64,000 bases of DNA from Vicinamibacterales bacterium (lineage in GTDB: Bacteria > Acidobacteriota > Vicinamibacteria > Vicinamibacterales > UBA8438). Every line of letters starts with the position of its first letter. Positions within the stretch are counted from its first letter, which is position 1. This document shows, piece after piece, positions 1 to 64,000 of this stretch. The stretch is taken from assembly GCA_965249105.1 (NCBI GenBank), contig OZ252219.1:2455108-2519107 (forward strand), given 5' to 3'. The notes beneath the pieces were generated by a model. That model was not told the origin of the DNA. It worked only from the letters and a program-made list of their open reading frames with translations, and did not search any database. The translations under genes and the position numbers were made by a program.

Positions 1-458
1 ATCGCGGTGGAGTCTCGCGAGAGATGACCGACCAATCGGTCGTGATGCGTCTTCTGGATGACCGTCTCGTGCACGCGCAGAGGCAACTGCGTGGTCGCAA
101 ACTCGTCGAAGGCGTGTGAGAACAAGGATTCGCTCGGGACCTGGCGCCTAGTCTCCCAGCCGCAGATCCGGCGCAAGGGTCGATCGGTGGCCAGCCGATC
201 GAGCAGCCTGCGTGTCGTCGGCAGGTCGTAGACGGCCTTGGCGACAAACGCGCGGGCGACGGCCGCGCGATCCTTGCGAGGTCGGCCGGGCATGCGGACG
301 CGTCGGGGAATGTGGTCCTCGACCCGGATGACCTCCAAGGTCTGCACGAACTGCTGCTGTTTCTCCGTGAGTGGTCCCAGCTCTTCCTCCAGCCATGGAA
401 AGAGTGCGGTCTGAATGGACAGCCAGTGTGGTGCGAAGCACTCTCGGAGACGGCTCAT
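1..458 (-). CDS. DDE transposase, IS5/IS1182-like, N-terminal part (runs off the window start)
   Basis: Not in the supplied ORF track. Hand translation from ATG at 458 gives MSRLRECFAPHWLSIQTALFPWLEEELGPL...GRPRKDRAAVARAFVAKAVYDLPTTRRLLDRL...LRRICGW...PSESLFSHAF...HLSRDSTA. This matches the DUF772-type N-terminus, and the first DDE Asp lies in RDSTA. Confidence 0.8.
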   Translation of the reverse strand, partial: MSRLRECFAPHWLSIQTALFPWLEEELGPLTEKQQQFVQTLEVIRVEDHIPRRVRMPGRPRKDRAAVARAFVAKAVYDLPTTRRLLDRLATDRPLRRICGWETRRQVPSESLFSHAFDEFATTQLPLRVHETVIQKTHHDRLVGHLSRDSTA

Positions 459-481
459 TTTCTTCTTGACTCCTGGGGCCA

Positions 482-509
482 GGTCTAGCAGTATAACAAC
501 TGCTAGACC
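482..509. promoter_or_regulatory. 11-bp perfect inverted repeat between the divergent transposase and DUF6788 starts
   Basis: GGTCTAGCAGT-ATAACA-ACTGCTAGACC. It overlaps a TATAAC -10-like hexamer (492-497), with TTGACT at 466-471. Confidence 0.6.
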
Positions 510-521
510 GAATGGCACGAC

Positions 522-869
522 ATGCCCACCCGTGACCCAACAACCGACACGCAGCGCTACGACGCGCTCAAGCGCACCGTCGCTGAGGTGGGATTGCTTC
601 GACGTGGCAGCCTCGTGCAACGTTTCATGCCGTGCGGCAAGCCGAACTGCCGCTGCCAAGCGACGCCCCCGCAGCTACACGGGCCGTACTATCAGTGGAC
701 CCGCAAGGTCCGCGGCAAGACCGTCACCGTCCGTCTCACCGAGCAGCAAGCCGAGCGTGTCCGGGACTGGATCGAGAACGGCCGACAGCTAGACCGAATC
801 GTTGTGGAAATGGAGACGTTGTCGCTGCGGATGACTGAGCGCCTGCTTCGTCAGCTCACGCCTGTGTGA
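522..869 (+). CDS. DUF6788-like protein (transposon-associated, CxxxxCxC...HGPY motif)
   Basis: RRGSL...CGKPNCRC...HGPYYQWTRKVRGKTVT is the characteristic pattern; 115 aa. Confidence 0.8.
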   Translation: MPTRDPTTDTQRYDALKRTVAEVGLLRRGSLVQRFMPCGKPNCRCQATPPQLHGPYYQWTRKVRGKTVTVRLTEQQAERVRDWIENGRQLDRIVVEMETLSLRMTERLLRQLTPV

Positions 870-1007
870 TGTGGCCCGCACCGTGCGCAAGCCGCCAAAA
901 CACTTCTCTACGCGCAGGGTTTTGCAAGTGCCTCGGTTGGTCAAATTAGACTGCCCTCCAAGGTTGTGTGGTCACACGCTGGCCGATTGTATACCTGGGG
1001 TGCGGGG

Positions 1008-2954
1008 CTAGGGGGGATCGGTGATCCAGAACGGGCGATGGAGTTCCACCACTTCGCCGGAGTTATAGACCACACGCGCGCGTGCGACATACCGGCCTGG
1101 CGGAAGGTCACCGACCGGGACGTTGGCGGAGACGACACTACGACGCGCCTCCTCTACACCGTCAAACGTGACGGTCGTCCGGGTGCGGGCCGGGCCTTTC
1201 GCCGTGTCGGCGACGCCGATGTGGACCGTCGTATGCTCCCAGACCGCCGGGGAGTCCGCATACAGCTCCGTGTACACCACGAGACGATCGCCCGTCACGC
1301 GCGCTTCGACCGGTGCCTGCACCCCACCTGGCTGCGACGAGGACTGATCGGCCACCACGAGGTCGCCCGCCGCGAGCGGCCCACTCGATGTCACCTGGGC
1401 GTGGACCGGATGCTCGACACTGCCTCGCTGACCGGTGGCATCGACGACAGCCACGCGCAGGGAATACGTGCCTGGCGAGATAGTCAGCGGAAACGACGCT
1501 TCGAGGACCGGTCCGTCTGCGGTGTGGACCGGCGTGGCGGTGAGCTGTTGCTGCCGGGTCAACACCGCCCTCCCCTCCGCATCGCGCAACACGATCCCCA
1601 CGGTCAGGGGCGAGGGGACATCGCCCGGGGCGTCGACCTCCGCGGCCACCTGGATCCGCATCTGCTCACGCTCCGTGCCCTGATACGCGTAAGTCGCGAC
1701 CCGGAGCGGAAGCTCCTGGATCGAGATGGGTGACCGCAACATGCGGGCGAGGCGCTCGTCGACGGTCTGGGCGGAGACCTCGGCGACATCGCCGATCTCA
1801 CGCCGGGCCCGCACCTGAACGCCTCTGCGGTCGACCGACACGTTGATCCTGCGGCGCTCCTCGTCTCGGTCCGACGGGCGCGACTCGACGCCAAGCAGGT
1901 AGTAGCCCGACAGCTCCCTCCCCACTTGCTCGAACAACGGGCCAGGGTTGTAACGGGTGCGAATGAGGCGACCGCGCGTCATTGACGAAAGAGCCATGAG
2001 GCCTTGCACCTTCATGCGCTCGTCGTCACGGGTCGTCGGGCTCCACGACGCCCGGCTCATGTCGATGAGCGGTGCGGCGACCATCATCGCGTACAGCGTC
2101 GTGCGGGAGGCGGCCGCCAACCTCTCGATCTCCTTCAAGTTCAAGGCGTCTTCGATCACAAAACCGCCTGCGATCCAGACCAAGGCGTTGGGTCGCTCCA
2201 GTTCGCGCAAGGCGGCCAGGAGCGACTCGAGACCGAGGCGCGCGTTCCTCGTGTGGAACCGCTGCACCCCTACAATCTGGCGGCTCTCGCCCCTTACCTG
2301 CTGCGGGCATCCGACCATGCCGCCGACGCATTCGCGCGCGACCACCCTGGCAAAGGTCCGCTGATCGCCGTACACGATGATCTGGTACGCCTCCCCGACG
2401 CCGATGTCGAAGAGGCCCTGCCGATGTGTGCCCAGCCCCGACATGCTCTCGACCGCGCGGCGGACGCGATCGTGGTCTGACGTGAAATCGATATGGACGC
2501 CGTGCGGGATCACCGCGAGGCCGACCCGGTCGGCCGGGTTCAGACTATCGACGAACTCGCCGGCGGCGAGCATCACCTGCCGCCCTTCTCCAAACAGGAG
2601 GCTCTCCTCATCGACCGCGATTAGGATCAGCCGGCCAGGCGTCTGGTCGGCGTTGGACGAGAAGAAGATCTCCTCCGGGGCAGGCGGGAACGCCATCTCG
2701 TCATCCTTCGGCGGACGCAGCGAAACGAACTGCGCCTGGACGATACGGCGGGGCTCTCCGTCGACGGTGACCGAAAAGTCGGAGGCCTGTAGGTCTGTGA
2801 CCGGATTGCTGTCGCCATCGACGACGGTGACATCGACCTCGATGAGGTCGACACCGGCTCGAAATAGCGGCCGCTGCTGCGGCGTCTGCGCGGAGAGCAC
2901 CGCGGTCACGGCGATCACGAACAGGCCAAGCCCGGTCAGCCGTTGTCCACGCAT
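1008..2954 (-). CDS. VWA domain-containing protein (acidobacterial VWFA-related type) with C-terminal Ig-like modules
   Basis: Signal peptide followed by FRAGVDLIEVDVTVVD. Also LILIAVD, ...ELSGYYLLG. Start moved to ATG 2954. Confidence 0.85.
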   Translation of the reverse strand: MRGQRLTGLGLFVIAVTAVLSAQTPQQRPLFRAGVDLIEVDVTVVDGDSNPVTDLQASDFSVTVDGEPRRIVQAQFVSLRPPKDDEMAFPPAPEEIFFSSNADQTPGRLILIAVDEESLLFGEGRQVMLAAGEFVDSLNPADRVGLAVIPHGVHIDFTSDHDRVRRAVESMSGLGTHRQGLFDIGVGEAYQIIVYGDQRTFARVVARECVGGMVGCPQQVRGESRQIVGVQRFHTRNARLGLESLLAALRELERPNALVWIAGGFVIEDALNLKEIERLAAASRTTLYAMMVAAPLIDMSRASWSPTTRDDERMKVQGLMALSSMTRGRLIRTRYNPGPLFEQVGRELSGYYLLGVESRPSDRDEERRRINVSVDRRGVQVRARREIGDVAEVSAQTVDERLARMLRSPISIQELPLRVATYAYQGTEREQMRIQVAAEVDAPGDVPSPLTVGIVLRDAEGRAVLTRQQQLTATPVHTADGPVLEASFPLTISPGTYSLRVAVVDATGQRGSVEHPVHAQVTSSGPLAAGDLVVADQSSSQPGGVQAPVEARVTGDRLVVYTELYADSPAVWEHTTVHIGVADTAKGPARTRTTVTFDGVEEARRSVVSANVPVGDLPPGRYVARARVVYNSGEVVELHRPFWITDPP

Positions 2955-2961
2955 GCGGGGG

Positions 2962-5655
2962 TCAGGGGATGGGCACACGTTCCAGCAGCTCTTGATCCCA
3001 GTTGAGGACGACGTTGATCTGGGGCGACAGGGATTCACTGCTGTCAGTTTGATCTGCCGGAAAAACCATGACAAACCGCTCGCCGTCGGGCGTCATGTCG
3101 TAGTCCCGGTAAAAGGGCACCGTGATGAAGCCTTCGATTGGCAGCGTCTGCTCGTTGCGGAACGCAAAGTCCGGTTCCGCGACGACATCGACTGACCGCA
3201 GTGTCCCTTGGGTGCGGGTGGCAATAGAAATAGGTCTATAGAACAATCGGTCGCCGTCGGGTGACCAGAGGGGCCAATAGGCCCCGTTCTGCGAAATCCG
3301 GTGTGGCCTCGATCCGGTCGGCGGGAAGGGCTCGACGTAGATGTCAATATCTAAGCCGGTCGTCCCCCTACCGTAGGCCAGCCACTGACCATTCGCCGAC
3401 AGTTCCGCGCCCCAGTAGACCGTGTCGGGCGTGTCATAGAGGCTTTGCGTCTCGAGCGTCGCACTCGACAGCGTCCAGATATCCCAATCACTCACGCGGT
3501 TTCTTTCTACGTTGAACAGAAGCGTCTGACCGTCCGGTGCCCACGACCCTGGCCAATGGGCCGTGCCTTCATCGGCGGTCGTCAGACGCTCCGCCGCGCC
3601 ACTGCCATCGGCTGGCATCGAGTAGAGGCTCATCGTTCCCTCCCGATCAGAGGAGAACGTGATGCGTTGGCTGTCGGGCGTCCAGATAGGACGTTGATTG
3701 TCACCTTCGAACGTGAGCTGTTGGATCTGTGCGTCGCCCGCAAGGTCGTAGAGCCAGAGGACACCGCCGTCATCTTCCGCTGTTTGCACGACCAGCTTCC
3801 TGCCGTCGGGTGAAAGACGCGGCGTCAGATACTGGGCGGGAGGCACAGCGAGGGTTTCGACCGCGCCGTCACGACCCACCAGGGCAAGAGTCCGGTCGCT
3901 GGTCACGGAACGGTCAACGACATACGCCAGCGATCCGTTGTCGGAGTGAGTGGACTGGGCGCGCCCTCCCGCGTCCATTTGGAGCTGGTGGATCCTTTCG
4001 ACGAGCGGCACGGGTCCGGGCGCGAGGGTTCGTTGCTCGATGTCGAACGGCTGAGCGAGCAACGTGCCCTCCCGCACGTACACCAAGTGGCCGGTCGGCA
4101 GATACTCCGCTTCGCTGCCTCCGCTTTCAATGAGCACCAGCCGGTCATCTGTGGCCAACGATTGGATCACGACGCGACCGGGAAACACGGTGAACAGGAC
4201 CCATTCGCCGCCGGGAAGGAGCTGTGGACTTCCGAGCCCGCCTTCGGACCCTTCCTGCGGGATGATGAGCTGCGGCGTGCCACCGCTTGCTGGCACCCGC
4301 CACACTCCGGAAGTGCTGCCAAAGAGGATCGCGTCATCCGGCCCCCAACTCACGCCGAAGGGTTCGACACTCTCGCCGAGTGTGGCCGGTAGACCGCCTG
4401 CCAGGGCGACCTTCTTAAGTTGGCCGGCAGCCCAGAAGCCAACCGTTCGACCGTCTGGCGAGAAGAAGGGTTCGACCGCGCCGTCCGTCCCCCGAATAGG
4501 AATCGCCTCCATCTGGTCCATGTCCCGGAGATAGAGCTGGTCGTTCGCGGCATAGACCAGGTGGGTGCCGTCGGGCGAGAGGGTGATGAGGGAATGCGGG
4601 CCACCGACAAAGTCTGACGGGAGCGCGATGGGGAAGCGCGTGACGGCACCCGGGGCAGCGGGAGCCGACCGCGTCACCGCCCACACGGCGAGGCCGCCGA
4701 TCACGATCAAGACCAGAGCCGAGATGACGGCCGGAACGGGTCGCTGCCAGACGTGAAGGTGAGGAGCAACGTTCGGTTCGGCTGCGCCGACCGTCGTCTC
4801 GAACGCGCCCTCCATGGCCAGCCGCACGTCGTGGATGTCACCCAGGCGCTGCTTCGGGTCCTTTTCAAGGCAACGGTGTAGGAATATCGACAGGGACGGC
4901 GACACGGCCGACGGCAAGTGACTCCAGTCTGGTTCTCGCTGGAGGACGCTCGACAGCGTCATCGACACGTCTTCGCCCTCGAAGACCTTCCGTCCGGTGA
5001 GCATTTCCAAAAGCACGACGCCGAACGCCCAGATATCCGCTCGCTTGTCGACGGTCTTCCCACGTGCTTGCTCCGGCGACATATACGCCGCCGTCCCCAA
5101 GATCGCGCCCATCTGGGTGGCGGCTGCTGTCAGCGTGGGCGATTGAGACGGATCATTATCCGGTCTCGTATCAAGAGCTTTGGCAAGTCCGAAGTCCAGG
5201 ACTTTGACCGTACCGTCGTCGCGCACCTTGATATTGGCCGGCTTCAGATCGCGATGGATCACACCGGCTTCGTGTGCGGCTTCCAAGGCCTCGGCGATCT
5301 GTTTCGCGACCGGCAGCGCCTCGTCGATGGGAATCGGCCCCTGCTTGATTCGATCAGCCAGCGTTGGCCCTTCGACCAGTTCAAGAACCAAGGCGCGGGT
5401 GCCCTCAGCTTCATCTTCTTCAATGCCGTAGATGGCCGCGATGCCAGAGTGGTTGAGGCTGGCAAGAACTTGCGCCTCTCGTTGGAACCGTGCCAGTCGA
5501 TCAGGATCAGTGGCAAACGCCTCGGGCAGGGTCTTCAGCGCCACCTGCCGGTTGAGCTTGGTGTCGGTGGCCTGATAGACCTGCCCCATGCCGCCCTCGC
5601 CGATAAGGGCGGTCACGTCGTAGTGAGCGAGGCGGGAGCCGACGTTCAGAGACAT
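2962..5655 (-). CDS. Hanks-type Ser/Thr protein kinase with a TM segment and C-terminal PD40/TolB-like beta-propeller
   Basis: IGEGGMGQVY, VALK, HRDLKPAN, DFG, YMSPE. Repeated xSPDG propeller motifs. Start at ATG 5655 (MSLNVGSRLAHY). Confidence 0.92.
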   Translation of the reverse strand: MSLNVGSRLAHYDVTALIGEGGMGQVYQATDTKLNRQVALKTLPEAFATDPDRLARFQREAQVLASLNHSGIAAIYGIEEDEAEGTRALVLELVEGPTLADRIKQGPIPIDEALPVAKQIAEALEAAHEAGVIHRDLKPANIKVRDDGTVKVLDFGLAKALDTRPDNDPSQSPTLTAAATQMGAILGTAAYMSPEQARGKTVDKRADIWAFGVVLLEMLTGRKVFEGEDVSMTLSSVLQREPDWSHLPSAVSPSLSIFLHRCLEKDPKQRLGDIHDVRLAMEGAFETTVGAAEPNVAPHLHVWQRPVPAVISALVLIVIGGLAVWAVTRSAPAAPGAVTRFPIALPSDFVGGPHSLITLSPDGTHLVYAANDQLYLRDMDQMEAIPIRGTDGAVEPFFSPDGRTVGFWAAGQLKKVALAGGLPATLGESVEPFGVSWGPDDAILFGSTSGVWRVPASGGTPQLIIPQEGSEGGLGSPQLLPGGEWVLFTVFPGRVVIQSLATDDRLVLIESGGSEAEYLPTGHLVYVREGTLLAQPFDIEQRTLAPGPVPLVERIHQLQMDAGGRAQSTHSDNGSLAYVVDRSVTSDRTLALVGRDGAVETLAVPPAQYLTPRLSPDGRKLVVQTAEDDGGVLWLYDLAGDAQIQQLTFEGDNQRPIWTPDSQRITFSSDREGTMSLYSMPADGSGAAERLTTADEGTAHWPGSWAPDGQTLLFNVERNRVSDWDIWTLSSATLETQSLYDTPDTVYWGAELSANGQWLAYGRGTTGLDIDIYVEPFPPTGSRPHRISQNGAYWPLWSPDGDRLFYRPISIATRTQGTLRSVDVVAEPDFAFRNEQTLPIEGFITVPFYRDYDMTPDGERFVMVFPADQTDSSESLSPQINVVLNWDQELLERVPIP

Positions 5656-5743
5656 AAGCCTCCCTATTCTGCCCTCAATTCGGTCGCCGGATCCACGGTG
5701 ACCACGGGGGAGACGACGCCCCAAGGGCTGTAGACTCGCCCCG

Positions 5744-7303
5744 ATGAGCGACACCACGCCGGGAACGTTGCAATCGATCTGGCGGGCAATGAGATCGTGG
5801 CGCACCGGGTCGGTGGTGCTGCTGTCGTTCTCGTCGGGACTGCCGCTCGGGCTGGTGTGGATCGCGATTCCGGACTGGATGCGCGACATCGGCGTCGACA
5901 TCCGGTGGGTTGGGCTGTTCACGCTCGCGCAGGCACCCTGGACGTTGAAGTTCATGTGGTCGCCGCTCATGGATCGCTACGTGCCGCCGCTGTGGGGACG
6001 CCGTCGAGGCTGGGCGGCCCTCACGCAGGTGCTGCTGTGCGTCCTGACGCTGTCCTTGTCCGGTGTCGGGAACGACCCCGAGGCGATCTGGGTCGTGTTC
6101 GCGCTGAGTCTGGCCATCGCACTGGCCGCGGCCTCGCAGGATATCGTCATCGACGCGTACGCCGTGGACGTCCTGCGACCCGAGGAGCATGGAGTGGCGG
6201 TGGGAGCACGGACCGCGCTCTACCGCGCGGCGATGACGCTGAGCGGAGGTGTCAGCATTTATCTCGCGACCCTTGTCTCGTGGCGTTGGGTGACGGTAGC
6301 TCTGGCCCTTTGTTACCTGCCGATGCTGCTGGTGAGCCGCAACGCGCCCGAGCCGGAGTCTGCCACGACCCCGCCCACGCGCCTGCGTGAGGCGGTGTGG
6401 CTTCCGTTCCTCGAAGCGCTGTCGCGACATCGCGCGCTCGAGATCCTGGCGTTCGTCGTGTTCTACAAGTTGGCCGACAACCTGTCGCAATCGTTGCTGC
6501 GGCCGTTCTTGAACGACATGGGGTACGACGCGTTCGACCGCGGTCTGGTGTTGGGGACGGCCGGAGTCCTCATCACGCTCATCGGCACGTTTCTGGGGGG
6601 TCTGGCATGTAGCTGGATCGGGCTCGGGCACTCTCTCTGGGTCTTCGGTGCACTACAGATCCTGTCGAACGTGGGCTACGTGCTGATCACGCACCTTCCG
6701 GGGAATCGCCCGCTGTACTATGGCGCGATATCGTTCGAGGTGATGACGACGGGCCTCGGGATGGGAGCGTTCGGGGTCCTCCTGCTGCGCATGACGCGGA
6801 AGCGATTTTCGGCAACGCAGTACGCGTTGTTCTCGAGCCTGTTCGGCCTGCCGCGCATCCTGGCGGGTCCCGTCACCGGTGTCGTAGTGGATGCCGTCGG
6901 CTGGCGGCCATTCTTTTACATGACCATGGCCGCCGGCATCCCGGGCTTGATCCTGTTGCAGCGATTCTCGCCGCTCGGCGTGCGCGAGCCAGAGCTGCTG
7001 AACGAGGAGCCCGCACGTGACGCCAAACGGTTGCCCACGCGGCAACTTGCTGTGCGGGGTGTAGTGGGCGGTGTCGTCGGCGGCACTGTGTTCGTACTGT
7101 TGGCCGCGTGCCTCGGGGCGCTGAAGGCGATGCGAACGGGCGATATCAACGCGTTCGCGTTGGGACCGATGCTCGCCGGTGTCCTGGGGCCGCACGACGC
7201 CGACGGCGTCGTGAGACTACTGATCGTGCTGGCGCTCGCCGTCGTGAGCGGGCTGGCCACGGCGGCCCTGAGTGCGGCACGGCACGGGGGCCAGAGAGGC
7301 TAG
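5744..7303 (+). CDS. ampG: AmpG-family MFS muropeptide transporter
   Basis: SFSSGLPL, LKFMWSPLMD, ASQDIVIDAY, SATQYALFSSL; many TM helices. Confidence 0.85.
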   Translation: MSDTTPGTLQSIWRAMRSWRTGSVVLLSFSSGLPLGLVWIAIPDWMRDIGVDIRWVGLFTLAQAPWTLKFMWSPLMDRYVPPLWGRRRGWAALTQVLLCVLTLSLSGVGNDPEAIWVVFALSLAIALAAASQDIVIDAYAVDVLRPEEHGVAVGARTALYRAAMTLSGGVSIYLATLVSWRWVTVALALCYLPMLLVSRNAPEPESATTPPTRLREAVWLPFLEALSRHRALEILAFVVFYKLADNLSQSLLRPFLNDMGYDAFDRGLVLGTAGVLITLIGTFLGGLACSWIGLGHSLWVFGALQILSNVGYVLITHLPGNRPLYYGAISFEVMTTGLGMGAFGVLLLRMTRKRFSATQYALFSSLFGLPRILAGPVTGVVVDAVGWRPFFYMTMAAGIPGLILLQRFSPLGVREPELLNEEPARDAKRLPTRQLAVRGVVGGVVGGTVFVLLAACLGALKAMRTGDINAFALGPMLAGVLGPHDADGVVRLLIVLALAVVSGLATAALSAARHGGQRG

Positions 7304-7977
7304 TGCCACTTCCTCGTCACGTGGCCATCATCGGCGCCGCGGGCGGTCTCGGCCAGGGCATTCTCAGCGTGTGCCGAGCGGAGAACATAGCGTTTACCGC
7401 CATTGTCCGCTCGCGGCCGGAGCGCATCACAGACGTGCCAGATGGCTCTCGCGTCGTCGTTGTCACCTCTCTCGCCGACCGCGCTGCCCTCACTGAGGCG
7501 TTTTCAGGGACAGACGCTGTGCTCACGGCCATGGGGGTGACGCGGTCGAGCCGCGACCGATCAGCCCTGCTCTCTGCCAACTTGGCCAGCGTCGAGGCTT
7601 CAATGACGGCTGCCGGCGTCGACCGCATAGTGGTCATCAACACGTTTCTCACCTCACCGCCAGGCAAGGCTGCGAGCCGGGCGGTGCGCTTCCTTTCGCG
7701 GGTGCCCGGGAACATTGGCCGCATGGAGAAGGAGCTGCAAGCCGTGGTTGATGCCCTTGCCAGCGGGGCGTTCCCCTCGCTTCGCTGGACACTCGTCCGG
7801 GCATCGGTCAACTATTTCGGCAAGGACGAGCGGCCGGTGGCGTCGGCAGCTCATGACAGCGCTCTCAACTCCTGGTGGGCCGTTTCATATCAAGCCATGG
7901 GTCGGTGGATGCTGGAGGAAGCTGCGGCCAATGAGTTTGTCCTCGCAGCACCCGTCGTGACGCGGCGCCGCAAGTGA
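7303..7977 (+). CDS. NAD(P)H-binding oxidoreductase (atypical SDR / flavin reductase-like)
   Basis: VAIIGAAGGLG Rossmann motif. GTG start overlaps the ampG stop by 1 nt. Confidence 0.75.
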   Translation: MPLPRHVAIIGAAGGLGQGILSVCRAENIAFTAIVRSRPERITDVPDGSRVVVVTSLADRAALTEAFSGTDAVLTAMGVTRSSRDRSALLSANLASVEASMTAAGVDRIVVINTFLTSPPGKAASRAVRFLSRVPGNIGRMEKELQAVVDALASGAFPSLRWTLVRASVNYFGKDERPVASAAHDSALNSWWAVSYQAMGRWMLEEAAANEFVLAAPVVTRRRK

Positions 7978-7986
7978 TTCAAGGAC

Positions 7987-8151
7987 CTAGTGCAGTGGTT
8001 CAGAAATACCTCGGCATTCGGCCACCGATGCATCCCTTCTGCCTGCGTTGCTCCTCTGTCACAGATTCCCGATTTGCTCCTTCGTCGCGCCTGGCCAGAA
8101 GGGTGCTTCGGCGCCCTCGGTGCACGAGGTATTTCTGAACCACTGCACTAG
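7987..8151. mobile_element. MITE copy 1 (IS630-type ends, CTAG/TA target)
   Basis: Perfect 27-bp terminal inverted repeats CTAGTGCAGTGGTTCAGAAATACCTCG at 7987-8013 and 8125-8151. A second copy lies in opposite orientation at 21055-21219. Confidence 0.9.
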
Positions 8152-8174
8152 CACCGGGCTCTACATCCACAGCA

Positions 8175-8504
8175 TCAAGAGCTCGATCGGTCCTGAGCTG
8201 GCTCGTCGAGTACCCATCGCCTGAGCCAGGCAGGAAGCGCGGCACTCGGCCTATAGAGGGCAACCCCCCGGCGCCGTATCATTTTCACGGTGACCACAAC
8301 GGAACTTGCCGCCACGGGTACCACGATCATCATGGTCCCGACAAACCTCCAGAACGCCGACTCGGTGGCGACAAGCGCAACCAAGGCCACGAAGAAGGTG
8401 CCCGTCACGATGAGCCGTTTGGGAGAGACTTGCACTGTCCATCCAGCCGTGAGCGACCGCGTCATCCGTCGAAGACGAGCCCCGAATGTTCTTGACTGAG
8501 TCAC
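8175..8504 (-). CDS. Small hypothetical membrane protein
   Basis: 109-aa ORF with two hydrophobic segments; no recognisable family. Confidence 0.45.
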   Translation of the reverse strand: MTQSRTFGARLRRMTRSLTAGWTVQVSPKRLIVTGTFFVALVALVATESAFWRFVGTMMIVVPVAASSVVVTVKMIRRRGVALYRPSAALPAWLRRWVLDEPAQDRSSS

Positions 8505-8600
8505 GCTGACACCGATTGTGGATTAGATCAGCATGCGCAAGCAACCGCGAGGGCGGGCAATGAAGACACCCTTTGTATTCTGAGGAAAGGAGAGCATGCG

Positions 8601-9308
8601 ATGCAGCCTACTCACCCAGTCGTCTCAAGAGGTACCTGGCTCAAAGCGCGCCTTGAACTGCTCAAGAAGGAAAAGGCTCACTCCCGCGCGCGTGACGAAC
8701 TGACCCGTGCTCGCCAGGCTTTGCCGTGGGTGAGGCTGGAAAAGGCATACTCCTTCGAGGGACCCGATGGGAGCGTGACGCTGGGCGAGCTCTTTGAGGA
8801 CAAGGACCAGCTCATCGTCCAGCACTTCATGTTCGACCCGGATTGGGATCAAGGCTGCAAGTCGTGCTCGTTCATGGCCGACCATCTGGACCGCTCCGTC
8901 GTTCATATTGCCCATCGCGACACAGCCTATGCCGTCATCTCGAGCGCGCCCATAGCCAAGCTGGAAGCGTTCGAGAAACGTATGGGCTGGACGTTCAAGT
9001 GGCTATCCTCGGGCAACTCCGACTTCAACCGAGACTTCCATGTTTCGTTCACGGCGAAAGAACTGAAGAACAGCGAGGCGTACTACAACTTCCGCGAACA
9101 TTCGAGCTTTCCCGACAAAGAGGCTCCGGGCGTCAGCGCATTCGCAAAGGATGATGCTGGCGCTCTCTATCACACGTATTCCGTGTACGGAAGGGGCCTC
9201 GAGATCTTCATGGGCGCCTACCACTTGCTGGACATCGTCCCCAAGGGCCGTGACGAAGGCGAGCTTTCGTACACAATGGAGTGGCTGCGACTAAAGGACG
9301 CGTACTAG
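8601..9308 (+). CDS. DUF899 family thioredoxin-like protein
   Basis: WLKARLELLKKEK, LFEDKDQLIVQHFMF, GCKSCSF, YHTYSVYGRG, PKGRDE. AAGGAG RBS upstream. Confidence 0.9.
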   Translation: MQPTHPVVSRGTWLKARLELLKKEKAHSRARDELTRARQALPWVRLEKAYSFEGPDGSVTLGELFEDKDQLIVQHFMFDPDWDQGCKSCSFMADHLDRSVVHIAHRDTAYAVISSAPIAKLEAFEKRMGWTFKWLSSGNSDFNRDFHVSFTAKELKNSEAYYNFREHSSFPDKEAPGVSAFAKDDAGALYHTYSVYGRGLEIFMGAYHLLDIVPKGRDEGELSYTMEWLRLKDAY

Positions 9309-9392
9309 GGAGACCTCCCTCACCGCTCTTTCTTGCTCGAGAGCCAAGACCTGGGTTGCCGTAGGTGGCCACGATCACGCAGTATCCGCGGC

Positions 9393-9995
9393 ATGGCGAT
9401 CGACGAGGCAGAGCTTCTCAGCGGTGACGAATTCGAAGATGAGGCGATCGAGGGAATCGACCGCTTCTCCGCCAATTTGAGCGGCAAGAGCTTCTACCAA
9501 TGTGAGTTCCGCAATGTGTTGGCGGTCGAGGCAGATCTGAGCGAGTGCGTGCTGCAAAACTGCCGCCTCGAGCGCTGCGACCTGACGATGGCAGTGCTCA
9601 AGGGCGCCAGTCTACGCGGGGTGCATTTCGTCGACTGCAAACTCATGGGCATCGACTGGTCACCAGCCGGCGGGCTGACCTTCGCCGTCGGTTTCGAACG
9701 GTGCGTGCTGAGCCACGACACGTTTTCTGATCTGCGTATGAAGCAGACCAGGTTCATCGAGTGCAAGGCGCACGAAACCAACTTCGTGGGCGTCGACCTC
9801 ACCGAGGCCGACTTCAACCGGACAGATCTCACGCGCGCCAAATTCATCGACACCAACCTATCAGGCGCCGACCTGTCAACCGCGGTGCACTACGAGATCA
9901 ACCCTGAGAACAATGTGCTGCGCAAGACCCGCTTCTCGATGGAAGCCGCACTGGCGTTGGCATCGAGAATGGGCGTCATCGTCGGTCAACGCTAG
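9393..9995 (+). CDS. Pentapeptide repeat protein (MfpA/Qnr-like fold)
   Basis: A(D/N)LxX pentapeptides throughout (ADLSE, CDLTM, ADFNR, TDLTR, TNLSG, ADLST). Confidence 0.88.
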   Translation: MAIDEAELLSGDEFEDEAIEGIDRFSANLSGKSFYQCEFRNVLAVEADLSECVLQNCRLERCDLTMAVLKGASLRGVHFVDCKLMGIDWSPAGGLTFAVGFERCVLSHDTFSDLRMKQTRFIECKAHETNFVGVDLTEADFNRTDLTRAKFIDTNLSGADLSTAVHYEINPENNVLRKTRFSMEAALALASRMGVIVGQR

Positions 9996-10369
9996 TCTGG
10001 CGCCTGCGTGAGCGACAGCGTGTTGCCGTCGGGGTCCTTGAACCACGCCACCTGAGCTCCGTCTGGGCTCGTCCAGATTCCACGCTCATCCGACTCCAGA
10101 AATGAGTACCGCTCAAAGGACACGCCAGCCTTGGCGAGGTCGGTCATGGTCTGCTGGAGGTTGCGAACGCGCCACCCGAGTACCGTTCCGGGCGGTGGGC
10201 TGGCTTTCTCCACCTTCTGGATACGAACCTCAACCCCGTTGGAGTCGAACACGAGTGCGAAGGGGGAATCCGCGACGAAGCGCAGGCCGAGGGTGTCTTG
10301 GTAGAAGCTCTTCGCACGCTCCGGGTTCACCGTCGAGGCAAAGGCAACGAGCGCCGCATCGTCGAGCAT
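9992..10369 (-). CDS. VOC / glyoxalase-bleomycin resistance family protein
   Basis: AKSFYQDTLGL...VLGWRV...AWFKDPDGNTLSL. Confidence 0.9.
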   Translation of the reverse strand: MLDDAALVAFASTVNPERAKSFYQDTLGLRFVADSPFALVFDSNGVEVRIQKVEKASPPPGTVLGWRVRNLQQTMTDLAKAGVSFERYSFLESDERGIWTSPDGAQVAWFKDPDGNTLSLTQAPD

Positions 10370-10406
10370 GAGGTCGACTATACCCTGGCGGGTCTTCAGC
10401 GACCGA

Positions 10407-11183
10407 CTAGACGTCGGCGAGCGTCAAGGACACAGGCTGTTTTCCGTCGACGTCGGTGAACTGATAGTGGCGAGCCAGGCTGGCTGCCACGAGAACCTGA
10501 CCGGAGCGCTCGATGACACCTGGGTCGGCGGCGAGGGCGGCGACAGCCCGGCCGAGGAATTCAGGGCTCTCCGAATTACTGAGATCGAACACACCTGCCG
10601 ACAGCACCGCTTCGGTCCGCACCAAGCCCGGGTAGAGCGAGACCACGGCGACCCCGTGGTCACGTAGCTCGTGAGCCGCGTCAGCGGTCAACTTGTCCGT
10701 GGCCGCCTTGGCCATACCCTAGAGAGCATTGCCCACATGTTTCTGGGCTGCCCAGTGAGAGACATTGACGATCAGACCGCGACGTTTCGCGACCATCATG
10801 CGCGCCGCGTATTGGCTCGTCAGGAACGCCGCTCGCACGCCAGCGTCCATCATGGCACCCCACCGCCACTCCGGCTGCTCCCAAAAAGGTGCCGCCCAGG
10901 TGAACTGACCGTTCTCGACCATGCGTTCGTAGCCGCCCCACACGCTGTTCACGACAACATCGAGGCGACCGGTTTCGTCTGTGATCTGCTCGAACAACCG
11001 GCCAACAGACTTCTCGCGCGTGTGGTCGCAGGTCACAGTCTGGACTGGCATCTCGAAAGGGGTGTCGGCAATCGTGCGGCTTGTCGCATAGACCGTCGCC
11101 CCTGCCTTCGCGAGCCCTATCGCGATCCCGCGACCGACCCCGCGGCTCGCCCCGGTGACCAGCGCGACCTTCGAATCCAGCAT
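10407..11183 (-). pseudogene. SDR oxidoreductase interrupted by an in-frame TAG at the catalytic Tyr
   Basis: ORFs 10719-11183 and 10407-10715 are in one frame. The junction reads NAL*GMAKAATDKL, i.e. YxxxK with Y replaced by TAG (10719-10721). TGASRGVG and NVS motifs are intact. Confidence 0.85.
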
Positions 11184-11204
11184 GCGGAGTCCTTTCCACC
11201 TACC

Positions 11205-11681
11205 TCACAGTTTCTTGAAGTACCTCGCGACCGGGAACAGGCGAAAACCCGCGGACTCATACGCACGACGAGCAGGAGCATGTCCGGGGTCTCCACCCGT
11301 CTCCACCATTACCGTCGTCATCCCCGCCTGCTTGAGCCAGGCGAGCGAGTGGTTGGTGAGGGCGGTCGCGGTTCCCCGCCGCTGAAACCTGGGGTCGACC
11401 GCGATCATGTAGATCTCACCCATCCGTTCCGCGGCGTGAAGCTTGAGCGCCACGAATCCGATGGTCCGGGAACCCTCCGATGCGACCCAGACGTGCATGT
11501 CCTCTTCTGCGCAGACGGATTCGACCGCGTTCTGTTGAGACACGCGCCAGTCAGGATGTTGCTCGAGATAGACGTCGGGATCCATCGCGCGCTCGATCGA
11601 GTCAAAGACAGGCTCCCAGGCTCGTAGCGATATCCGGACGACCGCGTCGAGCTTGGAGTCATCATACGGTTCGATCTCCAC
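11205..11681 (-). CDS. GNAT N-acetyltransferase
   Basis: IYMIAVDPRFQRRGTATAL acetyl-CoA motif; ARRAYESAGF. Confidence 0.9.
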   Translation of the reverse strand: MEIEPYDDSKLDAVVRISLRAWEPVFDSIERAMDPDVYLEQHPDWRVSQQNAVESVCAEEDMHVWVASEGSRTIGFVALKLHAAERMGEIYMIAVDPRFQRRGTATALTNHSLAWLKQAGMTTVMVETGGDPGHAPARRAYESAGFRLFPVARYFKKL

Positions 11682-11857
11682 AACCGCTGCAGTCTAGGGT
11701 GACGCCGGGCCGGACACAATAGGACAATGTCGCCTCCAGCATCCGGCTTGCAGGATTCCTCCAGGGCGGCGGTCCTCCCTTTCACATTCAGACCTACCCG
11801 AGTAGCTAGCCGATCTTCGTGAGTTGGAAGGCGCTAGAATCCGGCATCGAGTCAGGC

Positions 11858-13078
11858 GTGACTGAAAGCACCGGCTGTTGCGTCGTCGGCGGAGGCCCAG
11901 CCGGCGTGATCCTCGCCCTGCTGTTGTCCCGCCAGGGCGTGTCGACAGTTCTCCTCGAGGCCAAAGAGGACTTCGACCGGGACTTCCGCGGCGATACCGT
12001 ACACCCCTCCACGCTCGAGATGCTCGACGACCTCGGACTCGCCGATCCGTTGCTCGCTCGTGATCACGCCAAGCTGAGGCGCATGACCCTCCAGAGCGGT
12101 CAGACCGCCGCTGTCGTCGCCGACTTCACTCGGACTCGAACGCGTTTCCCCTTCATCGCCATGATCCCCCAGGTGGAGTTTCTCAACTTCATCGTCGGGG
12201 AAGCGAGCAAGCACGGCTGCTTCGACCTGCGACTCGGTACTCGGGTGAGCGAGTTGATCATCGAGGGTGGCGCGGTCCGGGGCGTCCGCTACCGGGACCG
12301 GGGTGGTGAGCGCGAACTGCGAGCGTCGCTCACCGTTGCCGCCGACGGCCGAGCCTCACGGCTCCGCGCACTCGCCGGTTTCATGGCGAGGAAAACCGCC
12401 GCCCCCATGGACGTGCTGTGGCTGGTGCTGCCCCGCCGCGACGATGAGCCGGTGATTGACATCACCGGGTTTCGGATCGGGCGCGGTCGTCTGGTCGTGG
12501 TGTTGGCACGCGCCGGACAGTGGCAGCTCGGTTACGTCATTCTCAAGGGGGACGGCTACTCGGTTCGGGAGGCGGGGTTGGACGCCTTGCGTGCTGAGGT
12601 CGCCGAGCTGCTCCCCGAGTTGGCCGACCGAGTGGACGCCATCAAAGATTGGCAAGATGTTCACTTCCTGTCGGTGGAGTCGAGTCGCATCCCGACTTGG
12701 CACCGGGAAGGGCTGCTGGCCATCGGCGACGCCGCTCACGTGATGTCGCCCGTTGGCGGTGTCGGCATCAACTACGCGATTCAGGATGCCGTAGCCGCGG
12801 CCAACCTCCTGACCGAACCTCTCCTTGCAGGGAACGTGACGAATGGCCACCTGGCAGCTGTGCAACAGCGCAGGGAGTTCCCGACACGGTTCATCCAGGG
12901 CTTCCAAGGTCTCGTGCAACACCAGCTGGTTGCGCGGGCACTTGAGGACAAGCCGTTCCGACTGCCACTACCTGCCCGGATGCTCTTGGCCCTCCCCTTC
13001 CTCCGAAGCCTCCCGGCCCGACTGATCGGTTGGGGTGTCAGACCGGAAAGGGTTCAGCTGACTGGAGTCAGGTCGTAG
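11858..13078 (+). CDS. FAD-dependent oxidoreductase / monooxygenase (UbiH/PheA-like)
   Basis: VVGGGPAG, VAADGRAS, IGDAAHVMSPVGGVGINYAIQDA. Confidence 0.9.
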   Translation: MTESTGCCVVGGGPAGVILALLLSRQGVSTVLLEAKEDFDRDFRGDTVHPSTLEMLDDLGLADPLLARDHAKLRRMTLQSGQTAAVVADFTRTRTRFPFIAMIPQVEFLNFIVGEASKHGCFDLRLGTRVSELIIEGGAVRGVRYRDRGGERELRASLTVAADGRASRLRALAGFMARKTAAPMDVLWLVLPRRDDEPVIDITGFRIGRGRLVVVLARAGQWQLGYVILKGDGYSVREAGLDALRAEVAELLPELADRVDAIKDWQDVHFLSVESSRIPTWHREGLLAIGDAAHVMSPVGGVGINYAIQDAVAAANLLTEPLLAGNVTNGHLAAVQQRREFPTRFIQGFQGLVQHQLVARALEDKPFRLPLPARMLLALPFLRSLPARLIGWGVRPERVQLTGVRS

Positions 13079-13087
13079 GTTGAACGC

Positions 13088-13786
13088 TCAGGGATTCCGG
13101 CGGTAGAGGTTCGCGCGACCCTCTTTTCCGGCGAAGTCGACCACACCCATCCTACGGAGGGCGTAGGTCATCTTCTCGGCCAGCCACCGAGGGCGCTTGA
13201 GGGCTCCTGCTAGGTCGCGGTTGGTGAAGGTCTCGCCAAGGCCAGCCGGAAGGAGCGCCGCATAGTCCTCGGGACCGTTGAAAAGCGCCCGTTCCGTGAC
13301 CTCGACCAGCCGGCGGTCGTGGGAGCTCCACCCGCCGCGACGCCAGCGCCGGCCCGTTTGACGTCGCACGTCCTCTTCAACGATGAGGAGCACCTCGAGT
13401 GAGAAGTTCTTCCTCAGCGCGAGCTCGGGGATGCTGACCAACTCCTCGAAGAGCGCGAGGACGTCTCGGTGCAAGGGTGACCGCCTCCGGCCCAGGACCT
13501 CGGAGCCATCGGGAGACTCGCGTACGATCCACCTGTCGCGGGCTACGGGGTAAACCAACCGCACGGGGCGAGACTCCGTTAGCTTCACCAGCTTTTCCCT
13601 TATCGCCGAGAAGTTCCGCGTTTGAATCTCGATCACGTTCCGGCCGCGGAGGATGTCGACGACGAACCCACCGAGGTTCTGCTCAACCCGGTCCCCTCTC
13701 TTTCTCAGGAGCGTCTTGAGCGCTGCGTGGAGAGACTTTTCGCCCAGCGTTCCGATGCCGCTGGAAGATCGACGACGCGTGGGCAT
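13088..13786 (-). CDS. Conserved hypothetical protein, probable PD-(D/E)xK nuclease fold with a C-terminal wHTH-like region
   Basis: IGTLGEKSLHAALK, then VVDILRGRNVIEIQT (D-x8-E-x-Q). C-terminal FTNRDLAGALKRPRWLAEKMTYALRRMG. Confidence 0.6.
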   Translation of the reverse strand: MPTRRRSSSGIGTLGEKSLHAALKTLLRKRGDRVEQNLGGFVVDILRGRNVIEIQTRNFSAIREKLVKLTESRPVRLVYPVARDRWIVRESPDGSEVLGRRRSPLHRDVLALFEELVSIPELALRKNFSLEVLLIVEEDVRRQTGRRWRRGGWSSHDRRLVEVTERALFNGPEDYAALLPAGLGETFTNRDLAGALKRPRWLAEKMTYALRRMGVVDFAGKEGRANLYRRNP

Positions 13787-13829
13787 GTGAGGGTGAGCTC
13801 TGCCTACTGCGTCGAGGCAATCGACGAGG

Positions 13830-15410
13830 TCATATCGCTCTCGTCTGCGTTTGCGAGTCAGGTGGGTTCAACATCGTCGTCAGCGCGCCTCCGGTACCGG
13901 CGTCTCGTGAGGTGGTGGCAATCGAGGCTACCGGCACGTGTAGGTCCCACCACTCGTCAGCCCGTCGGGTGTCCCACGGTTGGCTGAGCGGAACCTCGCG
14001 CAAGGCGTTGGCCATCTCTCTTCCGTCTTGGAAGCGGTCGGCCGGATCCTTCTCGAGACACTTCATGATGATCGCTTCGAGTGCGGGCGGTATGGGTAGC
14101 TCGGTGCGCGTAGAAGGCGGAAGTGGCGTCGTCTTGACATGCTCGATGATCTGCGCCCGGCCGCTGTCGGTCTCGAACACGAGTTTTCCGGTCGTTAGCC
14201 AATAGGCGACACAACCGAGCGCATAGATGTCCGAGCGGTTGTCGACGCGGTTCTCCTGCACGAACGTTTCCGGAGCCATGTAGGCGGGAGTCCCGGCGGT
14301 CGTGCCTTCCTCGGTCAGCCGCCCGGACTGCGTCGCCGGCTGGTCGTGTTGCACGAGACCAAAATCGAGGAGCTTGATGTGGTCGCGGCTCGGCCCCAAG
14401 CGGGAAAGAAACAGGTTGGCCGGCTTGATGTCTCGATGGACCATACCGCTGTCATGAGCGTCCGCCAAGGAGTCGCAGGCTTGGATTAATAGGTGGACGA
14501 CACGCTCCGCCGGGACCGCTCCGAATTGCTCGACGAGTGATTGCAGGTCGAGGCCGTCGAGGAACTCCATGGCGTAAAAGAAGTGCCCGTCCTCGGTGAC
14601 GCCGAAATCGTAGACCTCGATTGTGTGAGGGGAGCGTAGCGCGGCGGTGGCCTTGGCCTCACGCTTGAAGCGCTGCAGCACCCGGCGAGCATGATCCGCG
14701 CCCACACCCTTGATCTTGTCTTCGCGAATCAGCTTGATTGCCGTCGGCCGGGCCAGCGTCTCGTGGCGCCCGCGCCAGACCTCGCCCATCCCGCCGCTAC
14801 CGATGCGCTCCTCGAGGTCGTAGAAGGTTCGCTTACGTTGATCGTACGCGAAGGTGAACAAGGTAAATTTCACGAACGCGGCGAAGATCGCCACCGCCGC
14901 ACTGGCCCCGAGCATGAGCGTCGTCTCGAACAGCCGGCCGGCCGCCAGCGCATCGAAGGCGTCTCGCGAATCGGGTTGGCTGGCACGCACGACCAACGCC
15001 GCCGCCACCGGTACGGCGCCAATCAGCACCACGCCGACGACGGCGCGTATCAGAGGGTTGAGGACAAAGACGCCGTAGCCGATCATCAGCAACCCGAAGC
15101 TCGTCAGCGTGCCTGTCCAAGCGGCGGCGCCGGCCCCGAGGTCGGGGGTACCGCCCGCATACGTTCTCGCCGCGAGATAGAGCGACAACGTAGCAAAGAC
15201 CACGGCCTCCACGATGCGCAGCTGGCGTAACCGCCAGCGCGACCGCGTGATGATGAGCGCTGTGACCGCGGCCAGGACGACCAGAACGAATCCGCACGCC
15301 AGTAGCCAACCCCGCCCGATCGAGCTGGCATTACGCAATGTGACGATGGCGAGTCCTATGAACACCGCCGCCGTGAAGGCGCTCAAGAGACGTTGGCCAA
15401 GGTTGGCCAC
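13830..15410 (-). CDS. Membrane-anchored Hanks-type Ser/Thr kinase (N-terminal TM bundle, C-terminal kinase); true start may be 15548 with a premature TGA
   Basis: IGSGGMGEVW, AIK, HRDIKPAN, DFG, YMAPE. About six TM segments precede the kinase domain. Confidence 0.88.
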   Translation of the reverse strand: MANLGQRLLSAFTAAVFIGLAIVTLRNASSIGRGWLLACGFVLVVLAAVTALIITRSRWRLRQLRIVEAVVFATLSLYLAARTYAGGTPDLGAGAAAWTGTLTSFGLLMIGYGVFVLNPLIRAVVGVVLIGAVPVAAALVVRASQPDSRDAFDALAAGRLFETTLMLGASAAVAIFAAFVKFTLFTFAYDQRKRTFYDLEERIGSGGMGEVWRGRHETLARPTAIKLIREDKIKGVGADHARRVLQRFKREAKATAALRSPHTIEVYDFGVTEDGHFFYAMEFLDGLDLQSLVEQFGAVPAERVVHLLIQACDSLADAHDSGMVHRDIKPANLFLSRLGPSRDHIKLLDFGLVQHDQPATQSGRLTEEGTTAGTPAYMAPETFVQENRVDNRSDIYALGCVAYWLTTGKLVFETDSGRAQIIEHVKTTPLPPSTRTELPIPPALEAIIMKCLEKDPADRFQDGREMANALREVPLSQPWDTRRADEWWDLHVPVASIATTSRDAGTGGALTTMLNPPDSQTQTRAI

Positions 15411-15618
15411 CGCATCGTTGCGGGCTTCCCGACCGGGAAGCAGGCCGGTCTCCGGTCAGAGGTGGAGAAACTCCTGGCTGGGCGAAGCGGCATCCTTCGG
15501 AGCCAGTTTCGTCGCGGTCGTTCCTACGTGTGCGTCCGTGTCGCTCATGACGTTGCGGATGAAAACTCGGTCGAATGGACCCGAACATAGCACAACGAAG
15601 GACAGACCACGCCGGGCT

Positions 15619-16923
15619 CTAGAAGAAGAAGAACGTGCGTCCGCCGCCGTCGAACCGTGGGTTCACGATGTTGTTGAAGATGGAACCGAAGGTGTAGCGC
15701 AGGTTGACACTGAATGCGTAGTCGAAATCTGTCAGCAGCGCGCGTTGCCTCAACAGGACTTCCTCGTCGGATGCCTCGCGGCGCGGCAGGAAGAGCTGGT
15801 CTCGCACGCGGGACAGGCTGCCAAAGAAGTTGACCGAGAGTCCCCGGACAATACGGACGTTCGCGTTCCCGAATACGGCGATGCGATTCTTTCCAGAATC
15901 GTGTAAGAAGTGGGACGCTGTGAACGCCATGCTGGTGGAACCCCACGGTTGTTGGAGGCCGAGGGATGCGGTCAACATCTGTTCGTAGAGTGTCTCCTGA
16001 GTGACCTCGAAGATCGTTTCTTCTTGGTATTCCACATGCGACACGCCAAAGCGGTACTGGAACGTGAACTGCCGACGACTGGATTCCGCATAAGGGAAGA
16101 TGTTGTATTCCACCGTTGGCTGGATGTTGAGCCGAATGTCCTGGTTCGAAAACGTCGACGAGGTGATCGAGGCGCGTCCCCCCACGCCCCAGTGCGGACC
16201 GGCACTCTTGACGAGAAGGACATCTGTACCTGATGACCTGCGGAGACTGGTGGTCGTCGACTTGTCGGAGAGCTCGAAGTCATCCTCTGAATAGCTCGCG
16301 CTCGCCCCCCAATTGAATTTCCAGTTTTCTGACGTCCGGCTCGCCGATGAGGAGCCTCTAATACTGGCCGACGAGGTGCGAGACTGTGCGCGGGTCGATC
16401 CCCCGGCCGAGGCGGCGAAGACCCACAGATTCCACGGGTCGTTCTCTGGCGTGATCTGGTCCGGCGTGAGGGCGTCAGGCCGGTCGTACTCGATGCGGAG
16501 GAACTCAGCTGCCGGCGTCTCATCGGCATAGCGAATCAGACCCATCTTGAATCGCTCGATCAAGTCGCGCCGACGTTCATCCTGCGTATCGGTGTCTGAT
16601 GATGAGTGGGTCGCCGAGTGATCTGAGCCAGCGAAGTCTCCGCGGCCGATGAACTGGATGTCGAACGCCGTGCCCGCGGCTGTACCGACCGAGGTAACGA
16701 ACAGATGTACATCTGCATCCTCGCGGTCTCGCACCCAGGTAACCCAGTCAATTTCCCGGCGGATCAGGTCGAAGTCGCATCCGAACGTTTGGCAGTCCAG
16801 GAACACACGGACGTACTCAGAGTCGCTGGCATCCTGCGCCAGGACTGGTGACGTATAGATGCCGAACAGCGTCAGCATCCCGAAAAGAAGTGTCCTTGAC
16901 CTCGACCTGACCGACTTAGGCAA
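15619..16923 (-). CDS. Hypothetical outer-membrane beta-barrel protein
   Basis: Signal peptide, VRVFLDCQTFGC N-domain, alternating beta-strand pattern and aromatic C-terminus (TFFFF). Confidence 0.7.
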   Translation of the reverse strand: MPKSVRSRSRTLLFGMLTLFGIYTSPVLAQDASDSEYVRVFLDCQTFGCDFDLIRREIDWVTWVRDREDADVHLFVTSVGTAAGTAFDIQFIGRGDFAGSDHSATHSSSDTDTQDERRRDLIERFKMGLIRYADETPAAEFLRIEYDRPDALTPDQITPENDPWNLWVFAASAGGSTRAQSRTSSASIRGSSSASRTSENWKFNWGASASYSEDDFELSDKSTTTSLRRSSGTDVLLVKSAGPHWGVGGRASITSSTFSNQDIRLNIQPTVEYNIFPYAESSRRQFTFQYRFGVSHVEYQEETIFEVTQETLYEQMLTASLGLQQPWGSTSMAFTASHFLHDSGKNRIAVFGNANVRIVRGLSVNFFGSLSRVRDQLFLPRREASDEEVLLRQRALLTDFDYAFSVNLRYTFGSIFNNIVNPRFDGGGRTFFFF

Positions 16924-17041
16924 CGACTAGGTGCCTTGTGGGACCACCCTCGAGGATTCGAGCATCAATTCCGACCAAGCTAGGGGGGAACGAGGGTGCT
17001 GTCAAGGCTTCGCCCGAGGGGACCGTGCGAGACTACCGCCT

Positions 17042-17575
17042 GTGATTGAACTGCACACCGGCACGACGAAGGACATGCCGCCGTCCCTCTTGCGCAACGT
17101 GCGAGCCTTGCTCGACACCGCGTTTGAAGGTGACTTCTCCGAGGAGGACTGGGACCACGCCACCGGTGGAGTGCACGTGTGGCAGACGGGTTCGAGCGGT
17201 GTGATCAGTCACGGATCGCTGGTCGCGCGCACGCTCGTGTGTTCGGGCGCAGCGCTCCAGGTCGGGTTCGTGGAGGCAATGGCCACCGAGGCGTCGCACC
17301 AACGACAGGGCCACGGAGCAGCGGTCATGCGGCAGATCGGAGGACTGATTCAAGAGCGGTATCCGCTGGGTGCGCTGTCAACCGGGACCCATTCCTTCTA
17401 CGAGACCCTCGGTTGGGAGCGCTGGCTTGGACCGACGTTTGTGGACGGACCCAACGGCCGTGAACGCACACCAGCCGATGATGGTGACGTCATGATTCTC
17501 CGCACGCCACGATCACCGCGACTTGAGCTCGACGGAGAAATCGTCTGCGACTGGCGCCCCGGGGACGTCTGGTAG
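17042..17575 (+). CDS. GNAT acetyltransferase similar to aminoglycoside 2'-N-acetyltransferase AAC(2')-I
   Basis: AFEGDFSEEDWDHATGG, GFVEAMAT, QRQGHG, LGALS, GWERWLGPT, RTPADDG all parallel the mycobacterial AAC(2')-I layout. Confidence 0.75.
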   Translation: MIELHTGTTKDMPPSLLRNVRALLDTAFEGDFSEEDWDHATGGVHVWQTGSSGVISHGSLVARTLVCSGAALQVGFVEAMATEASHQRQGHGAAVMRQIGGLIQERYPLGALSTGTHSFYETLGWERWLGPTFVDGPNGRERTPADDGDVMILRTPRSPRLELDGEIVCDWRPGDVW

Positions 17576-17824
17576 CGAGCCCAGGAGTGTTCTAGACGTG
17601 CGCTCGCCCTTCGTCAGCATCGCGCCACGAGAAGATGTTGCCGGTGACCCTCAGGCCCTCGCGTCGCCGGAGTATCGCGAGGGCTACACCGAGCACAAGG
17701 CCGACGAGGGCGCAGCAGACCGCGAGCCACCAGATCTGGGGACTCACCAGTGTGAGAAGCCCAGCCAGGGCGACCACACTCAGTCCACCGACTCCCGGAA
17801 CCGGTCCACCACTAAGGTTTATGC

Positions 17825-19273
17825 GGTAGATTCAAACGGTCGTCGCAACACCTCAACGGTGAGGAGTTGCGATGGGAACACCGAAACGTCGTCGGTCACC
17901 CCGTGCGGGACGTCTTCCGATGCGGTCGCCGGGTCGTCCCACGGCGGGACGCCGTGAGCATCGGCGTCGGTTCTGGGAGGCGATCGCCTGCGGGTTGTCC
18001 AGCGACGAGGCGGCGCTGGGGGCCGGCGTGTCCCAGCCGGTCGGAACGAGATGGTTCCGCGAAAGTGGAGGCATGCCGCCGATCAGCCTGGCCCCTCTGT
18101 CGGGGCGCTACCTGTCGTTTGCCGAGCGAGAAGAGATCGCCATCTTGCACGCCCAGCACTGCGGGGTTCGTGATATCGCTCGGCGAATCAGCCGGTCCCC
18201 GTCGACCATCTCTCGGGAGCTCCGTCGCAATGCGGCAACCCGCAGTGGCGGACTCGAGTATCGCGCGACGACCGCGCAGTGGCACGCCGACCTGAAGGCG
18301 AAAAGACCGCAGGTGGCGAAGCTCGCTGCACACGACGAACTGCGCCGGTACGTGCAAGACCGACTCGCCGGCAGGATTACGGCCGCCGACGGGACGAGGG
18401 TGCCTGGTCCCCATGTGCACTGGAACGGTCGCCGCCCCGGGCGCCGTCAAGACCGACGCTGGGCGGCGTCATGGAGTCCTGAGCAAATTGCCAACAGACT
18501 CAAGGTCGACTTCCCCGATGAGGAGTCGATGCGGATCTCCCACGAGGCCATCTACCAGGCGCTCTACGTGCAGGGACGAGGGGCACTGCGACGCGACCTG
18601 GTGGCGTGCTTGCGGACCGGCCGGGCGCTGCGCGTGCCAAGAGCACGGACACGAGGACGCGGCAAGGCGTTCGTCACTGCCGAAATCATGATCAGCAAGC
18701 GCCCCGCCGAAGCAGACGATCGGGCGGTCCCAGGACACTGGGAAGGTGACCTGATTGTCGGACTGGGGAGCTCTGCGATTGGGACCCTCGTGGAACGCAC
18801 CAGCCGATTCACGAGGCTGCTGCATCTGCCTCGCATGGATGACTATGGGCAGCCTCGGATCAAGAACGGTCCCGCCCTGGCGGGGCATGGTGCCGAGGCC
18901 GTCCGAGACGCCATCGCGTCGTCGATCATCACGCTGCCCACGCAGCTTCGCCGTTCACTGACATGGGACCAAGGCGCCGAGATGGCTCAACACGTTCAAC
19001 TCCGAATCGACACCGGTCTGCCAATCTACTTCTGCGACCCACACAGCCCCTGGCAACGCGGCACGAACGAGAACACCAACGGCCTGCTGCGGCAGTACTT
19101 TCCCAAAGGCACCGACCTGTCCAGACACTCTCGTGATGATCTTGACGCCGTTGCTGCTGCTCTCAACAGTCGCCCCCGCAAGACCCTCGGCTGGAAGACA
19201 CCCGCGGAGGCACTTGGCGATCACCTATGCTCAATCACACAACGCGGTGTTGCGACGACACCTTGAACCCAAG
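17825..19273 (+). mobile_element. IS30-family insertion sequence, copy 1 (1449 bp)
   Basis: Imperfect 27-bp IRs (GGTAGATTCAAACGGTCGTCGCAACAC / GTGTTGCGACGACACCTTGAACCCAAG). TGC target duplication at 17822-17824 and 19274-19276. Confidence 0.95.
17872..19266 (+). CDS. IS30-family transposase
   Basis: LSFAEREEI HTH, ISRELRRN, WSPEQI, HWEGDLI, TWDQGAEM, ENTNGLLRQYFPK. Confidence 0.95.
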   Translation: MGTPKRRRSPRAGRLPMRSPGRPTAGRREHRRRFWEAIACGLSSDEAALGAGVSQPVGTRWFRESGGMPPISLAPLSGRYLSFAEREEIAILHAQHCGVRDIARRISRSPSTISRELRRNAATRSGGLEYRATTAQWHADLKAKRPQVAKLAAHDELRRYVQDRLAGRITAADGTRVPGPHVHWNGRRPGRRQDRRWAASWSPEQIANRLKVDFPDEESMRISHEAIYQALYVQGRGALRRDLVACLRTGRALRVPRARTRGRGKAFVTAEIMISKRPAEADDRAVPGHWEGDLIVGLGSSAIGTLVERTSRFTRLLHLPRMDDYGQPRIKNGPALAGHGAEAVRDAIASSIITLPTQLRRSLTWDQGAEMAQHVQLRIDTGLPIYFCDPHSPWQRGTNENTNGLLRQYFPKGTDLSRHSRDDLDAVAAALNSRPRKTLGWKTPAEALGDHLCSITQRGVATTP

Positions 19274-19531
19274 TGCTCTTCGCCGGTCCATGTGACGCCC
19301 CGACCCGCCACTGCGTCTCCACCGGAGATGTAGCTTCCGAGATCTTCAGAAGACGAACGTCGAGCGTGTTCTCACGGGAACGGTTCCGCATCGCAAAGAG
19401 GACCTCGCGCCACAACCGCAAGTGCGATGGTCGTGTTCGAAGCTCCTCCACGAGGTCACCGATCAGCGGTTCACGGTCTGCAGTGAGACGTTCCAGAAGC
19501 CAGATAGCGAGTTGTTGCGGTCGCGAGCGCC

Positions 19532-19864
19532 TCATGAGCGTACTCCCTTCAGCTGAGGAATGTCGGTCCAGAGCGCAACGAGCGCCCTCTGCGTGCCCTT
19601 CACGGCGCGAAGGCCGGCGGGCGTGACCTCGAAGAACCGTTTCGCCCGGCCTCCTCGTTCCGGCGTCGGGTCGCCAGTCGACGAAGCCACGAGCCCGTTT
19701 CGCTCCAGGCGGTCCAGCGCCGCGTACACGGCTCCCAACAGGACCCGGCGCCCGCCCGTGCGCTCAATCTCCCGCCCGATGAGTACCCCGTACGCCTGAT
19801 CACCCACCCTCAGTGCGGCGAGCAGAATCATGAGCTCGAAATCGGTGAGAAGACTGCGCACCAT
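19532..19864 (-). CDS. PadR-family transcriptional regulator
   Basis: ELMILLA...AYGVLI...GAVYAALDRLERNGLV...GGRAKRFFEVT. Confidence 0.92.
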   Translation of the reverse strand: MVRSLLTDFELMILLAALRVGDQAYGVLIGREIERTGGRRVLLGAVYAALDRLERNGLVASSTGDPTPERGGRAKRFFEVTPAGLRAVKGTQRALVALWTDIPQLKGVRS

Positions 19865-19866
19865 TG

Positions 19867-19902
19867 ATTCATAAATTATGAATAAATTTCGCGTTCTGTC
19901 AA
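19867..19902 (-). promoter_or_regulatory. padR promoter with overlapping palindromic operator
   Basis: Minus strand TTGACA (19902-19897), 16 nt, then CATAAT (19880-19875). Perfect dyad ATTCATAA-A-TTATGAAT at 19867-19883, 3 nt from the start codon. Confidence 0.75.
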
Positions 19903-19903
19903 G

Positions 19904-21058
19904 CTAGTGTCCTGAGTACGAAATAGCTGTACACGAAACGCTGTACTTTGCGCTGCCCGTTTGGTACGGTAGCGCATGTTCATTCAACGGTACTGTGTCT
20001 ACGCATCGCCGACCGAGCAAGCCCAGTTGGCCCAGGTGGCTGAGCGCGGGACGACGACGCAGAAGGTGGCGCGGCGGGCGCGGATCGTGTTGATGCTGGC
20101 GCAACAGGCCTCGCCGATGGTCGTGGCCCGGACGCTGCACGTCAGTCGGATGACGGTGCGGTTGTGGGCGCGCCGGTTTGTGGCCGAGGGGGTTCCGGGC
20201 GTGCTCCGCGACGCCACGCGTCCGGGCCGACGCCCACGCTTGACCCTGACGAAGGTGCAGGCGATCGTTGACGCGACCCTGACGACGCGCCCGCCGGCCG
20301 GCACCCATTGGAGTAGTCGCGCCCTGGCGGAAGCGCAGGGCGTGAGCGACGGCACGATTCGTAAGATCTGGCGACAACACGGCCTCCAGCCCCACCGCGT
20401 GGGGCAGTTCAAGCTGTCGACCGACCCCCACTTCGTCGAGAAGCTGCGCGACGTGGTGGGGCTGTATCTGAATCCACCCGCCAAAGCGGTGGTGTTTTGC
20501 GTCGATGAGAAGAGTGGGATCCAAGCGCTGGACCGGACGCGCCCGGTGTTGCCACTGCGGCCCGGCGTCCCCGAACGCCAGACCCATGACTACGTCCGCT
20601 ACGGGACGACCACGCTGTATGCCGCACTGCGCGTGCTCGATGGCGTCGTGATCGGCGAATGCCGCCGCCGTCACCGGAGTCAGGAATTCGTGCGGTTCCT
20701 CCGGCGGCTGGAACGCGCGACGCCTCCCGATCAGCCGCTGCACCTGATTTTGGACAACCTGAGTGCCCACAAGAGTCCCCAGGTGCGGCGCTGGCTCACG
20801 CGCCATCCCCGCGTGCACTTTCACTTCGTGCCCACCAGCAGCTCCTGGCTGAATCTGGTGGAACGCTGGTTTGCGGAGATCACTCGCACGCGGCTCCGCC
20901 GGGGCACCTTCACCAGCGTGCCGGCGCTCGAGCGAGCGATCCACGACTACTTGACTCATTACAATCAGCATGCGAAGCCGTTTATCTGGACCAAGGCTGC
21001 CGACACCATCCTCGCGAAGGTCGACCGGTGTAAAGAAGCGTTAAACGCACCACACTAG
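19904..21058 (+). mobile_element. IS630-family insertion sequence
   Basis: Bounded by CTAG at both ends. Imperfect IRs (CTAGTGTCCTGAGTACGAAATAG / revcomp CTAGTGTGGTGCGTTTAACG). Contains one transposase ORF. Confidence 0.9.
19976..21058 (+). CDS. IS630-family transposase
   Basis: N-terminal HTH, HWSSRALA, VDEKSGIQAL, ILDNLSAHK, SSWLNLVERWF (DDE). Confidence 0.95.
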   Translation: MFIQRYCVYASPTEQAQLAQVAERGTTTQKVARRARIVLMLAQQASPMVVARTLHVSRMTVRLWARRFVAEGVPGVLRDATRPGRRPRLTLTKVQAIVDATLTTRPPAGTHWSSRALAEAQGVSDGTIRKIWRQHGLQPHRVGQFKLSTDPHFVEKLRDVVGLYLNPPAKAVVFCVDEKSGIQALDRTRPVLPLRPGVPERQTHDYVRYGTTTLYAALRVLDGVVIGECRRRHRSQEFVRFLRRLERATPPDQPLHLILDNLSAHKSPQVRRWLTRHPRVHFHFVPTSSSWLNLVERWFAEITRTRLRRGTFTSVPALERAIHDYLTHYNQHAKPFIWTKAADTILAKVDRCKEALNAPH

Positions 21059-21219
21059 TGCAGTGGTTCAGAAATACCTCGTGCACCGAGGGCGCCGAAG
21101 CACCCGTCTGGCCAGGCGCGACGAAGGAGCAAATCGGGAATCTGTGACTGAGGAGCAACGCAGGCAGAAGGGATGCATCGGTGGCCGAATGCCGAGGTAT
21201 TTCTGAACCACTGCACTAG
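21055..21219. mobile_element. MITE copy 2 (inverted relative to copy 1)
   Basis: Same 27-bp TIRs and same 165-bp length. Only two substitutions seen versus 7987-8151. Shares its CTAG with the IS630 right end. Confidence 0.9.
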
Positions 21220-22517
21220 AGACTGGTCACACTGACGCCACCCAACTTGGCCCCGCCCAGCGCAAGGAGAATGGGGACAAGCCGCAATCCCAACGCCCCG
21301 GAGCCTCCAATGCCGCCGGATGCCAGCAGGGCGAGCCCCACGACCATCAGGCCGCTACCGACGACCATCCTCCACGGCGCGGGGCTCGGCGCCGTGCGCT
21401 TCGACGGATGCTCGAAGCGGCTGAAGATTCCGACGAACGGGAGAAGCGCGACCGCAAAGACAGCCACCCAGGCAAGGCGCGTCCACCACCAGTCACCGGT
21501 GCCGGGCATGACCTCCAAACCGATCCCGCCCAGCCATATGGAAACGCCGAACGACAACATCATCACGGTGCTGTGCCAGAGGAAGATAGTCATGATCATC
21601 CCGTTGACCAACACCGTCGCCGTCCACAGATGCGAGCCGGCCAGCAGTGACGCCAGCCGGCGCTCGATCAGCATGATGCCTCCGAACTGAAAGGCCGCGA
21701 GGGCCACCAGCGGAAGGTGAGGCGGCTCCGTGTTGCTGACCACCTCGCCCGGCACTCCGACCAGGCTGTGGGGCCACGGGCCCACCTCGGTGAGCGCCAC
21801 CAGCGAGCCGAGACCGACGATGCACCAGAGGGACGAGCGAAGGCGGGAAGCGAATCGACCTTCAAGCCAGGCATAGCCCAGCTGGTGAACCCCAACCCAG
21901 ACGAAGAGGTAGTTGACCCACCCCGCCTCCGTCCAGTCGAGCCCGAAGTAAGCACCGTCGACGAGACCGGCCAAGAGAAACGGGACCACGATAGACCCCA
22001 TCCCCATCGACTTCCAAGCGGCGCGGGTAAATGGGACCAGCAAGATCACAAGCGCATAGACCGCCAGGAACCAGGTCGGCACGAGGGCGATCTGGGAACC
22101 GACTCGGATCATCCCGGCCGACACGCCGACGCCATGGGCCACGCCAGCGGTGACGATCCAGAACAGGACCAGCACCACCACCGGCCCGAGAAGGCGGGTC
22201 AGTCGGCTGCTCAGCCAATCCCGGTACGACGTGCCGTCCCGACAGGCCGCATCCCAGGAGATCCCGTTGGAATAACCGCCGACAAAGAAGAATATGGGCA
22301 TCACCTGCATCACCCAGGTCAGCCATTAAGCCCAAGGCGAAACATCAAGCAGGTGGTTGATGTGGGCGCCGTCCGCATCTACCCAGGGCGCGGCCATCAA
22401 CCAATGGCCCGTCACCACCACGAGGATCGAAACCGCCCTCAGGAAATCGACGCAGCGATTTCGCTTCGCCGGTGTCTTCTCCGCCAGTCTGGCGGCGGCG
22501 CTCCAGGGGGACTTCAT
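21216..22517 (-). pseudogene. Acyltransferase family 3 membrane protein with an in-frame TAA
   Basis: RNRCVDFLRAVSILVVVTGHW ... SPWA*WLTWVMQVMPIFFFVGG. The stop at 22326-22328 is in frame with 21216-22313. Confidence 0.82.
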
Positions 22518-22526
22518 CTCACCTCA

Positions 22527-25500
22527 TCATGCCATCCTGATCCACCGAACCAACGTCGCCACGTTCGGCGGCTTTCCGTGCATGAGGAGTCCAACGCGAA
22601 ACACCTTCGCGGCGAACCAGAGTGCTGCGTAGACCGCCGCGCTGGAGATGACGATCGTCAGCCATACCTGCCACAGCGGTGGTGGCGTGGCGGAGCTCAT
22701 GCGCAACAGCATTGCGAACGTGTTCACCGGCGGAACGAAACTCATCGCGGTACTGAAGGCGGAATCTGGACTCTGGTTGATCGGTCCCATCAAGAGGAAC
22801 GGAATCACCAACACAAGCATGATCGGGGTCATGAGCGACTGGGCTTCGTTCATGTCATTGACTGCAGCGCCCACGGCAGCCACGAGAGCACCATACACGA
22901 AGTAGGTCAGCACGAAGAAGATGAACAAGTACGCCACGAGGCCGACGTCGAGAAGGTCAAACATCGCGAACGACAACAGCGCCACGATCCCTAGTGCCAC
23001 GTACAAGCCGAGGACGGTGAGCCCGACGCCGAGCTGCCCAAGGATCTTGCCGGTCATCAGCTCCAGCGGCGACACGGCCGACAGCAATACTTCAACAATC
23101 CGGCTGGACTTCTCCTCAATGGTCGTCGTCAGGAGGGCTTGGCCGCTAATGACCACGGCCACAAAGAGCAGCATGCCGAACGCCATGGGAATGAGCCGAT
23201 TCAAGACCCTCGAGGTCTCACGCTCCGTGTCGACCGTGATCGCGATGGTGGGCGATGGAGACACGTCAAGCAACGCCGTGAGGACGTTCCGGTCGAGGTC
23301 GTGCGCCTCAACCCGTGCCGCGACGATCGCGTCCTCCAGACTGTCATGAATCTCATCCTCGATGCGCTCATCGAGTTGAGGTCCCACGAACAAGTCGTAG
23401 GCGCCGAAGTCGACACTCCCATCCGACAATTCGACGGCGTTCTCATGCACGACGGCCAGAGCCAATCGGCGAGTCGTGGCAGCCTCGTCCGCGAGGCGCT
23501 GCTTCTCTTGTTCGACATCGCCCGAGGTCGTGAGCTCAACCACGTCCAGGTGCGCCACCTCACCCAGCGCGTCCGTCATCGCCGACGCGACATCGGTCCC
23601 CTCAGCCACATTCCGCACGTCATCCGGGAGCTCGTCAAGGACTCGCTCCGTGGTGGCCGCGCGGTCGGGTAGACCAGGGTCGTTGCTGACCCCAGCCCCC
23701 CACAGATCCGGACATGCGGGTTCTTCCGCATCCGGCTCCTCGGCAGATGGTGTCGCTACACGCCGGTGGCGAAGTGAGCGGCCGTCATCCGCGGAAGAGG
23801 ATATCGCGCGAGAAGGCGGAGGAACCGCGTCCACGGCATTGTCCTCTGCTGCGACCGGCGGTTGAGCCACTTTTGCCAGATGTGCACGACGTGGAAGCCG
23901 AACGTCGTCAGGCTCGAGGCGTTCCCCCGAATCCCAAAGTAGGCACAATGCCCGCGCAGCTTCCACACCAACATCCGATGCTGCTTCGCGATCGATTCAT
24001 GGCGGTGCGTACAACACCAGCGATTGACGGCCGTCAGGCTCCGCCGGAGGCGGTCCTTGGCCGTCTTGCGCTTGAGCACCCAGCTGCCGTTCCGGGCGAT
24101 GCACCAGTAGTGCGTGAACCCCAGGAAGTCGAACGTGCCGGGTGGCGGGAATCTGTCACCGTTCTGCCCCGGGCGCCAACCCAAGCGCGGTCGGCGGAAC
24201 CGAACCAGACGGCTCTTCTCCGGATGCATCGTGAGCCCGACCCGCCCGAGGCGTTTCGGGAGCACCTCCAGCACCCGGTGGGCGTCAGATTCCTGCTCGA
24301 CGACGATGACCACGTCGTCCGCGTAGCGGACGAGGACGCTGCGGCCACGGAGGCATGGTTGCACCTCCGTCGTGAACCATACGTCGAGGACATAGTGGAG
24401 GTAGATGTTCGCCAACAGCGGCGACACGACCCCACCTTGCGGGGTGCCGAGGACGGAACGACGCACCTGCCCGTCCTCCAACACACCGGCTTTCAGCCAT
24501 TTGTCAATCGCGCGGCGCAGCACGCCGTCGCGTACCCGCTGGTCCAGAAAGCCGCGGAGATGTCCGTGGTCCAGGGCATCGAAGAAGCCCTGGATGTCCA
24601 GGTCAATCACCCAGCCTCCGCCCATCAGCATGGTCTGCTCCCAGAGGTGCTGCAGGGCCTGGTGAGCCGAGCGCCCAGGGCGGAAGCCGAAGCTACAGTC
24701 CCGGAAGTCCTGCTCGTAGACACTTTCCAGCACCATCACCACGGCTCGCTGCAGCACCTTGTCCTCGAACGTCGGTATCCCGATTGGTCGAGTCTTCCGG
24801 CCATCCCCTTTCGGGATGTGGACGCGGCGCACGGGAGGCGCGACATACTGGCCGGACTTGAAGCGGTCGAGCAGCGACTGGAGGTTGGCCTCCAGATTCG
24901 CTGCGTAGTCGTCCGCCGTTTGTCCGTCCAGTCCGACCGCCCCGTCTTTCCGCGTTACTACATAAGCCGCGTGAAGCATGTCCCTGTCGATGTGGTGAGC
25001 CAGGCTCGTGACCACCATATCCGATGCCTGTCTGGCCAGTTCGGCTATCCGTTGTCGTTTCAGTGAGATGGGGTCCAACCTCGGCGTGTTGGCCATCGTT
25101 CCCTCCAACGGTTCCATCTGTCGGCGCCCCCTTCCCTCCACGGGGTCTCGTGGACCCGATTCCCCCGCTTCGCCGGTACTATGAGACGCTCCGATTCCTC
25201 GCCGCCCCTCCCCCGCGCTTCGTTGCCTTCGCGCGGCGGTACCATCCGAGCACCTGCGGGTTCGCTCCGTCGGACGCCAGGTGCCACGTCCACGGCCTCG
25301 GGCTTGGTGAGCCGGTGCCCGCCCCCCGGCAACCTTTAAGATGGAGACGATGAGGCCTCCCGGGTTCCCGGGAAACCCACCCGCACGCATGCCACGCGCT
25401 CCGACCCCGGCGAGGTCGCCGCCTCCACGGCCTCTGAGATGCGGCGAGATAGCCTTCCGTCCAACGCACGACGTCGGCCCTCACAAACAATGCATTTCGG

Positions 25501-25930
25501 GGCTCAATCACGCGGCCTACGGGCTCCCTGTGAACGCTTCGCGCCCTGGGTCACCCCAGGCCCACGCATCACTCGGTTCCGGCTGGCGGCCGACCTTGGC
25601 CGGATGGGATTGGATACCCACAGGGTTTCGAACAAGGTTTCAAAGATCACATCACGGCATCTTGTCCTCCTTGACCGGGCTTTCCCGGCACACGCGCTGG
25701 AGCATGGCGTCGGGATCGAGGTAGGCGCGAACGCCCTCGGTCACAACGCCGGTAGGGTCGATCAGCGCGATCTCGCCCTCGACCCGAGGTGGGTCGTTCG
25801 TCATGAGCCGTGGAGCCACGAGGCTCATCACCAGAATCATCGCGGGCATGAGGAGCACACCCAGGAGGAACCCCTTCGTTGCCACGGTGCCGAGGTATTC
25901 CCGACCTGCCACCAGGATGACCTTTCTCAC
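22527..25930 (-). CDS. ABC-2 type transporter permease split by a group II intron (exons 25930-25694 and 23663-22527; 457 aa spliced)
   Basis: Exon 1 is 79 codons (MRKVILVAGREY...DPDAMLQR) and joins in frame to RAATTERVLDE...IEEKSSRIVEVLLSAVSPLELMTGKILG. Confidence 0.88.
23664..25693 (-). mobile_element. Group II intron (IIB-like), 2030 bp
   Basis: 5' end GTGTG at 25693. Domain V GAGCCGGATGCGG...CCGCATGTCCGGATC (23738-23705). Domain VI ends CTACCCGAC with the bulged-A spacing and AY terminus at 23664. Confidence 0.93.
23756..25096 (-). CDS. Group II intron reverse transcriptase/maturase without an endonuclease domain
   Basis: GLDG, RRVHIPK, RPIGIPTFEDKVLQ, SFGFRPGRS, GTPQGGVVSPLLANIYL, RYADD, FDFLGF. 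GGAGG RBS before ATG 25096. Ends after domain X with no HNH. Confidence 0.95.
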   Translation of the reverse strand: MANTPRLDPISLKRQRIAELARQASDMVVTSLAHHIDRDMLHAAYVVTRKDGAVGLDGQTADDYAANLEANLQSLLDRFKSGQYVAPPVRRVHIPKGDGRKTRPIGIPTFEDKVLQRAVVMVLESVYEQDFRDCSFGFRPGRSAHQALQHLWEQTMLMGGGWVIDLDIQGFFDALDHGHLRGFLDQRVRDGVLRRAIDKWLKAGVLEDGQVRRSVLGTPQGGVVSPLLANIYLHYVLDVWFTTEVQPCLRGRSVLVRYADDVVIVVEQESDAHRVLEVLPKRLGRVGLTMHPEKSRLVRFRRPRLGWRPGQNGDRFPPPGTFDFLGFTHYWCIARNGSWVLKRKTAKDRLRRSLTAVNRWCCTHRHESIAKQHRMLVWKLRGHCAYFGIRGNASSLTTFGFHVVHIWQKWLNRRSQQRTMPWTRFLRLLARYPLPRMTAAHFATGV

Positions 25931-26913
25931 CCACTCACCTCCGCGTCCGTGTCGCCGCGCAAGTCGGCCCGCAGCATCGGGTCAGAACTCGCTGCGCTGC
26001 CGTGATCGGAAACGATTTGGATGAAGATGTCCTCGAGTTTCGGTCGAGCGAGCTCCAGACGAGCCGGCGTGATGGCCCCGGCGAGCGTCCGCATGGCCTG
26101 CCCCGTGTCGGTCCCTGCCTCTAGCGTGATCTCACATGTGCCATCGACCTGAATCAAACGCCGAATGCCATTGAGACGTTCCAGGACCGAGAGATCCGCA
26201 TGCGGGTCGAGGGGATCCAGCAACACAGTTCGGGGATCGTAGCGGCGGCGTATGCTCGCGAGGCTGTCGTCGAGAACCTTTCGTCCACGGTGAACCATGA
26301 CCACGTGCTCGCACAGTTGCTCCGCATGAGGCATCACGTGCGTCGACAGGAGAATCGTTGCCCCACGCCGATGCTCTGCATCGATCATCTCCCGAACCAG
26401 ACGGGTGCTGATAGGGTCGAGACCACTGAACGGCTCGTCGAGAATAAGGAGATCCGGGGCATGCAGAATTGCCGCGAGGAACTGTATCTTCTGCAACATG
26501 CCCTTCGACAGCTCCTCGCAGCGCTTGTGTTCGGCGTCGGCGAGTCCCACCCGCTCGAGTCCTTGACGGATACGAGCCGGTAGGGTCTGACGGTCGGCGT
26601 CCTTGAGTCGGGCCACGTAGGTCAAGAAGGCGCGCACGGTCATCTTCCGGTACACACCCCGCTCTTCAGGCAAATAACCGATGCGGCGCTTGGCCTCGAG
26701 CGCTGACGCATGCCCCAACACGTTGAGCTGGCCAGAGTCTGGAAAGAGGAAGAGGATGGACATGATCAGGCGCAACGTCGTCGTCTTGCCGGCGCCGTTC
26801 GGCCCGATGAATCCGTAAAGGCCGCCCTGCGGGACAGCAAGATCCAGATCAAGAACCGCCGCGACCTCGCCGAAGGTCTTGGTGACGCCCTTGATGGAAA
26901 TCGCGGAGTTCAT
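25927..26913 (-). CDS. ABC transporter ATP-binding protein
   Basis: GPNGAGKTT Walker A, LSKGM signature, LILDEP Walker B, H-loop. Confidence 0.95.
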   Translation of the reverse strand: MNSAISIKGVTKTFGEVAAVLDLDLAVPQGGLYGFIGPNGAGKTTTLRLIMSILFLFPDSGQLNVLGHASALEAKRRIGYLPEERGVYRKMTVRAFLTYVARLKDADRQTLPARIRQGLERVGLADAEHKRCEELSKGMLQKIQFLAAILHAPDLLILDEPFSGLDPISTRLVREMIDAEHRRGATILLSTHVMPHAEQLCEHVVMVHRGRKVLDDSLASIRRRYDPRTVLLDPLDPHADLSVLERLNGIRRLIQVDGTCEITLEAGTDTGQAMRTLAGAITPARLELARPKLEDIFIQIVSDHGSAASSDPMLRADLRGDTDAEVSG

Positions 26914-27008
26914 AGACGGACAGGTCCTGGCAATCTAGCGAAAGTGGACTGATCCTACCGCAGGCGTCGTGCGACGCGGTCGATCACTTCAGGGTTGGAG
27001 AGAATCGC

Positions 27009-27758
27009 TCAAGCGATGTCGGAGTAGAGTGTCCGCGCGCAGTCTGGACAGATTCCATGGGTGAAGTCTGCCTCAGACCGCCGGCTCACATAGGTGTCAA
27101 TCCGCTCCCACCGTCCGTCGTCATCACGGATTCTCTTGCAGGAAGCGCACATCGGCAAAAGGCCGCGGAGTGTTCTGACCTGGACCAAGGCATCCTTCAG
27201 TCGTTCCTTCTCGAGCTGGAGCTGCTCGTTCTTGGTCGCCAAGAGTCCATGGACTCGTTCCCGCGATCGCTCGTAGATCCACCCGACGAGCGTGAGAAAG
27301 AGATAGGCGACGAGAAATCTCAGGCTGTGTCCTGTCTCGTAGACATGGCCCCCGACTAGCCCCGGGGCCATCATCAGCACGGTCATACCGAAGAGGAAGA
27401 GCCCAGCCCCGATCATGCCCTCTCGTCGGCCGAGGAAAAAGCAGAGCAGCAGCGGTAGCACAGCGTGGTAGTAGAGGAGAGTCGCGCCGATCGCGGCGAG
27501 CCAGCATAGGCCAATACCTACTCCCCCCAAAACGAAGCGATAGACCCTTCGGTCTTCGATACCGAGGAGACAGGCCAGCACGGCCCCGGCGACGACCGAT
27601 GCCATGACAATGTCAGTCCACATCGCCAACACGTTGGCTCCGATGTACTCGACAATCGAGAAGCTGACCGCGAGGAGCACCGCCACGCCGGAGAGGGTGA
27701 AGAAGACCGGCCTTCGGCGCTGGGCATCCAAACTCTCAGATTCCGTATACCGCCCCAT
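27009..27758 (-). CDS. Multi-TM membrane protein with a coiled coil and C-terminal CxxC...HxxCxxC domain
   Basis: About five TM helices, then EQLQLEKERLKDAL...LRGLLPMCASCKRIRDD...FTHGICPDC. Confidence 0.75.
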   Translation of the reverse strand: MGRYTESESLDAQRRRPVFFTLSGVAVLLAVSFSIVEYIGANVLAMWTDIVMASVVAGAVLACLLGIEDRRVYRFVLGGVGIGLCWLAAIGATLLYYHAVLPLLLCFFLGRREGMIGAGLFLFGMTVLMMAPGLVGGHVYETGHSLRFLVAYLFLTLVGWIYERSRERVHGLLATKNEQLQLEKERLKDALVQVRTLRGLLPMCASCKRIRDDDGRWERIDTYVSRRSEADFTHGICPDCARTLYSDIA

Positions 27759-27852
27759 GATCAGAGTTCCAGCCAACTACGCCATGCCGTGCCAAACTGA
27801 GCACTGTAGACTAGCACTTCTCGTGTTGTATCGGCCTGGAGCCTGAACGCTC

Positions 27853-28467
27853 TTAGCCTGTTGGAACAACGCCGACACCCATGAGCGGGCGCACGGTCTT
27901 GTCACCCATTGGGACGTCGAATGCGGTTGTGACCTGAATGGCCTCCAACCCCGAACTCAACAGCGTCGCTTTCACTTGATCTCGGGTTAGCCCGAATGGT
28001 TCCTGCGTATTCGGATCGAGCTCCCAGTCCCATTGAACGAAGAGGCCTCCCGGTTTGAGTAGCTTGGCGAGCGTGTTGACGGTACCAGGATAGTCATCGA
28101 GAAAGGCGCAGACCGAGGAACAGACGACCAGGTCGAACTGGTCTGCAACGAGAGGCGCATCGCTGTCGACGACCTGCTCGACCGCCTCCGTTGTCGTCTG
28201 AACGTTGGTCAGGCCCAGACGCTCAACCTTGCGCCGCAATCGGTCGATCATCTGTTCAGACGTGTCGATTGCGACGACCGCGGCGCAGACCGGCGCGAGC
28301 TTCTCCGTGAGCAATCCGGTGCCGCACCCGAAGTCACAGATTCGGGCACCGACAAGGCGGACTGACCGCTCGGCACAGAGCCGAGTCAGGCGCTCAAACG
28401 CTGCCTGTGAGTACGCGCGCGCTCCCTCGTCGTGCTCCCAGTCCTCGGCATAGCTATCCCAACTCAT
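27853..28467 (-). CDS. Class I SAM-dependent methyltransferase
   Basis: ICDFGCGTG motif I, VAIDTS, FDLVV, LLKPGG. Confidence 0.92.
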   Translation of the reverse strand: MSWDSYAEDWEHDEGARAYSQAAFERLTRLCAERSVRLVGARICDFGCGTGLLTEKLAPVCAAVVAIDTSEQMIDRLRRKVERLGLTNVQTTTEAVEQVVDSDAPLVADQFDLVVCSSVCAFLDDYPGTVNTLAKLLKPGGLFVQWDWELDPNTQEPFGLTRDQVKATLLSSGLEAIQVTTAFDVPMGDKTVRPLMGVGVVPTG

Positions 28468-28542
28468 GCGGTTACGATACGACGGTTCCAGTGGAGTAAC
28501 GACTTGGGTTGATCTAGGGCTGCGCCACGTGAGCCATCTCGA

Positions 28543-28781
28543 CTATCGTCGTCCGTCTGGATGCCGAACCATCCACGGATGGTGCTCACCCGGTGGCAGC
28601 GCCAACAGCTCGGTCACCCAATCCGCAACCGGGTAGTCATCGACCTCGCGGTACTGGAGCGTGATGTCAGGCCGGCCGCACGAGCTGTAGATGACGACCG
28701 AGAACAGGCAGGCGCAACCCAGGAGATGAGTTGGCATCGAAACACCTAGCGCCAGCTGAGCAGGAACGTTGCGGCGTGCAT
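28543..28781 (-). pseudogene. Probable degraded small exported protein
   Basis: A strong GGAGGTG RBS precedes ATG 28781, but that frame stops after 11 codons. A 1-nt shift gives LALGVS-MPTHLLGC..., joining ORF 28543-28737. Confidence 0.35.
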
Positions 28782-28816
28782 GTCACCTCCACTTGGGGCG
28801 GGGTTCTCATGCGAGC

Positions 28817-29884
28817 CTATCTCAGACTGAAGAACAATTCGAGGACCACGGCCACGGCGACCGGTGTCCCGAAACGAGTGCCCGGCGCGAAACGCCACTG
28901 GCGAGCCGCCTTGCGCGCCTCGTCATCGAGGCCGAAGACACGGTCCAAGGACTTGATGACCGTCACGTCTCCAACTGTGCCGTTGGGTAGCACCACGACC
29001 TCGAGCTGGACAGTGCCTTGGACCTTGGCTCGCATCGCCTCTGCGGTGTAGTCGGGTCTGACTTCCCGCAGAACCTCAGGGTTCTCGATACCCGAACCAG
29101 GCCGATAGACGCCACCGCCCACACCACCACCTTCCCCTGGGCCCAGTCCCGGACCATCGCCTGGGCCAATCCCCGTGCCCGTGCCGGTCCCGCCCCCACC
29201 ACCGGAGCCAGCCCCCTGAGACAGGCTGTCTCGCGCCGCCTCGATATGGTCCATCACACCCGGCAAGGTCTGGAGCGCCGCCGCCGCCGTCACCGCCGGG
29301 ATGTTCAGCCGCGCCGGCTCCACCGTTTCCGGTTCGACCTCCGGCTGCACGAAGTCCGGCTCGGGCTCGACGGGGATGCTCAGCTCAGCCTCATCGGGGC
29401 CCTCCAGCTCGACCGGCCGCGGGACCTCGATCGACAGATTGCCCCCGCCCCCGCCACCGCCACCCGGGCCTTCCTCCGGCAACCACACGATGCCGTAGTT
29501 CTCCCGATTGGGCTGAACCACCTCGTAGACCCGCTCCGGCGCCAGGCTGATCAGCAACACGATCAGACCGACCCCGACGACGTGGCTGGCCGCCGCCGCT
29601 GCCACCGACGGGCCCATCCGATCCCGGGTCGCGCCCAGCTGAAACGCCACATCCTGCGGCGCCAGTGTGTCGGGCAGGATCGACAACTCCCCGAGGCTCG
29701 AGAGGGTGTCTCCCTCCCCGCGCGGTTGGGGAATCAAACGCCGTGCACTCGCCGCCGCCACCCCCGCCGCCGCCTTCGCCTTCGCCGCGACCCGCTCCCG
29801 CTTGCGCCGCTGCCGACGCTCTTCGGGCGAGCGATACGGCGTCGTATCCGGCCGAAACGGAAGCTGCCCTAGTTCGAGACTCAT
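28817..29884 (-). CDS. Energy transducer TonB family protein
   Basis: TM anchor, Pro/Gly-rich linker, PDYTAEAMRAKVQGTVQLEVVVLPNGTV...ARQWRFAPG TonB_C domain. Confidence 0.92.
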   Translation of the reverse strand: MSLELGQLPFRPDTTPYRSPEERRQRRKRERVAAKAKAAAGVAAASARRLIPQPRGEGDTLSSLGELSILPDTLAPQDVAFQLGATRDRMGPSVAAAAASHVVGVGLIVLLISLAPERVYEVVQPNRENYGIVWLPEEGPGGGGGGGGNLSIEVPRPVELEGPDEAELSIPVEPEPDFVQPEVEPETVEPARLNIPAVTAAAALQTLPGVMDHIEAARDSLSQGAGSGGGGGTGTGTGIGPGDGPGLGPGEGGGVGGGVYRPGSGIENPEVLREVRPDYTAEAMRAKVQGTVQLEVVVLPNGTVGDVTVIKSLDRVFGLDDEARKAARQWRFAPGTRFGTPVAVAVVLELFFSLR

Positions 29885-30076
29885 ACCCAGTGCCCGCTAG
29901 AGCGGCAACTGCAAGGTGCATACCGGGCAGTAGTCGCGATCGTCCCCGATTAGTCGGGCCATTCCTGCGAAAAAGAGCTCGTGCCGGCACACCGACAGAA
30001 CGGGGTGTCCTCTTGAGATACCAGTCAAGGGCGGAGTCACTCGGGAAACTCGAGCCGGACTACACTTGTCGCCGTT

Positions 30077-31933
30077 GTGGACCATCCGGCCGCGTCGCAA
30101 GCAAGCCACCGCACAACGACCGACCGAGTGAGGCACCTTCTCGCTCAACAGAAGGTGATCGTCGTGGCGACTCTCGCCGGGTTGATCTTGACGTTGCCGG
30201 CACTCCGGATTGGTTGGCAACTCGACGATATCCTGCACCGCGTTGCCTTCCTTGAGCTTCCCGGAGTGCTCGTTCCCCCAGCGCGCGTGTTCTCCTTCGT
30301 CACCGGCGATCCCGCTTCCACCCGCGAACTTGTCGAGCAGGGAATCTTTCCCTGGTGGGCGGTCGAAGACCTCCGTCTCAAGTTCTGGCGCCCGATCAGC
30401 GTGTTCACTCACTGGCTCGACTATCGGCTGTGGCCGATGAGCGCACCGCTAATGCATGTCCACAGCCTCGTGTGGCTGGGGCTGGCGGTGTTTGCGGTCG
30501 GGGTGCTGTACCGGAGACTCATCGGGGTCGCCTGGATCGCCGGCTTGGCCATCATGCTCTTCGCGCTGGACGATGCGCACGCGCATCCAGCCGCCTGGCT
30601 GGCCAATCGAAGTGCGCTGGTGGCGTTGACCTTCGGGACGATGTCACTCGTCATGCACGACAAGTGGCGCCGAACTGGATGGCAACCAGGTGTCTGGGTG
30701 TCCCCCCTCTGTTTAGGGCTAGCACTCGCGTCAGCCGAGTTTGGTGCTGGTGCCCTCGCCTATCTCATCAGCTACACGTTCTTTGTTGAGAGCGGCGGTT
30801 GGCGGAAGAGGTCGATGGCACTGGCGCCGCATGCCGCGGTACTGCTTGGCTACGCCGTGTTCTACCAGCAGCTTGGCTACGGGACGGAGGGGTCCGGGTT
30901 CTACGTTGATCCACTGCGGGAGCCCCTGGCCTTTATCGGCGTGCTGTTTGAGCGAGCGCCCATACTGCTTGCCGGACAGTGGGGACCCCTGCCCGCAGAT
31001 GGCTATGGGTCGCTCGATGGTGCCGAGGCCGTCGCGTTGTGGGGGGCCAGCGTCGGACTGTTGACGCTGCTGTCTGTCGCGCTCGTGCCTCTGATCCGCG
31101 CGTCCCACACCGCGCGATTCTGGGCGGGCGGCATGGCGCTGAGTCTGGTACCCATCGCCGCGACGGCGCCGTCGAACCGACTGCTTCTCTTCGTGGGCAT
31201 CGGTAGCATGGCGCTCCTGGCCGAGTGGCTTACTGGACTCCTCAGTCGATCCGCTTGGACTCCTTCATCGAGGATCTGGCGGGCCTTTGCCTGGACGCTG
31301 GTCGCTGTCTTGGTTCCTGTCCACCTCGTCGTCGCGTCCTTGCTTCGACCGCTCAGCACCCATGCGGTCGCGGTCGTTGGAGAGCCCGTGAAGGCCGCTG
31401 TCGCCAGTATCCCGACCGACCGGTTGCTGCGAGAGCAGGACCTCGTGATTGTCAACACCCCAGACCACTTCCTGTTCGTGAGCCACATCACGGCGGTCAA
31501 GCAGCTCGAGGGGCACCCCATACCACGCCGTGTGCGAGGCCTTATTGGCGCCCCCGTCGCCATCGCGCTGACCCGTATCGACCCGCACTCGCTGCGCGCA
31601 CGCATGGACGATGGACTCATGAAGGGCGGGCTCGGCGCACTATTCAGAGGACCGAATAGCCCGCTCAAGATCGGGGACCAGATAGCGCTCGAAGGGATGA
31701 CCGTACGGATTGAGGCGCTGACCGCCGACCAACGACCGCGGGTGGTCGTTTTTCGCTTCGACCGCACCCTCGAGGATCCATCTTTGCGGTGGCTGTCCTG
31801 GCGAGACGGCGTCTTCGTCCCCTTCACACCGCCTCGGCTCGGCGAAACGATTCGGCTTCCCAGAACCGTCGGTCCGCTCGACATGCCACCCGCCGAGATG
31901 GTCGAGAACTACTTGAAGCTCCCTACCAGGTGA
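30077..31933 (+). CDS. Polytopic membrane protein, possible GT-C fold glycosyltransferase
   Basis: Acidic DD pair after the first TM (WQLDD), WRPISV, HVHSL, about 11-12 TM helices and a soluble C-domain. Confidence 0.55.
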   Translation: MDHPAASQASHRTTTDRVRHLLAQQKVIVVATLAGLILTLPALRIGWQLDDILHRVAFLELPGVLVPPARVFSFVTGDPASTRELVEQGIFPWWAVEDLRLKFWRPISVFTHWLDYRLWPMSAPLMHVHSLVWLGLAVFAVGVLYRRLIGVAWIAGLAIMLFALDDAHAHPAAWLANRSALVALTFGTMSLVMHDKWRRTGWQPGVWVSPLCLGLALASAEFGAGALAYLISYTFFVESGGWRKRSMALAPHAAVLLGYAVFYQQLGYGTEGSGFYVDPLREPLAFIGVLFERAPILLAGQWGPLPADGYGSLDGAEAVALWGASVGLLTLLSVALVPLIRASHTARFWAGGMALSLVPIAATAPSNRLLLFVGIGSMALLAEWLTGLLSRSAWTPSSRIWRAFAWTLVAVLVPVHLVVASLLRPLSTHAVAVVGEPVKAAVASIPTDRLLREQDLVIVNTPDHFLFVSHITAVKQLEGHPIPRRVRGLIGAPVAIALTRIDPHSLRARMDDGLMKGGLGALFRGPNSPLKIGDQIALEGMTVRIEALTADQRPRVVVFRFDRTLEDPSLRWLSWRDGVFVPFTPPRLGETIRLPRTVGPLDMPPAEMVENYLKLPTR

Positions 31934-31973
31934 GGCGACCAGCCACCGCGGACAAATGGGTCGAAAAAGAGAG

Positions 31974-32012
31974 TTGACATCACCAGCCTTAAGATGCATA
32001 CTAGTCGGTATG
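31974..32012 (+). promoter_or_regulatory. tetR promoter and operator 1
   Basis: TTGACA (31974-31979), 17 nt, then CATACT (31997-32002). The dyad CATAC-TAGTCG-GTATG (31997-32012) covers the -10. Confidence 0.8.
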
Positions 32013-32038
32013 TTATTGTGGATTCAGGGGGCGAACCG

Positions 32039-32656
32039 GTGACACGAGCCCCCCACGCCACTCGCCAGAGGATCTTGCAGGCTGCTGGAGCGGAAATCCA
32101 CCGACGCGGCTTCCGGAACGCCAGCATCGACCAGATTCTGTCTGAGACCGGTTTGACCAAGGGAGCGCTCTATCACCACTTCCCCACCAAGGCTGAGCTG
32201 GGCTACGCGGTGATCGACGAGGTGATCAACTCCTGGGCGCTGAGCCAGTGGGTCGAGCCGATGGAGCGTTCTGACAATCCGATAGATGGTCTCCTTCAGG
32301 CCCTTCAGGACCTCTCGGCTGAGGAGGTGGAGATGGTCTGCGACTGTGGCTGCCCCCTAAATAACCTGGCGCAGGAAATGTCCTCGGTCGACGAAACGTT
32401 CCGTCAGAAGCTGGCTGGCGTCTATGGGAATCTGACGGAGCGCATGGCGGACGCACTCTTGAGAGGGCAAGGTGCCGGTTTCGTTTCCCGCGACCTGGAC
32501 TGCCGGCAGGCAGCGGTCTTCCTGGTGGCCACACTGGAAGGCGCCGCCGGCGCGACCAAGAACGCCCAGGATCCGGCGATCCTGGTGGCTTGCCGTGAAG
32601 GAATCGTCCGCTACCTCGAATCTCTCCGGGCACCGGTGCTCGCGCCGGTGTCGTAA
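32039..32656 (+). CDS. TetR/AcrR-family regulator
   Basis: TRQRILQAA...GFRNASIDQIL...GLTKGALYHHFPTKAELG; GCPLNNLAQEMS. Start moved to GTG 32039 because ATG 31994 lies inside the promoter. Confidence 0.92.
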   Translation: MTRAPHATRQRILQAAGAEIHRRGFRNASIDQILSETGLTKGALYHHFPTKAELGYAVIDEVINSWALSQWVEPMERSDNPIDGLLQALQDLSAEEVEMVCDCGCPLNNLAQEMSSVDETFRQKLAGVYGNLTERMADALLRGQGAGFVSRDLDCRQAAVFLVATLEGAAGATKNAQDPAILVACREGIVRYLESLRAPVLAPVS

Positions 32657-32712
32657 CGCTCTCCGAATAGCATGGAACCACTCATCAGGCCCAGTCGTCT
32701 ATCTAGTCATAC

Positions 32713-32728
32713 CATACCAACTAGTATG
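32713..32728. promoter_or_regulatory. TetR operator 2 upstream of the MMPL gene
   Basis: CATACCAACTAGTATG is the reverse complement of operator 1 with one mismatch. Confidence 0.75.
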
Positions 32729-32789
32729 AATGTTTCTCCTCTCACTCGAGACAAGGATCCGCAGCGTCGCAGTATCAAGGAGCATCGCC

Positions 32790-35700
32790 ATGAGTTCTGA
32801 TAAACCCAGTTTCACTGATCGGTTGGCCGTGCGTCTCGGCCATTTCGTCACACAGCGGCCGTGGGTGGCCATCGTTGCCACGCTCCTCCTGGCGCTTGGC
32901 GCCAGCAGCGGGGCCCGCTTCCTAGCCCTTTCAAACAACTACCGCGTCTTCTTCAGCCCCGACAATCCTGAACTGGTAGCGTTCGATGACTTCCAGAATA
33001 CCTACACGAAGAACGACAACATCCTCTTCGTGATCCAGCCCGCCGAGGGGGAGATCTTCGAGCCCGAGACGATCGATGCGATCGAGTGGCTTACGGCGGA
33101 GTCCTGGAAAATACCCTACGCCATTCGCGTGGACTCGGTGACCAACTTCCAATACTCGTGGGCCAACGAAGATGACCTCACTGTGGAAGACCTCGTGCGC
33201 GACGGTATCTCCTTGGAACCAGCCGAACTGGAGCGCCGCCGTGACATCGCGCTAGCCGAGCCGCTCCTGCGCGGCAACCTCATCTCTCCGGATGCTCGCA
33301 CCACCGGCGTCAACGTCACGATCCAGTTCCCGGAAGAGAGCTTGGCCGAAGTGCCGGCAGCGGCGGGACATGCCCGTGACCTTGTGCGCCAGCTGGGCGA
33401 CAGCCACCCCGGCCTCACGGTGGCGCTGTCCGGGGTCTCGATGCTCAACAACGCCTTCGCCGAAACCGGCCAGAGCGACGCCATGACGCTCATGCCAGGC
33501 ATGTTCCTCGTCCTGGTCGTCTTCATGGTCATCGTCTTGCGGAGTGCCGTCGCGTCAGCCGGCACGCTGTCGGTGGTCGTCCTATCGGCCATCAGCGCCT
33601 TGGGCCTCGCGGGGTATGTCGGCGTAGCACTCGATCCGATCTCCCTCACGGCCCCGATCATCATCATGACGCTCGGGATCGCCGACGGCATCCATCTCAT
33701 CGTGACGGTCCTGGTCCTGATGCGCGCCGGCATGGACAAGCGTGCCGCGATCCGCGAGAGCCTTCGGATCAACTTCCTGCCGGTGGTGATCACCAGCCTC
33801 ACGACCGTCATCGGATTCCTGAGCCTCAATTTCTCCGATTCGCCGCCCTTCTGGTATTTGGGCAATATCACCGCGGTGGGCGTCGTCGCCGCGCTCGTAT
33901 ACTCGGTCGTCTTCCTACCCGCTTTCCTGAGTGTCGCGCCGCTCACGGTGAAGGGCAGATCAGGCGGACGCGCCGACGCGTCGGACGTCCTCGGCTCGAT
34001 GGCCGACTGGGTCACGGCCCGTTACCGACTCGTGCTTGGAGTGGTGGGCACGGCGACGATCGTCCTTGTCGCCTTCGTGCCCACCATCGATCTCAACGAC
34101 GAGTGGGTGAAGTATTTCGACCACCGGATCCCATTCCGTGGCGATGCGGAGTGGGGCATGGAGAACCTCAACGGGATCTATCTACTGGAGTTCTCCGTCG
34201 GAGCCGAGGGTCCCGAAGACATCAGCGACCCCGACTACCTGCACCAGCTCGATCGGTTCACCGACTGGTTGCGTGCGCAACCAGAGGTGACCCACGTCTA
34301 TAGCTATACGGACGTCATCAAGCGGTTGAACAAGAACATGCACGCAGACGATCCTACGTGGTACCGGATGCCCGAGGAGCGGGAGCTCGCGGCCCAGTAC
34401 CTCCTGCTCTACGAGCTGTCGTTACCGTATGGACTTGATCTCAACGACCGTATCAGCATCGACAAGTCGGCCACGCGCGTGACGGCGACCGTGGGCGACC
34501 GGTCGACGGTGGAGTTCCGGGCGGTGTTGGGACGAGCGAGAGACTGGCTTCGCGCAGAAACTCCGCAGTACATGTGGGCGGAGCCTACGGGCGCCTCGGT
34601 GCTCTTTGCCTACATCTCTGAGCGCAACATCAGAAGCATGCTCGGAGGCAACCTCGTGGCAGTACTACTCATTGCGGGGGTGCTGATCATCGCCCTGCGG
34701 AGCGTCGGACTCGGAACCCTCAGTCTCGTCCCCAATCTCGTCCCGATCCTCATGGCCTTCGGTATCTGGGCGCTGGTCGTGCGCCAAGTGGGGATGGCTG
34801 CGGCAACGGTGTCAGCAACGTCGCTTGGCATTGTCGTTGACGACTCCGTCCACTTCCTCACCAAGTACCTCCGGGCACGCCGAGAGAAGGGCTATGACCG
34901 GCCGGCCGCTATCCGTAGTGCCTTCGAAACCGTCGGGGTCGCGATCATCAGCACGACCGTGATTCTCTCCTTCGGCTTTGGGGTCCTCGCCTTCTCGGCC
35001 TTCCGAATCAACGCCCAAATGGGCCTGCTCACCATGCTGACGATCATCCTCGCGCTAGCCACTGACCTGATTCTGCTCCCGGCGCTCTTGATGGTTGGCC
35101 ATCGCGGATCTGACAAGGAGAAAACCGTCATGAAGGAAACAGCCGTTACCTCAATCGCCCCCTCGGCCTCCGTCGGCAGCATCGGCGTGGTCCTGCTCGT
35201 CGCCGGCCTACTGGGGTTCACCACGTTCGGATCAACGTTGGCCGCCGCCTCGAACACTCCGAGCGAGAACCCGCGGGAGGGAGCTGGCCTTGCGCAGACC
35301 ATCGGGGAGGAACTGTCTCCCGAGGAGCGTGGCTGGGCGATCGCCGCTCGCTCTGACCGCAGCGACCGCGGCTTCGCCGACAGCCTCGTGGATATGCGAA
35401 TGGTCCTGCGTAACGCGGCCGGCAAGGAGAGCGGCCGCAGACTCTCGCTCAGCACACTGGAGATGCCAGATGAGGGTGTCGGTGACAGGAGCCTCATCGT
35501 GTTCGACAGACCGGCTGACATCGAAGGCACGGCGTTGCTGTCACATGCCAAGATCCTCGAGCCCGACGACCAATGGCTCTACCTGCCGGCCCTCAAGCGA
35601 GTCAAGCGGATCTCATCGGTCAACAAGTCAGGTCCGTTCGTAGGCAGCGAGTTCGCCTTCGAGGACTTTACGGCCCTTGAACTCGAGAAATACGACTACC

Positions 35701-36041
35701 GGTACCTTCGAGGTGAGGCCTGTGGCGACCTCGCCTGCGATGTGGTTGAGCAAACCCCTCGCTATGAGCATTCTGGATACACGAAGCAGGTCACCTGGAT
35801 TGACCAAGAGGCGTTTCAGGTCAGGAAGGTTGAGTTCTACGACCGGCGGGGTGATCTCCTGAAGACGCTCGTGCTCGACGACTATCGGCTCTATGACGGC
35901 GCCTACTGGCGGGCGCATCGGTTTTCCATGGTCAACCACCAAACGAAGAAGGAGACCGATCTCCTCTACGAAGAGTACCGATTCGGCGTTGGTGTCAAGG
36001 AGTCGGACTTTGTCCGGGGAGCATTGCAGCGCGTTCGCTGA
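32790..36041 (+). CDS. MMPL/RND-family transporter fused in frame to a LolA-like outer-membrane lipoprotein-sorting protein
   Basis: Two TM-periplasm repeats with GIADGIH / GIVVDDSVH. An internal AAGGAG RBS and ATG 35130 start a second signal peptide and WLYLPALKRVKRISS...GSEFAFEDF LolA-like domain. Confidence 0.85.
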   Translation: MSSDKPSFTDRLAVRLGHFVTQRPWVAIVATLLLALGASSGARFLALSNNYRVFFSPDNPELVAFDDFQNTYTKNDNILFVIQPAEGEIFEPETIDAIEWLTAESWKIPYAIRVDSVTNFQYSWANEDDLTVEDLVRDGISLEPAELERRRDIALAEPLLRGNLISPDARTTGVNVTIQFPEESLAEVPAAAGHARDLVRQLGDSHPGLTVALSGVSMLNNAFAETGQSDAMTLMPGMFLVLVVFMVIVLRSAVASAGTLSVVVLSAISALGLAGYVGVALDPISLTAPIIIMTLGIADGIHLIVTVLVLMRAGMDKRAAIRESLRINFLPVVITSLTTVIGFLSLNFSDSPPFWYLGNITAVGVVAALVYSVVFLPAFLSVAPLTVKGRSGGRADASDVLGSMADWVTARYRLVLGVVGTATIVLVAFVPTIDLNDEWVKYFDHRIPFRGDAEWGMENLNGIYLLEFSVGAEGPEDISDPDYLHQLDRFTDWLRAQPEVTHVYSYTDVIKRLNKNMHADDPTWYRMPEERELAAQYLLLYELSLPYGLDLNDRISIDKSATRVTATVGDRSTVEFRAVLGRARDWLRAETPQYMWAEPTGASVLFAYISERNIRSMLGGNLVAVLLIAGVLIIALRSVGLGTLSLVPNLVPILMAFGIWALVVRQVGMAAATVSATSLGIVVDDSVHFLTKYLRARREKGYDRPAAIRSAFETVGVAIISTTVILSFGFGVLAFSAFRINAQMGLLTMLTIILALATDLILLPALLMVGHRGSDKEKTVMKETAVTSIAPSASVGSIGVVLLVAGLLGFTTFGSTLAAASNTPSENPREGAGLAQTIGEELSPEERGWAIAARSDRSDRGFADSLVDMRMVLRNAAGKESGRRLSLSTLEMPDEGVGDRSLIVFDRPADIEGTALLSHAKILEPDDQWLYLPALKRVKRISSVNKSGPFVGSEFAFEDFTALELEKYDYRYLRGEACGDLACDVVEQTPRYEHSGYTKQVTWIDQEAFQVRKVEFYDRRGDLLKTLVLDDYRLYDGAYWRAHRFSMVNHQTKKETDLLYEEYRFGVGVKESDFVRGALQRVR

Positions 36042-36052
36042 ACATGACCGAG

Positions 36053-36087
36053 CCGTGAACCGTGCACCGTGAACCGTGAACGACGAA
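36053..36087 (+). repeat. Short heptamer tandem repeat (CCGTGAA)n
   Basis: CCGTGAA CCGTGCA CCGTGAA CCGTGAA CGACGAA in the intergenic gap. Confidence 0.7.
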
Positions 36088-36104
36088 GCGCAACGCGAAG
36101 CCCG

Positions 36105-37304
36105 ATGAAGCACAGAACCGCGGTCTCGGCTTTCGTCCTAGCACTTGTACTTCTCGTGATGGTGGCTCCTGTCGCCGCGCAGGAGGTGACGGTGAGCGGC
36201 TATGTGGCCGGCGAGCTCCGCGCCTTTTTCCAGGCCCCGGCATTCCCCGACCAGCTCAATCACTTTCAGCCGTCACTGGCCATCGAGCCGGAGCTGCGGG
36301 TCCGCACCGAGGACCGCCAGCACCAGTTCACGCTCACGCCTTTCGCCAGGGTTGACGCCGCTGACAGCGACCGGACCCACGCCGATCTGCGTGAGGCGTT
36401 CTGGCGCGGGATCTTCGGCGACTGGGAGGTGCTGGTGGGGTCGAACGTCGTGTTCTGGGGGGTGACCGAGTCACGGCATTTGGTGAACGTCATCAACCAA
36501 ACGGACTTCCGCGAAGACGTCGACGAAGAAGACAAGCTCGGCCAGCCCATGGTCAACATCGAGTGGCAGCGCCCGTGGGGCCGCGTCAGCGGGCTCGTGC
36601 TGCTGGGCTTTCGGGAGCGGCCCTTTCCCGGCCTTGAGGGTCGTTTGCGGTTTCCGCTCCCGATCGACGCCAACGACGCGTTGTTCCCTGACGGCAAGCG
36701 CGCCGTCGACGTGGCCGTCCGGTACTCGCACTTCGTCGGCGACTTCGATATCGGCATCCATGCCTTCCACGGCACCGGCCGGGAACCGGCGTTCATGGTG
36801 AGTGACGCTGGCACCTCCTTGATCCCGATGTATCGGACCATTACCCAGCTTGGTCTCGACCTGCAGTACACACGAGACGCCTGGCTCTGGAAACTCGAGT
36901 CGATTGGCAGAGCCGGTGAAGGCGATACCTTCGGCGCCTTGGTGGGTGGCGTTGAGTACACGCGGTACCAGGTTTTTGGTGCTGCTGCGGACCTCGGGTT
37001 CCTTGGCGAGTACCTCTACGACGGACGCGACGGCACCGCCCCGCCCACCGCCTTCGACAACCACGGGTTCCTGGGGACACGCCTGGCCCTGAACGACACC
37101 CAGGACACGGCGCTATTGGCTGGTGCCGTCGTCGACCTGGAGGACGGGACGATGGCAGCCCGCATCGAGACCGAGCGGCGACTGACAGATCGCCTCACGC
37201 TCGAGATCGAGAGTCGGCTCTTCGGCCAGGTCGATCCGGCGAACCTGCTGCAATCGTTCCGCAACGACAGCTTCTTGACGGCGAGGGTGAGTCTCCACTT
37301 TTGA
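36105..37304 (+). CDS. Hypothetical outer-membrane beta-barrel protein (third gene of the MMPL/LolA-like cassette)
   Basis: Signal peptide, VFWGVTESRHLVNVINQTD, beta-strand pattern, terminal Phe. Confidence 0.75.
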   Translation: MKHRTAVSAFVLALVLLVMVAPVAAQEVTVSGYVAGELRAFFQAPAFPDQLNHFQPSLAIEPELRVRTEDRQHQFTLTPFARVDAADSDRTHADLREAFWRGIFGDWEVLVGSNVVFWGVTESRHLVNVINQTDFREDVDEEDKLGQPMVNIEWQRPWGRVSGLVLLGFRERPFPGLEGRLRFPLPIDANDALFPDGKRAVDVAVRYSHFVGDFDIGIHAFHGTGREPAFMVSDAGTSLIPMYRTITQLGLDLQYTRDAWLWKLESIGRAGEGDTFGALVGGVEYTRYQVFGAAADLGFLGEYLYDGRDGTAPPTAFDNHGFLGTRLALNDTQDTALLAGAVVDLEDGTMAARIETERRLTDRLTLEIESRLFGQVDPANLLQSFRNDSFLTARVSLHF

Positions 37305-37317
37305 GCACAGCTAGACA

Positions 37318-39144
37318 CTAGCCCGCGCCGCCGCCGCCACCTCCCCCACCGCCGCCACCGCCGGCCGAGGCACCCCCTCCGGCACCAGCCGCAGAGGTGA
37401 CCGTCGCAGTGGTGGCCGACACGATCGATGTCATGGCCTGGACAAATTCAGCCGGAGAGGCCGAACCATGGCTATGGACGTACCAGGGGACGTAGGTCGC
37501 CCGGTCCTCTTCGGACAACGACCCGAAGAGTCGCCCGGTCGACTTCGAGTCGAGCCCAAGCGCGATTCCGTAGACCAGATACTCGCCAATCTGTTCGCCC
37601 AATCCCGACCCCGTGTACCCTGCTGATAGTTCTTCAGGTACGCTCGGAGGGCCTTCAGCTTCATCCGCCTCAGCTTGGCCTCTGGGGTCAGGCGCAAGAT
37701 CGCAAAGGAGAGCGCCAGGCAGACGACCCCAGCCACCACAGCCACCAGACCTCGGGCTCCGCCGACGACCAACAGCACGATGCCCGTCACGATGATTCCC
37801 CCGGCGACGAGGGCCGAGATGGCCGTCATCTTCTTGCTGGCGGCGTCGTAGTAGGGAGCGTCGCCCGCCGCGCTGCGGACCAGGGTCTTCCATTTCTTGA
37901 ACCAGCGCTGCATCTTGCCCTTGGCCTTCCGCAACTGGCGAGAGTGCAGAACGTCACCCGCCTGCGCAACCTCCTCGAAGAGAAACGCGACCACGCCGCT
38001 CTCGTACGGTTGCAGCTGTCCTCGCTGGCGTTCATACGCCTGCCTGTCCAGCCGAATCGTGAAGTTGGGTCCCGGTTCGTACCATTTCTTCTTGGTGGGG
38101 TCCTGCTCGAGACTGACGATTCCCCTTCGGGCGAGGTCAAACAGCGTCGCGCCCAACGCGGCGCCGTGAACCTGTTTGCCGTGGTAGAAGTGGCTGACGA
38201 GGGCCGGAGACTCCTCGGGCAGCGTTGAGTCGATCGTCTGGCGGTAGTGAACGGGGTGCGCGCGCCCGGCGGTCAGATATCCGAAGAAGACCGTCAGTAA
38301 ACCACCCAACGCCACCACCCCGCCGACCTGACCGGCCACACGGTTGCTCTCCTCCCGTTCCTGAGCGGCCTCCAAATCCTGAACCCGTTGGGCATTCGCG
38401 TCACGGGCCCAGCCGTCCTCCTCGGCCATGATCCTGGGGAGCGCGGCGCCATCGGATTCTCGAGACGGGTCGGACTCCATCCAGCCTGTCGGAAACGTGA
38501 CCCGAGCCTCCCAGATCTTCCGGCCCGGCAGCGGAGCCACGGTGAATGACAGGCGACCGGACTCCCGGAATCCGACCTGGCCATGAAGTGGTCCATGCGC
38601 CCAAGCCCGGACCTCGTCGAACACCGCCGCCTCTGGCAACGCCAGGTCGACCTCCCACCGCGCCGATGGCCTGTGGATTGAGCTCGCCCACGAACTGGAA
38701 GTTGAGCTCGGCCACGTCGGGATGGACCATGACGGCATCGCTGATCCGATAGCGGAGTCTGAACGAACGGGTCTCGTCCTCCGCCTCGTAGTGCCACCGG
38801 ACGTGCAGCTCGTCGTCACTCGACTCCAGCTGGTAGGTGCCGGGCTCCTCGTCGGTCCCTGGGGCGAACGGGCGGTCTTCCTCCGAAAGCGAGAACTCGC
38901 TCACCGAGCCAACCCGGTCGAGGGGCAACGTGAGCTCGGCCCACGAGTACCGGCCGTCGAACGTATAAGTGCGTGTCTCGTCGATCCAGAGGCTACCGTC
39001 GGGGTCGACGCGGGCATCGACGAAGACCCGGTCCAACGAGTAGCTGCGGGCCCCAACGGTGGCCGGAAGGGCCAACAGCAGGCCAAAGAAGGCAAGGCCC
39101 ATGAACGGAGAACGACGGAATCGTGAGCCGAGTGCTCGAGCCAT
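37318..39144 (-). pseudogene. DUF2207 membrane protein broken by two 1-nt indels
   Basis: The frame changes at 38654-38656 (extra G: AV/EVDLALP) and at 37618-37620 (missing G: QQ/GYTGSG). It has the N-terminal SYSL...DGSLWIDETRTYTF and the Gly-rich C-terminus typical of DUF2207. Confidence 0.8.
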
Positions 39145-39347
39145 GTTCCTCACACATCCACCCAGACGGCGCCCACCGAAGGCTCCGATTGTACCCCCCG
39201 AGCCCGTCGCCTCCACCGGCCCAAACGATAGTCTCCACCAGGGCTGATACAAGGTATCCCCCCGGCAATCTCTCTTTCCTTGGTGATCATGCTTTGTCTC
39301 GTGACGTCACGCTATGTCTCAGAACGACATTTGCAGAACTTGCCACC

Positions 39348-39902
39348 ATGGCTCGTTTGGGCGTTGCGCTCGTCCTGATGGTCCTCACCGCCAAGGTTTT
39401 CGCGGCACCGGCGTTGACGGTCCGCGTCGTCAACCTCTCCGACCTGGACACTGGCGATCTCGACGCCGCGCTCGCGGCAACATCGGCACTCTATGAACAG
39501 GCGGGGATCTCGGTGACCTGGCTGGTCTGTGGCCCGTGTGACACCCCGATGACACGCAGCGAGCTGTGGCTGCGAGTCGCATCCTCACCACTGGCAACAG
39601 GGACCACGTTGGGGGACGCGGCGTTGAACCCTGAGACGGGCACGGGCGTCGTGGCGACGGTCTATGCCGATCGGGTGGCGCGTGCCTCCAAGGAGGCGGG
39701 CACTCGGGTCGATCGTCTACTCGGGCTCACTGTCGCTCACGAACTGGCGCACCTTGTGATGGGCTCCGTCCAACACGCGCGTACTGGCATCATGCGGTCT
39801 GGATCGTCGGTCGCCGACTTGCGATCGGGCCGACGCTTCGCCTTCACCGCGCGGGAAGGCTCCCAACTTCGCGTTGGACTGGCTCAACGGGCGACCGACT
39901 AG
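39348..39902 (+). CDS. Exported HExxH-motif hypothetical protein (acidobacterial type)
   Basis: Signal peptide; LGLTVAHELAHLVMG...H...GIM. Confidence 0.7.
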   Translation: MARLGVALVLMVLTAKVFAAPALTVRVVNLSDLDTGDLDAALAATSALYEQAGISVTWLVCGPCDTPMTRSELWLRVASSPLATGTTLGDAALNPETGTGVVATVYADRVARASKEAGTRVDRLLGLTVAHELAHLVMGSVQHARTGIMRSGSSVADLRSGRRFAFTAREGSQLRVGLAQRATD

Positions 39903-39981
39903 CCCAGCCTCCCGCATCGAGCCGCATGTCACTTGCGGCGGCTTACTTCTGCTCCGCGATCTCGGAGATGCTGTATGGGGG

Positions 39982-40023
39982 CCCCTTCGGGAGCATGGTG
40001 TTTGGCAGGAGCCGCACCAGCGC
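39982..40023 (-). repeat. 42-bp imperfect direct repeat of 41547-41588 inside an orphan ORF remnant
   Basis: 36/42 identical, with a 21-nt perfect core. Encodes ALVRLLPNTMLPKG versus ALVLLLPNTMLPEG. Confidence 0.7.
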
Positions 40024-40051
40024 ACCGCGAGTTAGGCGGGTCCGTCATTCG

Positions 40052-41431
40052 TCAGTAGTCGGCTGCGGCCAGCGAGACACGGATCAGCTCCTTGTCGTTG
40101 CGTTGGAAGATGTGGCGGTTGGCGTACGCGGGGTGGGACCAGTTGACCATCCGGTTCCACCGGGTCCGGGGCCCAGTGGCCCTATGGCCTGCCGTCGATG
40201 TTGGCTCGATCAGTTTCGTCCGGTCGAGCTCCACATAGCCCTCGGGGCTGAACTGGGCGATGATCAGATCCCCACTATCGTTGTTGACGAAGTACCGGTC
40301 GCCGTGCTGCACCGTAAAGACCGCGCTCCAGCGGTTCTGGGTGTTCATCGCGCCGCTCATCCAGAGCCGTTCTCCGGTGCGGGCATCCAGCCCACGAAGT
40401 TCCCCGTAGCTGTCCACGCCGTAGATGTAGTCACCCAAGATGATGGAGGTCGTGATCAGGGCATGCAATCCGTCGGTCTCGTCGGGTAGCTCGCTCCGGC
40501 CCGAGCCTTTCCACAGCATCGTCGCGTCGGGGCGGTCGGTATCGAGACGCATCATCAGCGAGCCGCCGTAGAACTGGCTCACCAGAAGATAGTTGTCGGT
40601 CCGGACCGGTGTCGCCACCGTGAGCCCAGACTTGACGTCCCACGGCTGCTCCCAGTACGCGTCGCCGGTGACCGGGTCCAGCGAGACGAGCGCACCCGGA
40701 TGCCAAATGATGAGCTGCCGGGCCCCGCCGGCCTCGTAGATGACCGGCTGGGCGTAGCCCATTTCTTGAACGGCCTCCACCGCGCGCCAGATCTCTTCAC
40801 CCGTATGCTTGTCGAAGGCCACGACAAGGGCGTCAGGCTCACCTCCCACGATCGTGATGAGGCGTTCCTCGTCGACCAGCGGGGCGCTCGTGACCCCCCA
40901 GGTTGGCACGCTCGTGTTGTACTCCTCGACGAAGTCCCGGTGCCACAACACCTCGCCGGTCTCGACATTCAGACACCACAAACGTCCCGTGGCTCCGACC
41001 ACGTAGACGCGGTCGCCGTCCACCGTCGGCGTCGCGCGGGGCCCGATGGCGTAGGTCACCATCAACATCCGATAGGACGTATGCCATTCGTGGGTCCAGA
41101 GCACCGCCCCCGTCTGTTCGTCGAGCGCGACCACCCGCTCGGTCCCATCCAAGGTGCGAGATTGTGGGTCTTCCATCCAGTCGAGGAGAAAGACTCGTCC
41201 GTCTGCCACCGCCGGTCCTGCAAATCCGGACCTCACCGGCGTTCGCCAGGCGACCTGTAGCCCCTCTGCCGGAAACCGGTCGATGATCCCGGTCTCGTGC
41301 CAGATCCCGAGCCGGTCTGCCCCCCGCCACTGTGGCCAGTCCTCGGCGTCGACCGGGTTGGCGCTCCAACCCAGCACCAGCGTGAGGATGAGCGATACCA
41401 GCACCCACGGCCGTTCGTGTTGAGACACCAT
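40052..41431 (-). CDS. PQQ-binding-like beta-propeller repeat protein
   Basis: AEDWPQWRG, repeated TGxxLW motifs, WSHPAYANR C-terminus. Confidence 0.88.
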   Translation of the reverse strand: MVSQHERPWVLVSLILTLVLGWSANPVDAEDWPQWRGADRLGIWHETGIIDRFPAEGLQVAWRTPVRSGFAGPAVADGRVFLLDWMEDPQSRTLDGTERVVALDEQTGAVLWTHEWHTSYRMLMVTYAIGPRATPTVDGDRVYVVGATGRLWCLNVETGEVLWHRDFVEEYNTSVPTWGVTSAPLVDEERLITIVGGEPDALVVAFDKHTGEEIWRAVEAVQEMGYAQPVIYEAGGARQLIIWHPGALVSLDPVTGDAYWEQPWDVKSGLTVATPVRTDNYLLVSQFYGGSLMMRLDTDRPDATMLWKGSGRSELPDETDGLHALITTSIILGDYIYGVDSYGELRGLDARTGERLWMSGAMNTQNRWSAVFTVQHGDRYFVNNDSGDLIIAQFSPEGYVELDRTKLIEPTSTAGHRATGPRTRWNRMVNWSHPAYANRHIFQRNDKELIRVSLAAADY

Positions 41432-41486
41432 AAGCGGTCAGGATACCGTATTCGACAACGGAGGCCCTAGTGCCACTGGACCAACA

Positions 41487-42248
41487 TCAGGAGCGCCGGG
41501 ATGGATACCAGAAACCGAGGAGTTTCCTGCCGCCCCGGATACGCAGACCCTCCGGGAGCATGGTGTTTGGCAGCAGAAGCACGAGCGCCACGAGATAAGA
41601 CGCAAGCATGGTAAGGACCCCACCCTTTGTCCGGGCGGACGTCACGACTGGGTGGCGGTGCAGTATCCCGAAATCCAGTCCCCGAGCGCGGCCGTAGCGC
41701 CGTAGGCGAAGGACGAAACCGAGTTCCTCGAACGCATACAGGTCTGCGTTGAAGCCGCCGATTGACCTGAAGGCCTCATGCCGGCAGAGGAGGAACACAC
41801 CAGGGGCCAATCCCAAGAGCCACAGGACGTTGGTGTCTCTTCGCACCTTGGCCCGCATCCACCAGCTCCCGCCGACCGCCCTCATCATTGCTCCGCACCC
41901 CACGATGCTTTTCTGGCCCAGCAGCCTCCACACGTCGGTCATGAGCGCCGGCGTCGGGTAGGAGTCAGCGTCGATGAAGAGCAACCAGTCGCCCCGGGCA
42001 ATGGCGGCACCCGCGTTGCGAGCCCGGGCGATCCCTCGCTCCTGCTCGAACACCACGCGCGCACCGGCACGACGCGCGACCTCGGCAGTGTCATCGGTCG
42101 AGGCGTTGTCGCAGACGATGATCTCCCAGGCGAGCCCGTCGGCCTGGTTCGCGCGGAGTGCATCGACGATCCGGTCGAGCGTCTCCTTCAGAGACTCCAC
42201 TTCATTCCACGCCGGGATCACGATGGAGAGGTCTACGGGTTTGGCCAC
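41487..42248 (-). CDS. Glycosyltransferase family 2
   Basis: SIVIPAWNE, VCDNASTD, ARNAGA, FIDAD. Confidence 0.92.
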   Translation of the reverse strand: MAKPVDLSIVIPAWNEVESLKETLDRIVDALRANQADGLAWEIIVCDNASTDDTAEVARRAGARVVFEQERGIARARNAGAAIARGDWLLFIDADSYPTPALMTDVWRLLGQKSIVGCGAMMRAVGGSWWMRAKVRRDTNVLWLLGLAPGVFLLCRHEAFRSIGGFNADLYAFEELGFVLRLRRYGRARGLDFGILHRHPVVTSARTKGGVLTMLASYLVALVLLLPNTMLPEGLRIRGGRKLLGFWYPSRRS

Positions 42249-42336
42249 CCTTGATATGTGAGCCGGATTTCGATTGAAAGCACAAGCCCCGCCGGCTATC
42301 GTGATGTCGTCTGTCGTCTGAGCTCAGGAGACCACC

Positions 42337-43624
42337 ATGCGAATGCTCCGATCGTTGCTGGTCGTGTGCGCCATCGCGGGCGCCCCCCCGGCACTGGCCC
42401 AGGATGTGCCGCAGGCGTTTGTCGGAGCCCGGCTGATCCCCATCGCCGGACCGGAGATTCCTGACGGCGTCGTCGTGGTTCACGAGGGTCAGATCGTGGC
42501 CGTCGGTCCAACGTCGGGCACCGAGATCCCTGTGGACGCCCAGCACCACGATCATGCCGGGTCTGGTCGACACCCACAGCCACATCGGCAGCCCCGAGGG
42601 CGGCGACAGCAGCGGCCCGCTCCACCCGGATGTTCGGGTTCTCGATTCGATCAACGTTCGGGACGCACGCTTTCAGAAAGCGCAGGCCGGGGGAATCACA
42701 ACGGTCAACGTGATGTCGGGGTCAGGCCATCTCCTGAGCGGCCAGACTGTCTATCTGAAGCTGAGGGACGCCTGGACGATCGACGAGCTCGCCATCTATC
42801 GCGAGGATGGTCAGGTGGCTGGCGGTATGAAAATGGCTAACGGCACGAACTCGCGGCGCCCGCCGCCGTTTCCCACAACCAGGGCCAGGTCGGCGGCGAT
42901 GGTGCGAGAGCAGTTCCTCAAGGCTCAAGACTATCGACTCCGCACCCAGACGGCCGACAGTGAAGCGGACCGACCGGCCCGTGACCTGCAGATGGAGGGC
43001 CTGCTCGAGGTCCTCGACGGCACGCGGGTGGTGCACCATCACACGCACCGTCACGACGACGTGATCACCGTTCTGCGTCTCGCGGAGGAGTTCGGCTTCC
43101 GGGCCGTGCTGCATCACGTGAGTGATGCGTGGATGGTGGCCGAGGAGATCGCCGAGGCCGGGGTCGCATCGTCACTGATTTTCGTCGACAGCCCCGGTGG
43201 GAAGCTGGAGGCCAGGAACATCGCATTCGAGAACGGTGCGGCACTCGAGCAGGCTGGCGCGACGGTCGGGTTTCACACCGACGACGGCATCACCGACTCG
43301 CGTCTCTTTCTTCGACAGGCTGGGCTGGCCGTCCGGGCCGGCATGTCGCGTGAGGGGGCCCTCGCGGGGCTCACGCTCGCCGGAGCCCGGATGCTCGACC
43401 TGGACGACCGGGTTGGTTCGCTCGAGGTCGGCAAGGATGCGGACCTCGTCGTGCTGTCGGGCGACCCGCTGAGTGTTTACACCCAAGTCCTCGAGACCTG
43501 GGTGGACGGCCAGCAGGTCTTTGACCGGTCTGACCCGACCGACCGGTTGTACGCGGTCGGTGGCTACGGAGCGAGCCATGACCAGGGTGCCATGCGTGAG
43601 CTCGAGCTGGAGGGACGGGAATGA
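42337..43624 (+). pseudogene. Amidohydrolase with a frameshifting deletion near the N-terminus
   Basis: The signal peptide and AFVGARLIPI...DGVVVV frame ends at ..AQHHD. The catalytic part (IMPGLVDTHSH, GMKMANG, HHHTH, FHTDD) is in the +1 frame from about 42550. Confidence 0.8.
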
Positions 43625-44850
43625 CTGGCCGCATGTTGCCTCACTCGCTGACGCTGACCGTCTTCATGATGCTCCTTGCGGCAAACGTCGCTCGGGCCCA
43701 GGTCGCCGTGCGCGGTGACACCGTGTACACGATGGCCGGGCCGCCGATACGGGACGGTATCGTAGTGGTTCGAGACGGGCAGATCGAAGAGGTAGGTCCG
43801 GCCTCGGAGGTCGACATTCCTGCCGGCTATGAGACGCTCACGGCGCGGGTCGTCACCCCTGGTCTCATCGATGCGCACACCGTCGTCGGGCTGGCCGGCT
43901 ACCTCAATCAAGAAGACGACCAGGACATGCTCGACCGCAGCGCGCCCATCCAGCCCGAGCTCCGGGCACTCGATGCCTACGACGCCACTGAGCGTCTGGT
44001 GGAGTGGCTCCGGGGATTCGGTATCACGACGATCCACACCGGACACGCACCAGGCACGCTGGTCTCGGGCCAGACGATGATTGCCAAGACCTTCGGAGAC
44101 ACGGTTGACGAAGCCGTCATGGTGCCAGCCGCCATGGTCACCGCGACGATCGCCGAATCGGCCCGCGGGGGTGACGGGGGCGCACCCGGAACACGTGGCC
44201 GGATGGTGGCCATGCTCCGCGCCGAGCTCCTGAAGGCACGGGACCACGCGACGCGGAAGGCCGACGCTGACGGAGGACGCCGGCCGGCTCCGAATCTCCG
44301 CCTTGACACCCTGGGCCGAGTGCTCGAAGGAGAACTGCCATTGCTCGTGACGGCGCATCGAGCGCGCGACATCATGACCGCGCTCCGGCTCGCCAGCGAG
44401 TTCGAGATCGACATCATCCTCGATGGCGTCGCCGAGGCTCATCTCGTCGTCGACGAGATCCAACACGCGGGTGTGCCGGTGATCGTCCATCCGACGATGT
44501 ATCGGGCAACCGGCGAGACGGAGAACCTAAGTTTCGAGACGGCGGCGACGCTTATCCGAGCGGGGATCCCAGTTGCACTCCAAAGCGGATTCGAGGCGTA
44601 CGTGCCGCGGACCCGCGTGGTGCTGTTCGAGGCCGGCGTGGCCGCCGCCCACGGACTCGAGTTCGAGGAGGCGCTCGCCACGATCACCATCGATGCCGCA
44701 ACCATCCTCGGCGTCGACGAGCGTGTTGGGTCAATCGAGGTGGGCAAGGACGCCGACCTGGCGCTCTACGACGGCGACCCGTTCGAGTACACGACGCACT
44801 GCATCGGGGTCATCGTCAACGGCATCGTCGTGAGCAACGCGGCCCGCTGA
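43621..44850 (+). CDS. Amidohydrolase family protein (second of a tandem pair)
   Basis: VTPGLIDAHT, RVGSIEVGKDADL; ATGA overlap with the upstream gene. Confidence 0.9.
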   Translation: MTGRMLPHSLTLTVFMMLLAANVARAQVAVRGDTVYTMAGPPIRDGIVVVRDGQIEEVGPASEVDIPAGYETLTARVVTPGLIDAHTVVGLAGYLNQEDDQDMLDRSAPIQPELRALDAYDATERLVEWLRGFGITTIHTGHAPGTLVSGQTMIAKTFGDTVDEAVMVPAAMVTATIAESARGGDGGAPGTRGRMVAMLRAELLKARDHATRKADADGGRRPAPNLRLDTLGRVLEGELPLLVTAHRARDIMTALRLASEFEIDIILDGVAEAHLVVDEIQHAGVPVIVHPTMYRATGETENLSFETAATLIRAGIPVALQSGFEAYVPRTRVVLFEAGVAAAHGLEFEEALATITIDAATILGVDERVGSIEVGKDADLALYDGDPFEYTTHCIGVIVNGIVVSNAAR

Positions 44851-44882
44851 GCGCCGCCGCCCCACCTACGTCTACCGCAACC

Positions 44883-45908
44883 CTACGGGGCAGCCTGGGC
44901 GGCGACCGCGTCTTCCATCCGCGCGCCGGCGAGGATGTTCGGGATCGCGTAGTTTCCCTCGTGGCAGGCGTATTCGTAGATCACGTAGTCGGGCTCGGCC
45001 GTGAGCGGCAGCGAGATCGTCCAGGGCTGGGTGTAAACATTCGGATCATCGACGGTGACCGTCCACATGATGGTGGTCTCGGACACGCGCTCATACCGCT
45101 CGACCACGTGGTGCGCCGGGCTCGTCGGGATGCCCTTCAAGCGCCCCCCGGCGAAACTCGACGCGATCCAGCCGCGGTTGTGGAAGTTCGTCGTCTCGAC
45201 CACTAGGACATCGCCGTCCCAGTGAGCGCGCGCGTCACCCATCCACAGGCCGATACGGTCGTCGATATGGGCATGGCCAGAAAGCGGAATGACCCGCAGC
45301 TCGTGGACCATCTCGTGCTGTAGCACGATGTGGTCGGGCGTCTGCACGATACGGTGCGTGTTGTTGTACCCAGCCGGGAGCATCGAGCCAGGAACACCGC
45401 GAGAGAGACACCTATCCAGGACGCTGAGGTATCGATAGTCGTCGCCTTCGTTCGCGAGACTGTAGGCCTTGGCCTCCAAGGCCCAGGGCTTGATCGGCGC
45501 CCGGCCGTCCGGCGGGTCGACGATCAACGAGGTCTGCCCGGTCGACAGGACGGTATCGCCCGAGTCGAGCCAGTAACTCCCGTAGCCGCCAACGTTCGCA
45601 CCTGCCTCGGTCCGTCGTGCTGGCGCGTCGTCCTGCGCTTGGCTAGACAGCTTCCGCCGCTGGTTGGCCGCCGCGATCTCTTCATCAGTCAGGAAGGCTC
45701 TTCCCTCGGCTGAATCGGGACGTTCCGTCGGCGTGATCGTCTTGTTCCCCCACAGGCCCTGGAGGTCGGGCTGGCCGTCAGCCGTGCGAGGCGTCGTCCA
45801 GTTGGGTTCGACGACCCGTTCGACCTGGGCCGCGGCCGTCGCCGGGGCGACGAGCGCGCAGGTGAGGGTCATGGTGGCCACGGTGAGCGGTGTGATGCGT
45901 GTCGGCAT
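44883..45908 (-). CDS. Conserved exported hypothetical protein (PRTADGQPDLQGLW family)
   Basis: Signal peptide; WTTPRTADGQPDLQGLW, DRCLSRGVPG, MGDARAHWDGDVLVVETTNF, YEYACHEGNY. Confidence 0.8.
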   Translation of the reverse strand: MPTRITPLTVATMTLTCALVAPATAAAQVERVVEPNWTTPRTADGQPDLQGLWGNKTITPTERPDSAEGRAFLTDEEIAAANQRRKLSSQAQDDAPARRTEAGANVGGYGSYWLDSGDTVLSTGQTSLIVDPPDGRAPIKPWALEAKAYSLANEGDDYRYLSVLDRCLSRGVPGSMLPAGYNNTHRIVQTPDHIVLQHEMVHELRVIPLSGHAHIDDRIGLWMGDARAHWDGDVLVVETTNFHNRGWIASSFAGGRLKGIPTSPAHHVVERYERVSETTIMWTVTVDDPNVYTQPWTISLPLTAEPDYVIYEYACHEGNYAIPNILAGARMEDAVAAQAAP

Positions 45909-45987
45909 TGGTGCAACTCCTTCTGCGTCAATTGACGTGTGGCCCACTGAGCATGGTCGGTGCTGCTATTCTACGTCGTCTCGCGCC

Positions 45988-47295
45988 ATGGACACGATAC
46001 GAGAGTTCTTCGGGCTTGATGCGCTGGGAACGACCATCACCACCGAGGTCCGCGCCGGTCTGGTCACGTTCCTCAGCATGTCCTACATCCTCGTCGTGAA
46101 CCCGCAGATCCTGTCCGAGGCGGGCCTGCCCCAGGCGGACGTAGCGGTGGCGACAGCGTTGTCTTCGGCCATCGCCTGTCTGGTCATGGGCGTCTATGCC
46201 AACTACCCGTTCGCCCTCGCCCCGGGTATGGGGATCAACGCGTACTTCACCTACGGCGTGGTGCTTGGCCTTGGTGTGGAATGGCAGACCGCGCTCGGAG
46301 CCGTCTTCGTCGAAGGCGTCATCTTCCTCGCGCTGACGGTCACCGGCGTCCGTACGGCTCTGATGCGGGCCATGCCCGTCTCGATCAAGGTCGCGACCAT
46401 GAGCGGCGTCGGACTGCTCCTGGGCATCATCGGGTTCCAGGGCGCCGGCCTGGTGGTGCCCCACCCGACGACGATCGTCACGCTCGGTGATGTGCGGAGC
46501 GTCACCGTGCTGCTCCCTCTCGCCGGGATGATCGTGATCGGCGCGCTTGTGGCCCGCGGGTGGCGCGGCGCGATCCTCGTCGGGATCCTGGCCATCACCT
46601 CCGTCTGCTGGGGTTTCGAAATAACGCCCCGACCGGAGCAGCTGTTCGCGTGGCCCACCCTGCCGCGCGAGACCGCGTTGGCGTTCGATGTCGCCGAGCT
46701 CTTTTCCGCCAAGCTCATCCTGGTCGTGCTCGCCTTTCTCTTCGTCGATCTTTTTAACACGGCCGGTGCCTTGATCGGCGTGGGGATGCTCGCCGGTCGG
46801 GTCGACAACACGGGGGAGCTCGAGCGGGCGGACCAGGCCTTCGCCGCGGACGCCGTCGGCACGATCGCGGGCGCCGCTCTTGGCACCAGTCCCGTCACCA
46901 CCTACGTCGAATCGGCGACCGGAGTCGAGGAGGGAGGGCGGAGTGGGCTCACGGCCGTCGTGGTAGCCCTGCTCTTTCTGCTGTCGCTCTTCTTCGTGCC
47001 CCTGGTCATTGCCGTCCCGGCCCTCGCGACGGCACCGGCGCTGGTCGTCGTGGGTGCCCTGATGATGCGGGGGGCGCGCGAGCTCGAGTGGGCGCGCATC
47101 GACGATTCGTTACCGGCCTTTCTGACCATAGCCGCCATGCCGTTCAGCTACTCGATCGCCAACGGGATCAGTTTGGGGATCGTGTCGTGGGTGTGGATTC
47201 GGGTGCTCGCGGGGCGGGCGCGAGACGTCAATCCCATAATGTTCCTTCTGTGCGGCTTGCTGATGGTCTTCTACGGGCTAGGTATCGGAGGATAG
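45988..47295 (+). CDS. NCS2-family (AzgA/PbuG-like) purine permease
   Basis: [50 protein letters not shown]. Confidence 0.92.
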
Positions 47296-47317
47296 TCTCC
47301 GCACGGGCCTTGAAGCG

Positions 47318-47866
47318 ATGACCATGCCTGAACCTGAATATGATGTCGATCTCCTGATCTCGGAAAGAGACATCGCGGCCCGGGTCAATACACTCGCGCA
47401 GGAGATCACCAGCCACTACTCAACTTCCGCGTCACTGGTCGCGGTTGGGCTGCTCAATGGGTCGTTCATCTTCATTGCTGACCTGGTTCGACGCCTCGAT
47501 CTCCCAGTCGAGGTGGATTTCATGACCGTCTCCAGTTACGGCAACGGCATGACGTCCTCCCGTGACGTGCGTATCGTGAAAGACCTCAAGGGGTCGATTG
47601 AAGGGCGCGACGTGCTGGTGATCGAAGACCTCGTCGATACCGGTCTCACCCTGAATCGGGTGCTTGATATCCTGTCCACCCGGCAACCAAAGAGCCTCGA
47701 AGCCTGCTGCCTGCTCAACAAGCCGTCACGGCGTGAGGTCGAGGTGCCTGTCCGATGGGTTGGGTTCGATATCCCCGACGAGTTCGTCGTTGGCTATGGC
47801 ATCGACTACGCGCAGAGGAGCCGGAATCTGCCCCATATCGGCAAGGTCACCGTGCGTGAACGGTGA
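47318..47866 (+). CDS. hpt: Hypoxanthine phosphoribosyltransferase
   Basis: [31 protein letters not shown]-binding loop, FVVGYGIDY. Confidence 0.95.
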
Positions 47867-47932
47867 ACAATTGGCCTCGAAGACCGGCATGGTAGCATCC
47901 GTGTCCTGACCTCCCTCAATCTGGGTTCGCTC

Positions 47933-49210
47933 GTGGGATTCCTGGTCCTGGCGGCAATCAGCTGGGCCGCCGGGGGGTTCGTTCGTCCCGTGCGCTGGCG
48001 AACTGTGGGGGGCTCTGCGGGCCTGATGCTCATCATGGGGCTCTTGATCTTCGTTGTCCCTGGTAGCCGAACGGTGCTTGTCGCGATCAACGACGCGGTG
48101 ATCGCGCTTCTGACTGCGGGAGGTGAGGGAGCACTGTTTCTCTTCGGTCCTCTGGCGGTTGGTCCGGGGTCGAGCACCCCGGCCGGCGAGCCCTCGGTGG
48201 GGTTCGTGCTCGCCGCGCAGGTGCTACCCGCCGTCATTTTCTTTGCCGCGCTAATGGCGGCCTTCTACCACTTGGGACTCGTGCAACCCGTCGTGCGCGT
48301 CCTAGCTTGGTTGTTCCATCGGACGCTGGCACTCTCGGGTGCCGAGTCTTTGGCCGGTGGCTCGAACATTTTCGTCGGCGTGGAATCTGCCATGGCCGTC
48401 CGCCCATACCTTGCGCGTATGACGCGCTCCGAACTGCTCACCCTCATGACCTGCGGGATGTCGACCGTGGCGGCCACCACACTCGCCCTGTACGTGCTCT
48501 TCCTTCGAGACACCTTTCCCCTGATCGCCGGCCACCTCGTCTCGGCTTCGGTCATATCGATTCCGGCGGCGGCAGTGGTTTCGAAGCTGATGCTCCCGGA
48601 AACCGAGCAACCCGTCACACTGGGGCATGTCCCCCGCGAGCGGGTGGGCGACCCTCAACCCAATACGATCGCGGCGCTGATGACCGGTTCGTGGGATGGT
48701 CTCAGGATGGCCGCGGGAATCGCGGCGCTTCTTGTCGCTGTGCTCGGCATGGTGGCGCTCGTGGACCTCGTACTGATGACCGTCACCTCCCCGTTGGCGG
48801 GGGTGCTCGATGGTCCACTTGACCTCAGTCGCATCCTGGGATGGATATTCATGCCACTCGCCTGGCTGCTCGGTATCGAGGGAGCGGACCTGCCCGCTGC
48901 AGCGAGCATTCTCGGCGCGCGAACCGTGCTCACAGAGGTCGTGGGGTATCAGCAGCTGGCCGAGGTCGCATTGAATCAGCAGGTGTCGGCCAGAACGATC
49001 GTCATTCTGTCGTACGCGCTGTGTGGCTTCGCGCACCTCGCCTCGGTTGGGATCTTCGTCGGTGGAATCTCGGCGCTGGCACCCGACCGGCGGACCGACC
49101 TAGCCGTCTTGGGCCCGAAGGCCCTCATCGGGGCTACCCTTGCCACGCTTATGACAGGCGCGCTTGCCGGCGTTTTCTACGCCGGTCAGGAGAGCCTCCT
49201 CGGCCTGTAG
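47933..49210 (+). CDS. Concentrative nucleoside transporter (NupC/CNT family)
   Basis: VLPAVIFFAAL, SNIFVG, MSTVA, HLVSASVIS, SYALCGFA. Confidence 0.92.
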   Translation: MGFLVLAAISWAAGGFVRPVRWRTVGGSAGLMLIMGLLIFVVPGSRTVLVAINDAVIALLTAGGEGALFLFGPLAVGPGSSTPAGEPSVGFVLAAQVLPAVIFFAALMAAFYHLGLVQPVVRVLAWLFHRTLALSGAESLAGGSNIFVGVESAMAVRPYLARMTRSELLTLMTCGMSTVAATTLALYVLFLRDTFPLIAGHLVSASVISIPAAAVVSKLMLPETEQPVTLGHVPRERVGDPQPNTIAALMTGSWDGLRMAAGIAALLVAVLGMVALVDLVLMTVTSPLAGVLDGPLDLSRILGWIFMPLAWLLGIEGADLPAAASILGARTVLTEVVGYQQLAEVALNQQVSARTIVILSYALCGFAHLASVGIFVGGISALAPDRRTDLAVLGPKALIGATLATLMTGALAGVFYAGQESLLGL

Positions 49211-49238
49211 CGCTCCTCTACCCCAACACCCCAAGCAC

Positions 49239-50309
49239 CTAGAAGATCGCCAGCGCGTTGATCGGCGAGCCGGTGCCGGTCTCCACCGCCAGCGGCGCGG
49301 CAACCAGCATGAACTCCCATCGGTTCTGGGCCGCCGCCGTTTCGGCGAGCGCCTCCAGGTCTTGGTTGTCGAACAGGTCGACGCCCATGGCCACGATCGT
49401 CAGCAGATGAACAGGCAGTCCAGCGCCCTCGACCAGCGTCGGCACGACGTCAGCCGCGGCGTCGCTACCGAGAAACGACACGTCCCGCGCCTTGACCCAG
49501 GGCATCGTCGACGCGTGCAGGCCGGCCGCCCCCTCCGAAACCGCCCAGGGGCCGACCTCCGCTCGTCGGGCCCAGCGGCCAGTGCGGATGAAGATGGCAT
49601 CTCCAGGCCGGACGGTGACGCCGGCCATCTCTTCCCAGGCCTCGAGGTCTTCCGTGTAGATCGGCGTCCCCGGCTCGAGATACGGCACGCCCTTGAGACG
49701 TGGGATATCAAACAACACTCCGCGGGTGACGATGCCACCCTGCAGGTTGATGATCGACGCGTTTGAACAGCCCCCCTCGGTCACCGTCTCCTGACCCACG
49801 CCGTTGTACATCTGTCCTTTGTAATGAATGTGGCACAGCGAGTCGATGTGACTGTGCGAGTAACCGTGATAGCTGATCGCGTACCGGTCACTGGCCGAAC
49901 CCATGACCGGGGGTTCGGCCTCCAGGTCGGGAACCTGCAGCAGTTCACGCTGGAACGGGCTGGGTACGTCCTCCGCTTCCTCGGTCAACAGGGGATGCTC
50001 GAGTGACACCGTGATCCCTTCGGTGACCAGCCCAACCGCTTCGAGCCGCTTCGCCGGCGTGATGAGGTTGGCCGCCCCGAGCTGGTCAGTCGGCCCCCAC
50101 CGCCCCCAGTTCGACAGCTCGTCCATCATCCGCTCGATATCGGCCTGGGTGAGCTCGCGGGACTCGGGGGTGAACGCGGGCGGCGTGTACTCGGCGACCA
50201 TCGGGGCCGCTTCTTCAACCGGGTCTGCCGCGGGAGCGCAGCTTACGACAGCCGCGGAGAGCAGCCCGATCACGACGAGCGATCTCGGAGTCACAAGCCG
50301 TACACTCAT
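49239..50309 (-). CDS. Cyclase family (kynurenine formamidase-like) metal hydrolase, lipoprotein-like signal
   Basis: SNWGRWGPTDQLGAANL, HGYSHSHIDSLCH, RGVLFD, GDAIFIRTG, GSPINALAIF. Confidence 0.9.
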   Translation of the reverse strand: MSVRLVTPRSLVVIGLLSAAVVSCAPAADPVEEAAPMVAEYTPPAFTPESRELTQADIERMMDELSNWGRWGPTDQLGAANLITPAKRLEAVGLVTEGITVSLEHPLLTEEAEDVPSPFQRELLQVPDLEAEPPVMGSASDRYAISYHGYSHSHIDSLCHIHYKGQMYNGVGQETVTEGGCSNASIINLQGGIVTRGVLFDIPRLKGVPYLEPGTPIYTEDLEAWEEMAGVTVRPGDAIFIRTGRWARRAEVGPWAVSEGAAGLHASTMPWVKARDVSFLGSDAAADVVPTLVEGAGLPVHLLTIVAMGVDLFDNQDLEALAETAAAQNRWEFMLVAAPLAVETGTGSPINALAIF

Positions 50310-50396
50310 TCCAATACCTCCAGGTGGTTGTGCCGGCCGCTCGACGGCCGCGACGGTGCGATTCTCAGCAAGGTGAGAGTCCGCGAGCCATAGTAC

Positions 50397-52169
50397 TTAG
50401 TTCGGCAGGGCGAACACAAAAAGGTTGTTGCCCGAGCTCGGTCGCAGCTCGGGCGTCAGGTCGAGGAAGCGCTGCGTGCCGGTGCTCACCGCGACATACT
50501 GTCGTCCGTCAACGACGTAGGTGATCGGATAGCCGGAGACTGACGAGCCGAGGTTGATCTCCCACAGGATCTCGCCGGTCTCGTGGTCAAAAGCTCGGAA
50601 CCGTCCGTTGACGTCGCCCCCGAAGACGAGTCCACCCCCGGTGGCGACGAGTGACATGGTGGCGGCTCGCTGGTCGTACCGCCAACGGGTCTCACCCGTC
50701 TCGGCGGAGATCGCCTGCACAGTGCCGACCTGGTCGGTCCCGGGCGCAATCTGGCTGCGCCACGCGAGGGCGTAGAGGCCGCCGCTGGAATCGCGGTCGG
50801 AGGTCGTCGCCAGCATCCGGGCACAGACGTTCCGCAGCGGGTAGTACATCGTGTTGGTCAGGGGGCTGTAGGCGCCGGCCTCCCAGTCCTTGCCGCCACT
50901 GGCGTGCGGACAGGCGAGCACCTCCTGACCCTCGGCGCTAAAGACGAGCTCCGAGCTCTCCGTCACGACCCCGGTCGCTCCGTCGATATCGCTGATCACG
51001 TTCTGTGTGATGGTCGGCGTCGCCCACAGGAACTCACCGGTCTCGCGGTCGAGGGTATAGACCACGCCGGTCTTCCCGGGAATCCCGGTGATCACCTTCC
51101 GCATCTCGCCCGGTTGCAGCCGCGGGTTGATCCAGCTGACCGCTGACGGGTCGGGCGCGACCACCGTGTCGACCAGGAGACGCTCGAAGGGGTGGTCCAG
51201 GTCCCAGTGGTCGTTCAAGTGCTGATAGTACCAGACGATCTCGCCGGTGTCGGCGTCGAGCGCGAGCGTCGAGTTGTGATACAGGTGCTGGTTGTTGGCG
51301 CCGCCGATCAGGAACTTTGGTGCCGGCGACGTGACCGACGTGCCGATGTAGATCAGGTTCAGCTCCGGGTCGTAGCTCGGAACCATCCAGGCGCCCACGT
51401 GCTTCCGGTCCTCGAAGGGGACGTCTCCCCACGTCTCGTCACCCGGCTCACCCGGCGCAGGAATCGTGCGGCGTCGCCACAGCTCCGCCCCGGTCTCCGC
51501 ATCGTGGGCGGTGATGACGCAGGCGTCGGGTCCGCCTTTCGGCATGCAGCTCCGGCCGGAGATTACCTTGCCGTTGGCGACAATCGGCCCTGAGGTCTGC
51601 GTTGCCGGGTTGACCGTGTAGTCGAGAACCTCTGTCTCCCATACCTGCTCGCCGGTCGCCGCGTCGAGCGCGAAGACATGGTCGTCGACGCTCGTATCGA
51701 TGATGAGGTCGCCATAGATCGCGATGTTCCGGTTGTTCTGCCACATGCCTGCGCCCAAGACGTACTCGCCGACGTCCTCCGGAACCTCGCGGCGGTGCTC
51801 CCAGAGGAGGTCGCCAGAAGCCGCGTCGATCGCCTGGATGACATCACTCGGGTTGGGCATGTACATCACGCCGTCGTAGGCCAGCGGGGTGCCCTGCTGG
51901 CGACCCTCGGTGAGCGCTCGCGACCAGACCAGGCGCAGCTCGCCGACGTTGTTCCGGTTGATGTCGTCGAGCGGGCTGTAGCCCCACCCGTCGAGCGTCC
52001 GACGCCACATCAGCCAGTCGGCCGGCGCCGGATCCTGCAGCATCGCGTCGGTGACCGGCGCGAAGCCGGAGCCCTGTTCCTGACCGGGACCGCTCGCGCC
52101 GATTGAAAGCACGGCCATCCCGAGTATCGCGAGTCCTGGACGAACCAGCGGCGACATGAACTTGGGCAC
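50397..52169 (-). CDS. PQQ-dependent dehydrogenase (alcohol/methanol dehydrogenase superfamily)
   Basis: WLMWRRTLDGWGYSPL, TPLAYDGVMY, YDPELNLIYIG, WYYQHLNDHWDLD, GGLVFGGD, YVVDGRQYVAV. AGGAG RBS before GTG 52169. Confidence 0.9.
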   Translation of the reverse strand: MPKFMSPLVRPGLAILGMAVLSIGASGPGQEQGSGFAPVTDAMLQDPAPADWLMWRRTLDGWGYSPLDDINRNNVGELRLVWSRALTEGRQQGTPLAYDGVMYMPNPSDVIQAIDAASGDLLWEHRREVPEDVGEYVLGAGMWQNNRNIAIYGDLIIDTSVDDHVFALDAATGEQVWETEVLDYTVNPATQTSGPIVANGKVISGRSCMPKGGPDACVITAHDAETGAELWRRRTIPAPGEPGDETWGDVPFEDRKHVGAWMVPSYDPELNLIYIGTSVTSPAPKFLIGGANNQHLYHNSTLALDADTGEIVWYYQHLNDHWDLDHPFERLLVDTVVAPDPSAVSWINPRLQPGEMRKVITGIPGKTGVVYTLDRETGEFLWATPTITQNVISDIDGATGVVTESSELVFSAEGQEVLACPHASGGKDWEAGAYSPLTNTMYYPLRNVCARMLATTSDRDSSGGLYALAWRSQIAPGTDQVGTVQAISAETGETRWRYDQRAATMSLVATGGGLVFGGDVNGRFRAFDHETGEILWEINLGSSVSGYPITYVVDGRQYVAVSTGTQRFLDLTPELRPSSGNNLFVFALPN

Positions 52170-52216
52170 AACCTCTCCTATGCAGTGGCAAGGGTGGCCG
52201 AGACGAGCAGCGCCCG

Positions 52217-52822
52217 TTACGGCAGAATCTTGAACCCTCTCGGCGTACCAGGCACCCAGGGCTCCGGGACCTTGTAGTCGGCGCGATGGGGCATCTCGAC
52301 CGCCGGCAAACTCTCGGCATCCATCAGGTCGTCGTCTCCGATGATGTCGTTCCGGTAGAGCAGAAACGCCGTCAACGCATACACCTCGTTGGGCGTCAAA
52401 TGTCCCGGTCGGTCGTAGGGCATCGCACGACGGATGTAGCTCCAAATCGTCGGGGCGAAAGGCCAGTGCGCGATAGGGAAATAATTCGTGCCCCTCGTTA
52501 CTTCCCCGCCCACCAGGACCAAAGCCGGACCCTCAACTCCGGTCGGACCATGACAGTTTGCGCACCCGCGCTGCGTGAACACCAGTTCGCCCTGTGCGGC
52601 GGTGCCACTGCCGGGTGGCAACTCTGCCCCGTCGGGGCCGATCGAGATATCCCACGCACGCAACTCTGCCGGGCTCGGGGTGCGACCGAGTCCGGAGGGA
52701 GAGGTCGACTGCTGTGCCGCGGCAGTCGAGGCAAGCGACATGACGACGACGAGTGCGACGGCGCTACGCGTGCACGTCAGCAACCGCGTCGACCGGCGGA
52801 AGTCCATTGGTAACCGTGCCAT
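52217..52822 (-). CDS. Mono-heme cytochrome c (SorB/SoxD N-domain-like)
   Basis: WDISIGPDG..LPPGSGTAAQG, CANCHG, WPFAPTIWSYIRRAMP. Start codon uncertain. Confidence 0.85.
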   Translation of the reverse strand: MARLPMDFRRSTRLLTCTRSAVALVVVMSLASTAAAQQSTSPSGLGRTPSPAELRAWDISIGPDGAELPPGSGTAAQGELVFTQRGCANCHGPTGVEGPALVLVGGEVTRGTNYFPIAHWPFAPTIWSYIRRAMPYDRPGHLTPNEVYALTAFLLYRNDIIGDDDLMDAESLPAVEMPHRADYKVPEPWVPGTPRGFKILP

Positions 52823-54077
52823 CGGGGTTCACCTTCCAAGCCTGAATCCAGTTGCAGTGTCCGAGTTGACTCTGGACGGTCGCGTACAGCTCCTGTCGCG
52901 TGAGACCCCAGTACTTCGCATACTGGGCTTCCGTCGGTTGAACCTGCCCTTTGTCGTCAGTGCAACGCGACTGCAGCAGGGCTTCTTCACCGTTCCACGT
53001 CCAGGGCAGATAGAACCGCGTGTGCGCCTTCGGGAGCGCCGGCCCGGCGAGCTCAGCCTCCGCGTACGTCTGGCCACCGTCCGTAGACACATCTACCTTG
53101 CGGACGGCGCCTCCACCGGACCACGCCAGTCCCGTGATGACGCAGGAGCCGTGGTTGGACAGCTCTTGGTTGCCGGAGGGGGAGGTGATGACCGACTCGG
53201 GTCCGAACTCGTAGATGTCCGGACGAGTCTTGGGGTCCGGACTCAGAAACCGCGAATGTTCCTGGAACGACAAGTACGGCTGGTCGACGACTTTGATGCG
53301 TCGAAGCCACTTCACGTTGTAGATGCCTTCGAACCCGGGCACGACCAGCCGCAGCGGAAACCCGTGGTCGGGACGGACGGGCTCGCCGTTTTGGCCATAC
53401 GCCACGAGCACGTCATCCAACGCCTTGGGGAGTGAGATGCTCTTTGTGTGCTTGCCGCCGTCGACGGCCTCGGCGATGATCCACTTCGCGCTGTCCTTGA
53501 GTCCGACTTCCCTGAGCAATACCGAAAGCGGCACACCGGTCCACTCGCTGCAACCCATGCGACCGTGCGAGTCGGAAACGCTCTGAGCCCTCGGGCTCGG
53601 CCGGTTGCCAACGCATTCGAGAAAGTACACCCGGGACACGAAGGGGAGTCGCTTCAGCTCGTCGAGGGAAAAGATGAGCGGCCGTTCGACCAACCCGTGG
53701 ATCATGAGATTGTGTTCGGCCGGGTTGATGTCGGGGATACCGTAGTGGTGCTGGGTCGTGAAGTGGAGCGAGGTCGGTGTGATGATCCCGACAGATTCGC
53801 CCAGCGGCGTGCGCGCACTCGGTCGATGCGGTGTGGGCCGGACCGGCGGTTTGTCCGGATGACTCCTCCCCTCGATCACGCGTGTCGTGGTGACGAAGCG
53901 GGACCGCTGGCCATAGAGCACGTTCTCCAGGGAGTTCACGTCGGAGGCCGAGGGGGCGGCTTCTTCACCGCTCACCGGACTGGGCATGACGCCCAGACTC
54001 GCGGCGGGCACCGCTAACCCGGCGACGACGGCACTCTTCTTTAGGAATCGGCGCCTGCTTGGCTGCTTCGACTTCAT
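52764..54077 (-). CDS. Sulfite oxidase-family molybdoenzyme (SoxC/SorA-like), Tat-exported
   Basis: SRRRFLK Tat motif, TPTSLHF, FLECVGN (Mo-ligand Cys), GEPVRPDHGFPLRL, NVKWL, GLAWSG. Confidence 0.9.
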   Translation of the reverse strand: MKSKQPSRRRFLKKSAVVAGLAVPAASLGVMPSPVSGEEAAPSASDVNSLENVLYGQRSRFVTTTRVIEGRSHPDKPPVRPTPHRPSARTPLGESVGIITPTSLHFTTQHHYGIPDINPAEHNLMIHGLVERPLIFSLDELKRLPFVSRVYFLECVGNRPSPRAQSVSDSHGRMGCSEWTGVPLSVLLREVGLKDSAKWIIAEAVDGGKHTKSISLPKALDDVLVAYGQNGEPVRPDHGFPLRLVVPGFEGIYNVKWLRRIKVVDQPYLSFQEHSRFLSPDPKTRPDIYEFGPESVITSPSGNQELSNHGSCVITGLAWSGGGAVRKVDVSTDGGQTYAEAELAGPALPKAHTRFYLPWTWNGEEALLQSRCTDDKGQVQPTEAQYAKYWGLTRQELYATVQSQLGHCNWIQAWKVNPDGTVTNGLPPVDAVADVHA

Positions 54078-54169
54078 GTCTCCTCCTGATGCTGATCGGT
54101 CGGTGCAGGGGTTGAGCGACGCTCGCAGAAAGCCCATCCTTTGTCAAGAGGCCGGAGCTCCGCTCTCCC

Positions 54170-55102
54170 CTACAACGCAGGGACCCGCACGAGCAGGTAG
54201 GTGATGTGCCCCCCTTCCGGCACGATGTAGCCGTGCGGGGTCCTCGCTGGAATGTGGAGGACATCCCCAGCGGCAACAGGGTGCCGCATCCCACCAGCAA
54301 TACCGGTGCCCCGGCTACCTGTCCGGTCGATCATCTCGCCCCCTACCAGCAGGGTCGCCGCGCCACTCCTCACGAGCACCACATCAATGACGCCATCGTG
54401 AATCTCGGGGACTCCGTCTGCGTCCCGATGGATGAACCGGAAGCGATGGGCACCAGAGGGGTTGCCGAAGTCAGCCAACGTTTCGCGGGCCGAACGGTCC
54501 GGGCCGACCCTGAGGGAGAGAGCGGCATCGCGTTGCGCAAGCTCCGAAGCACTCCACATGGCGAATCCTGGCGGGTCGTACTCCAAGACCGGCGCGTCGG
54601 GGCGCGTGACCGGCGGGTCCACGAACGCCGGGACCCGGACCAGGAGATAGGTAATGTGCCCGCCTTTGGGTACCAAGTAGCGATGAGGGGTATCGGCGGG
54701 AACGTGGATGACGTCGCCCGGGCCAACCGGATACCGAACGCCACCCGCAATGCCGGTGCCCTGGTACTCGCCGTTGCTCCCCGTTCGGTTCACCATGTCG
54801 CCGCCGACCAGCAGGGTGCCTTCACCGCTCCTGATGAACACGACGTCCTCGATGTGCTCATGCTGCTCGGGGATTCCGTCGCCGTCCCGATGAATGAAGC
54901 GGAAGCGATGAGCTCCGGTTGGGTTGCCGTAGTCGGCGAGAGTTTCTCGGGCAGAGTGGTCAGGACCAACTCTCTCGGACAGGGCCGTATCGCGCTGCTC
55001 CAGCTCCGATGCGCTCCATCTGACGAATCGCGGTGGGTCAGTCTGCAGGAGGGGTAGAAGCGCGACTGCAGTTACCAGGAGACGAACTGTCACCGTCATC
55101 AT
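54170..55102 (-). CDS. Exported protein with two tandem cupin domains
   Basis: Two highly similar halves, each with HRFRFIHRD..G.PE.H and GDV.H.PA.TPH. Confidence 0.82.
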   Translation of the reverse strand: MMTVTVRLLVTAVALLPLLQTDPPRFVRWSASELEQRDTALSERVGPDHSARETLADYGNPTGAHRFRFIHRDGDGIPEQHEHIEDVVFIRSGEGTLLVGGDMVNRTGSNGEYQGTGIAGGVRYPVGPGDVIHVPADTPHRYLVPKGGHITYLLVRVPAFVDPPVTRPDAPVLEYDPPGFAMWSASELAQRDAALSLRVGPDRSARETLADFGNPSGAHRFRFIHRDADGVPEIHDGVIDVVLVRSGAATLLVGGEMIDRTGSRGTGIAGGMRHPVAAGDVLHIPARTPHGYIVPEGGHITYLLVRVPAL

Positions 55103-55166
55103 GGCGTAATCCTATAGGCCAACCCACGCCTGAGGTAAGATGCGTCCGCGGCCCCAGGCCCCGCAC

Positions 55167-57449
55167 ATGACAGCACGGCTCATTTCCATCTTTGCGCTTG
55201 GCGTGTCCCTCGCCGCGTGTCAACCGCCGCCCGCCTCTTCGGTGTTTGGTCTGGCAGAACTCGTCACCGTCTCCACCCAAGGGATAGGCACCGACCTGAT
55301 GCTACCGCCGCTTCAGGGGTCTCTTGACCTTTTCGGTGAAGGATGGGAGACCAGGTCGGAGGAGGAAGCGCAGGCCGGAGGGCTGTGGGTAGAAGGCGAC
55401 CGCGCTGAGTTTCGCTTCTATGCAGCAATAGACGGACCACTAGTCCTCGATGCCGAGGCGCGCGGATTCGGCACCGCCGACCGGACACAGTCGGTCACGG
55501 TGCTTCTCAACGGTCACGCGGTCGAACGCGCGGCGATGAGTCAGGGCTGGGCACGGTACGAATGGGAGCTGCCCGCGGAACAGGTCGACATAGGCTGGAA
55601 CGTTGTCACGCTGTCGTTCGGCCAGGCACTTCGCCCGGCTGAGATCAACCCTGAGAGCTCCGATTCGCGCTTACTCGCGGCGCGGTTTCGACGACTTCGC
55701 GTCCGGTCGCCCTTCGGCCGTGGACTCTGGGCCGACCGACCGGCCTCCGCCACGGTGACGCCACCGTTCGTATCGCACGGCGACTCGGTCACGATCGGCA
55801 TGCCCACCGACAGTCACCTCGACCTCCACCTTGCACCCGACGAAAGGATGACGCTGACAGGCTTTGTGGATGCCATGGCGGCCGACCCCGGTGGGGAGCT
55901 GGAGGTCTGGGGTGCCGTCGAGCTTCAGGACGAGTCGGGTGAGATTCATCCACTGGTGGACTATGAGTATCGCGAGGAGCCGGAGTCCGCTTTTGCCGTC
56001 GACCTCGGGTCGTGGTCGGGTCAGACCGTTCGTCTTCGGCTCACGAGTTGGGGCCGCACCAACGGGACCGTGCAGTGGCACGATCTGACCGTCTCGACGC
56101 CGGCCGACAGTGCGGTAGCGGCCACAACCCCGCGGTCACAGTTGGTGGTCCCGCCGACGTCCGGTCGTCTGGGGACCCCCGATGTCGTCGTTATCGTTCT
56201 CGACGCTGCCCGTGCCGATGCCTTCGAGCATGGTCCATCCGAAACGCCCCACACCTCTGCCCTTGCGTCGGATGGGACGATGTTCGGACAGGCCATGGCT
56301 GCCGCGCCGTGGACGGGCCAGTCGATTCCCGCGCTGTTCACCGGACGATATCCTGGGGCGATCGGTATCGAGACGTGGGGGTCGCAGATCCCGGATGGCG
56401 TGCCGCTGCTCGCAGAGTTGGCCCAAGCGGCCGGGTACTACACCGTCCTGTGGAGTCAACACAACCTGTATCGCGGCAACGATTCCCTCCGGCGCGGATT
56501 CGATCTGTTCCGCGAGGTCCGCAGCGACGTCATTGCCGACCGCAGTCTCCTTCCCGATGCAGACGTGCTCTTTACGTCCGACCAGCCGACCTTTGCGATG
56601 GTACATCTCCTGCCGCCCCACACACCCTACGAGCCGCCGCCACCCTACGCGGGGAGCCGGAGCGCATGGTATACGGGTGATTTTCCAGCCGACGCCCGGT
56701 CGCTCAACCGCGCGGCGACACCTCTCGGTAGAAAGCCCACCGAGGACGACATCCGCTTCGTGAGAGCTCAATACGACGAGAACGTGCGATTCGCAGACCA
56801 CCTCGTCGGAGAACTCATTCGAACCGTACGCGACGCGGGCCGCTACGACGACGCCCTGATCGTCGTCACGTCCGACCACGGCGAGGCGTTCTTCGAACAC
56901 GGACGGTTCTTGCACACGCGGCTGCTCTACGACGAGTTTCTCCGGGTGCCCTTCATCGTCAAGTGGCCGTCTCGGGTGTCAGGCTTCCGCCCCTCAATCG
57001 ATTCGGTCGTGAGCTTGGTAGATCTCGCCCCCACGTTGACTGACGGACTCGGGCTCGACCTCGGGGAGGGGGTCGGTTTTCAGGGGCGCACTCTGCTTCC
57101 GACCATATTCGACGGTGAGGCGGCACGTCCTCTCGTTTTCGCCCAAACCCGCGGTGTGGCCCGGACCGACGCCAAACCGCGCCCGTTGAGGGCGGTCATT
57201 GGCGACCGCTCCGCCTTGATTCATGACGCGACGACAGCCGAAACCGAGCTTCTGGACCGCGGCTCGGATCGCGGAGAAGCAGTTGCGGGCGATGGCTCAC
57301 GACCGTTCGAGGCTTCCTACCTCTTGCAGCAGCTCAAACTCCAGCGTCAGCACAACGTGGTCAGCCTTGCCGAACACGTTCAGCAGCCAGAACAGGAGCT
57401 CGACGAGGAATCTCTCCGTCAGCTTCGGGCCCTCGGCTACGTCCGGTGA
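55167..57449 (+). CDS. Sulfatase-like / alkaline phosphatase superfamily lipoprotein with N-terminal beta-sandwich domains
   Basis: Lipobox SLAAC, VVVIVLDAARAD, HLLPPHTPY, TSDHGE, LYDEFLRVPFI, terminal LRQLRALGY. Confidence 0.82.
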   Translation: MTARLISIFALGVSLAACQPPPASSVFGLAELVTVSTQGIGTDLMLPPLQGSLDLFGEGWETRSEEEAQAGGLWVEGDRAEFRFYAAIDGPLVLDAEARGFGTADRTQSVTVLLNGHAVERAAMSQGWARYEWELPAEQVDIGWNVVTLSFGQALRPAEINPESSDSRLLAARFRRLRVRSPFGRGLWADRPASATVTPPFVSHGDSVTIGMPTDSHLDLHLAPDERMTLTGFVDAMAADPGGELEVWGAVELQDESGEIHPLVDYEYREEPESAFAVDLGSWSGQTVRLRLTSWGRTNGTVQWHDLTVSTPADSAVAATTPRSQLVVPPTSGRLGTPDVVVIVLDAARADAFEHGPSETPHTSALASDGTMFGQAMAAAPWTGQSIPALFTGRYPGAIGIETWGSQIPDGVPLLAELAQAAGYYTVLWSQHNLYRGNDSLRRGFDLFREVRSDVIADRSLLPDADVLFTSDQPTFAMVHLLPPHTPYEPPPPYAGSRSAWYTGDFPADARSLNRAATPLGRKPTEDDIRFVRAQYDENVRFADHLVGELIRTVRDAGRYDDALIVVTSDHGEAFFEHGRFLHTRLLYDEFLRVPFIVKWPSRVSGFRPSIDSVVSLVDLAPTLTDGLGLDLGEGVGFQGRTLLPTIFDGEAARPLVFAQTRGVARTDAKPRPLRAVIGDRSALIHDATTAETELLDRGSDRGEAVAGDGSRPFEASYLLQQLKLQRQHNVVSLAEHVQQPEQELDEESLRQLRALGYVR

Positions 57450-57489
57450 CATTCACAGCAACGATCCGAGAGACGGTGGAACCAACAAC

Positions 57490-57912
57490 ATGGGGACATA
57501 TCAAAACAAAACCGTAGAGACCAATGCCAGCGTGGAAGCGTTCGTTGGAGGGGTAAGGCCAGAGCGTCGTCGCAAGGATGCCGAAGTGTTGCTAAAGATG
57601 TTCAAGTCGATCACGCGAACCAAGCCGAAGATGTGGGGACCTACAATCATCGGATTCGGAAAGTATCACCATCGATACGAAAGCGGTCACGAATTTGACG
57701 GTGCCCTGGCCGCGTTCTCGCCAAGAAAAGCCAACCTCGTGTTTCATCTCGCTCGCAGCTTCCCTCGGTATGAGCGTCTGATGTCGAAGCTCGGGAAGCA
57801 CAAGCTTGGTGCGGGCTGCATGTACATCAACAAACTGGACGATGTAGATCTCGACGTACTGAGGGAGCTCGTGGCTGAGTCCTGGAAGTACATGCGAAAG
57901 AAGTACAGGTAG
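57490..57912 (+). CDS. DUF1801 domain-containing protein
   Basis: NKTVET, PKMWGPTIIGFGKYH, FSPRKANL, LGKHK.GAGCMYINKL. Confidence 0.88.
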   Translation: MGTYQNKTVETNASVEAFVGGVRPERRRKDAEVLLKMFKSITRTKPKMWGPTIIGFGKYHHRYESGHEFDGALAAFSPRKANLVFHLARSFPRYERLMSKLGKHKLGAGCMYINKLDDVDLDVLRELVAESWKYMRKKYR

Positions 57913-57973
57913 CCCAAGTAGACCCACCCGCGAACCGGCAACCGATCTGTGTTTGCTTGGTCTTCTAGCTGGT

Positions 57974-58000
57974 CTATAGTATCATTGTATGATACTATAG
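57974..58000. promoter_or_regulatory. 12-bp perfect dyad, probable GntR (YtrA-type) operator over a leaderless promoter
   Basis: CTATAGTATCAT-TGT-ATGATACTATAG. TACTAT (57993-57998) would place the transcription start at the ATG (58005). Confidence 0.75.
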
Positions 58001-58004
58001 TTAT

Positions 58005-58409
58005 ATGCTCTCGATTCGCCCCGACTCTGACGAGCCCCTCGCCGACCAGATCGTTCGAGGGCTCCGGGCGGCTTTGGCCAGGGGGGAACTCAAGCCGGGA
58101 GCCGAACTGCCGCCGGTCAGGCAGCTCGCCGCCGACCTCGGTATCAACCTCAACACGGTTGCTCGGGCCTACCGATCGCTGCAGCAAGCCGGCCTCGTTC
58201 ATACCGCCCGCGGCCGGGGGACCCACGTCACCGCCGCCATTGAGGTTCCAGGGGAATCCAAGGAGGTGACGAAAACTCGGCTCCGAGAGGCTGTCGTCAC
58301 CGTCGTGGCGGACGCGAAACTTTCGGGACTTGACCGGAGCGATGCGAAACAGGTCATCGAGGCGCAATTCGACGCGTTGTGGCCTCCAACGTCGGACGAG
58401 GCAGATTGA
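58005..58409 (+). CDS. GntR-family regulator (short, YtrA-like)
   Basis: PLADQI...LKPGAELPPVRQLAADLGINLNTVARAYRSL...RGRGTHV. Confidence 0.93.
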   Translation: MLSIRPDSDEPLADQIVRGLRAALARGELKPGAELPPVRQLAADLGINLNTVARAYRSLQQAGLVHTARGRGTHVTAAIEVPGESKEVTKTRLREAVVTVVADAKLSGLDRSDAKQVIEAQFDALWPPTSDEAD

Positions 58410-58560
58410 CATGGAGACGAGCCAACTAGTGGCCGCGGTCCTGATGATGGTGTCGCCAGCGTTGTTCGCCCTGAGCTATCAGCTCTACCACCCAATCCGG
58501 ACCCTTGATGTAGAGGACTCCAAGACACGAGGACTCCACATTGCGTTGTGGAGCATCACC

Positions 58561-60009
58561 GGTAGATTCAAACGGTCGTCGCAACACCTCAACGGTGAGG
58601 AGTTGCGATGGGAACACCGAAACGTCGTCGGTCACCCCGTGCGGGACGTCTTCCGATGCGGTCGCCGGGTCGTCCCACGGCGGGACGCCGTGAGCATCGG
58701 CGTCGGTTCTGGGAGGCGATCGCCTGCGGGTTGTCCAGCGAAGAGGCGGCGCTGGGGGCCGGCGTGTCCCAGCCGGTCGGAACGAGATGGTTCCGCGAAA
58801 GTGGAGGCATGCCGCCGATCAGCCTGGCCCCTCTGTCGGGGCGCTACCTGTCGTTTGCCGAACGAGACGAGATCGCCATCTTGCACGCCCAGCACTGCGG
58901 GGTTCGTGATATCGCTCGGCGAATCAGCCGGTCCCCGTCGACCATCTCTCGGGAGCTCCGTCGCAATGCGGCAACCCGCAGTGGCGGACTCGAGTATCGC
59001 GCGACGACCGCGCAGTGGCACGCCGACCTGAAGGCGAAAAGACCGCAGGTGGCGAAGCTCGCTGCACACGACGAACTGCGCCGGTACGTGCAAGACCGAC
59101 TCGCCGGCAGGATTACGGCCGCCGACGGGACGAGGGTGCCTGGTCCCCATGTGCACTGGAACGGTCGCCGCCACGGGCGCCGTCAAGACCGACGCTGGGC
59201 GGCGTCATGGAGTCCTGAGCAAATTGCCAACAGACTCAAGGTCGACTTCCCCGATGAGGAGTCGATGCGGATCTCCCACGAGGCCATCTACCAGGCGCTC
59301 TACGTGCAGGGACGAGGGGCACTGCGACGCGACCTGGTGGCGTGCTTGCGGACCGGCCGGGCGCTGCGCGTGCCAAGAGCACGGACACGAGGACGCGGCA
59401 AGGCGTTCGTCACTGCCGAAATCATGATCAGCAAGCGCCCCGCCGAAGCAGACGATCGGGCGGTCCCAGGACACTGGGAAGGTGACCTGATTGTCGGACT
59501 GGGGAGCTCTGCGATTGGGACCCTCGTGGAACGCACCAGCCGATTCACGAGGCTGCTGCATCTGCCTCGCATGGATGACTATGGGCAGCCTCGGATCAAG
59601 AACGGTCCCGCCCTGGCGGGGCATGGTGCCGAGGCCGTCCGAGACGCCATCGCGTCGTCGATCATCACGCTGCCCACGCAGCTTCGCCGTTCACTGACAT
59701 GGGACCAAGGCGCCGAGATGGCTCAACACGTTCAACTCCGAATCGACACCGGTCTGCCAATCTACTTCTGCGACCCACACAGCCCCTGGCAACGCGGCAC
59801 GAACGAGAACACCAACGGCCTGCTGCGGCAGTACTTTCCCAAAGGCACCGACCTGTCCAGACACTCTCGTGATGATCTTGACGCCGTTGCTGCTGCTCTC
59901 AACAGTCGCCCCCGCAAGACCCTCGGCTGGAAGACACCCGCGGAGGCACTTGGCGATCACCTATGCTCAATCACACAACGCGGTGTTGCGACGACACCTT
60001 GAACCCAAG
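58561..60009 (+). mobile_element. IS30-family insertion sequence, copy 2 (1449 bp)
   Basis: Same IRs as copy 1. ACC target duplication at 58558-58560 and 60010-60012. At least four substitutions versus copy 1. Confidence 0.95.
58608..60002 (+). CDS. IS30-family transposase
   Basis: 464 aa, differing from 17872-19266 at only a few residues. Confidence 0.95.
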   Translation: MGTPKRRRSPRAGRLPMRSPGRPTAGRREHRRRFWEAIACGLSSEEAALGAGVSQPVGTRWFRESGGMPPISLAPLSGRYLSFAERDEIAILHAQHCGVRDIARRISRSPSTISRELRRNAATRSGGLEYRATTAQWHADLKAKRPQVAKLAAHDELRRYVQDRLAGRITAADGTRVPGPHVHWNGRRHGRRQDRRWAASWSPEQIANRLKVDFPDEESMRISHEAIYQALYVQGRGALRRDLVACLRTGRALRVPRARTRGRGKAFVTAEIMISKRPAEADDRAVPGHWEGDLIVGLGSSAIGTLVERTSRFTRLLHLPRMDDYGQPRIKNGPALAGHGAEAVRDAIASSIITLPTQLRRSLTWDQGAEMAQHVQLRIDTGLPIYFCDPHSPWQRGTNENTNGLLRQYFPKGTDLSRHSRDDLDAVAAALNSRPRKTLGWKTPAEALGDHLCSITQRGVATTP

Positions 60010-60737
60010 ACCATTGCGTCGGTCGGAATATGGGCCGGTCTGTTTGCCGGGCGCCCCGATCCCTGGTCCGCAGGGTGGAGCGACGCCGTGAGGTGGCTCG
60101 TATCAGGCGGTCGCGTCGAGCGACTGGTGTGGTTGCTGTCCTTTCCACTGTGGTTTGGTGTCGCCATGCGGTTTCTGGTCCTGCACCGCCCCGAACCTCG
60201 TTCCGCGTTTCCCCAGAAAGGCGTGCGTCGTAGCGCACGACTCACTGCCCGTCCTGTCGTCGCTCCGATCTCCGCGGCCAGCTGGCGTTTTCTCTGGGGA
60301 GTATTCGGGTTCGCGGTCGTCGCCGTTGCCATGAGGGCGCTGCTACGGCTCCCGGGCGAGTCGTCCCTCTCTTTGGAAGGGGCCACGGTCGTCCTGTTAC
60401 TCACGTTGGTCCCCCTTGCTCTCGCTCCCGCAGCCGTGCGAACCGCGCTTCGAGATCCGGAACCGATAGACCCCGACGACTCACGAGAACTGAGCGACCT
60501 CTATGCCGTGCATCGCGTGTCGAAGGTCTGGGGCCTGTACTGGATCTTCCTCGGACTCGTCGCACTGCTGTCGTTCTCCGCGGTCTGCGGGGTCTGGGCC
60601 GCGGCTACCTCGAATACGGTGAGCACGGTCGTGGGTGTCGGCGGGAGCGCTGTGGGCGTTTGGGGCGCCGTCTTCGGGATTCACATGGCCAATCAGCGTT
60701 CTGGCATCAGACGGCTTCTTGATCGGGCGGTGAAACA

Positions 60738-61403
60738 ATGACTGGCACCTCGAACAGGACACCCCTCTGGCAGATCATCTCGATACTCCTCGGTGCGCCC
60801 ACGCTCCAGGCGTTTCTCTATGTTGCGAGCGGGGTCTCTTCCGCTACCTTCCGTCGCTTTACGTTCATCTGGGGCGCCACGACGGAGTACGCCGTCTTCG
60901 CCGTCGTCCTCCTCTTCCTCCGCCGGAGGCACGTCCGCCTCGCCGACCTTGGACTCAGGAGCGAAGGGTGGGGGCGGGAGGCATTGGTGGGGATAGCCGC
61001 TGGTGTTTCGCTGTTCGTCTTCTCCGGTATCCTCATGGTTTTGTTGGAGCCGATCTTGCCATCTACGCTCTCTTGAGAGGCTCGACCACCGTGGGCCGCT
61101 TGGGTGTATGCCTTCGCTCTGGTCACCGCATTCGCGCCGATCGAAGAGATCGTCTGGCGTGGCTATGCCAACCGATGCCTGGGCGAGCACATGCGGCGGT
61201 GGCAAGCGGTGCTGGTGGCGTCGTTGGCGTTTGGACTGATGCACTGGTGGGGTGGCCCCGCGCATATGGTCACGTCGGCGATCGTGGGGATGGCGTTCTC
61301 GGTGCTCTACTTGCGGAGACGCACCCTCGTGGCCAACATTGCGGCGCACTTCGTGTTGGACTTCCCGTTGTTTCTCTTCATGCTGTTTCCGTTGGCGACA
61401 TGA
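60738..61403 (+). pseudogene. CPBP (CAAX/Abi) intramembrane metalloprotease with an in-frame TGA
   Basis: PSTLS*EARPPWAAWVYAF. The stop at 61074-61076 precedes the intact EEIVWRG, FGLMH and AHFVLD motifs. Confidence 0.82.
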
Positions 61404-61529
61404 GGGGCCGGCATGCGGCATCGGCAGAGTCTGGACGAGCAGGGGCCGTCTCCGGATCAAAAGGTGTACGCTCGGGTGACGAGGTACAACTTCGATGCCT
61501 GCGCGACAACAGGAAAGAAGGAGCGACTT

Positions 61530-61789
61530 ATGCGCAGTCTTTTTCCCCCAATCCCGCACAATCTGGTGGACAAATGGTCGTCTGGCGTAACGACCACGGT
61601 GAGACGCATCGTATCGTGGCCAATGACGGGTCATTCGATACAGGTGACCTCGCTCCAGGCGCGACCAGCGCGATGATGCAGGTTCCTGGGAGTGGTCTCA
61701 ACTACCACTGCGAGATTCACCCGACCATGGTCGGCGGGATCGGGACCTCAGGCGGCGGCGCACCTCCACCATGCTCGGTCTACTGCTAG
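61530..61789 (+). pseudogene. Cupredoxin/plastocyanin-like protein lacking its N-terminus
   Basis: AQSFSPNPA...THRIV...YHCEIHPTMVG copper-ligand pattern. The RBS and ATG at 61530 are out of frame with it. Confidence 0.7.
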
Positions 61790-61791
61790 CG

Positions 61792-63144
61792 TTAGACGCT
61801 GGAGAGCGGTTCGAGCGGTAGCGGGCCGGTCGCATCACCGAACCGTTCGGTGTTGACGCCTCCGCGCTCGAGCATCGCCAGCAGCAGGTTGTTCATCGGC
61901 GTGTCTTTGGGGTGCCGGAGGATGCGGCCTCCCTTGACGCCTCCCGCGCCACCGACCATCACCAACGGTAGATCGATGTGCGAGTGCTCGTTGGCGTCGC
62001 TGATGCCTCCGCCGTGCAGAATCAGGGAGTGGGCGAGTAGCGTGCCGTCGCCTTCGGGCGTCGCCTTGAGCCGTTCGAGGAAATGAGCCGTGAGGGCCAC
62101 GTGATACTGGTTGATCTTGTGACCCTGCTGGAATTTGACCGCATCGTGTTGGTGGTGTGACACCGCGTGGTGGGCGGCGTTGACTCCGAGCTCAGGATAG
62201 GCGCGGTTGGTCTGTTCCTTCCCGAGCGTGAAGACGAAGACGCGGGTGATGTCGGCCTTGAAGGCCAGGGCCAGCAGGTCGAACATCAACCTGGCGTGCT
62301 CGTCATACGACTCTGGAACGCCGATCGGCCTGTCCGGCAGATCGAGGCTCGACGCTCCATGCTGTCGCTCGGCCACCTGGAGCCTCCGCTCGATCTCACG
62401 TACGGAGTCAAGATACTCGGTGACGCTGTTGCGGTCGCCGGGGCCCAGCTCTTTCTGGAGATCGGCGATGTCCGCCGACACCCAGTCCAGGATGCTCCGG
62501 TCCTCTCGCATATGAGCCAGCCGCTCCTCCGGCGTGGCTCCATCCCCGAACATACGCTGGAAAACGACCCGCGGGTTGGTTTCGTGCGGATTCGGGGTGG
62601 TGGGCGAGCGCCACGAGATGCTGTTGGTATAGACGCAACTGTAGCCGTTGTCGCAGTTCCCGATCAGATAGGTCTGCTCCATCGCCAGCTCGAGCGATGT
62701 CAAGGGCGTGTCGCCACCGATATGCTGAGCGGCAATCTGGTCGGCCGTGATGCCGTTTCTGACGTCAGCGCCTTCGGTTTCCTTCGGATGCACACCGCTC
62801 AGCCAGACCGTCCCGGCCCGCGAGTGCTCCCCGTTACCGTCGCCAAGCGCCTCAGCCTGCTTCTGACTGAGACCGATCGGTACGACCACTTGGTCTTGAA
62901 ACGGCGCCAGCGGTGAGAGCGTTGGCGAGAGCTCGGTCAGGGCGCCTTCGCCGTCCGGCTGCCAGTGGGACATCACGGCACCGTTCGGAATGTAGACAAA
63001 CCCCAGACGCCGGACTGGCGCCGCCGCCGTCTTGGCCAGTGCCGACGCGGCCGGGACCATCGCGTCGAGCAAAGGGAGCCCCAAGCCGATCCCCATGCCT
63101 CGCAGGAACGTCCGTCGAGGTAGCGCCTTCTTTGTGATGAACAT
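61792..63144 (-). CDS. DUF1552 domain-containing protein
   Basis: LPRRTFLRG...LPLLDAM, RRLGFVYIPNG, CDNGYSCVY, YLDSVREIERR. Confidence 0.9.
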   Translation of the reverse strand: MFITKKALPRRTFLRGMGIGLGLPLLDAMVPAASALAKTAAAPVRRLGFVYIPNGAVMSHWQPDGEGALTELSPTLSPLAPFQDQVVVPIGLSQKQAEALGDGNGEHSRAGTVWLSGVHPKETEGADVRNGITADQIAAQHIGGDTPLTSLELAMEQTYLIGNCDNGYSCVYTNSISWRSPTTPNPHETNPRVVFQRMFGDGATPEERLAHMREDRSILDWVSADIADLQKELGPGDRNSVTEYLDSVREIERRLQVAERQHGASSLDLPDRPIGVPESYDEHARLMFDLLALAFKADITRVFVFTLGKEQTNRAYPELGVNAAHHAVSHHQHDAVKFQQGHKINQYHVALTAHFLERLKATPEGDGTLLAHSLILHGGGISDANEHSHIDLPLVMVGGAGGVKGGRILRHPKDTPMNNLLLAMLERGGVNTERFGDATGPLPLEPLSSV

Positions 63145-63156
63145 GAGAAAACTCTC

Positions 63157-64000
63157 CTACTCGGCCGTCGGTTCGGCCCGGGCCATCCGCATCTGGAACG
63201 GGGTGCTGGTCACGACGCCCACAACAAGCGAGCTCAAGCTGTAGTCGTTCGACGCGGCTCCGCGTGTGATCTTTCGCACCGCGGGCATGTCATAGTACTC
63301 CACGCCTCGACCCAGCGCGTAGGTGAGCAGCTTTTCGGTCACGACCGTGGCCAACTGCTCGGGATTCCGCACCAGCTCCCGACGAAGGTCTGCTGGGCCG
63401 TCGAACGCCGTTCCGTCCGGCATCGCCCCTGACGCGTCGATCAGCCCACCCCCGGGCATCTGTCCGCGCCACCGCCCAACCGCATCGAAGTTCTCAAGAG
63501 CCAAACCCAAGGGGTCCATTATCCGGTGACAGCTTGCGCACACCGGATTCGCGCGATGCTCTTCCATCCGCTCGCGCATGGTCAATACCTTGCCGGAGTC
63601 GGTCTCCGGCTCCAGTTCCGGCACGTTGGCCGGTGGCGGTGGTGGCGGCGTGCCGAGGACGTTCTCGAGCACCCACTTGCCTCGTCCGACCGGCGAGGTG
63701 CGGTCGGGATAGGAGGTCACGGTCAGGATGCTGCCCTGCCCCAGAAGCCCACGGCGAGTTTCGTCGCTCAGGGTGACGCGGCGAAAACCGCTGCCGTACA
63801 CGTTCGTGATGCCGTAGTGCTTGGCCAAACGCTCGTTCAGAAAGGTGTAGTCCGCCGTCAACAGCTCGGTGACGCTGCGGTCTTCCCGCAAGATGCTGTC
63901 GAAAAAGAGCTTCGTCTCCTGGACGAAGTCTGCGCGCAGGCTTTCGCCGAAATCGGGAAACAGCACGTCCGACGGAAGCGCCCCGGAGATGTTTCGCAAC
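63157..64000 (-). CDS. DUF1592/DUF1588/DUF1585 (PSD-domain) protein, C-terminal part (runs off the window end)
   Basis: LLTADYTFLNERLAKHYG, RTSPVGRGKWVLENVLG, CASCH, GLALENFD, EKLLTYALGRG. Confidence 0.9.
   Translation of the reverse strand, partial: LRNISGALPSDVLFPDFGESLRADFVQETKLFFDSILREDRSVTELLTADYTFLNERLAKHYGITNVYGSGFRRVTLSDETRRGLLGQGSILTVTSYPDRTSPVGRGKWVLENVLGTPPPPPPANVPELEPETDSGKVLTMRERMEEHRANPVCASCHRIMDPLGLALENFDAVGRWRGQMPGGGLIDASGAMPDGTAFDGPADLRRELVRNPEQLATVVTEKLLTYALGRGVEYYDMPAVRKITRGAASNDYSLSSLVVGVVTSTPFQMRMARAEPTAE

Follow-up and report, generated by a model that had tools for sequence, protein, structure and literature searches.

Within the 64-kb stretch of DNA analysed here (the window), one short sequence with mirrored ends occurs twice, in opposite orientations. 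The locus raises three questions: what kind of element this is, which transposase moves it, and whether its folded interior has a role of its own.

Anatomy of the two copies

Copy 1 lies at positions 7987-8151 on the plus strand; copy 2, inverted relative to copy 1, occupies 21055-21219 on the minus strand. Copy 1 and the reverse complement of copy 2 have the same base at 163 of 165 positions (98.8%; blastn E = 7.7e-80), the mismatches falling at element positions 71 (T/A) and 114 (A/C), and the sequences flanking the two copies are unrelated. Perfect 27-nt TIRs (CTAGTGCAGTGGTTCAGAAATACCTCG) are present in both copies, and a 20-mer derived from them occurs four times in the 64-kb window against 0.01 expected. 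The 165-bp repeat described in the initial annotation, with its 27-nt perfect TIRs and two differing positions, is thus borne out. Beyond the TIRs, the inverted repeat extends imperfectly to ~55 nt (84%). CTAG stands at both ends as that annotation reported, but as the first and last four nucleotides of the 165 bp rather than outside them. If the borders are parsed as C-TA-[element]-TA-G, 159 bp with 24-nt perfect TIRs remain as the element proper, spanning 7990-8148 in copy 1 (TIRs at 7990-8013 and 8125-8148) and 21058-21216 in copy 2. The TIR sequence for which a parent insertion sequence was sought is GTGCAGTGGTTCAGAAATACCTCG.

The sequence contains no credible ORF, as initially noted: the longest reach 54 aa and lack codon bias, with a third-position GC of 0.56 against 0.74-0.84 in the adjacent genes. 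At 165 bp, below ~300 bp and without coding capacity, the element has the dimensions of a MITE. Both window copies are assigned to subfamily A of the family described below.

A complete IS630 insertion sequence adjoins copy 2

Copy 2 lies head-to-tail with a complete IS630-family insertion sequence (19904-21058, plus strand; 1155 bp when the CTAG at either end is counted; 19907-21055 for the element proper), and the CTAG at 21055-21058 is common to the right end of the IS630 and to the MITE. The left end of the IS630 reads CTAGTGTCCTGAGTACGAAATAGC and the right end, as reverse complement, CTAGTGTGGTGCGTTTAACGCTTC. Its intact transposase gene (19976-21058, plus strand; 360 aa) carries the Pfam domains DDE_3, HTH_23, HTH_32 and HTH_29 and matches the NCBIfam IS630 equivalog NF033545 over the full profile with 274.6 bits (cut-off 100). 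The TAG stop of this gene is composed of the TA of the target duplication and the following G. The combination of DDE_3 with N-terminal HTH domains, the length, the TIRs and the TA flanks is that of the IS630 family. The limits 19904-21058 follow from a 95.8%-identical copy that occurs in another genomic context (locus L004 of the comparison set), and further copies are found in L006 and L007. The initial annotation stated that copy 2 abuts a stop codon, which is true but under-described, since the transposase stop lies on one side and the stop of an acyltransferase gene on the other; the IS630 identity of the ORF next to copy 2 had been overlooked.

No IS630 relatives were found in IMG/VR, and exact protein look-ups with the IS630 and IS30 transposases of the window returned no record. 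In L005, a 99.5%-identical IS630 copy (618-1728) has lost both termini, retaining only positions 16-1126, and is called as a 487-aa protein within a histidine-biosynthesis gene cluster.

The CTAG target

All seven MITE sites known to us from the window and other assemblies read C-TA-[G...C]-TA-G, as does every complete IS630 copy examined (at least 12 sites), drawn from the window, from L004 and L006, and from a variant with 82% identity (ten copies). The target preference of the MITE is that of the co-resident IS630. This context is restrictive: only 54 of the 1004 TA dinucleotides in the window (5.4%) lie within CTAG, which is four-fold depleted (214 expected from base composition, 84 from a Markov model), and the CTAG sites often overlap TAG stops, for example at 7300, 9305 and 9992.

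The MITE would insert at the TA of CTAG and duplicate TA. IS630-family elements duplicate TA (PMC2170065), and a preference of IS630 itself for TA within CTAG is reported in work that appears in the reference list of the same paper. The borders of the MITE fit a TA, a 3-bp TAG or a 4-bp CTAG duplication alike, and sequence cannot separate them; we infer a 2-bp TA duplication rather than one of 3-4 bp. Insertion re-creates CTAG on either side, since the first base of an element is G and the last is C, and this re-creation would account for the head-to-tail arrangement of IS630 and MITE across 19904-21219. The rarity of CTAG in this 64%-GC genome and its frequent overlap with TAG stops would direct insertions to gene ends and spare the gene. 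Rarity, stop overlap and re-creation together would explain both the elements found on stop codons and the head-to-tail pile-ups.

Genes at the two insertion sites

Copy 1 was initially placed between convergent genes. On the left this holds: an NAD(P)H-binding (NmrA-like) gene (7306-7977, plus strand) ends with a stop at 7975-7977, and copy 1 starts 9 nt past that stop. The domain starts near 7306 and the longest ORF begins at 7108. The right-hand partner, an ORF at 8175-8504 on the minus strand, has no family match and borderline codon bias.

At copy 2, an acyltransferase-3 ORF (21216-22313, minus strand) has its TAG stop (21216-21218) within the border CTAG of the MITE at 21216-21219. The ORF lacks ~140 N-terminal residues of its homologues, while its C-terminus lies near the natural end. 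On the other side of the IS630 lies a PadR-family regulator gene (19532-19864, minus strand). A near-consensus sigma-70-like site, TTGACA-16-CATAAT with 11 of 12 matches, is present on the minus strand at 19902-19875, and a single base separates its -35 box from the CTAG at the left end of the IS630. As the acyltransferase stop borders the MITE and the PadR promoter-like site borders the left end of the IS630, the two elements (1312 bp) probably occupy what was formerly a single CTAG between that stop and the PadR promoter.

Window 21216-22512 was also compared with its nearest relative (9887-10782 of L016/L017). The 5' part is homologous, with 88% nucleotide identity, and is fused there to a 3-keto-disaccharide-hydrolase domain. 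This different fusion in the nearest related genome points to a rearrangement breakpoint near window 21615.

Further copies and excision of the element

Gene callers may read into such elements, and six-frame MITE peptides were for this reason searched against a protein database. Four database proteins (P0121-P0124), called in ENA assemblies, match and are chimeras with MITE-encoded peptides. They lead to a subfamily A copy that lacks the first 17 nt, is 94.6% identical and occupies the same locus in two samples (L010/L011), and to subfamily B, which is 165 bp long, 81% identical to the window copies and bounded by the TIR CTAGTGCAGTGATCGCGAAATACCTC. Subfamily B is present at three loci: a kinase/PD40 gene (L012/L013), a PepSY_TM gene (L014) and an intergenic region (L018). 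These three copies are CTAG-flanked and 100% identical to one another. Ten more loci, obtained via an IS630 homologue, yield subfamily C (166 bp, L021 5880-6045, CTAG-flanked) and a decayed relic in L023, the hairpin of which is not significant (z = -0.7). Subfamilies B and C have equivalent TIRs. In total there are seven MITE loci, two in the window and five independent ones in other assemblies, so that the family is not confined to the two copies first seen. The identity of the three subfamily B copies at different loci, together with the 98.8% identity of the window copies, upholds the initial suggestion of recent activity.

The copy number appears low in the material scanned: neither the window nor ~500 kb of related loci yields any additional copy with nhmmer. 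Exact scans with the TIR 20-mer of GTDB representative genomes, JGI metagenomes and IMG/VR give only chance single hits that do not extend, and a second metagenome scan, with a subterminal pattern common to subfamilies A and B, gives one chance hit. Blastn against PLSDB plasmids and INPHARED phages gives no match to the MITE. The Rfam search suggested by the initial annotation likewise returns nothing at the gathering score, nor at E <= 1 over 7850-8300.

The subfamily B insertions reveal what the element does to a gene. A Ser/Thr kinase with PD40 repeats (L012/L013 10001-12528) and the PepSY_TM gene (L014 5467-6767) are each split and annotated as ORF pairs. In-silico excision that removes 161 bp and leaves one CTAG restores an 856-codon kinase/PD40 ORF, and in L014 a 383-codon PepSY_TM ORF with an unbroken, full-length match to Pfam PF03929. 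A database protein that reads through an inserted copy goes out of frame, and the net insertion is therefore not a multiple of 3; 161 bp fits 159 + 2. The additional copies and the restoration of two genes agree with the initial description of a non-autonomous, TIR-bounded mobile element.

Natural empty CTAG sites for the two window copies, which the same description had envisaged, were not recovered by a concatenated flank-protein search. The closest relative of the flank proteins (P0125, L016/L017) aligns only to window 21615-22512 and shows no synteny across either of the two insertions. A kinase in L006 was considered as an empty site for L012 and rejected, being 77% identical in the kinase domain and not an orthologue.

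The distribution of copies also bears on whether the MITE is an independent element at all. It could instead derive from the neighbouring IS630, with which copy 2 is in contact, as its fused ends or as a solo-TIR remnant, or be a palindromic artefact of long-read assembly, since the names of the source contigs point to long-read metagenome assembly. Copy 1 is isolated, at a distance of 12 kb, the interior is unlike IS630 and the TIR differs from both IS630 ends. Identical copies are moreover found at different loci in the independent samples ERZ25067264 and ERZ25069191, and such an origin is highly improbable. The MITE family is genuine, was unannotated until now and represents a well-known kind of element.

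Candidate transposases

The MITE is likely an IS630-type, non-autonomous element targeted to CTAG, as judged from its borders, its ends and its neighbour. We infer that it is cut out and pasted by an IS630-family transposase acting in trans. The neighbouring IS630 clade would be the best candidate for the mobilising enzyme, although the true parent with identical TIRs was not found. No autonomous element with a subfamily A, B or C TIR occurs in the ~509 kb examined, and this includes the same-TIR autonomous IS630 that the initial annotation proposed looking for. Its assignment to the IS630 type is nevertheless the best-supported one, through the CTAG habit, a partial likeness of the TIRs and the adjacency to IS630.

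The likeness was assessed over the 24 nt after CTAG. Subfamily A matches the IS630 left end at 13-14 of 24 positions and subfamily B at 14-15, compared with 12-14 for the IS630 left end against its own right end and with ~700 unrelated CTAG sites, which average 6 matches and reach at most 12-13. What the MITE and the IS630 left end have in common is CTAGTG at the terminus and, at positions 17-22, a GAAATA box. The resemblance is modest and does not reach significance in a shuffle test with gaps; it is suggestive and not conclusive. The MITE interior has no similarity to IS630, and the element is thus not a simple deletion derivative of it.

Other parents were considered among the IS630 transposases and the resident insertion sequences. 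None of the 120 best homologues fits an IS630 transposase with a C-terminus derived from the right TIR of the MITE (...GISEPLH and stop). An IS5-like element was rejected, as its TIR (GAGGCACTTGCAAAAC) is unlike the MITE ends and its duplication, ~TGA, is not CTAG-specific. A DDE_Tnp_1_4 element was rejected as well, with a TIR (CCCGGATTATTCAGGAAGG) unlike the MITE ends and a duplication of TAG (L021) or TAA (L026). In L021, subfamily C adjoins the right end of a 1710-bp insertion sequence of the DDE_Tnp_1_4 type (4173-5882), and the terminal C of that element together with its TAG duplication makes up the CTAG bordering subfamily C.

This arrangement lends some substance to mobilisation by a transposase outside the IS630 family, such as an IS5/IS1031/IS701-like DDE enzyme duplicating 3-4 bp (TAG or CTAG). 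The MITE borders suit a 3- or 4-bp duplication equally, the net insertion being 161 bp in every model. Insertion sequences of these kinds are abundant in the genomes concerned, and subfamily C, with its unrelated TIR, abuts an element that duplicates TAG. That element is not CTAG-specific, however, as its L026 copy is flanked by TAA, and the TIRs of neither the DDE_Tnp_1_4 nor the IS5-like element look like the ends of the MITE. Only in the IS630 clade do the strict CTAG habit and the CTAGTG...GAAATA termini recur, so that a non-IS630 enzyme is quite unlikely. As the TIRs of the other resident insertion sequences are unrelated and their targets lack CTAG specificity, the MITE is with fair confidence assigned to the IS630 type.

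The hairpin and its conserved core

The minimum-energy fold of the window MITE is one whole-length hairpin, with energies of -95.3 and -98.6 kcal/mol on the two strands and z = -10.3 and -11.9. Both local hairpins named in the initial annotation are present and are absorbed into this single structure. Subfamilies A, B and C adopt the same whole-length hairpin at -92 to -99 kcal/mol (z -8 to -12), with subfamily C at -96.8 kcal/mol. Across the A/B/C alignment, compensatory changes preserve pairing at 20 of the 66 positions paired in the hairpin, and many of these pairs lie beyond the TIRs. Subfamily C has only 30-33% identity to subfamilies A/B in the TIRs but 62-79% in the interior. In the usual contrast drawn for MITEs, this pattern of diverged TIRs and a conserved interior is reversed. 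The contrast between TIRs and interior, taken with the paired changes, suggests that either the hairpin core has been under selection or its arms have been homogenised with each other and the TIRs replaced.

The family may conceivably be modular, with a ~110-nt hairpin core as selected cargo that has been fitted with unrelated TIR sets (A/B versus C), although on these alignments we regard this as doubtful. If it is so, the core could act on the 3' ends of neighbouring genes or on its own transposition, riding any CTAG-targeting transposase. A slimmer chance still attaches to the proposal that the core is the conserved unit, kept for a function in the host or the element, and that the TIRs are interchangeable mobility adaptors. 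As a structured RNA it would stabilise or end transcripts; it might equally serve as a DNA hairpin or a protein-binding site. The conserved interior beside differing TIRs, the compensatory pairs outside the TIRs, the strong folding of all three subfamilies and the RNA-level action of known MITEs (PMC10969869) are what such a function would predict. The comparison covers three lineages only, however, and in a palindrome, homogenisation between the arms could look like selection. Some copies lie within genes and interrupt them, so that their placement gives no hint of a benefit, Rfam contains no matching family, and terminator-like motifs occur at chance rate.

The initial annotation further suggested that the RNA structure affects flanking transcripts. 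Transcripts of Correia elements are cleaved by RNase III (PMC10969869, PMC2229807) and ERIC elements act at 3' ends (PMC10969869), so that an RNA effect is a reasonable idea here too. The MITE contains no canonical intrinsic terminator, only weak motifs, and an effect on 3'-end formation of flanking transcripts can only be conjectured.

Other features of the window

The window carries several further mobile elements. An IS30-family element of 1450 bp is present in two direct copies (17824-19273 and 58560-60009) that are 99.7% identical; its 464-aa transposase contains the Pfam domains HTH_38 and rve and scores 246 bits against NCBIfam NF033563. A group II intron (23664-25613, minus strand) is recognised by Rfam RF02005 at 25395-25613 and RF00029 at 23664-23740, with a reverse transcriptase/maturase ORF at 23756-25390 (TIGR04416, 338 bits), and is flanked by genes for an ABC ATPase (25927-26913) and an ABC-2 permease (22527-~23650). 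The start of the window (1-934) lies within an IS5-like element (type DUF772/DDE_Tnp_1) that contains a DUF6788 ORF at 522-869. Copies in L006 have 99.7% identity to it and are inserted there into IS630 copies. An ORF at 54170-55102 (minus strand) contains a tandem internal duplication (54174-54577 and 54624-55039; 72% over ~410 bp). The gene content, including TonB, LolA-like/MMPL and many Ser/Thr kinases with PD40 repeats, is that of a Gram-negative, high-GC, soil-type bacterium.

In conclusion, the evidence as it stands is ordinary mobile-element biology. It adds an unannotated MITE family with at least three subfamilies from uncultured high-GC soil bacteria, with a likely IS630 partner. 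For genome annotation, the family flags spurious or chimeric calls, namely the four database proteins that read into MITEs and the two split genes. Should the hairpin core turn out to have a function, it would usefully exemplify the spread of a structured module through transposition.

Comparison with known systems

Among described elements, Nezha of cyanobacteria is an IS630-related MITE that is said to be mobilised by an IS630-type element. It belongs to a different phylum, and the likeness is one of description and not at sequence level.

IS630 of Shigella sonnei and ISY100 duplicate TA, as the MITE would, and a CTAG preference is indicated for IS630 itself in the part of the literature gathered by PMC2170065. 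According to that paper and its references, as far as they bear on the point, the IS630/ISY100 transposase binds the TIRs through N-terminal helix-turn-helix motifs. Unlike these elements, the MITE encodes nothing. The IS630 of the window matches the NCBIfam IS630 equivalog, and it has ~65-67% DNA identity to annotated plasmid IS630 elements over the catalytic half.

The Correia/NEMIS elements of Neisseria resemble the MITE in size (Correia ~107-155 bp), in TIRs of ~24-26 nt and in the terminal TA (PMC2229807, PMC10969869). Correia transcripts form long stem-loops that are cleaved by RNase III (PMC2229807, PMC10969869), and a long stem-loop is predicted for the MITE. The two have no sequence similarity, and the host of the MITE is an uncultured high-GC soil bacterium.

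For RUP of pneumococcus, likewise a MITE, mobilisation by IS630-Spn1 has been proposed, and its insertions favour insertion sequences or their vicinity (PMC2229807). RUP has no sequence similarity to the present MITE and differs in length (107 bp against 159-165 bp), in its TIRs (~9 nt against 24 nt) and in copy number (~100 against few so far). The present MITE, unlike RUP, has a strict CTAG context, a whole-length hairpin and a weaker TIR similarity to its candidate IS630. Both are small and non-coding and carry TIRs that resemble, only partly so in the present MITE, those of an IS630-family element; RUP inserts at TA, as the MITE would. Both also tend to lie in or next to insertion sequences, and in both the highly similar copies suggest recent movement (PMC2229807).

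Follow-up and report, generated by a model that had tools for sequence, protein, structure and literature searches.

In the 64,000-nucleotide stretch of DNA analysed here (the window), an IS630-family insertion sequence (IS) and a non-coding MITE stand next to each other with a single TA between them. The sequence from 19700 to 21500 reads C-TA-[IS, 19907-21055]-TA-[MITE, 21058-21216]-TA-G, with a left flank of ...TGTCAAG-C-TA, a right flank that continues as G-AGACTGG after the final TA, and CTAG occurring three times in the stack, at 19904-19907, 21055-21058 and 21216-21219. This arrangement had been proposed in a preliminary description of the locus, every coordinate of which is right, as is its statement that both elements start with G and end with C and thereby recreate CTAG on each side, a property found here and in all copies examined. 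Around the middle TA, at the joint between the two elements, the sequence forms the 8-bp palindrome CACTAGTG. The stack sits between two genes of an uncultured sponge-associated bacterium, in DNA of 64% G+C (Table 1).

The acyltransferase gene to the right of the stack reaches further upstream than its ORF, to 22517, but its frame is broken by a TAA codon at 22326-22328. In other strains, and in roughly half of the depth in the source sample, base 22328 is G and the codon reads CAA. On the other side, the -35 box of the promoter-like site for the PadR gene starts 1 nt from CTAG, and this is the only sigma-70-like site in 2 kb (mean of 0.1 in shuffles).

Table 1. Features of the stacked locus and of the second MITE copy in the window
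Feature	Coordinates	Strand	Details
Second, solo MITE copy	7990..8148	opposite orientation	2 differences in 159 bases; in its own unrelated CTAG between convergent ORFs
PadR-family regulator gene, downstream of stack	19532..19864	-	Pfam PadR, E = 4.8e-10
Promoter-like site for PadR gene	19875..19902	-	TTGACA-16-CATAAT; 11/12 matches
Left junction CTAG	19904..19907		Host C, duplicated TA 19905-19906, IS first base G; from the sequence
IS630-family insertion sequence	19907..21055	+	1149 bp, one ORF; ends fixed by L006; NCBIfam, Pfam
Left inverted repeat of IS	19907..19934	+	GTGTCCTGAGTACGAAATAGCTGTACAC; copy comparison
Transposase gene	19976..21058	+	360 aa; stop TAG 21056-21058 = duplicated TA + MITE first base
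Right inverted repeat of IS	21028..21055	-	GTGTGGTGCGTTTAACGCTTCTTTACAC, read inward; also encodes last residues of transposase
Middle TA common to IS and MITE	21056..21057		From the sequence
MITE	21058..21216	.	159 bp, non-coding; perfect 24-bp terminal inverted repeats 21058-21081 and 21193-21216
Right junction CTAG	21216..21219		MITE last base C, duplicated TA 21217-21218, host G; from the sequence
Acyl_transf_3 ORF	21216..22313	-	Pfam; stop = reverse complement of CTA at 21216-21218

The insertion sequence and its relatives

The 1149-bp element is an intact insertion sequence of the IS630 family, with the size (∼1.1-1.2 kb), the one ORF and the terminal inverted repeats of that family; it begins GTGTCCTGAGTACGAAATAG at 19907 and finishes ...GCACCACAC at 21055. 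Its transposase, of the IS630/Tc1-mariner DDE type, scores 274.6 bits against the NCBIfam IS630 equivalog NF033545 (cut-off 100), contains the Pfam domain DDE_3 together with the N-terminal helix-turn-helix domains HTH_23, HTH_32 and HTH_29, and by motif inspection has D177, D260 and E296 as candidate catalytic residues. An exact protein look-up returned no identical protein on record and a sequence search of PDB found nothing; among the 120 best homologues, those of roughly full length (356-361 aa) have their C-terminus at the equivalent position.

To compare element boundaries we used 15 IS copies, namely the window copy, a 96% identical copy in a different flank on a 1-Mb ENA contig (L006), the copy in L021, ten copies of a sister IS with 82% protein identity (L011-L020) and, at 67%, those in L029 and L030, which come from soil and another run. 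Similarity between the window copy and L006, which is likewise flanked by CTAG on both sides, stops exactly at C-TA/G...C/TA-G. All 15 copies have C-TA...TA-G flanks, with G as the first base of the element and C as the last. The IS itself lacks a stop codon: its frame reaches the last base of the element, and in 15/15 copies the transposase TAG is formed by the TA and G of the right junction. The earlier reading of the stop at 21056-21058 as supplied by the junction is correct, the stop being made up of the middle TA and the first G of the MITE. A relative of 99% identity (L007) was set aside as uninformative, being an IS fragment that lacks both ends on a 2x contig. Solo copies of the IS are seen in L006 and L011-L021.

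The two ends of the IS are related but imperfect repeats, which match each other at 11-13 of 23 positions. Their outer 11 bases agree at 8/11 in the window copy, 10/11 in L006 and 11/11 in the sister IS, and a second block, CTnTACAC, is common to both ends at positions 21-28. The first 11 nt of the left end also occur in L021, in an IS on an Acidovorax plasmid (L031) and in one MITE described below (MITE-B of L027). The intact ORF and ends, an estimated ∼45 copy-equivalents in the source sample and the existence of occupied versus empty alleles are the only, indirect signs of cut-and-paste activity.

A family of MITEs at CTAG sites

The 159-bp element is a MITE: it is short and non-coding, has terminal inverted repeats and TA flanks, and occurs in many dispersed copies. 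Its terminal repeat is GTGCAGTGGTTCAGAAATACCTCG at 21058, and the exact reverse complement closes the element at 21216. The predicted fold is one long hairpin (-94.9 kcal/mol, z = -9.95), Rfam holds no match to the element, and the ORFs that overlap it are read-through artefacts. The two window copies lie within a 188-nt repeat that reaches past the MITE ends, which reflects the extension tolerance used, since the flanks beyond the ends match at only 12/23 positions. In the source sample the MITE left-end words have a depth of 255 against 11 for the unique flank, although these are metagenome words and may mix organisms; the IS and the MITE thus each amount to tens of copy-equivalents, which may be distributed among several organisms, and at least 8 different MITE left flanks were found there.

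Relatives of the MITE were recovered by a protein database search with the MITE reading frames, and then from ORFs running into MITEs; with the concatenated reading frames as query, this route returned relatives and no transposase. Six other assemblies hold relatives, and members of 157-160 bp are present in L022/L023, L026, L027 and L028. Those of L022/L023, L026 and L028 are 159-bp copies at 81% identity, the L026 and L028 copies being identical to that of L023 in different flanks, and L024/L025 carries a 96% copy that is truncated at its right end. Two further members of the family, MITE-A and MITE-B, lie in L027, where they form a second stack, C-TA-[MITE-A]-TA-[MITE-B]-TC-G, with a common TA between the two. 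Exact scans of genome and metagenome collections with the 19-base MITE end gave single chance matches only, so that the MITE is absent from the collections scanned. CTAG is the site at 7/7 fully read MITE insertions, and roughly three in four MITE left flanks in Logan contigs start at the C. Even in MITE flanks without the C or the TA the element keeps G at its first position, and the G and C therefore belong to the element. The preliminary description had asked for other stacks and for solo copies in the genome, and both exist: the MITE-MITE stack of L027, the solo MITE at 7990-8148 and the solo IS copies in L006 and L011-L021 leave its account of the stack unrefuted.

Insertion history and the relationship of the two elements

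The boundaries of the IS and the MITE are real, having been established by three independent checks: the L006 copy, the copy at 7990-8148 and an empty site. The last of these is an unoccupied allele with one CTAG, ...TGTCAAG-CTAG-AGACTGG, in Logan contigs of run X16, one of which joins 19887 to 21216 via GCGCGTTCTGTCAAG. The X16 allele belongs to a related strain from a different host organism. Because it shows one CTAG, both elements appear to have entered a single site, with TA duplicated each time; for the IS, the 2-bp TA duplication is seen both at this empty site and in the TA on either side of 15/15 copies. The allele also bears on the acyltransferase stop. The preliminary description had correctly placed this stop at a junction CTAG, but its suggestion that the stop came from the insertions does not hold: the TAG was already part of the target CTAG and has been preserved, not created. 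An allele with only the IS or only the MITE at the stack site was not seen in eight runs, so the two-step history is inferred, not observed.

We consider it very probable that the stack arose by two separate cut-and-paste insertions of IS630-type elements into one CTAG, the cut-and-paste chemistry of the IS being presumed from its family membership. The target was at once the TAG stop of the acyltransferase and the neighbour of the -35 box of the PadR promoter. At each insertion the central TA is duplicated, and the G...C ends make every junction read CTAG again, such that the first insertion would leave two usable CTAG targets and the second element would land in one of them. The reading frame of the IS is closed by the TA and whichever G comes next, supplied at this locus by the MITE in place of host DNA. 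For the mirror-image reason the host acyltransferase stop is kept, thanks to the TA duplication and the C at the end of the MITE.

A relationship between the MITE and the IS clade is indicated by their ends. The MITE end matches the left end of the window IS at 14/23 positions, a count given in the preliminary description and confirmed on recount, and that of L006 at 15/23, against 11-13/23 between the two ends of the IS itself; when GTG was held constant and positions 4-23 were shuffled, 1075 of 200000 shuffles did as well (p ∼0.005). MITE subfamilies differ in their ends, and the match is closest in MITE-B of L027, which aligns end to end with the MITE family and whose left end, GTGTCCTGAGTTCGATATACCTGTATAC, agrees with the left end of the window IS at 24/28 positions, the first 11 being identical. 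Judged by these alignments, the MITE family and the IS clade have homologous ends, which upholds the earlier proposal that the two are related there. The interior of the MITE has no similarity to the window IS, and the MITE is accordingly not a simple deletion derivative of it.

Because the ends are homologous, mobilisation of the MITE by transposases of this clade is likely, and mobilisation in trans by an IS-clade transposase is a plausible reading of the sequences. In ISY100 of Synechocystis, the biochemical model of the family, transposition is cut-and-paste with TA duplication, the transposase binds 24-bp terminal repeats, and transposition probably needs no more in cis than these 24-bp inverted repeats (PMC2170065); trans-mobilisation of a MITE is plausible for this reason. 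The MITE would then be a non-autonomous relative with ends homologous to the left end of the IS clade, and the transposase that moves it would most likely come from that clade, though not necessarily from the window copy. Neither the collection scans nor the IS copies read contained a transposase-bearing element with the exact ends of the MITE (GTGCAGTGGTTCAG...). The copies in L029 and L030, to which transposase C-termini of the ...NARH group had pointed, were considered as a possible partner and rejected, their ends (GTGTCGTGCGT) differing from those of the MITE.

The preliminary description had also raised the possibility that the two elements move as a composite unit, in which case the left end of the IS and the outer end of the MITE would serve as the transposon ends. 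The pair, taken together, is flanked by C-TA...TA-G, and its outer ends are partly alike (14/23), but the joint (21033-21081) is single-copy: its contig depth in the source-sample libraries is 13.2 (X2), 15.5 (X1) and 34.9 (X3), the level of unique DNA. In the source sample, a joint depth of 13.2 compares with 11 in unique flanking DNA, whereas words of the IS end reach ∼513 and those of the MITE end 255. The depth of the repeat words to the left and right thus exceeds that of the joint 20- to 45-fold, copy numbers here being estimates from metagenome word depth in which several organisms may be mixed. None of the other runs examined contains the joint, and the IS and the MITE each occur alone elsewhere. 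The composite unit is on this evidence very improbable. A second reading would separate the two elements altogether, making the MITE a member of the IS5 family with ends TGCAG...CTGCA and a 4-bp CTAG duplication, unrelated to the neighbouring IS630 element. CTAG on both sides of every complete copy fits a 4-bp duplication equally well, and IS5-related MITEs such as MITEPsy1 do insert at CTAG or YTAA with duplication, of the 4-bp CTAG in the former case (PMC3189936). However, the G at the first position is kept in copies whose flank is without the C or TA, the ends share homology with the left end of an IS630-clade element (24/28 in MITE-B), and no IS5-type partner is indicated; we therefore hold the IS5 assignment to be highly improbable, and treat the MITE as an IS630-type element that entered the site independently of the IS.

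A further question is whether the stack marks an accumulating hotspot, as had been suggested earlier. The premise stands, in that every insertion leaves two CTAGs, but an excess of stacks is not seen: a stacked element is present at 1/26 IS junctions, and ∼1.4 stacks per genome would be expected by chance if genome size and copy number are as we assumed (∼65 element copies and ∼3000 CTAG sites). In its strong form the idea is that junction CTAGs are truly preferred, stacks then growing faster than chance, and the CACTAGTG joint would be the best site of all. In favour of this, T stands beside CTAG at 19/38 insertion half-sites versus 23/98 at those CTAGs of the window that carry no insertion (Fisher p = 0.004), and TG at 8/38 versus 7/98 (p = 0.03), which amounts to a modest extended target preference around CTAG, the background sites coming from one genome and the insertion sites from several; the element ends GTG...CAC reproduce this preferred context, CA-CTAG-TG. 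A MITE-TA-MITE stack is present in L027 as well, and loose ends suggest short element relics beside other MITE copies. Against it stand the single stacked junction among 26, the fact that two stacks in ∼23 elements are not clearly above a random expectation of ∼2% per site, the ∼1.4 stacks per genome expected by chance at 65 copies and 3000 sites, and the mismatch between a background from one genome and insertions from several. On balance we think a true preference for junction CTAGs doubtful, and keep to two insertions in one CTAG as the account of the stack.

A related and equally speculative idea, which we consider improbable, is that the GTG...CAC ends of this IS630 clade may have evolved into a copy of the preferred extended target, producing self-propagating arrays, while insertion exactly at a host C-TAG stop would be scarless. 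If so, each insertion would create a landing site superior to its own target, and the window stack, the L027 stack and the possible short relics would be examples; in the same way TA plus the G of the element would rebuild the host stop, as at the acyltransferase in the window, a lipase in L021 and an antiporter in L024, and stop codons would be safe harbours in CTAG-poor, G+C-rich genomes. CTAG is rare in the window, with 54 sites in 64 kb versus 213 expected from base composition. Insertions at the stop codons of long open frames are not enriched (7/15, versus 24/49 for background CTAGs).

Comparison with described IS630-type elements

Much of what is seen at this locus has precedents. For IS630 of Shigella sonnei, described by Tenzen et al. 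1990 and Tenzen and Ohtsubo 1991 (cited in PMC2170065 and PMC2577343), a TA duplication and a preference for CTAG targets are tabulated from the latter work in Table 1 of PMC2577343. The window IS resembles it in both respects and in having a single DDE transposase with an N-terminal helix-turn-helix, and differs from it in that the proteins are only distantly related and the window ORF reaches the very end of the element. The architecture is also that of IS870 of Agrobacterium vitis, an IS630-family element (Fournier, Paulus and Otten 1993, cited in PMC13630536 and PMC6471742): according to PMC13630536, IS870 and ISMt1 insert in CTAG and take a stop codon from the target. The window IS likewise uses 5'-CTAG-3' and takes the stop of its long ORF from the target TAG, and by this CTAG target and borrowed stop, found in 15/15 copies, it is IS870-like, the likeness being one of architecture as described. 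The hosts are different, IS870 residing in Agrobacterium vitis and the window IS in an uncultured bacterium associated with a sponge. ISY100 is less similar in target choice, since it uses TA in general and is not restricted to CTAG; it is known biochemically, whereas the window element is known from sequence.

The self-regenerating CTAG and the borrowed stop are therefore traits of a broad subgroup that was already described for IS630 and IS870 in 1990-93, and the locus leaves knowledge of transposition unchanged. New here are this IS/MITE family, which is abundant in bacteria associated with sponges, two natural stacks and a MITE subfamily (MITE-B of L027) whose end links the MITEs to the IS. 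The locus also offers a clean natural example in which TA duplication, choice of CTAG, a borrowed stop and a MITE on the same machinery can be read against a matching empty allele. Any wider interest would lie in whether junction CTAGs and TAG stop codons are preferred, or simply harmless, landing sites.

The nearest proteins among annotated plasmids, at ∼53-54% identity, extend these comparisons beyond the close relatives of the window IS. In the ISAzs31 family of Azospirillum sp. B510 (L032) the CTAG site and the G...C ends are as in the window IS, but the stop lies 11 nt inside the element. In contrast, the IS on plasmid pACNA2.1 of Acidovorax carolinensis (L031) shares with the window IS the CTAG site, the G...C ends, the first 11 bases (GTGTCCTGAGT) and the stop formed at the junction.

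Stop codons and genes as insertion sites

In two of the loci outside the window, the CTAG used by the inserted element doubles as the TAG stop of a called gene, a GDSL lipase in the IS-bearing locus L021 (1429-1432) and a proton antiporter subunit in the MITE-bearing locus L024 (2493-2496). In both, TA and the G of the inserted IS or MITE restore the host stop, as at the acyltransferase gene in the window. The elements are not confined to harmless sites, since a Pkinase-PD40 gene is disrupted by the MITE in L022/L023 (3612-3770) and by the IS in L018, and element copies disrupt a DUF5916 gene in L013 and a PepSY_TM gene in L028. Within the window, the same hexamer, TGCCAC, directly follows three otherwise unrelated CTAG sites (7300, 22991 and 41467).

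A second natural stack and flanking sequences of other copies

A second stack occurs in L027 (2371-2689; ENA ERZ26167216), a contig at 2x coverage, where two MITEs of the same family have one TA in common, and where the pair is bounded by C-TA at one end and TC-G at the opposite end. Of these two MITEs, the second carries an IS-type end, GTGTCCTGAGT, and its far end is degenerate.

The left flanks of other MITE copies were read from Logan contigs (runs X29 and X1/X2/X4), solely as 30-base loose ends. One such flank reads CTAG-TGCA-CTAG-MITE, in which the 6 bp between the two TAs, GTGCAC, correspond to the first three plus the last three bases of an element; this arrangement resembles the footprint left by Tc1/mariner excision. 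In another flank the sequence is CTC-GTGTGGTGACCACAC-TAG-MITE, the middle segment being a 15-bp palindrome composed of both IS tips. In L016, an IS copy has a MITE-like remnant (approximately 1181-1339) some 90 nt from its left end; the remnant is degenerate, with 78% identity over 59 nt.

Allelic and strain variation around the window stack

The acyltransferase gene (21216-22517, minus strand) is interrupted after codon 63 by an in-frame TAA at 22326-22328, and is probably inactive in the window strain. This nonsense allele is polymorphic, as three other runs, and roughly half of the depth in the source sample, have G at position 22328, which makes the codon CAA (Gln).

Window positions 19833-19903 were compared with related strains represented by runs X25, X27, X11, X17 and X30. 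In several related strains likeness to the window breaks off sharply at 19832, inside the first PadR codons, and again at ∼21227-21249, indicating that the PadR start, the PadR promoter and the acyltransferase 3′ end lie at a spot that varies, or is rearranged, from strain to strain. The promoter's -10 box overlaps with TTCATAA-A-TTATGAA (19868-19882), a perfect 7-1-7 palindrome and a plausible candidate operator for PadR autoregulation.

Other mobile elements in the window

The two IS30-like copies, each of 1450 bp, are 99.7% identical and lie in the same direction. The ∼39 kb between them includes the IS630/MITE locus, and the arrangement could be a composite transposon or no more than two insertions.

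Mobile elements in the window other than the IS630/MITE stack
Feature	Window position	Orientation	Identification
IS30-like element, copy 1	17824-19273	direct copies	HTH_38 + rve transposase
IS30-like element, copy 2	58560-60009	direct copies	HTH_38 + rve transposase
Group II intron	23664-25613	minus strand	Rfam domain matches + reverse-transcriptase ORF

In the group II intron, domains D1-D4 (138.7 bits in Rfam) and D5-D6 (46.7 bits) flank the reverse-transcriptase ORF (23756-25390), and the intron adjoins, or sits within, the 5′ part of an ABC-2 transporter ORF.

Follow-up and report, generated by a model that had tools for sequence, protein, structure and literature searches.

A group II intron without an endonuclease domain in the ABC permease gene of a Vicinamibacterales-like bacterium: a probable recent ectopic insertion of an IS-homing element

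Group II introns whose proteins lack an endonuclease domain belong to classes A, C, D, E and F and to some of the CL introns. The described systems closest to the intron reported here are RmInt1 from Sinorhizobium meliloti (class D, IIB3), which homes to ISRm2011-2, and RmInt2, which homes to both inverted repeats of ISRm17 (PMC5894124). RmInt1 has also been found ectopically in the oxi1 gene, which it entered because the gene mimics its IBS sequences (PMC5894124). Introns of housekeeping genes, exemplified by those of the Azotobacter groEL operon and of Geobacillus recA, lie on the sense strand of genes whose expression needs splicing, and mostly belong to the CL and ML lineages and to cyanobacteria (PMC4424553). 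Finally, the IIE and IIF introns lack an endonuclease domain and hold small IIB-like ribozymes of 450–700 nt, which have a 3' AC and, in domain Id, clear EBS1 and EBS2 elements (Nagy et al. 2013, PMC3753933).

The present intron interrupts an ABC transporter permease gene in a 64,000-nt stretch of DNA (hereafter, the window), whose host is a Vicinamibacterales-like soil acidobacterium. It is best explained as a mobile, IS-homing intron without an endonuclease domain that underwent a recent ectopic retrotransposition into the permease gene, a reading to which we give a probability of about 0.85. Like RmInt1 in oxi1 (PMC5894124), it has its natural site inside an IS, entered a gene through IBS mimicry and is polymorphic among strains. 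Its sense-strand position in a gene whose expression needs splicing is shared with the housekeeping-gene introns; unlike them, it belongs to an endonuclease-less lineage that normally resides in IS elements, and it is demonstrably recent, given an empty allele and donor-like copies. An ectopic insertion of a group II intron is an event of a known kind that leaves group II intron biology unchanged, and the case is in this sense clear but ordinary. What it adds is a natural example, drawn from metagenomes, in which the occupied site, the empty sister site, donor-type copies and the cognate IS site are all available, for elements that have been little described in Acidobacteriota (Vicinamibacterales).

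The complete intron spans 23664..25693 on the minus strand, as do all features described below, and is 2030 nt long. It begins with GUGUG (25693..25689) and ends with AC (23665..23664), in agreement with the 5' GUGYG and 3' AY rule. Genome comparison by itself leaves these boundaries ambiguous by one C; they are fixed to the base because of the GUGUG...AC consensus together with an EBS1-IBS1 helix that ends at position -1. The domain I core (25395..25613) matches RF02005 (group-II-D1D4-6, Rfam) over the full model, with 138.7 bits and an E value of 2e-39, and domains V and VI match RF00029 at 23664..23740 (46.7 bits, where the gathering score is 40). Both this model and the fold place domain V at 23705..23738, as a 34-nt hairpin that starts from GAGC, holding the AGC catalytic triad, and carries a 2-nt bulge, and domain VI at 23666..23702, in which the branch point is a bulged A (23670) that lies 7 nt from the 3' end. 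Without its open reading frame the ribozyme measures 689 nt and is IIB-like, as in the IIE and IIF introns. The fold energy of domains I–III does not surpass that of shuffled sequence (z = -0.21), a comparison that is uninformative at 65% G+C.

The ribozyme encloses, in domain IV, a reverse transcriptase/maturase gene of 446 aa (23756..25096), preceded by the Shine-Dalgarno sequence GGAGGG and encoding a YADD motif at aa 258. The protein matches TIGR04416 (group_II_RT_mat) with 339 bits, above the cut-off of 300, over positions 4–352 of the 353 of the profile, and RVT_1 with an E value of 2e-35. A D/En (H-N-H) endonuclease domain was not found after the maturase region, where a tail of ~32 residues follows the TIGR04416 match; RVT_1 is the only Pfam domain. 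A PDB sequence search returned only generic group II reverse transcriptase relatives, with LtrA as the best (1e-48). An earlier note, made from the sequence alone, had described an intact-looking intron with GUGUG and AC ends and domains V and VI. All these elements are present, lying where it had placed them according to Rfam, the fold and the empty-site allele. The window copy shows no disruptive private changes, and its open reading frame is intact.

Assigning this intron to a class is less direct. Reverse transcriptase identities were considered together with the Rfam D1D4 models, which were tied to classes through the reference introns of Table S1 and Table S2 of PMC3552965. Class D, considered on account of the IS homing, was rejected: the protein is only 36% identical to that of E.c.I9 and 34% to the class D reverse transcriptase of B. 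pseudofirmus, and class D introns match RF01999 and not RF02005. Most class D entries are also smaller, with about 401–421 aa and 1805–1911 nt as opposed to 446 aa and 2030 nt here. Introns of class C (IIC) have no EBS2 and a short EBS1, and insert after terminator stem-loops or attC sites. The present intron holds an EBS2 and a 6-bp EBS1, and has a sequence-specific target in IS repeats or in a coding region, so this class was also discarded. Classes A, F-g3 and g1 were rejected at 37% (E.c.I4), 32% (Ni.ha.I1) and 34% (Sr.me.I2) identity, respectively, over partial lengths; the models hit are RF02012 for E.c.I4 and RF02003 for Ni.ha.I1 (the g3/class F reference), whereas Sr.me.I2 is recognized by none of the D1D4 models. 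Class E is thus a candidate, reached only by elimination of A, C, D, F-g3 and g1. The closest introns from named organisms are unclassified ones on Halomonas and Bradyrhizobium plasmids (55–57%) and one from S. meliloti (44%), all of which match RF02005. The S. meliloti relative (L093) was considered as a possible RmInt1 and ruled out, its EBS1 loop being GUUCCCUAA as against UUUCGUC in RmInt1.

Compared with RmInt1, the intron therefore shares an architecture of reverse transcriptase and maturase regions without an endonuclease domain, and a target read through EBS2, EBS1 and a single EBS3 base (putative here), with a C at +1 as in wild-type RmInt1 (PMC4075523). It differs in the sequence of EBS1 (GCGUUG versus UUUCGUC), in its Acidobacteriota host, in the type of IS (IS5-like versus IS630) and in the protein and domain I RNA features given above. 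The same lineage differences separate it from RmInt2, which it resembles in targeting the inverted repeats with which an IS ends, either of which appears to be usable (PMC5894124).

The homing site of the family was recovered from copies at ten other sites, which are 85–99.8% identical to the window intron and, as the earlier note had proposed looking for, share one common target. The 5' flank and following C common to the eleven insertion sites read YCRTGCACCAACGC/C, where the slash marks the point of insertion, and this 14-nt target lies within the inverted repeats at the ends of an IS5-like element of ~1.1 kb. DDE_Tnp_1 transposases are encoded in the flanks of two of the copies (L085 and L005), and two (L005 and L084) have a second, inverted and unoccupied copy of the target ~1075–1082 nt away, at the opposite end of the IS. 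Judged from these flanking sequences, the terminal inverted repeats of the IS5-like element are the usual homing site of the family. In the permease gene, the corresponding site is CCATGCTCCAGCGC/C, which runs across codons Q78-R79/R80 and departs from the target by a mismatch at -8 and a G-U pair at -4. Such near-target sites are occasional chance matches, since the window holds only two others with up to two mismatches from the target, compared to 4.75 expected by chance.

The way in which the intron recognizes both kinds of site can be followed in domain I. EBS1 (GCGUUG, 25467..25462) is exposed in the loop of the hairpin CGUC-GUGCGUUG-GACG (25458..25473) and pairs with IBS1, CAGCGC, at exon positions -6 to -1 (25694..25699), forming five Watson-Crick pairs and one G-U pair; the latter falls at -4, where the family consensus is CAACGC. 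The loop is invariant in nine aligned copies of the intron, and its stem shows a compensatory change from U-A to C-G. Among 28 relatives, a loop/exon pairing that starts at -1 and extends over 6 bp or more is found in 75%, compared to 7% of 630 mismatched controls. The EBS1-IBS1 match described in the earlier note is hence real and goes far beyond chance, because an exact empty-site allele exists and the complementarity recurs in relatives. The EBS1 hairpin sits on a stem whose 5' side includes 13 consecutive unpaired nucleotides, and EBS2 (UGCAU, 25490..25494) is part of these; neither EBS1 nor EBS2 is paired in the minimum-energy or the centroid fold. In the intron family, EBS2 pairs with AUGCA at -12 to -8; the IBS2 of the window, AUGCU (25701..25705), retains four of the five pairs, with a U at -8 instead of the A of the ten other sites. 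In three relatives (L015, L018 and L008) both sides of the EBS2-IBS2 pairing have changed in step. The putative IBS3 is the first base of the 3' exon, the C at 23663..23663, a C being present at 10 of the 11 sites. A covariation scan of domain I columns against the +1 base, over 15 introns with both ends, did not locate EBS3, the +1 base being nearly always C. Altogether, these pairings provide a concrete EBS/IBS code for the family, of potential use in retargeting or annotation.

The interrupted gene consists of a 5' exon of 237 nt (25694..25930; 79 codons with a GTG start), colinear with uninterrupted homologues, and a 3' exon of 378 codons plus the stop (22527..23663), which holds the ABC2_membrane_3 domain. 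The gene directly upstream encodes its operon partner, an ATP-binding subunit with ABC_tran and DrrA C-terminal domains (25927..26913), whose stop codon overlaps the GTG start of the permease. Joining the exons restores, as had been claimed from the sequence, a permease of 457 aa with the junction DAMLQR/RAATTE, and this predicted spliced product matches PF12698 (ABC2_membrane_3) at 2e-31. Exon length and translation likewise agree with the claimed phase 0 insertion and with a stop 13 codons into the intron, which leaves a 92-aa fragment from unspliced RNA. The junction is ungapped in an alignment of 12 permeases, in which R79 and R80, the residues that flank the intron, are invariant. Their position could hint at site selection, although the Arg codons that make up CGC/C in a GC-rich genome explain it equally well. 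Insertion sequences are abundant in the region.

Sister strains bear on the age of the insertion. In one of them (L004), the site is empty and reads exactly as the joined junction, in a permease gene 99.2% identical to that of the window, and L001 to L003 are likewise empty; the intron-less alleles that the earlier note suggested seeking thus exist. Elsewhere, two copies of the intron (L091 and L092) are 99.75–99.8% identical to that of the window and encode exactly the same reverse transcriptase. The insertion in the permease gene accordingly appears, on sequence comparison, recent and polymorphic. The 92-aa truncated product of exon 1, used as a proxy for occupied alleles, has no record in public assemblies.

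The degenerate target, the empty sister site and the 99.8% identical copies elsewhere together argue for a recent ectopic hop of a selfish retroelement. In the proposed mechanism, the intron RNA would read the target through EBS2 at -12 to -8 and EBS1 at -6 to -1, with the C at +1 probably read by one EBS3 base, and would reverse splice into the sense strand of the permease gene at its near-match site, an ectopic retrotransposition. Priming would most likely take place at a replication fork, a mechanism that we infer because the protein has no endonuclease domain. The overall GC skew of the plus strand (-0.015) is too weak to show whether the insertion follows the bias toward the lagging-strand template that is expected when an intron protein has no endonuclease. 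Full-length permease would now be obtained via maturase-assisted splicing, whose occurrence and efficiency in vivo we infer.

In a second reading, the insertion would be a dead end for the gene: splicing in vivo would be poor or absent, the permease would be knocked out or strongly reduced, and the insertion would be tolerated because the operon is dispensable or already decaying. This is possible, although doubtful. The Acyl_transf_3 gene directly downstream carries a CAA-to-TAA nonsense change at codon 63 relative to its intact orthologues, the TAA lying at 22328..22326, the richness of the region in insertion sequences points in the same direction, and ribosomes that translate the first 13 codons of the intron could interfere with ribozyme folding. 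There are also precedents, as the splicing of RmInt1 is very poor in the host where it naturally occurs, which inactivates its target IS (PMC5894124), and the gene that hosts Ll.LtrB is expressed at a lower level even if the intron is spliced (PMC6003770). On the other hand, the ribozyme and the maturase are intact and the six EBS1-IBS1 pairs are kept; the EBS2-IBS2 pairing is dispensable for the self-splicing of IIE and IIF introns (PMC3753933). Both exons are open and show no decay relative to the 99.2% identical empty allele, although decay may not yet have had time to appear after so young an insertion.

From the dependence of transporter expression on splicing, the earlier note had gone on to suggest either a true splicing intron or a conditional switch. 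The dependence itself holds as a matter of reading-frame logic, full-length permease being obtainable solely from spliced RNA; the suggestion drawn from it finds no support, and there is no evidence on regulation. The idea of a domesticated or regulatory intron, whose conditional splicing (by temperature, stress or maturase level) would gate the transporter, is very improbable. It draws on that formal dependence, on the phase 0 position between the invariant R79 and R80, and on the group II introns on record as modulating host-gene expression (PMC6003770). However, a phase 0 position arises by chance in one case out of three, the site simply resembles the one to which the intron homes in the IS, the closest strains are empty at it, and the intron, which has lost nothing of its machinery for mobility, occurs elsewhere in copies of 99.8% identity. 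Moreover, the best 120 of 3310 permease homologues are all uninterrupted, at about 452–471 aa. That the occupied allele is kept because a splicing-gated permease is useful to the host is similarly far-fetched; if true, it would represent an endonuclease-less group II intron at an early stage of domestication inside an acidobacterial cellular operon.

Least probable of all is an assembly artefact, in which a repeat would have been misjoined into the permease gene: the intron is indeed a multi-copy repeat in the metagenomes and several related contigs carry low coverage labels, but both junctions coincide exactly with canonical intron ends, joining the flanks reproduces an independent empty allele to the base, and the site fits the family target motif in the correct orientation, features that a chimeric join would not all reproduce. 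The locus also bears on annotation, as gene callers split the interrupted permease into fragments of 92 aa and 479 aa.

The ABC-2 permease gene of the window (22527..25930, minus strand) is split by a 2030-nt insert (23664..25693, minus) with a GUGUG start and an AC end, which is a real and intact group II intron. Its domain I core (25395..25613, minus) matches the full Rfam model RF02005 (group-II-D1D4-6; 138.7 bits, E 2e-39), and domains V-VI (23664..23740, minus) match RF00029 (46.7 bits). Domain V (23738..23705, minus) begins with GAGC, and domain VI (23702..23666, minus) has its bulged A at 23670, at a distance of 7 nt from the intron 3' end. These matches and the predicted fold bear out both intron ends and domains V and VI as read in an earlier note from the sequence alone, which also placed the insertion in phase 0, as follows from an exon 1 of 237 nt, and the stop of unspliced RNA after 13 intron codons, likewise reproduced; all other observations of that note on the locus hold as well. 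The predicted 457-aa permease is recovered by joining the exons (junction DAMLQR/RAATTE) and matches PF12698 (2e-31); an ABC ATPase gene lies directly upstream, its stop overlapping the permease start. The intron encodes a reverse transcriptase/maturase (RT) of 446 aa (25096..23756, minus), with a GGAGGG Shine-Dalgarno sequence and YADD at residue 258, which scores 339 bits against TIGR04416 (group II RT/maturase; cut-off 300) over profile positions 4-352 of 353. Since Pfam finds only RVT_1 in this protein, with no endonuclease domain, and about 32 residues are left beyond the maturase region, the RT lacks an endonuclease domain.

The precision of the insertion is evident from homologues of the spliced protein, which are uninterrupted at 457 aa (98%, 96%, and 91% identity); the gene is uninterrupted in all of the best 120 of 3310 matches. 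The DNA of homologous loci was retrieved for comparison with the window exons. L004, the locus of a sister strain, is 99.2% identical across the permease gene and reads GCCATGCTCCAGCGC followed directly by CGCGCGGCC, that is, the two exons of the window joined exactly. L001-L003, from related strains, are 97.4% identical and likewise uninterrupted, with CTGCGC at positions -6..-1 (-1 being the last 5'-exon base), so that intron-less alleles, a search for which had been proposed, are present in both sets. The one-base (C) boundary ambiguity left by genomic comparison alone is settled by the GUGUG/AC consensus and by the EBS1 helix ending at -1. In a 12-sequence permease protein alignment, with identity down to 53%, the junction falls without a gap. 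The intron lies exactly between R79 and R80 (window 25694..25696 / 23661..23663), both invariant in these homologues, in a loop after the first transmembrane segment that is otherwise variable. L004 holds an IS256-like (Transposase_mut) insertion of its own between the MASE6 and ABC ATPase genes (3601..4884), absent from the window; the mobile-element load at this locus differs between the two strains.

In this intron family, the consensus of eleven 5' flanks is (Y)C-R-T-G-C-A-C-C-A-A-C-G-C followed by C; its last six bases before the insertion point, CAACGC, are perfectly complementary to the GCGUUG loop assigned as EBS1. The window flank, CCATGCTCCAGCGC followed by C, departs from it at -8 (A to T) and -4 (A to G), the latter still pairing as G-U. 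The loop is unchanged in all nine aligned copies, and in its stem a U-A pair is replaced by C-G, a compensatory change; the Rfam consensus structure also places the loop in a hairpin. Distant relatives (RT identity 40-65%; Planctomycetota, Gemmatimonadota, Chloroflexota, and others), aligned by an HMM covering nt 1-300, were examined for complementarity between the homologous hairpin and the 3' end of each intron's own 5' exon. Of 28 distinct intron/exon combinations, 75% form a helix of 6 bp or more anchored at -1, versus 7% of 630 deliberately mismatched pairs, which together with the evidence from the window family confirms EBS1. EBS2 (UGCAU, 25494..25490) matches AUGCA at -12..-8 by complementarity and falls within 13 unpaired nt immediately 5' of the stem bearing the EBS1 hairpin. 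Both elements are unpaired in minimum-energy and centroid folds, and in the relatives L015, L018, and L008, EBS2 and exon vary in step. EBS3 was searched for and not located, since +1 is almost always C.

ENA metagenome assemblies contain many RT relatives with 86-99% identity. L091 and L092 encode an RT protein identical to that of the window, in introns 99.75-99.8% identical to it (L091 bears a further partial copy), and full-length copies are held by L085 (98.8% nucleotide identity), L086 (96.2%), L084 (95.1%), L087 (94.5-94.6%), L088 and L089 (90.9% each), L090 (88.2-88.3%), and L005, from a Vicinamibacterales MAG (85.4%). Active and decaying copies occur side by side in the family: the RT frame is damaged in L085 (intron 1788..3818; stop or frame lost), has a stop at codon 134 and an internal deletion in L084, and is shortened to 429 aa in L088/L089. 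The 3' flank in L084 (5216..) begins GTGCGCCAGG, resembling the 5' end of another intron; an intron-5'-like fragment lies on the opposite strand just upstream of the L089 copy (2829..3025, minus), and a second RT gene with a domain V-VI match upstream of the L088 copy (759..1973). In these cases introns seem to be nested in, or in tandem with, one another.

Five copies (L084, L085, L088, L091, and L005) adjoin DDE_Tnp_1 (IS5-like) transposase genes, and L090 a transposase-like remnant without Pfam match. L005 and L084 hold a second target copy, unoccupied and inverted, about 1075-1082 nt distant, which judging from its sequence is the other IS end. The transposases and the inverted empty target identify the cognate homing site as the terminal inverted repeat of a ~1.1-kb IS, and an extended flank of 25-30 nt is common to five sites. 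No such IS5-like IS occurs within the 64-kb window, where only two other sequences lie within 2 mismatches of RTGCACCAACGCC, versus 4.75 expected by chance. The permease site is one of the occasional sequences that resemble the homing site by chance. IS homing and the use of inverted repeats resemble RmInt1/RmInt2 from S. meliloti, and the permease insertion resembles the ectopic hop of RmInt1 into oxi1, which mimics its IBS sequences (PMC5894124).

The earlier note had left open a true splicing intron or a conditional switch. That the intron is real and intact holds, as does the dependence of transporter expression on splicing, supported by a full-length frame that the sequence yields only after intron removal. 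A selfish element that inserted ectopically and recently accounts for the evidence better than a switch or a splicing intron long resident in the gene: the intron sits precisely, in sense orientation, at a near-cognate site that the nearest strains have unoccupied, and its copies are 0.2% apart, less than the host genes between strains (0.8%), so the insertion is younger than the strain split. In such an insertion, the intron RNP would have reverse-spliced into DNA, with copying presumably achieved without second-strand cleavage, from a replication-fork primer like that used by RmInt1 (PMC5894124). Permease synthesis would now depend on maturase-assisted splicing, for which six EBS1 and four EBS2 pairs should be enough; IIE/IIF introns self-splice without need for EBS2-IBS2 (PMC3753933). 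RmInt1 splices poorly in vivo (PMC5894124), and Ll.LtrB lowers the expression of the gene that hosts it (PMC6003770). Cellular genes of bacteria seldom contain group II introns, but cases are documented (PMC4424553).

Exclusion of other classes leaves class E, or a CL-like or unclassified group lacking the endonuclease, as the putative lineage. Among named organisms, the nearest relatives are unclassified introns of Halomonas and Bradyrhizobium plasmids (55-57%), followed by a multi-copy S. meliloti intron other than RmInt1 (44% identity to the window RT), all matching RF02005. Despite the similar behaviour, the intron does not belong to class D, the class of RmInt1 and RmInt2: class D references show only 34-36% RT identity and match RF01999, whereas the window intron matches RF02005. 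Classes A, g3/F, and g1 are likewise excluded: E.c.I4 (class A; 37%) matches RF02012, Ni.ha.I1 (g3/class F; 32%) matches RF02003, and Sr.me.I2 (g1) reaches 34%. Class C is excluded by EBS2 and the sequence-specific target. Many relatives with 55-65% identical RTs (L007, L011, L012, L017, L020, L025, L033, L038-L041, L044, L050, L058, L059, L062, and L072) start with UUGCG, not GUGYG, L009 with CUGCG, and L013 with GCGCG; many end in GGC or GGU, not AY. These unusual 5' boundaries are supported by EBS1-IBS1 helices ending at -1, and one UUGCG..GU intron is known from an earlier report (PMC7923331).

Directly downstream of the permease, the acyltransferase (Acyl_transf_3) gene (~21216..22516, minus) has a nonsense codon compared to the intact L004/L001 orthologues (443 aa, 466 aa), with CAA to TAA at codon 63 (22326..22328), which makes it a pseudogene unless the codon is a sequencing error; its 3' end departs from theirs after about nt 1318. 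This codon and the IS-rich neighbourhood of the operon suggest that it may be dispensable in the window strain. Two 1450-bp IS30-like copies (17824..19273 and 58560..60009), 99.7% identical, encode a 464-aa transposase with HTH_38 plus rve. An IS630-like DDE_3 transposase gene (19976..21058, plus) abuts the acyltransferase gene end, and a 165-bp stretch at its edge (21055..21219) recurs as an inverted repeat at 7987..8151, with 98.8% identity.
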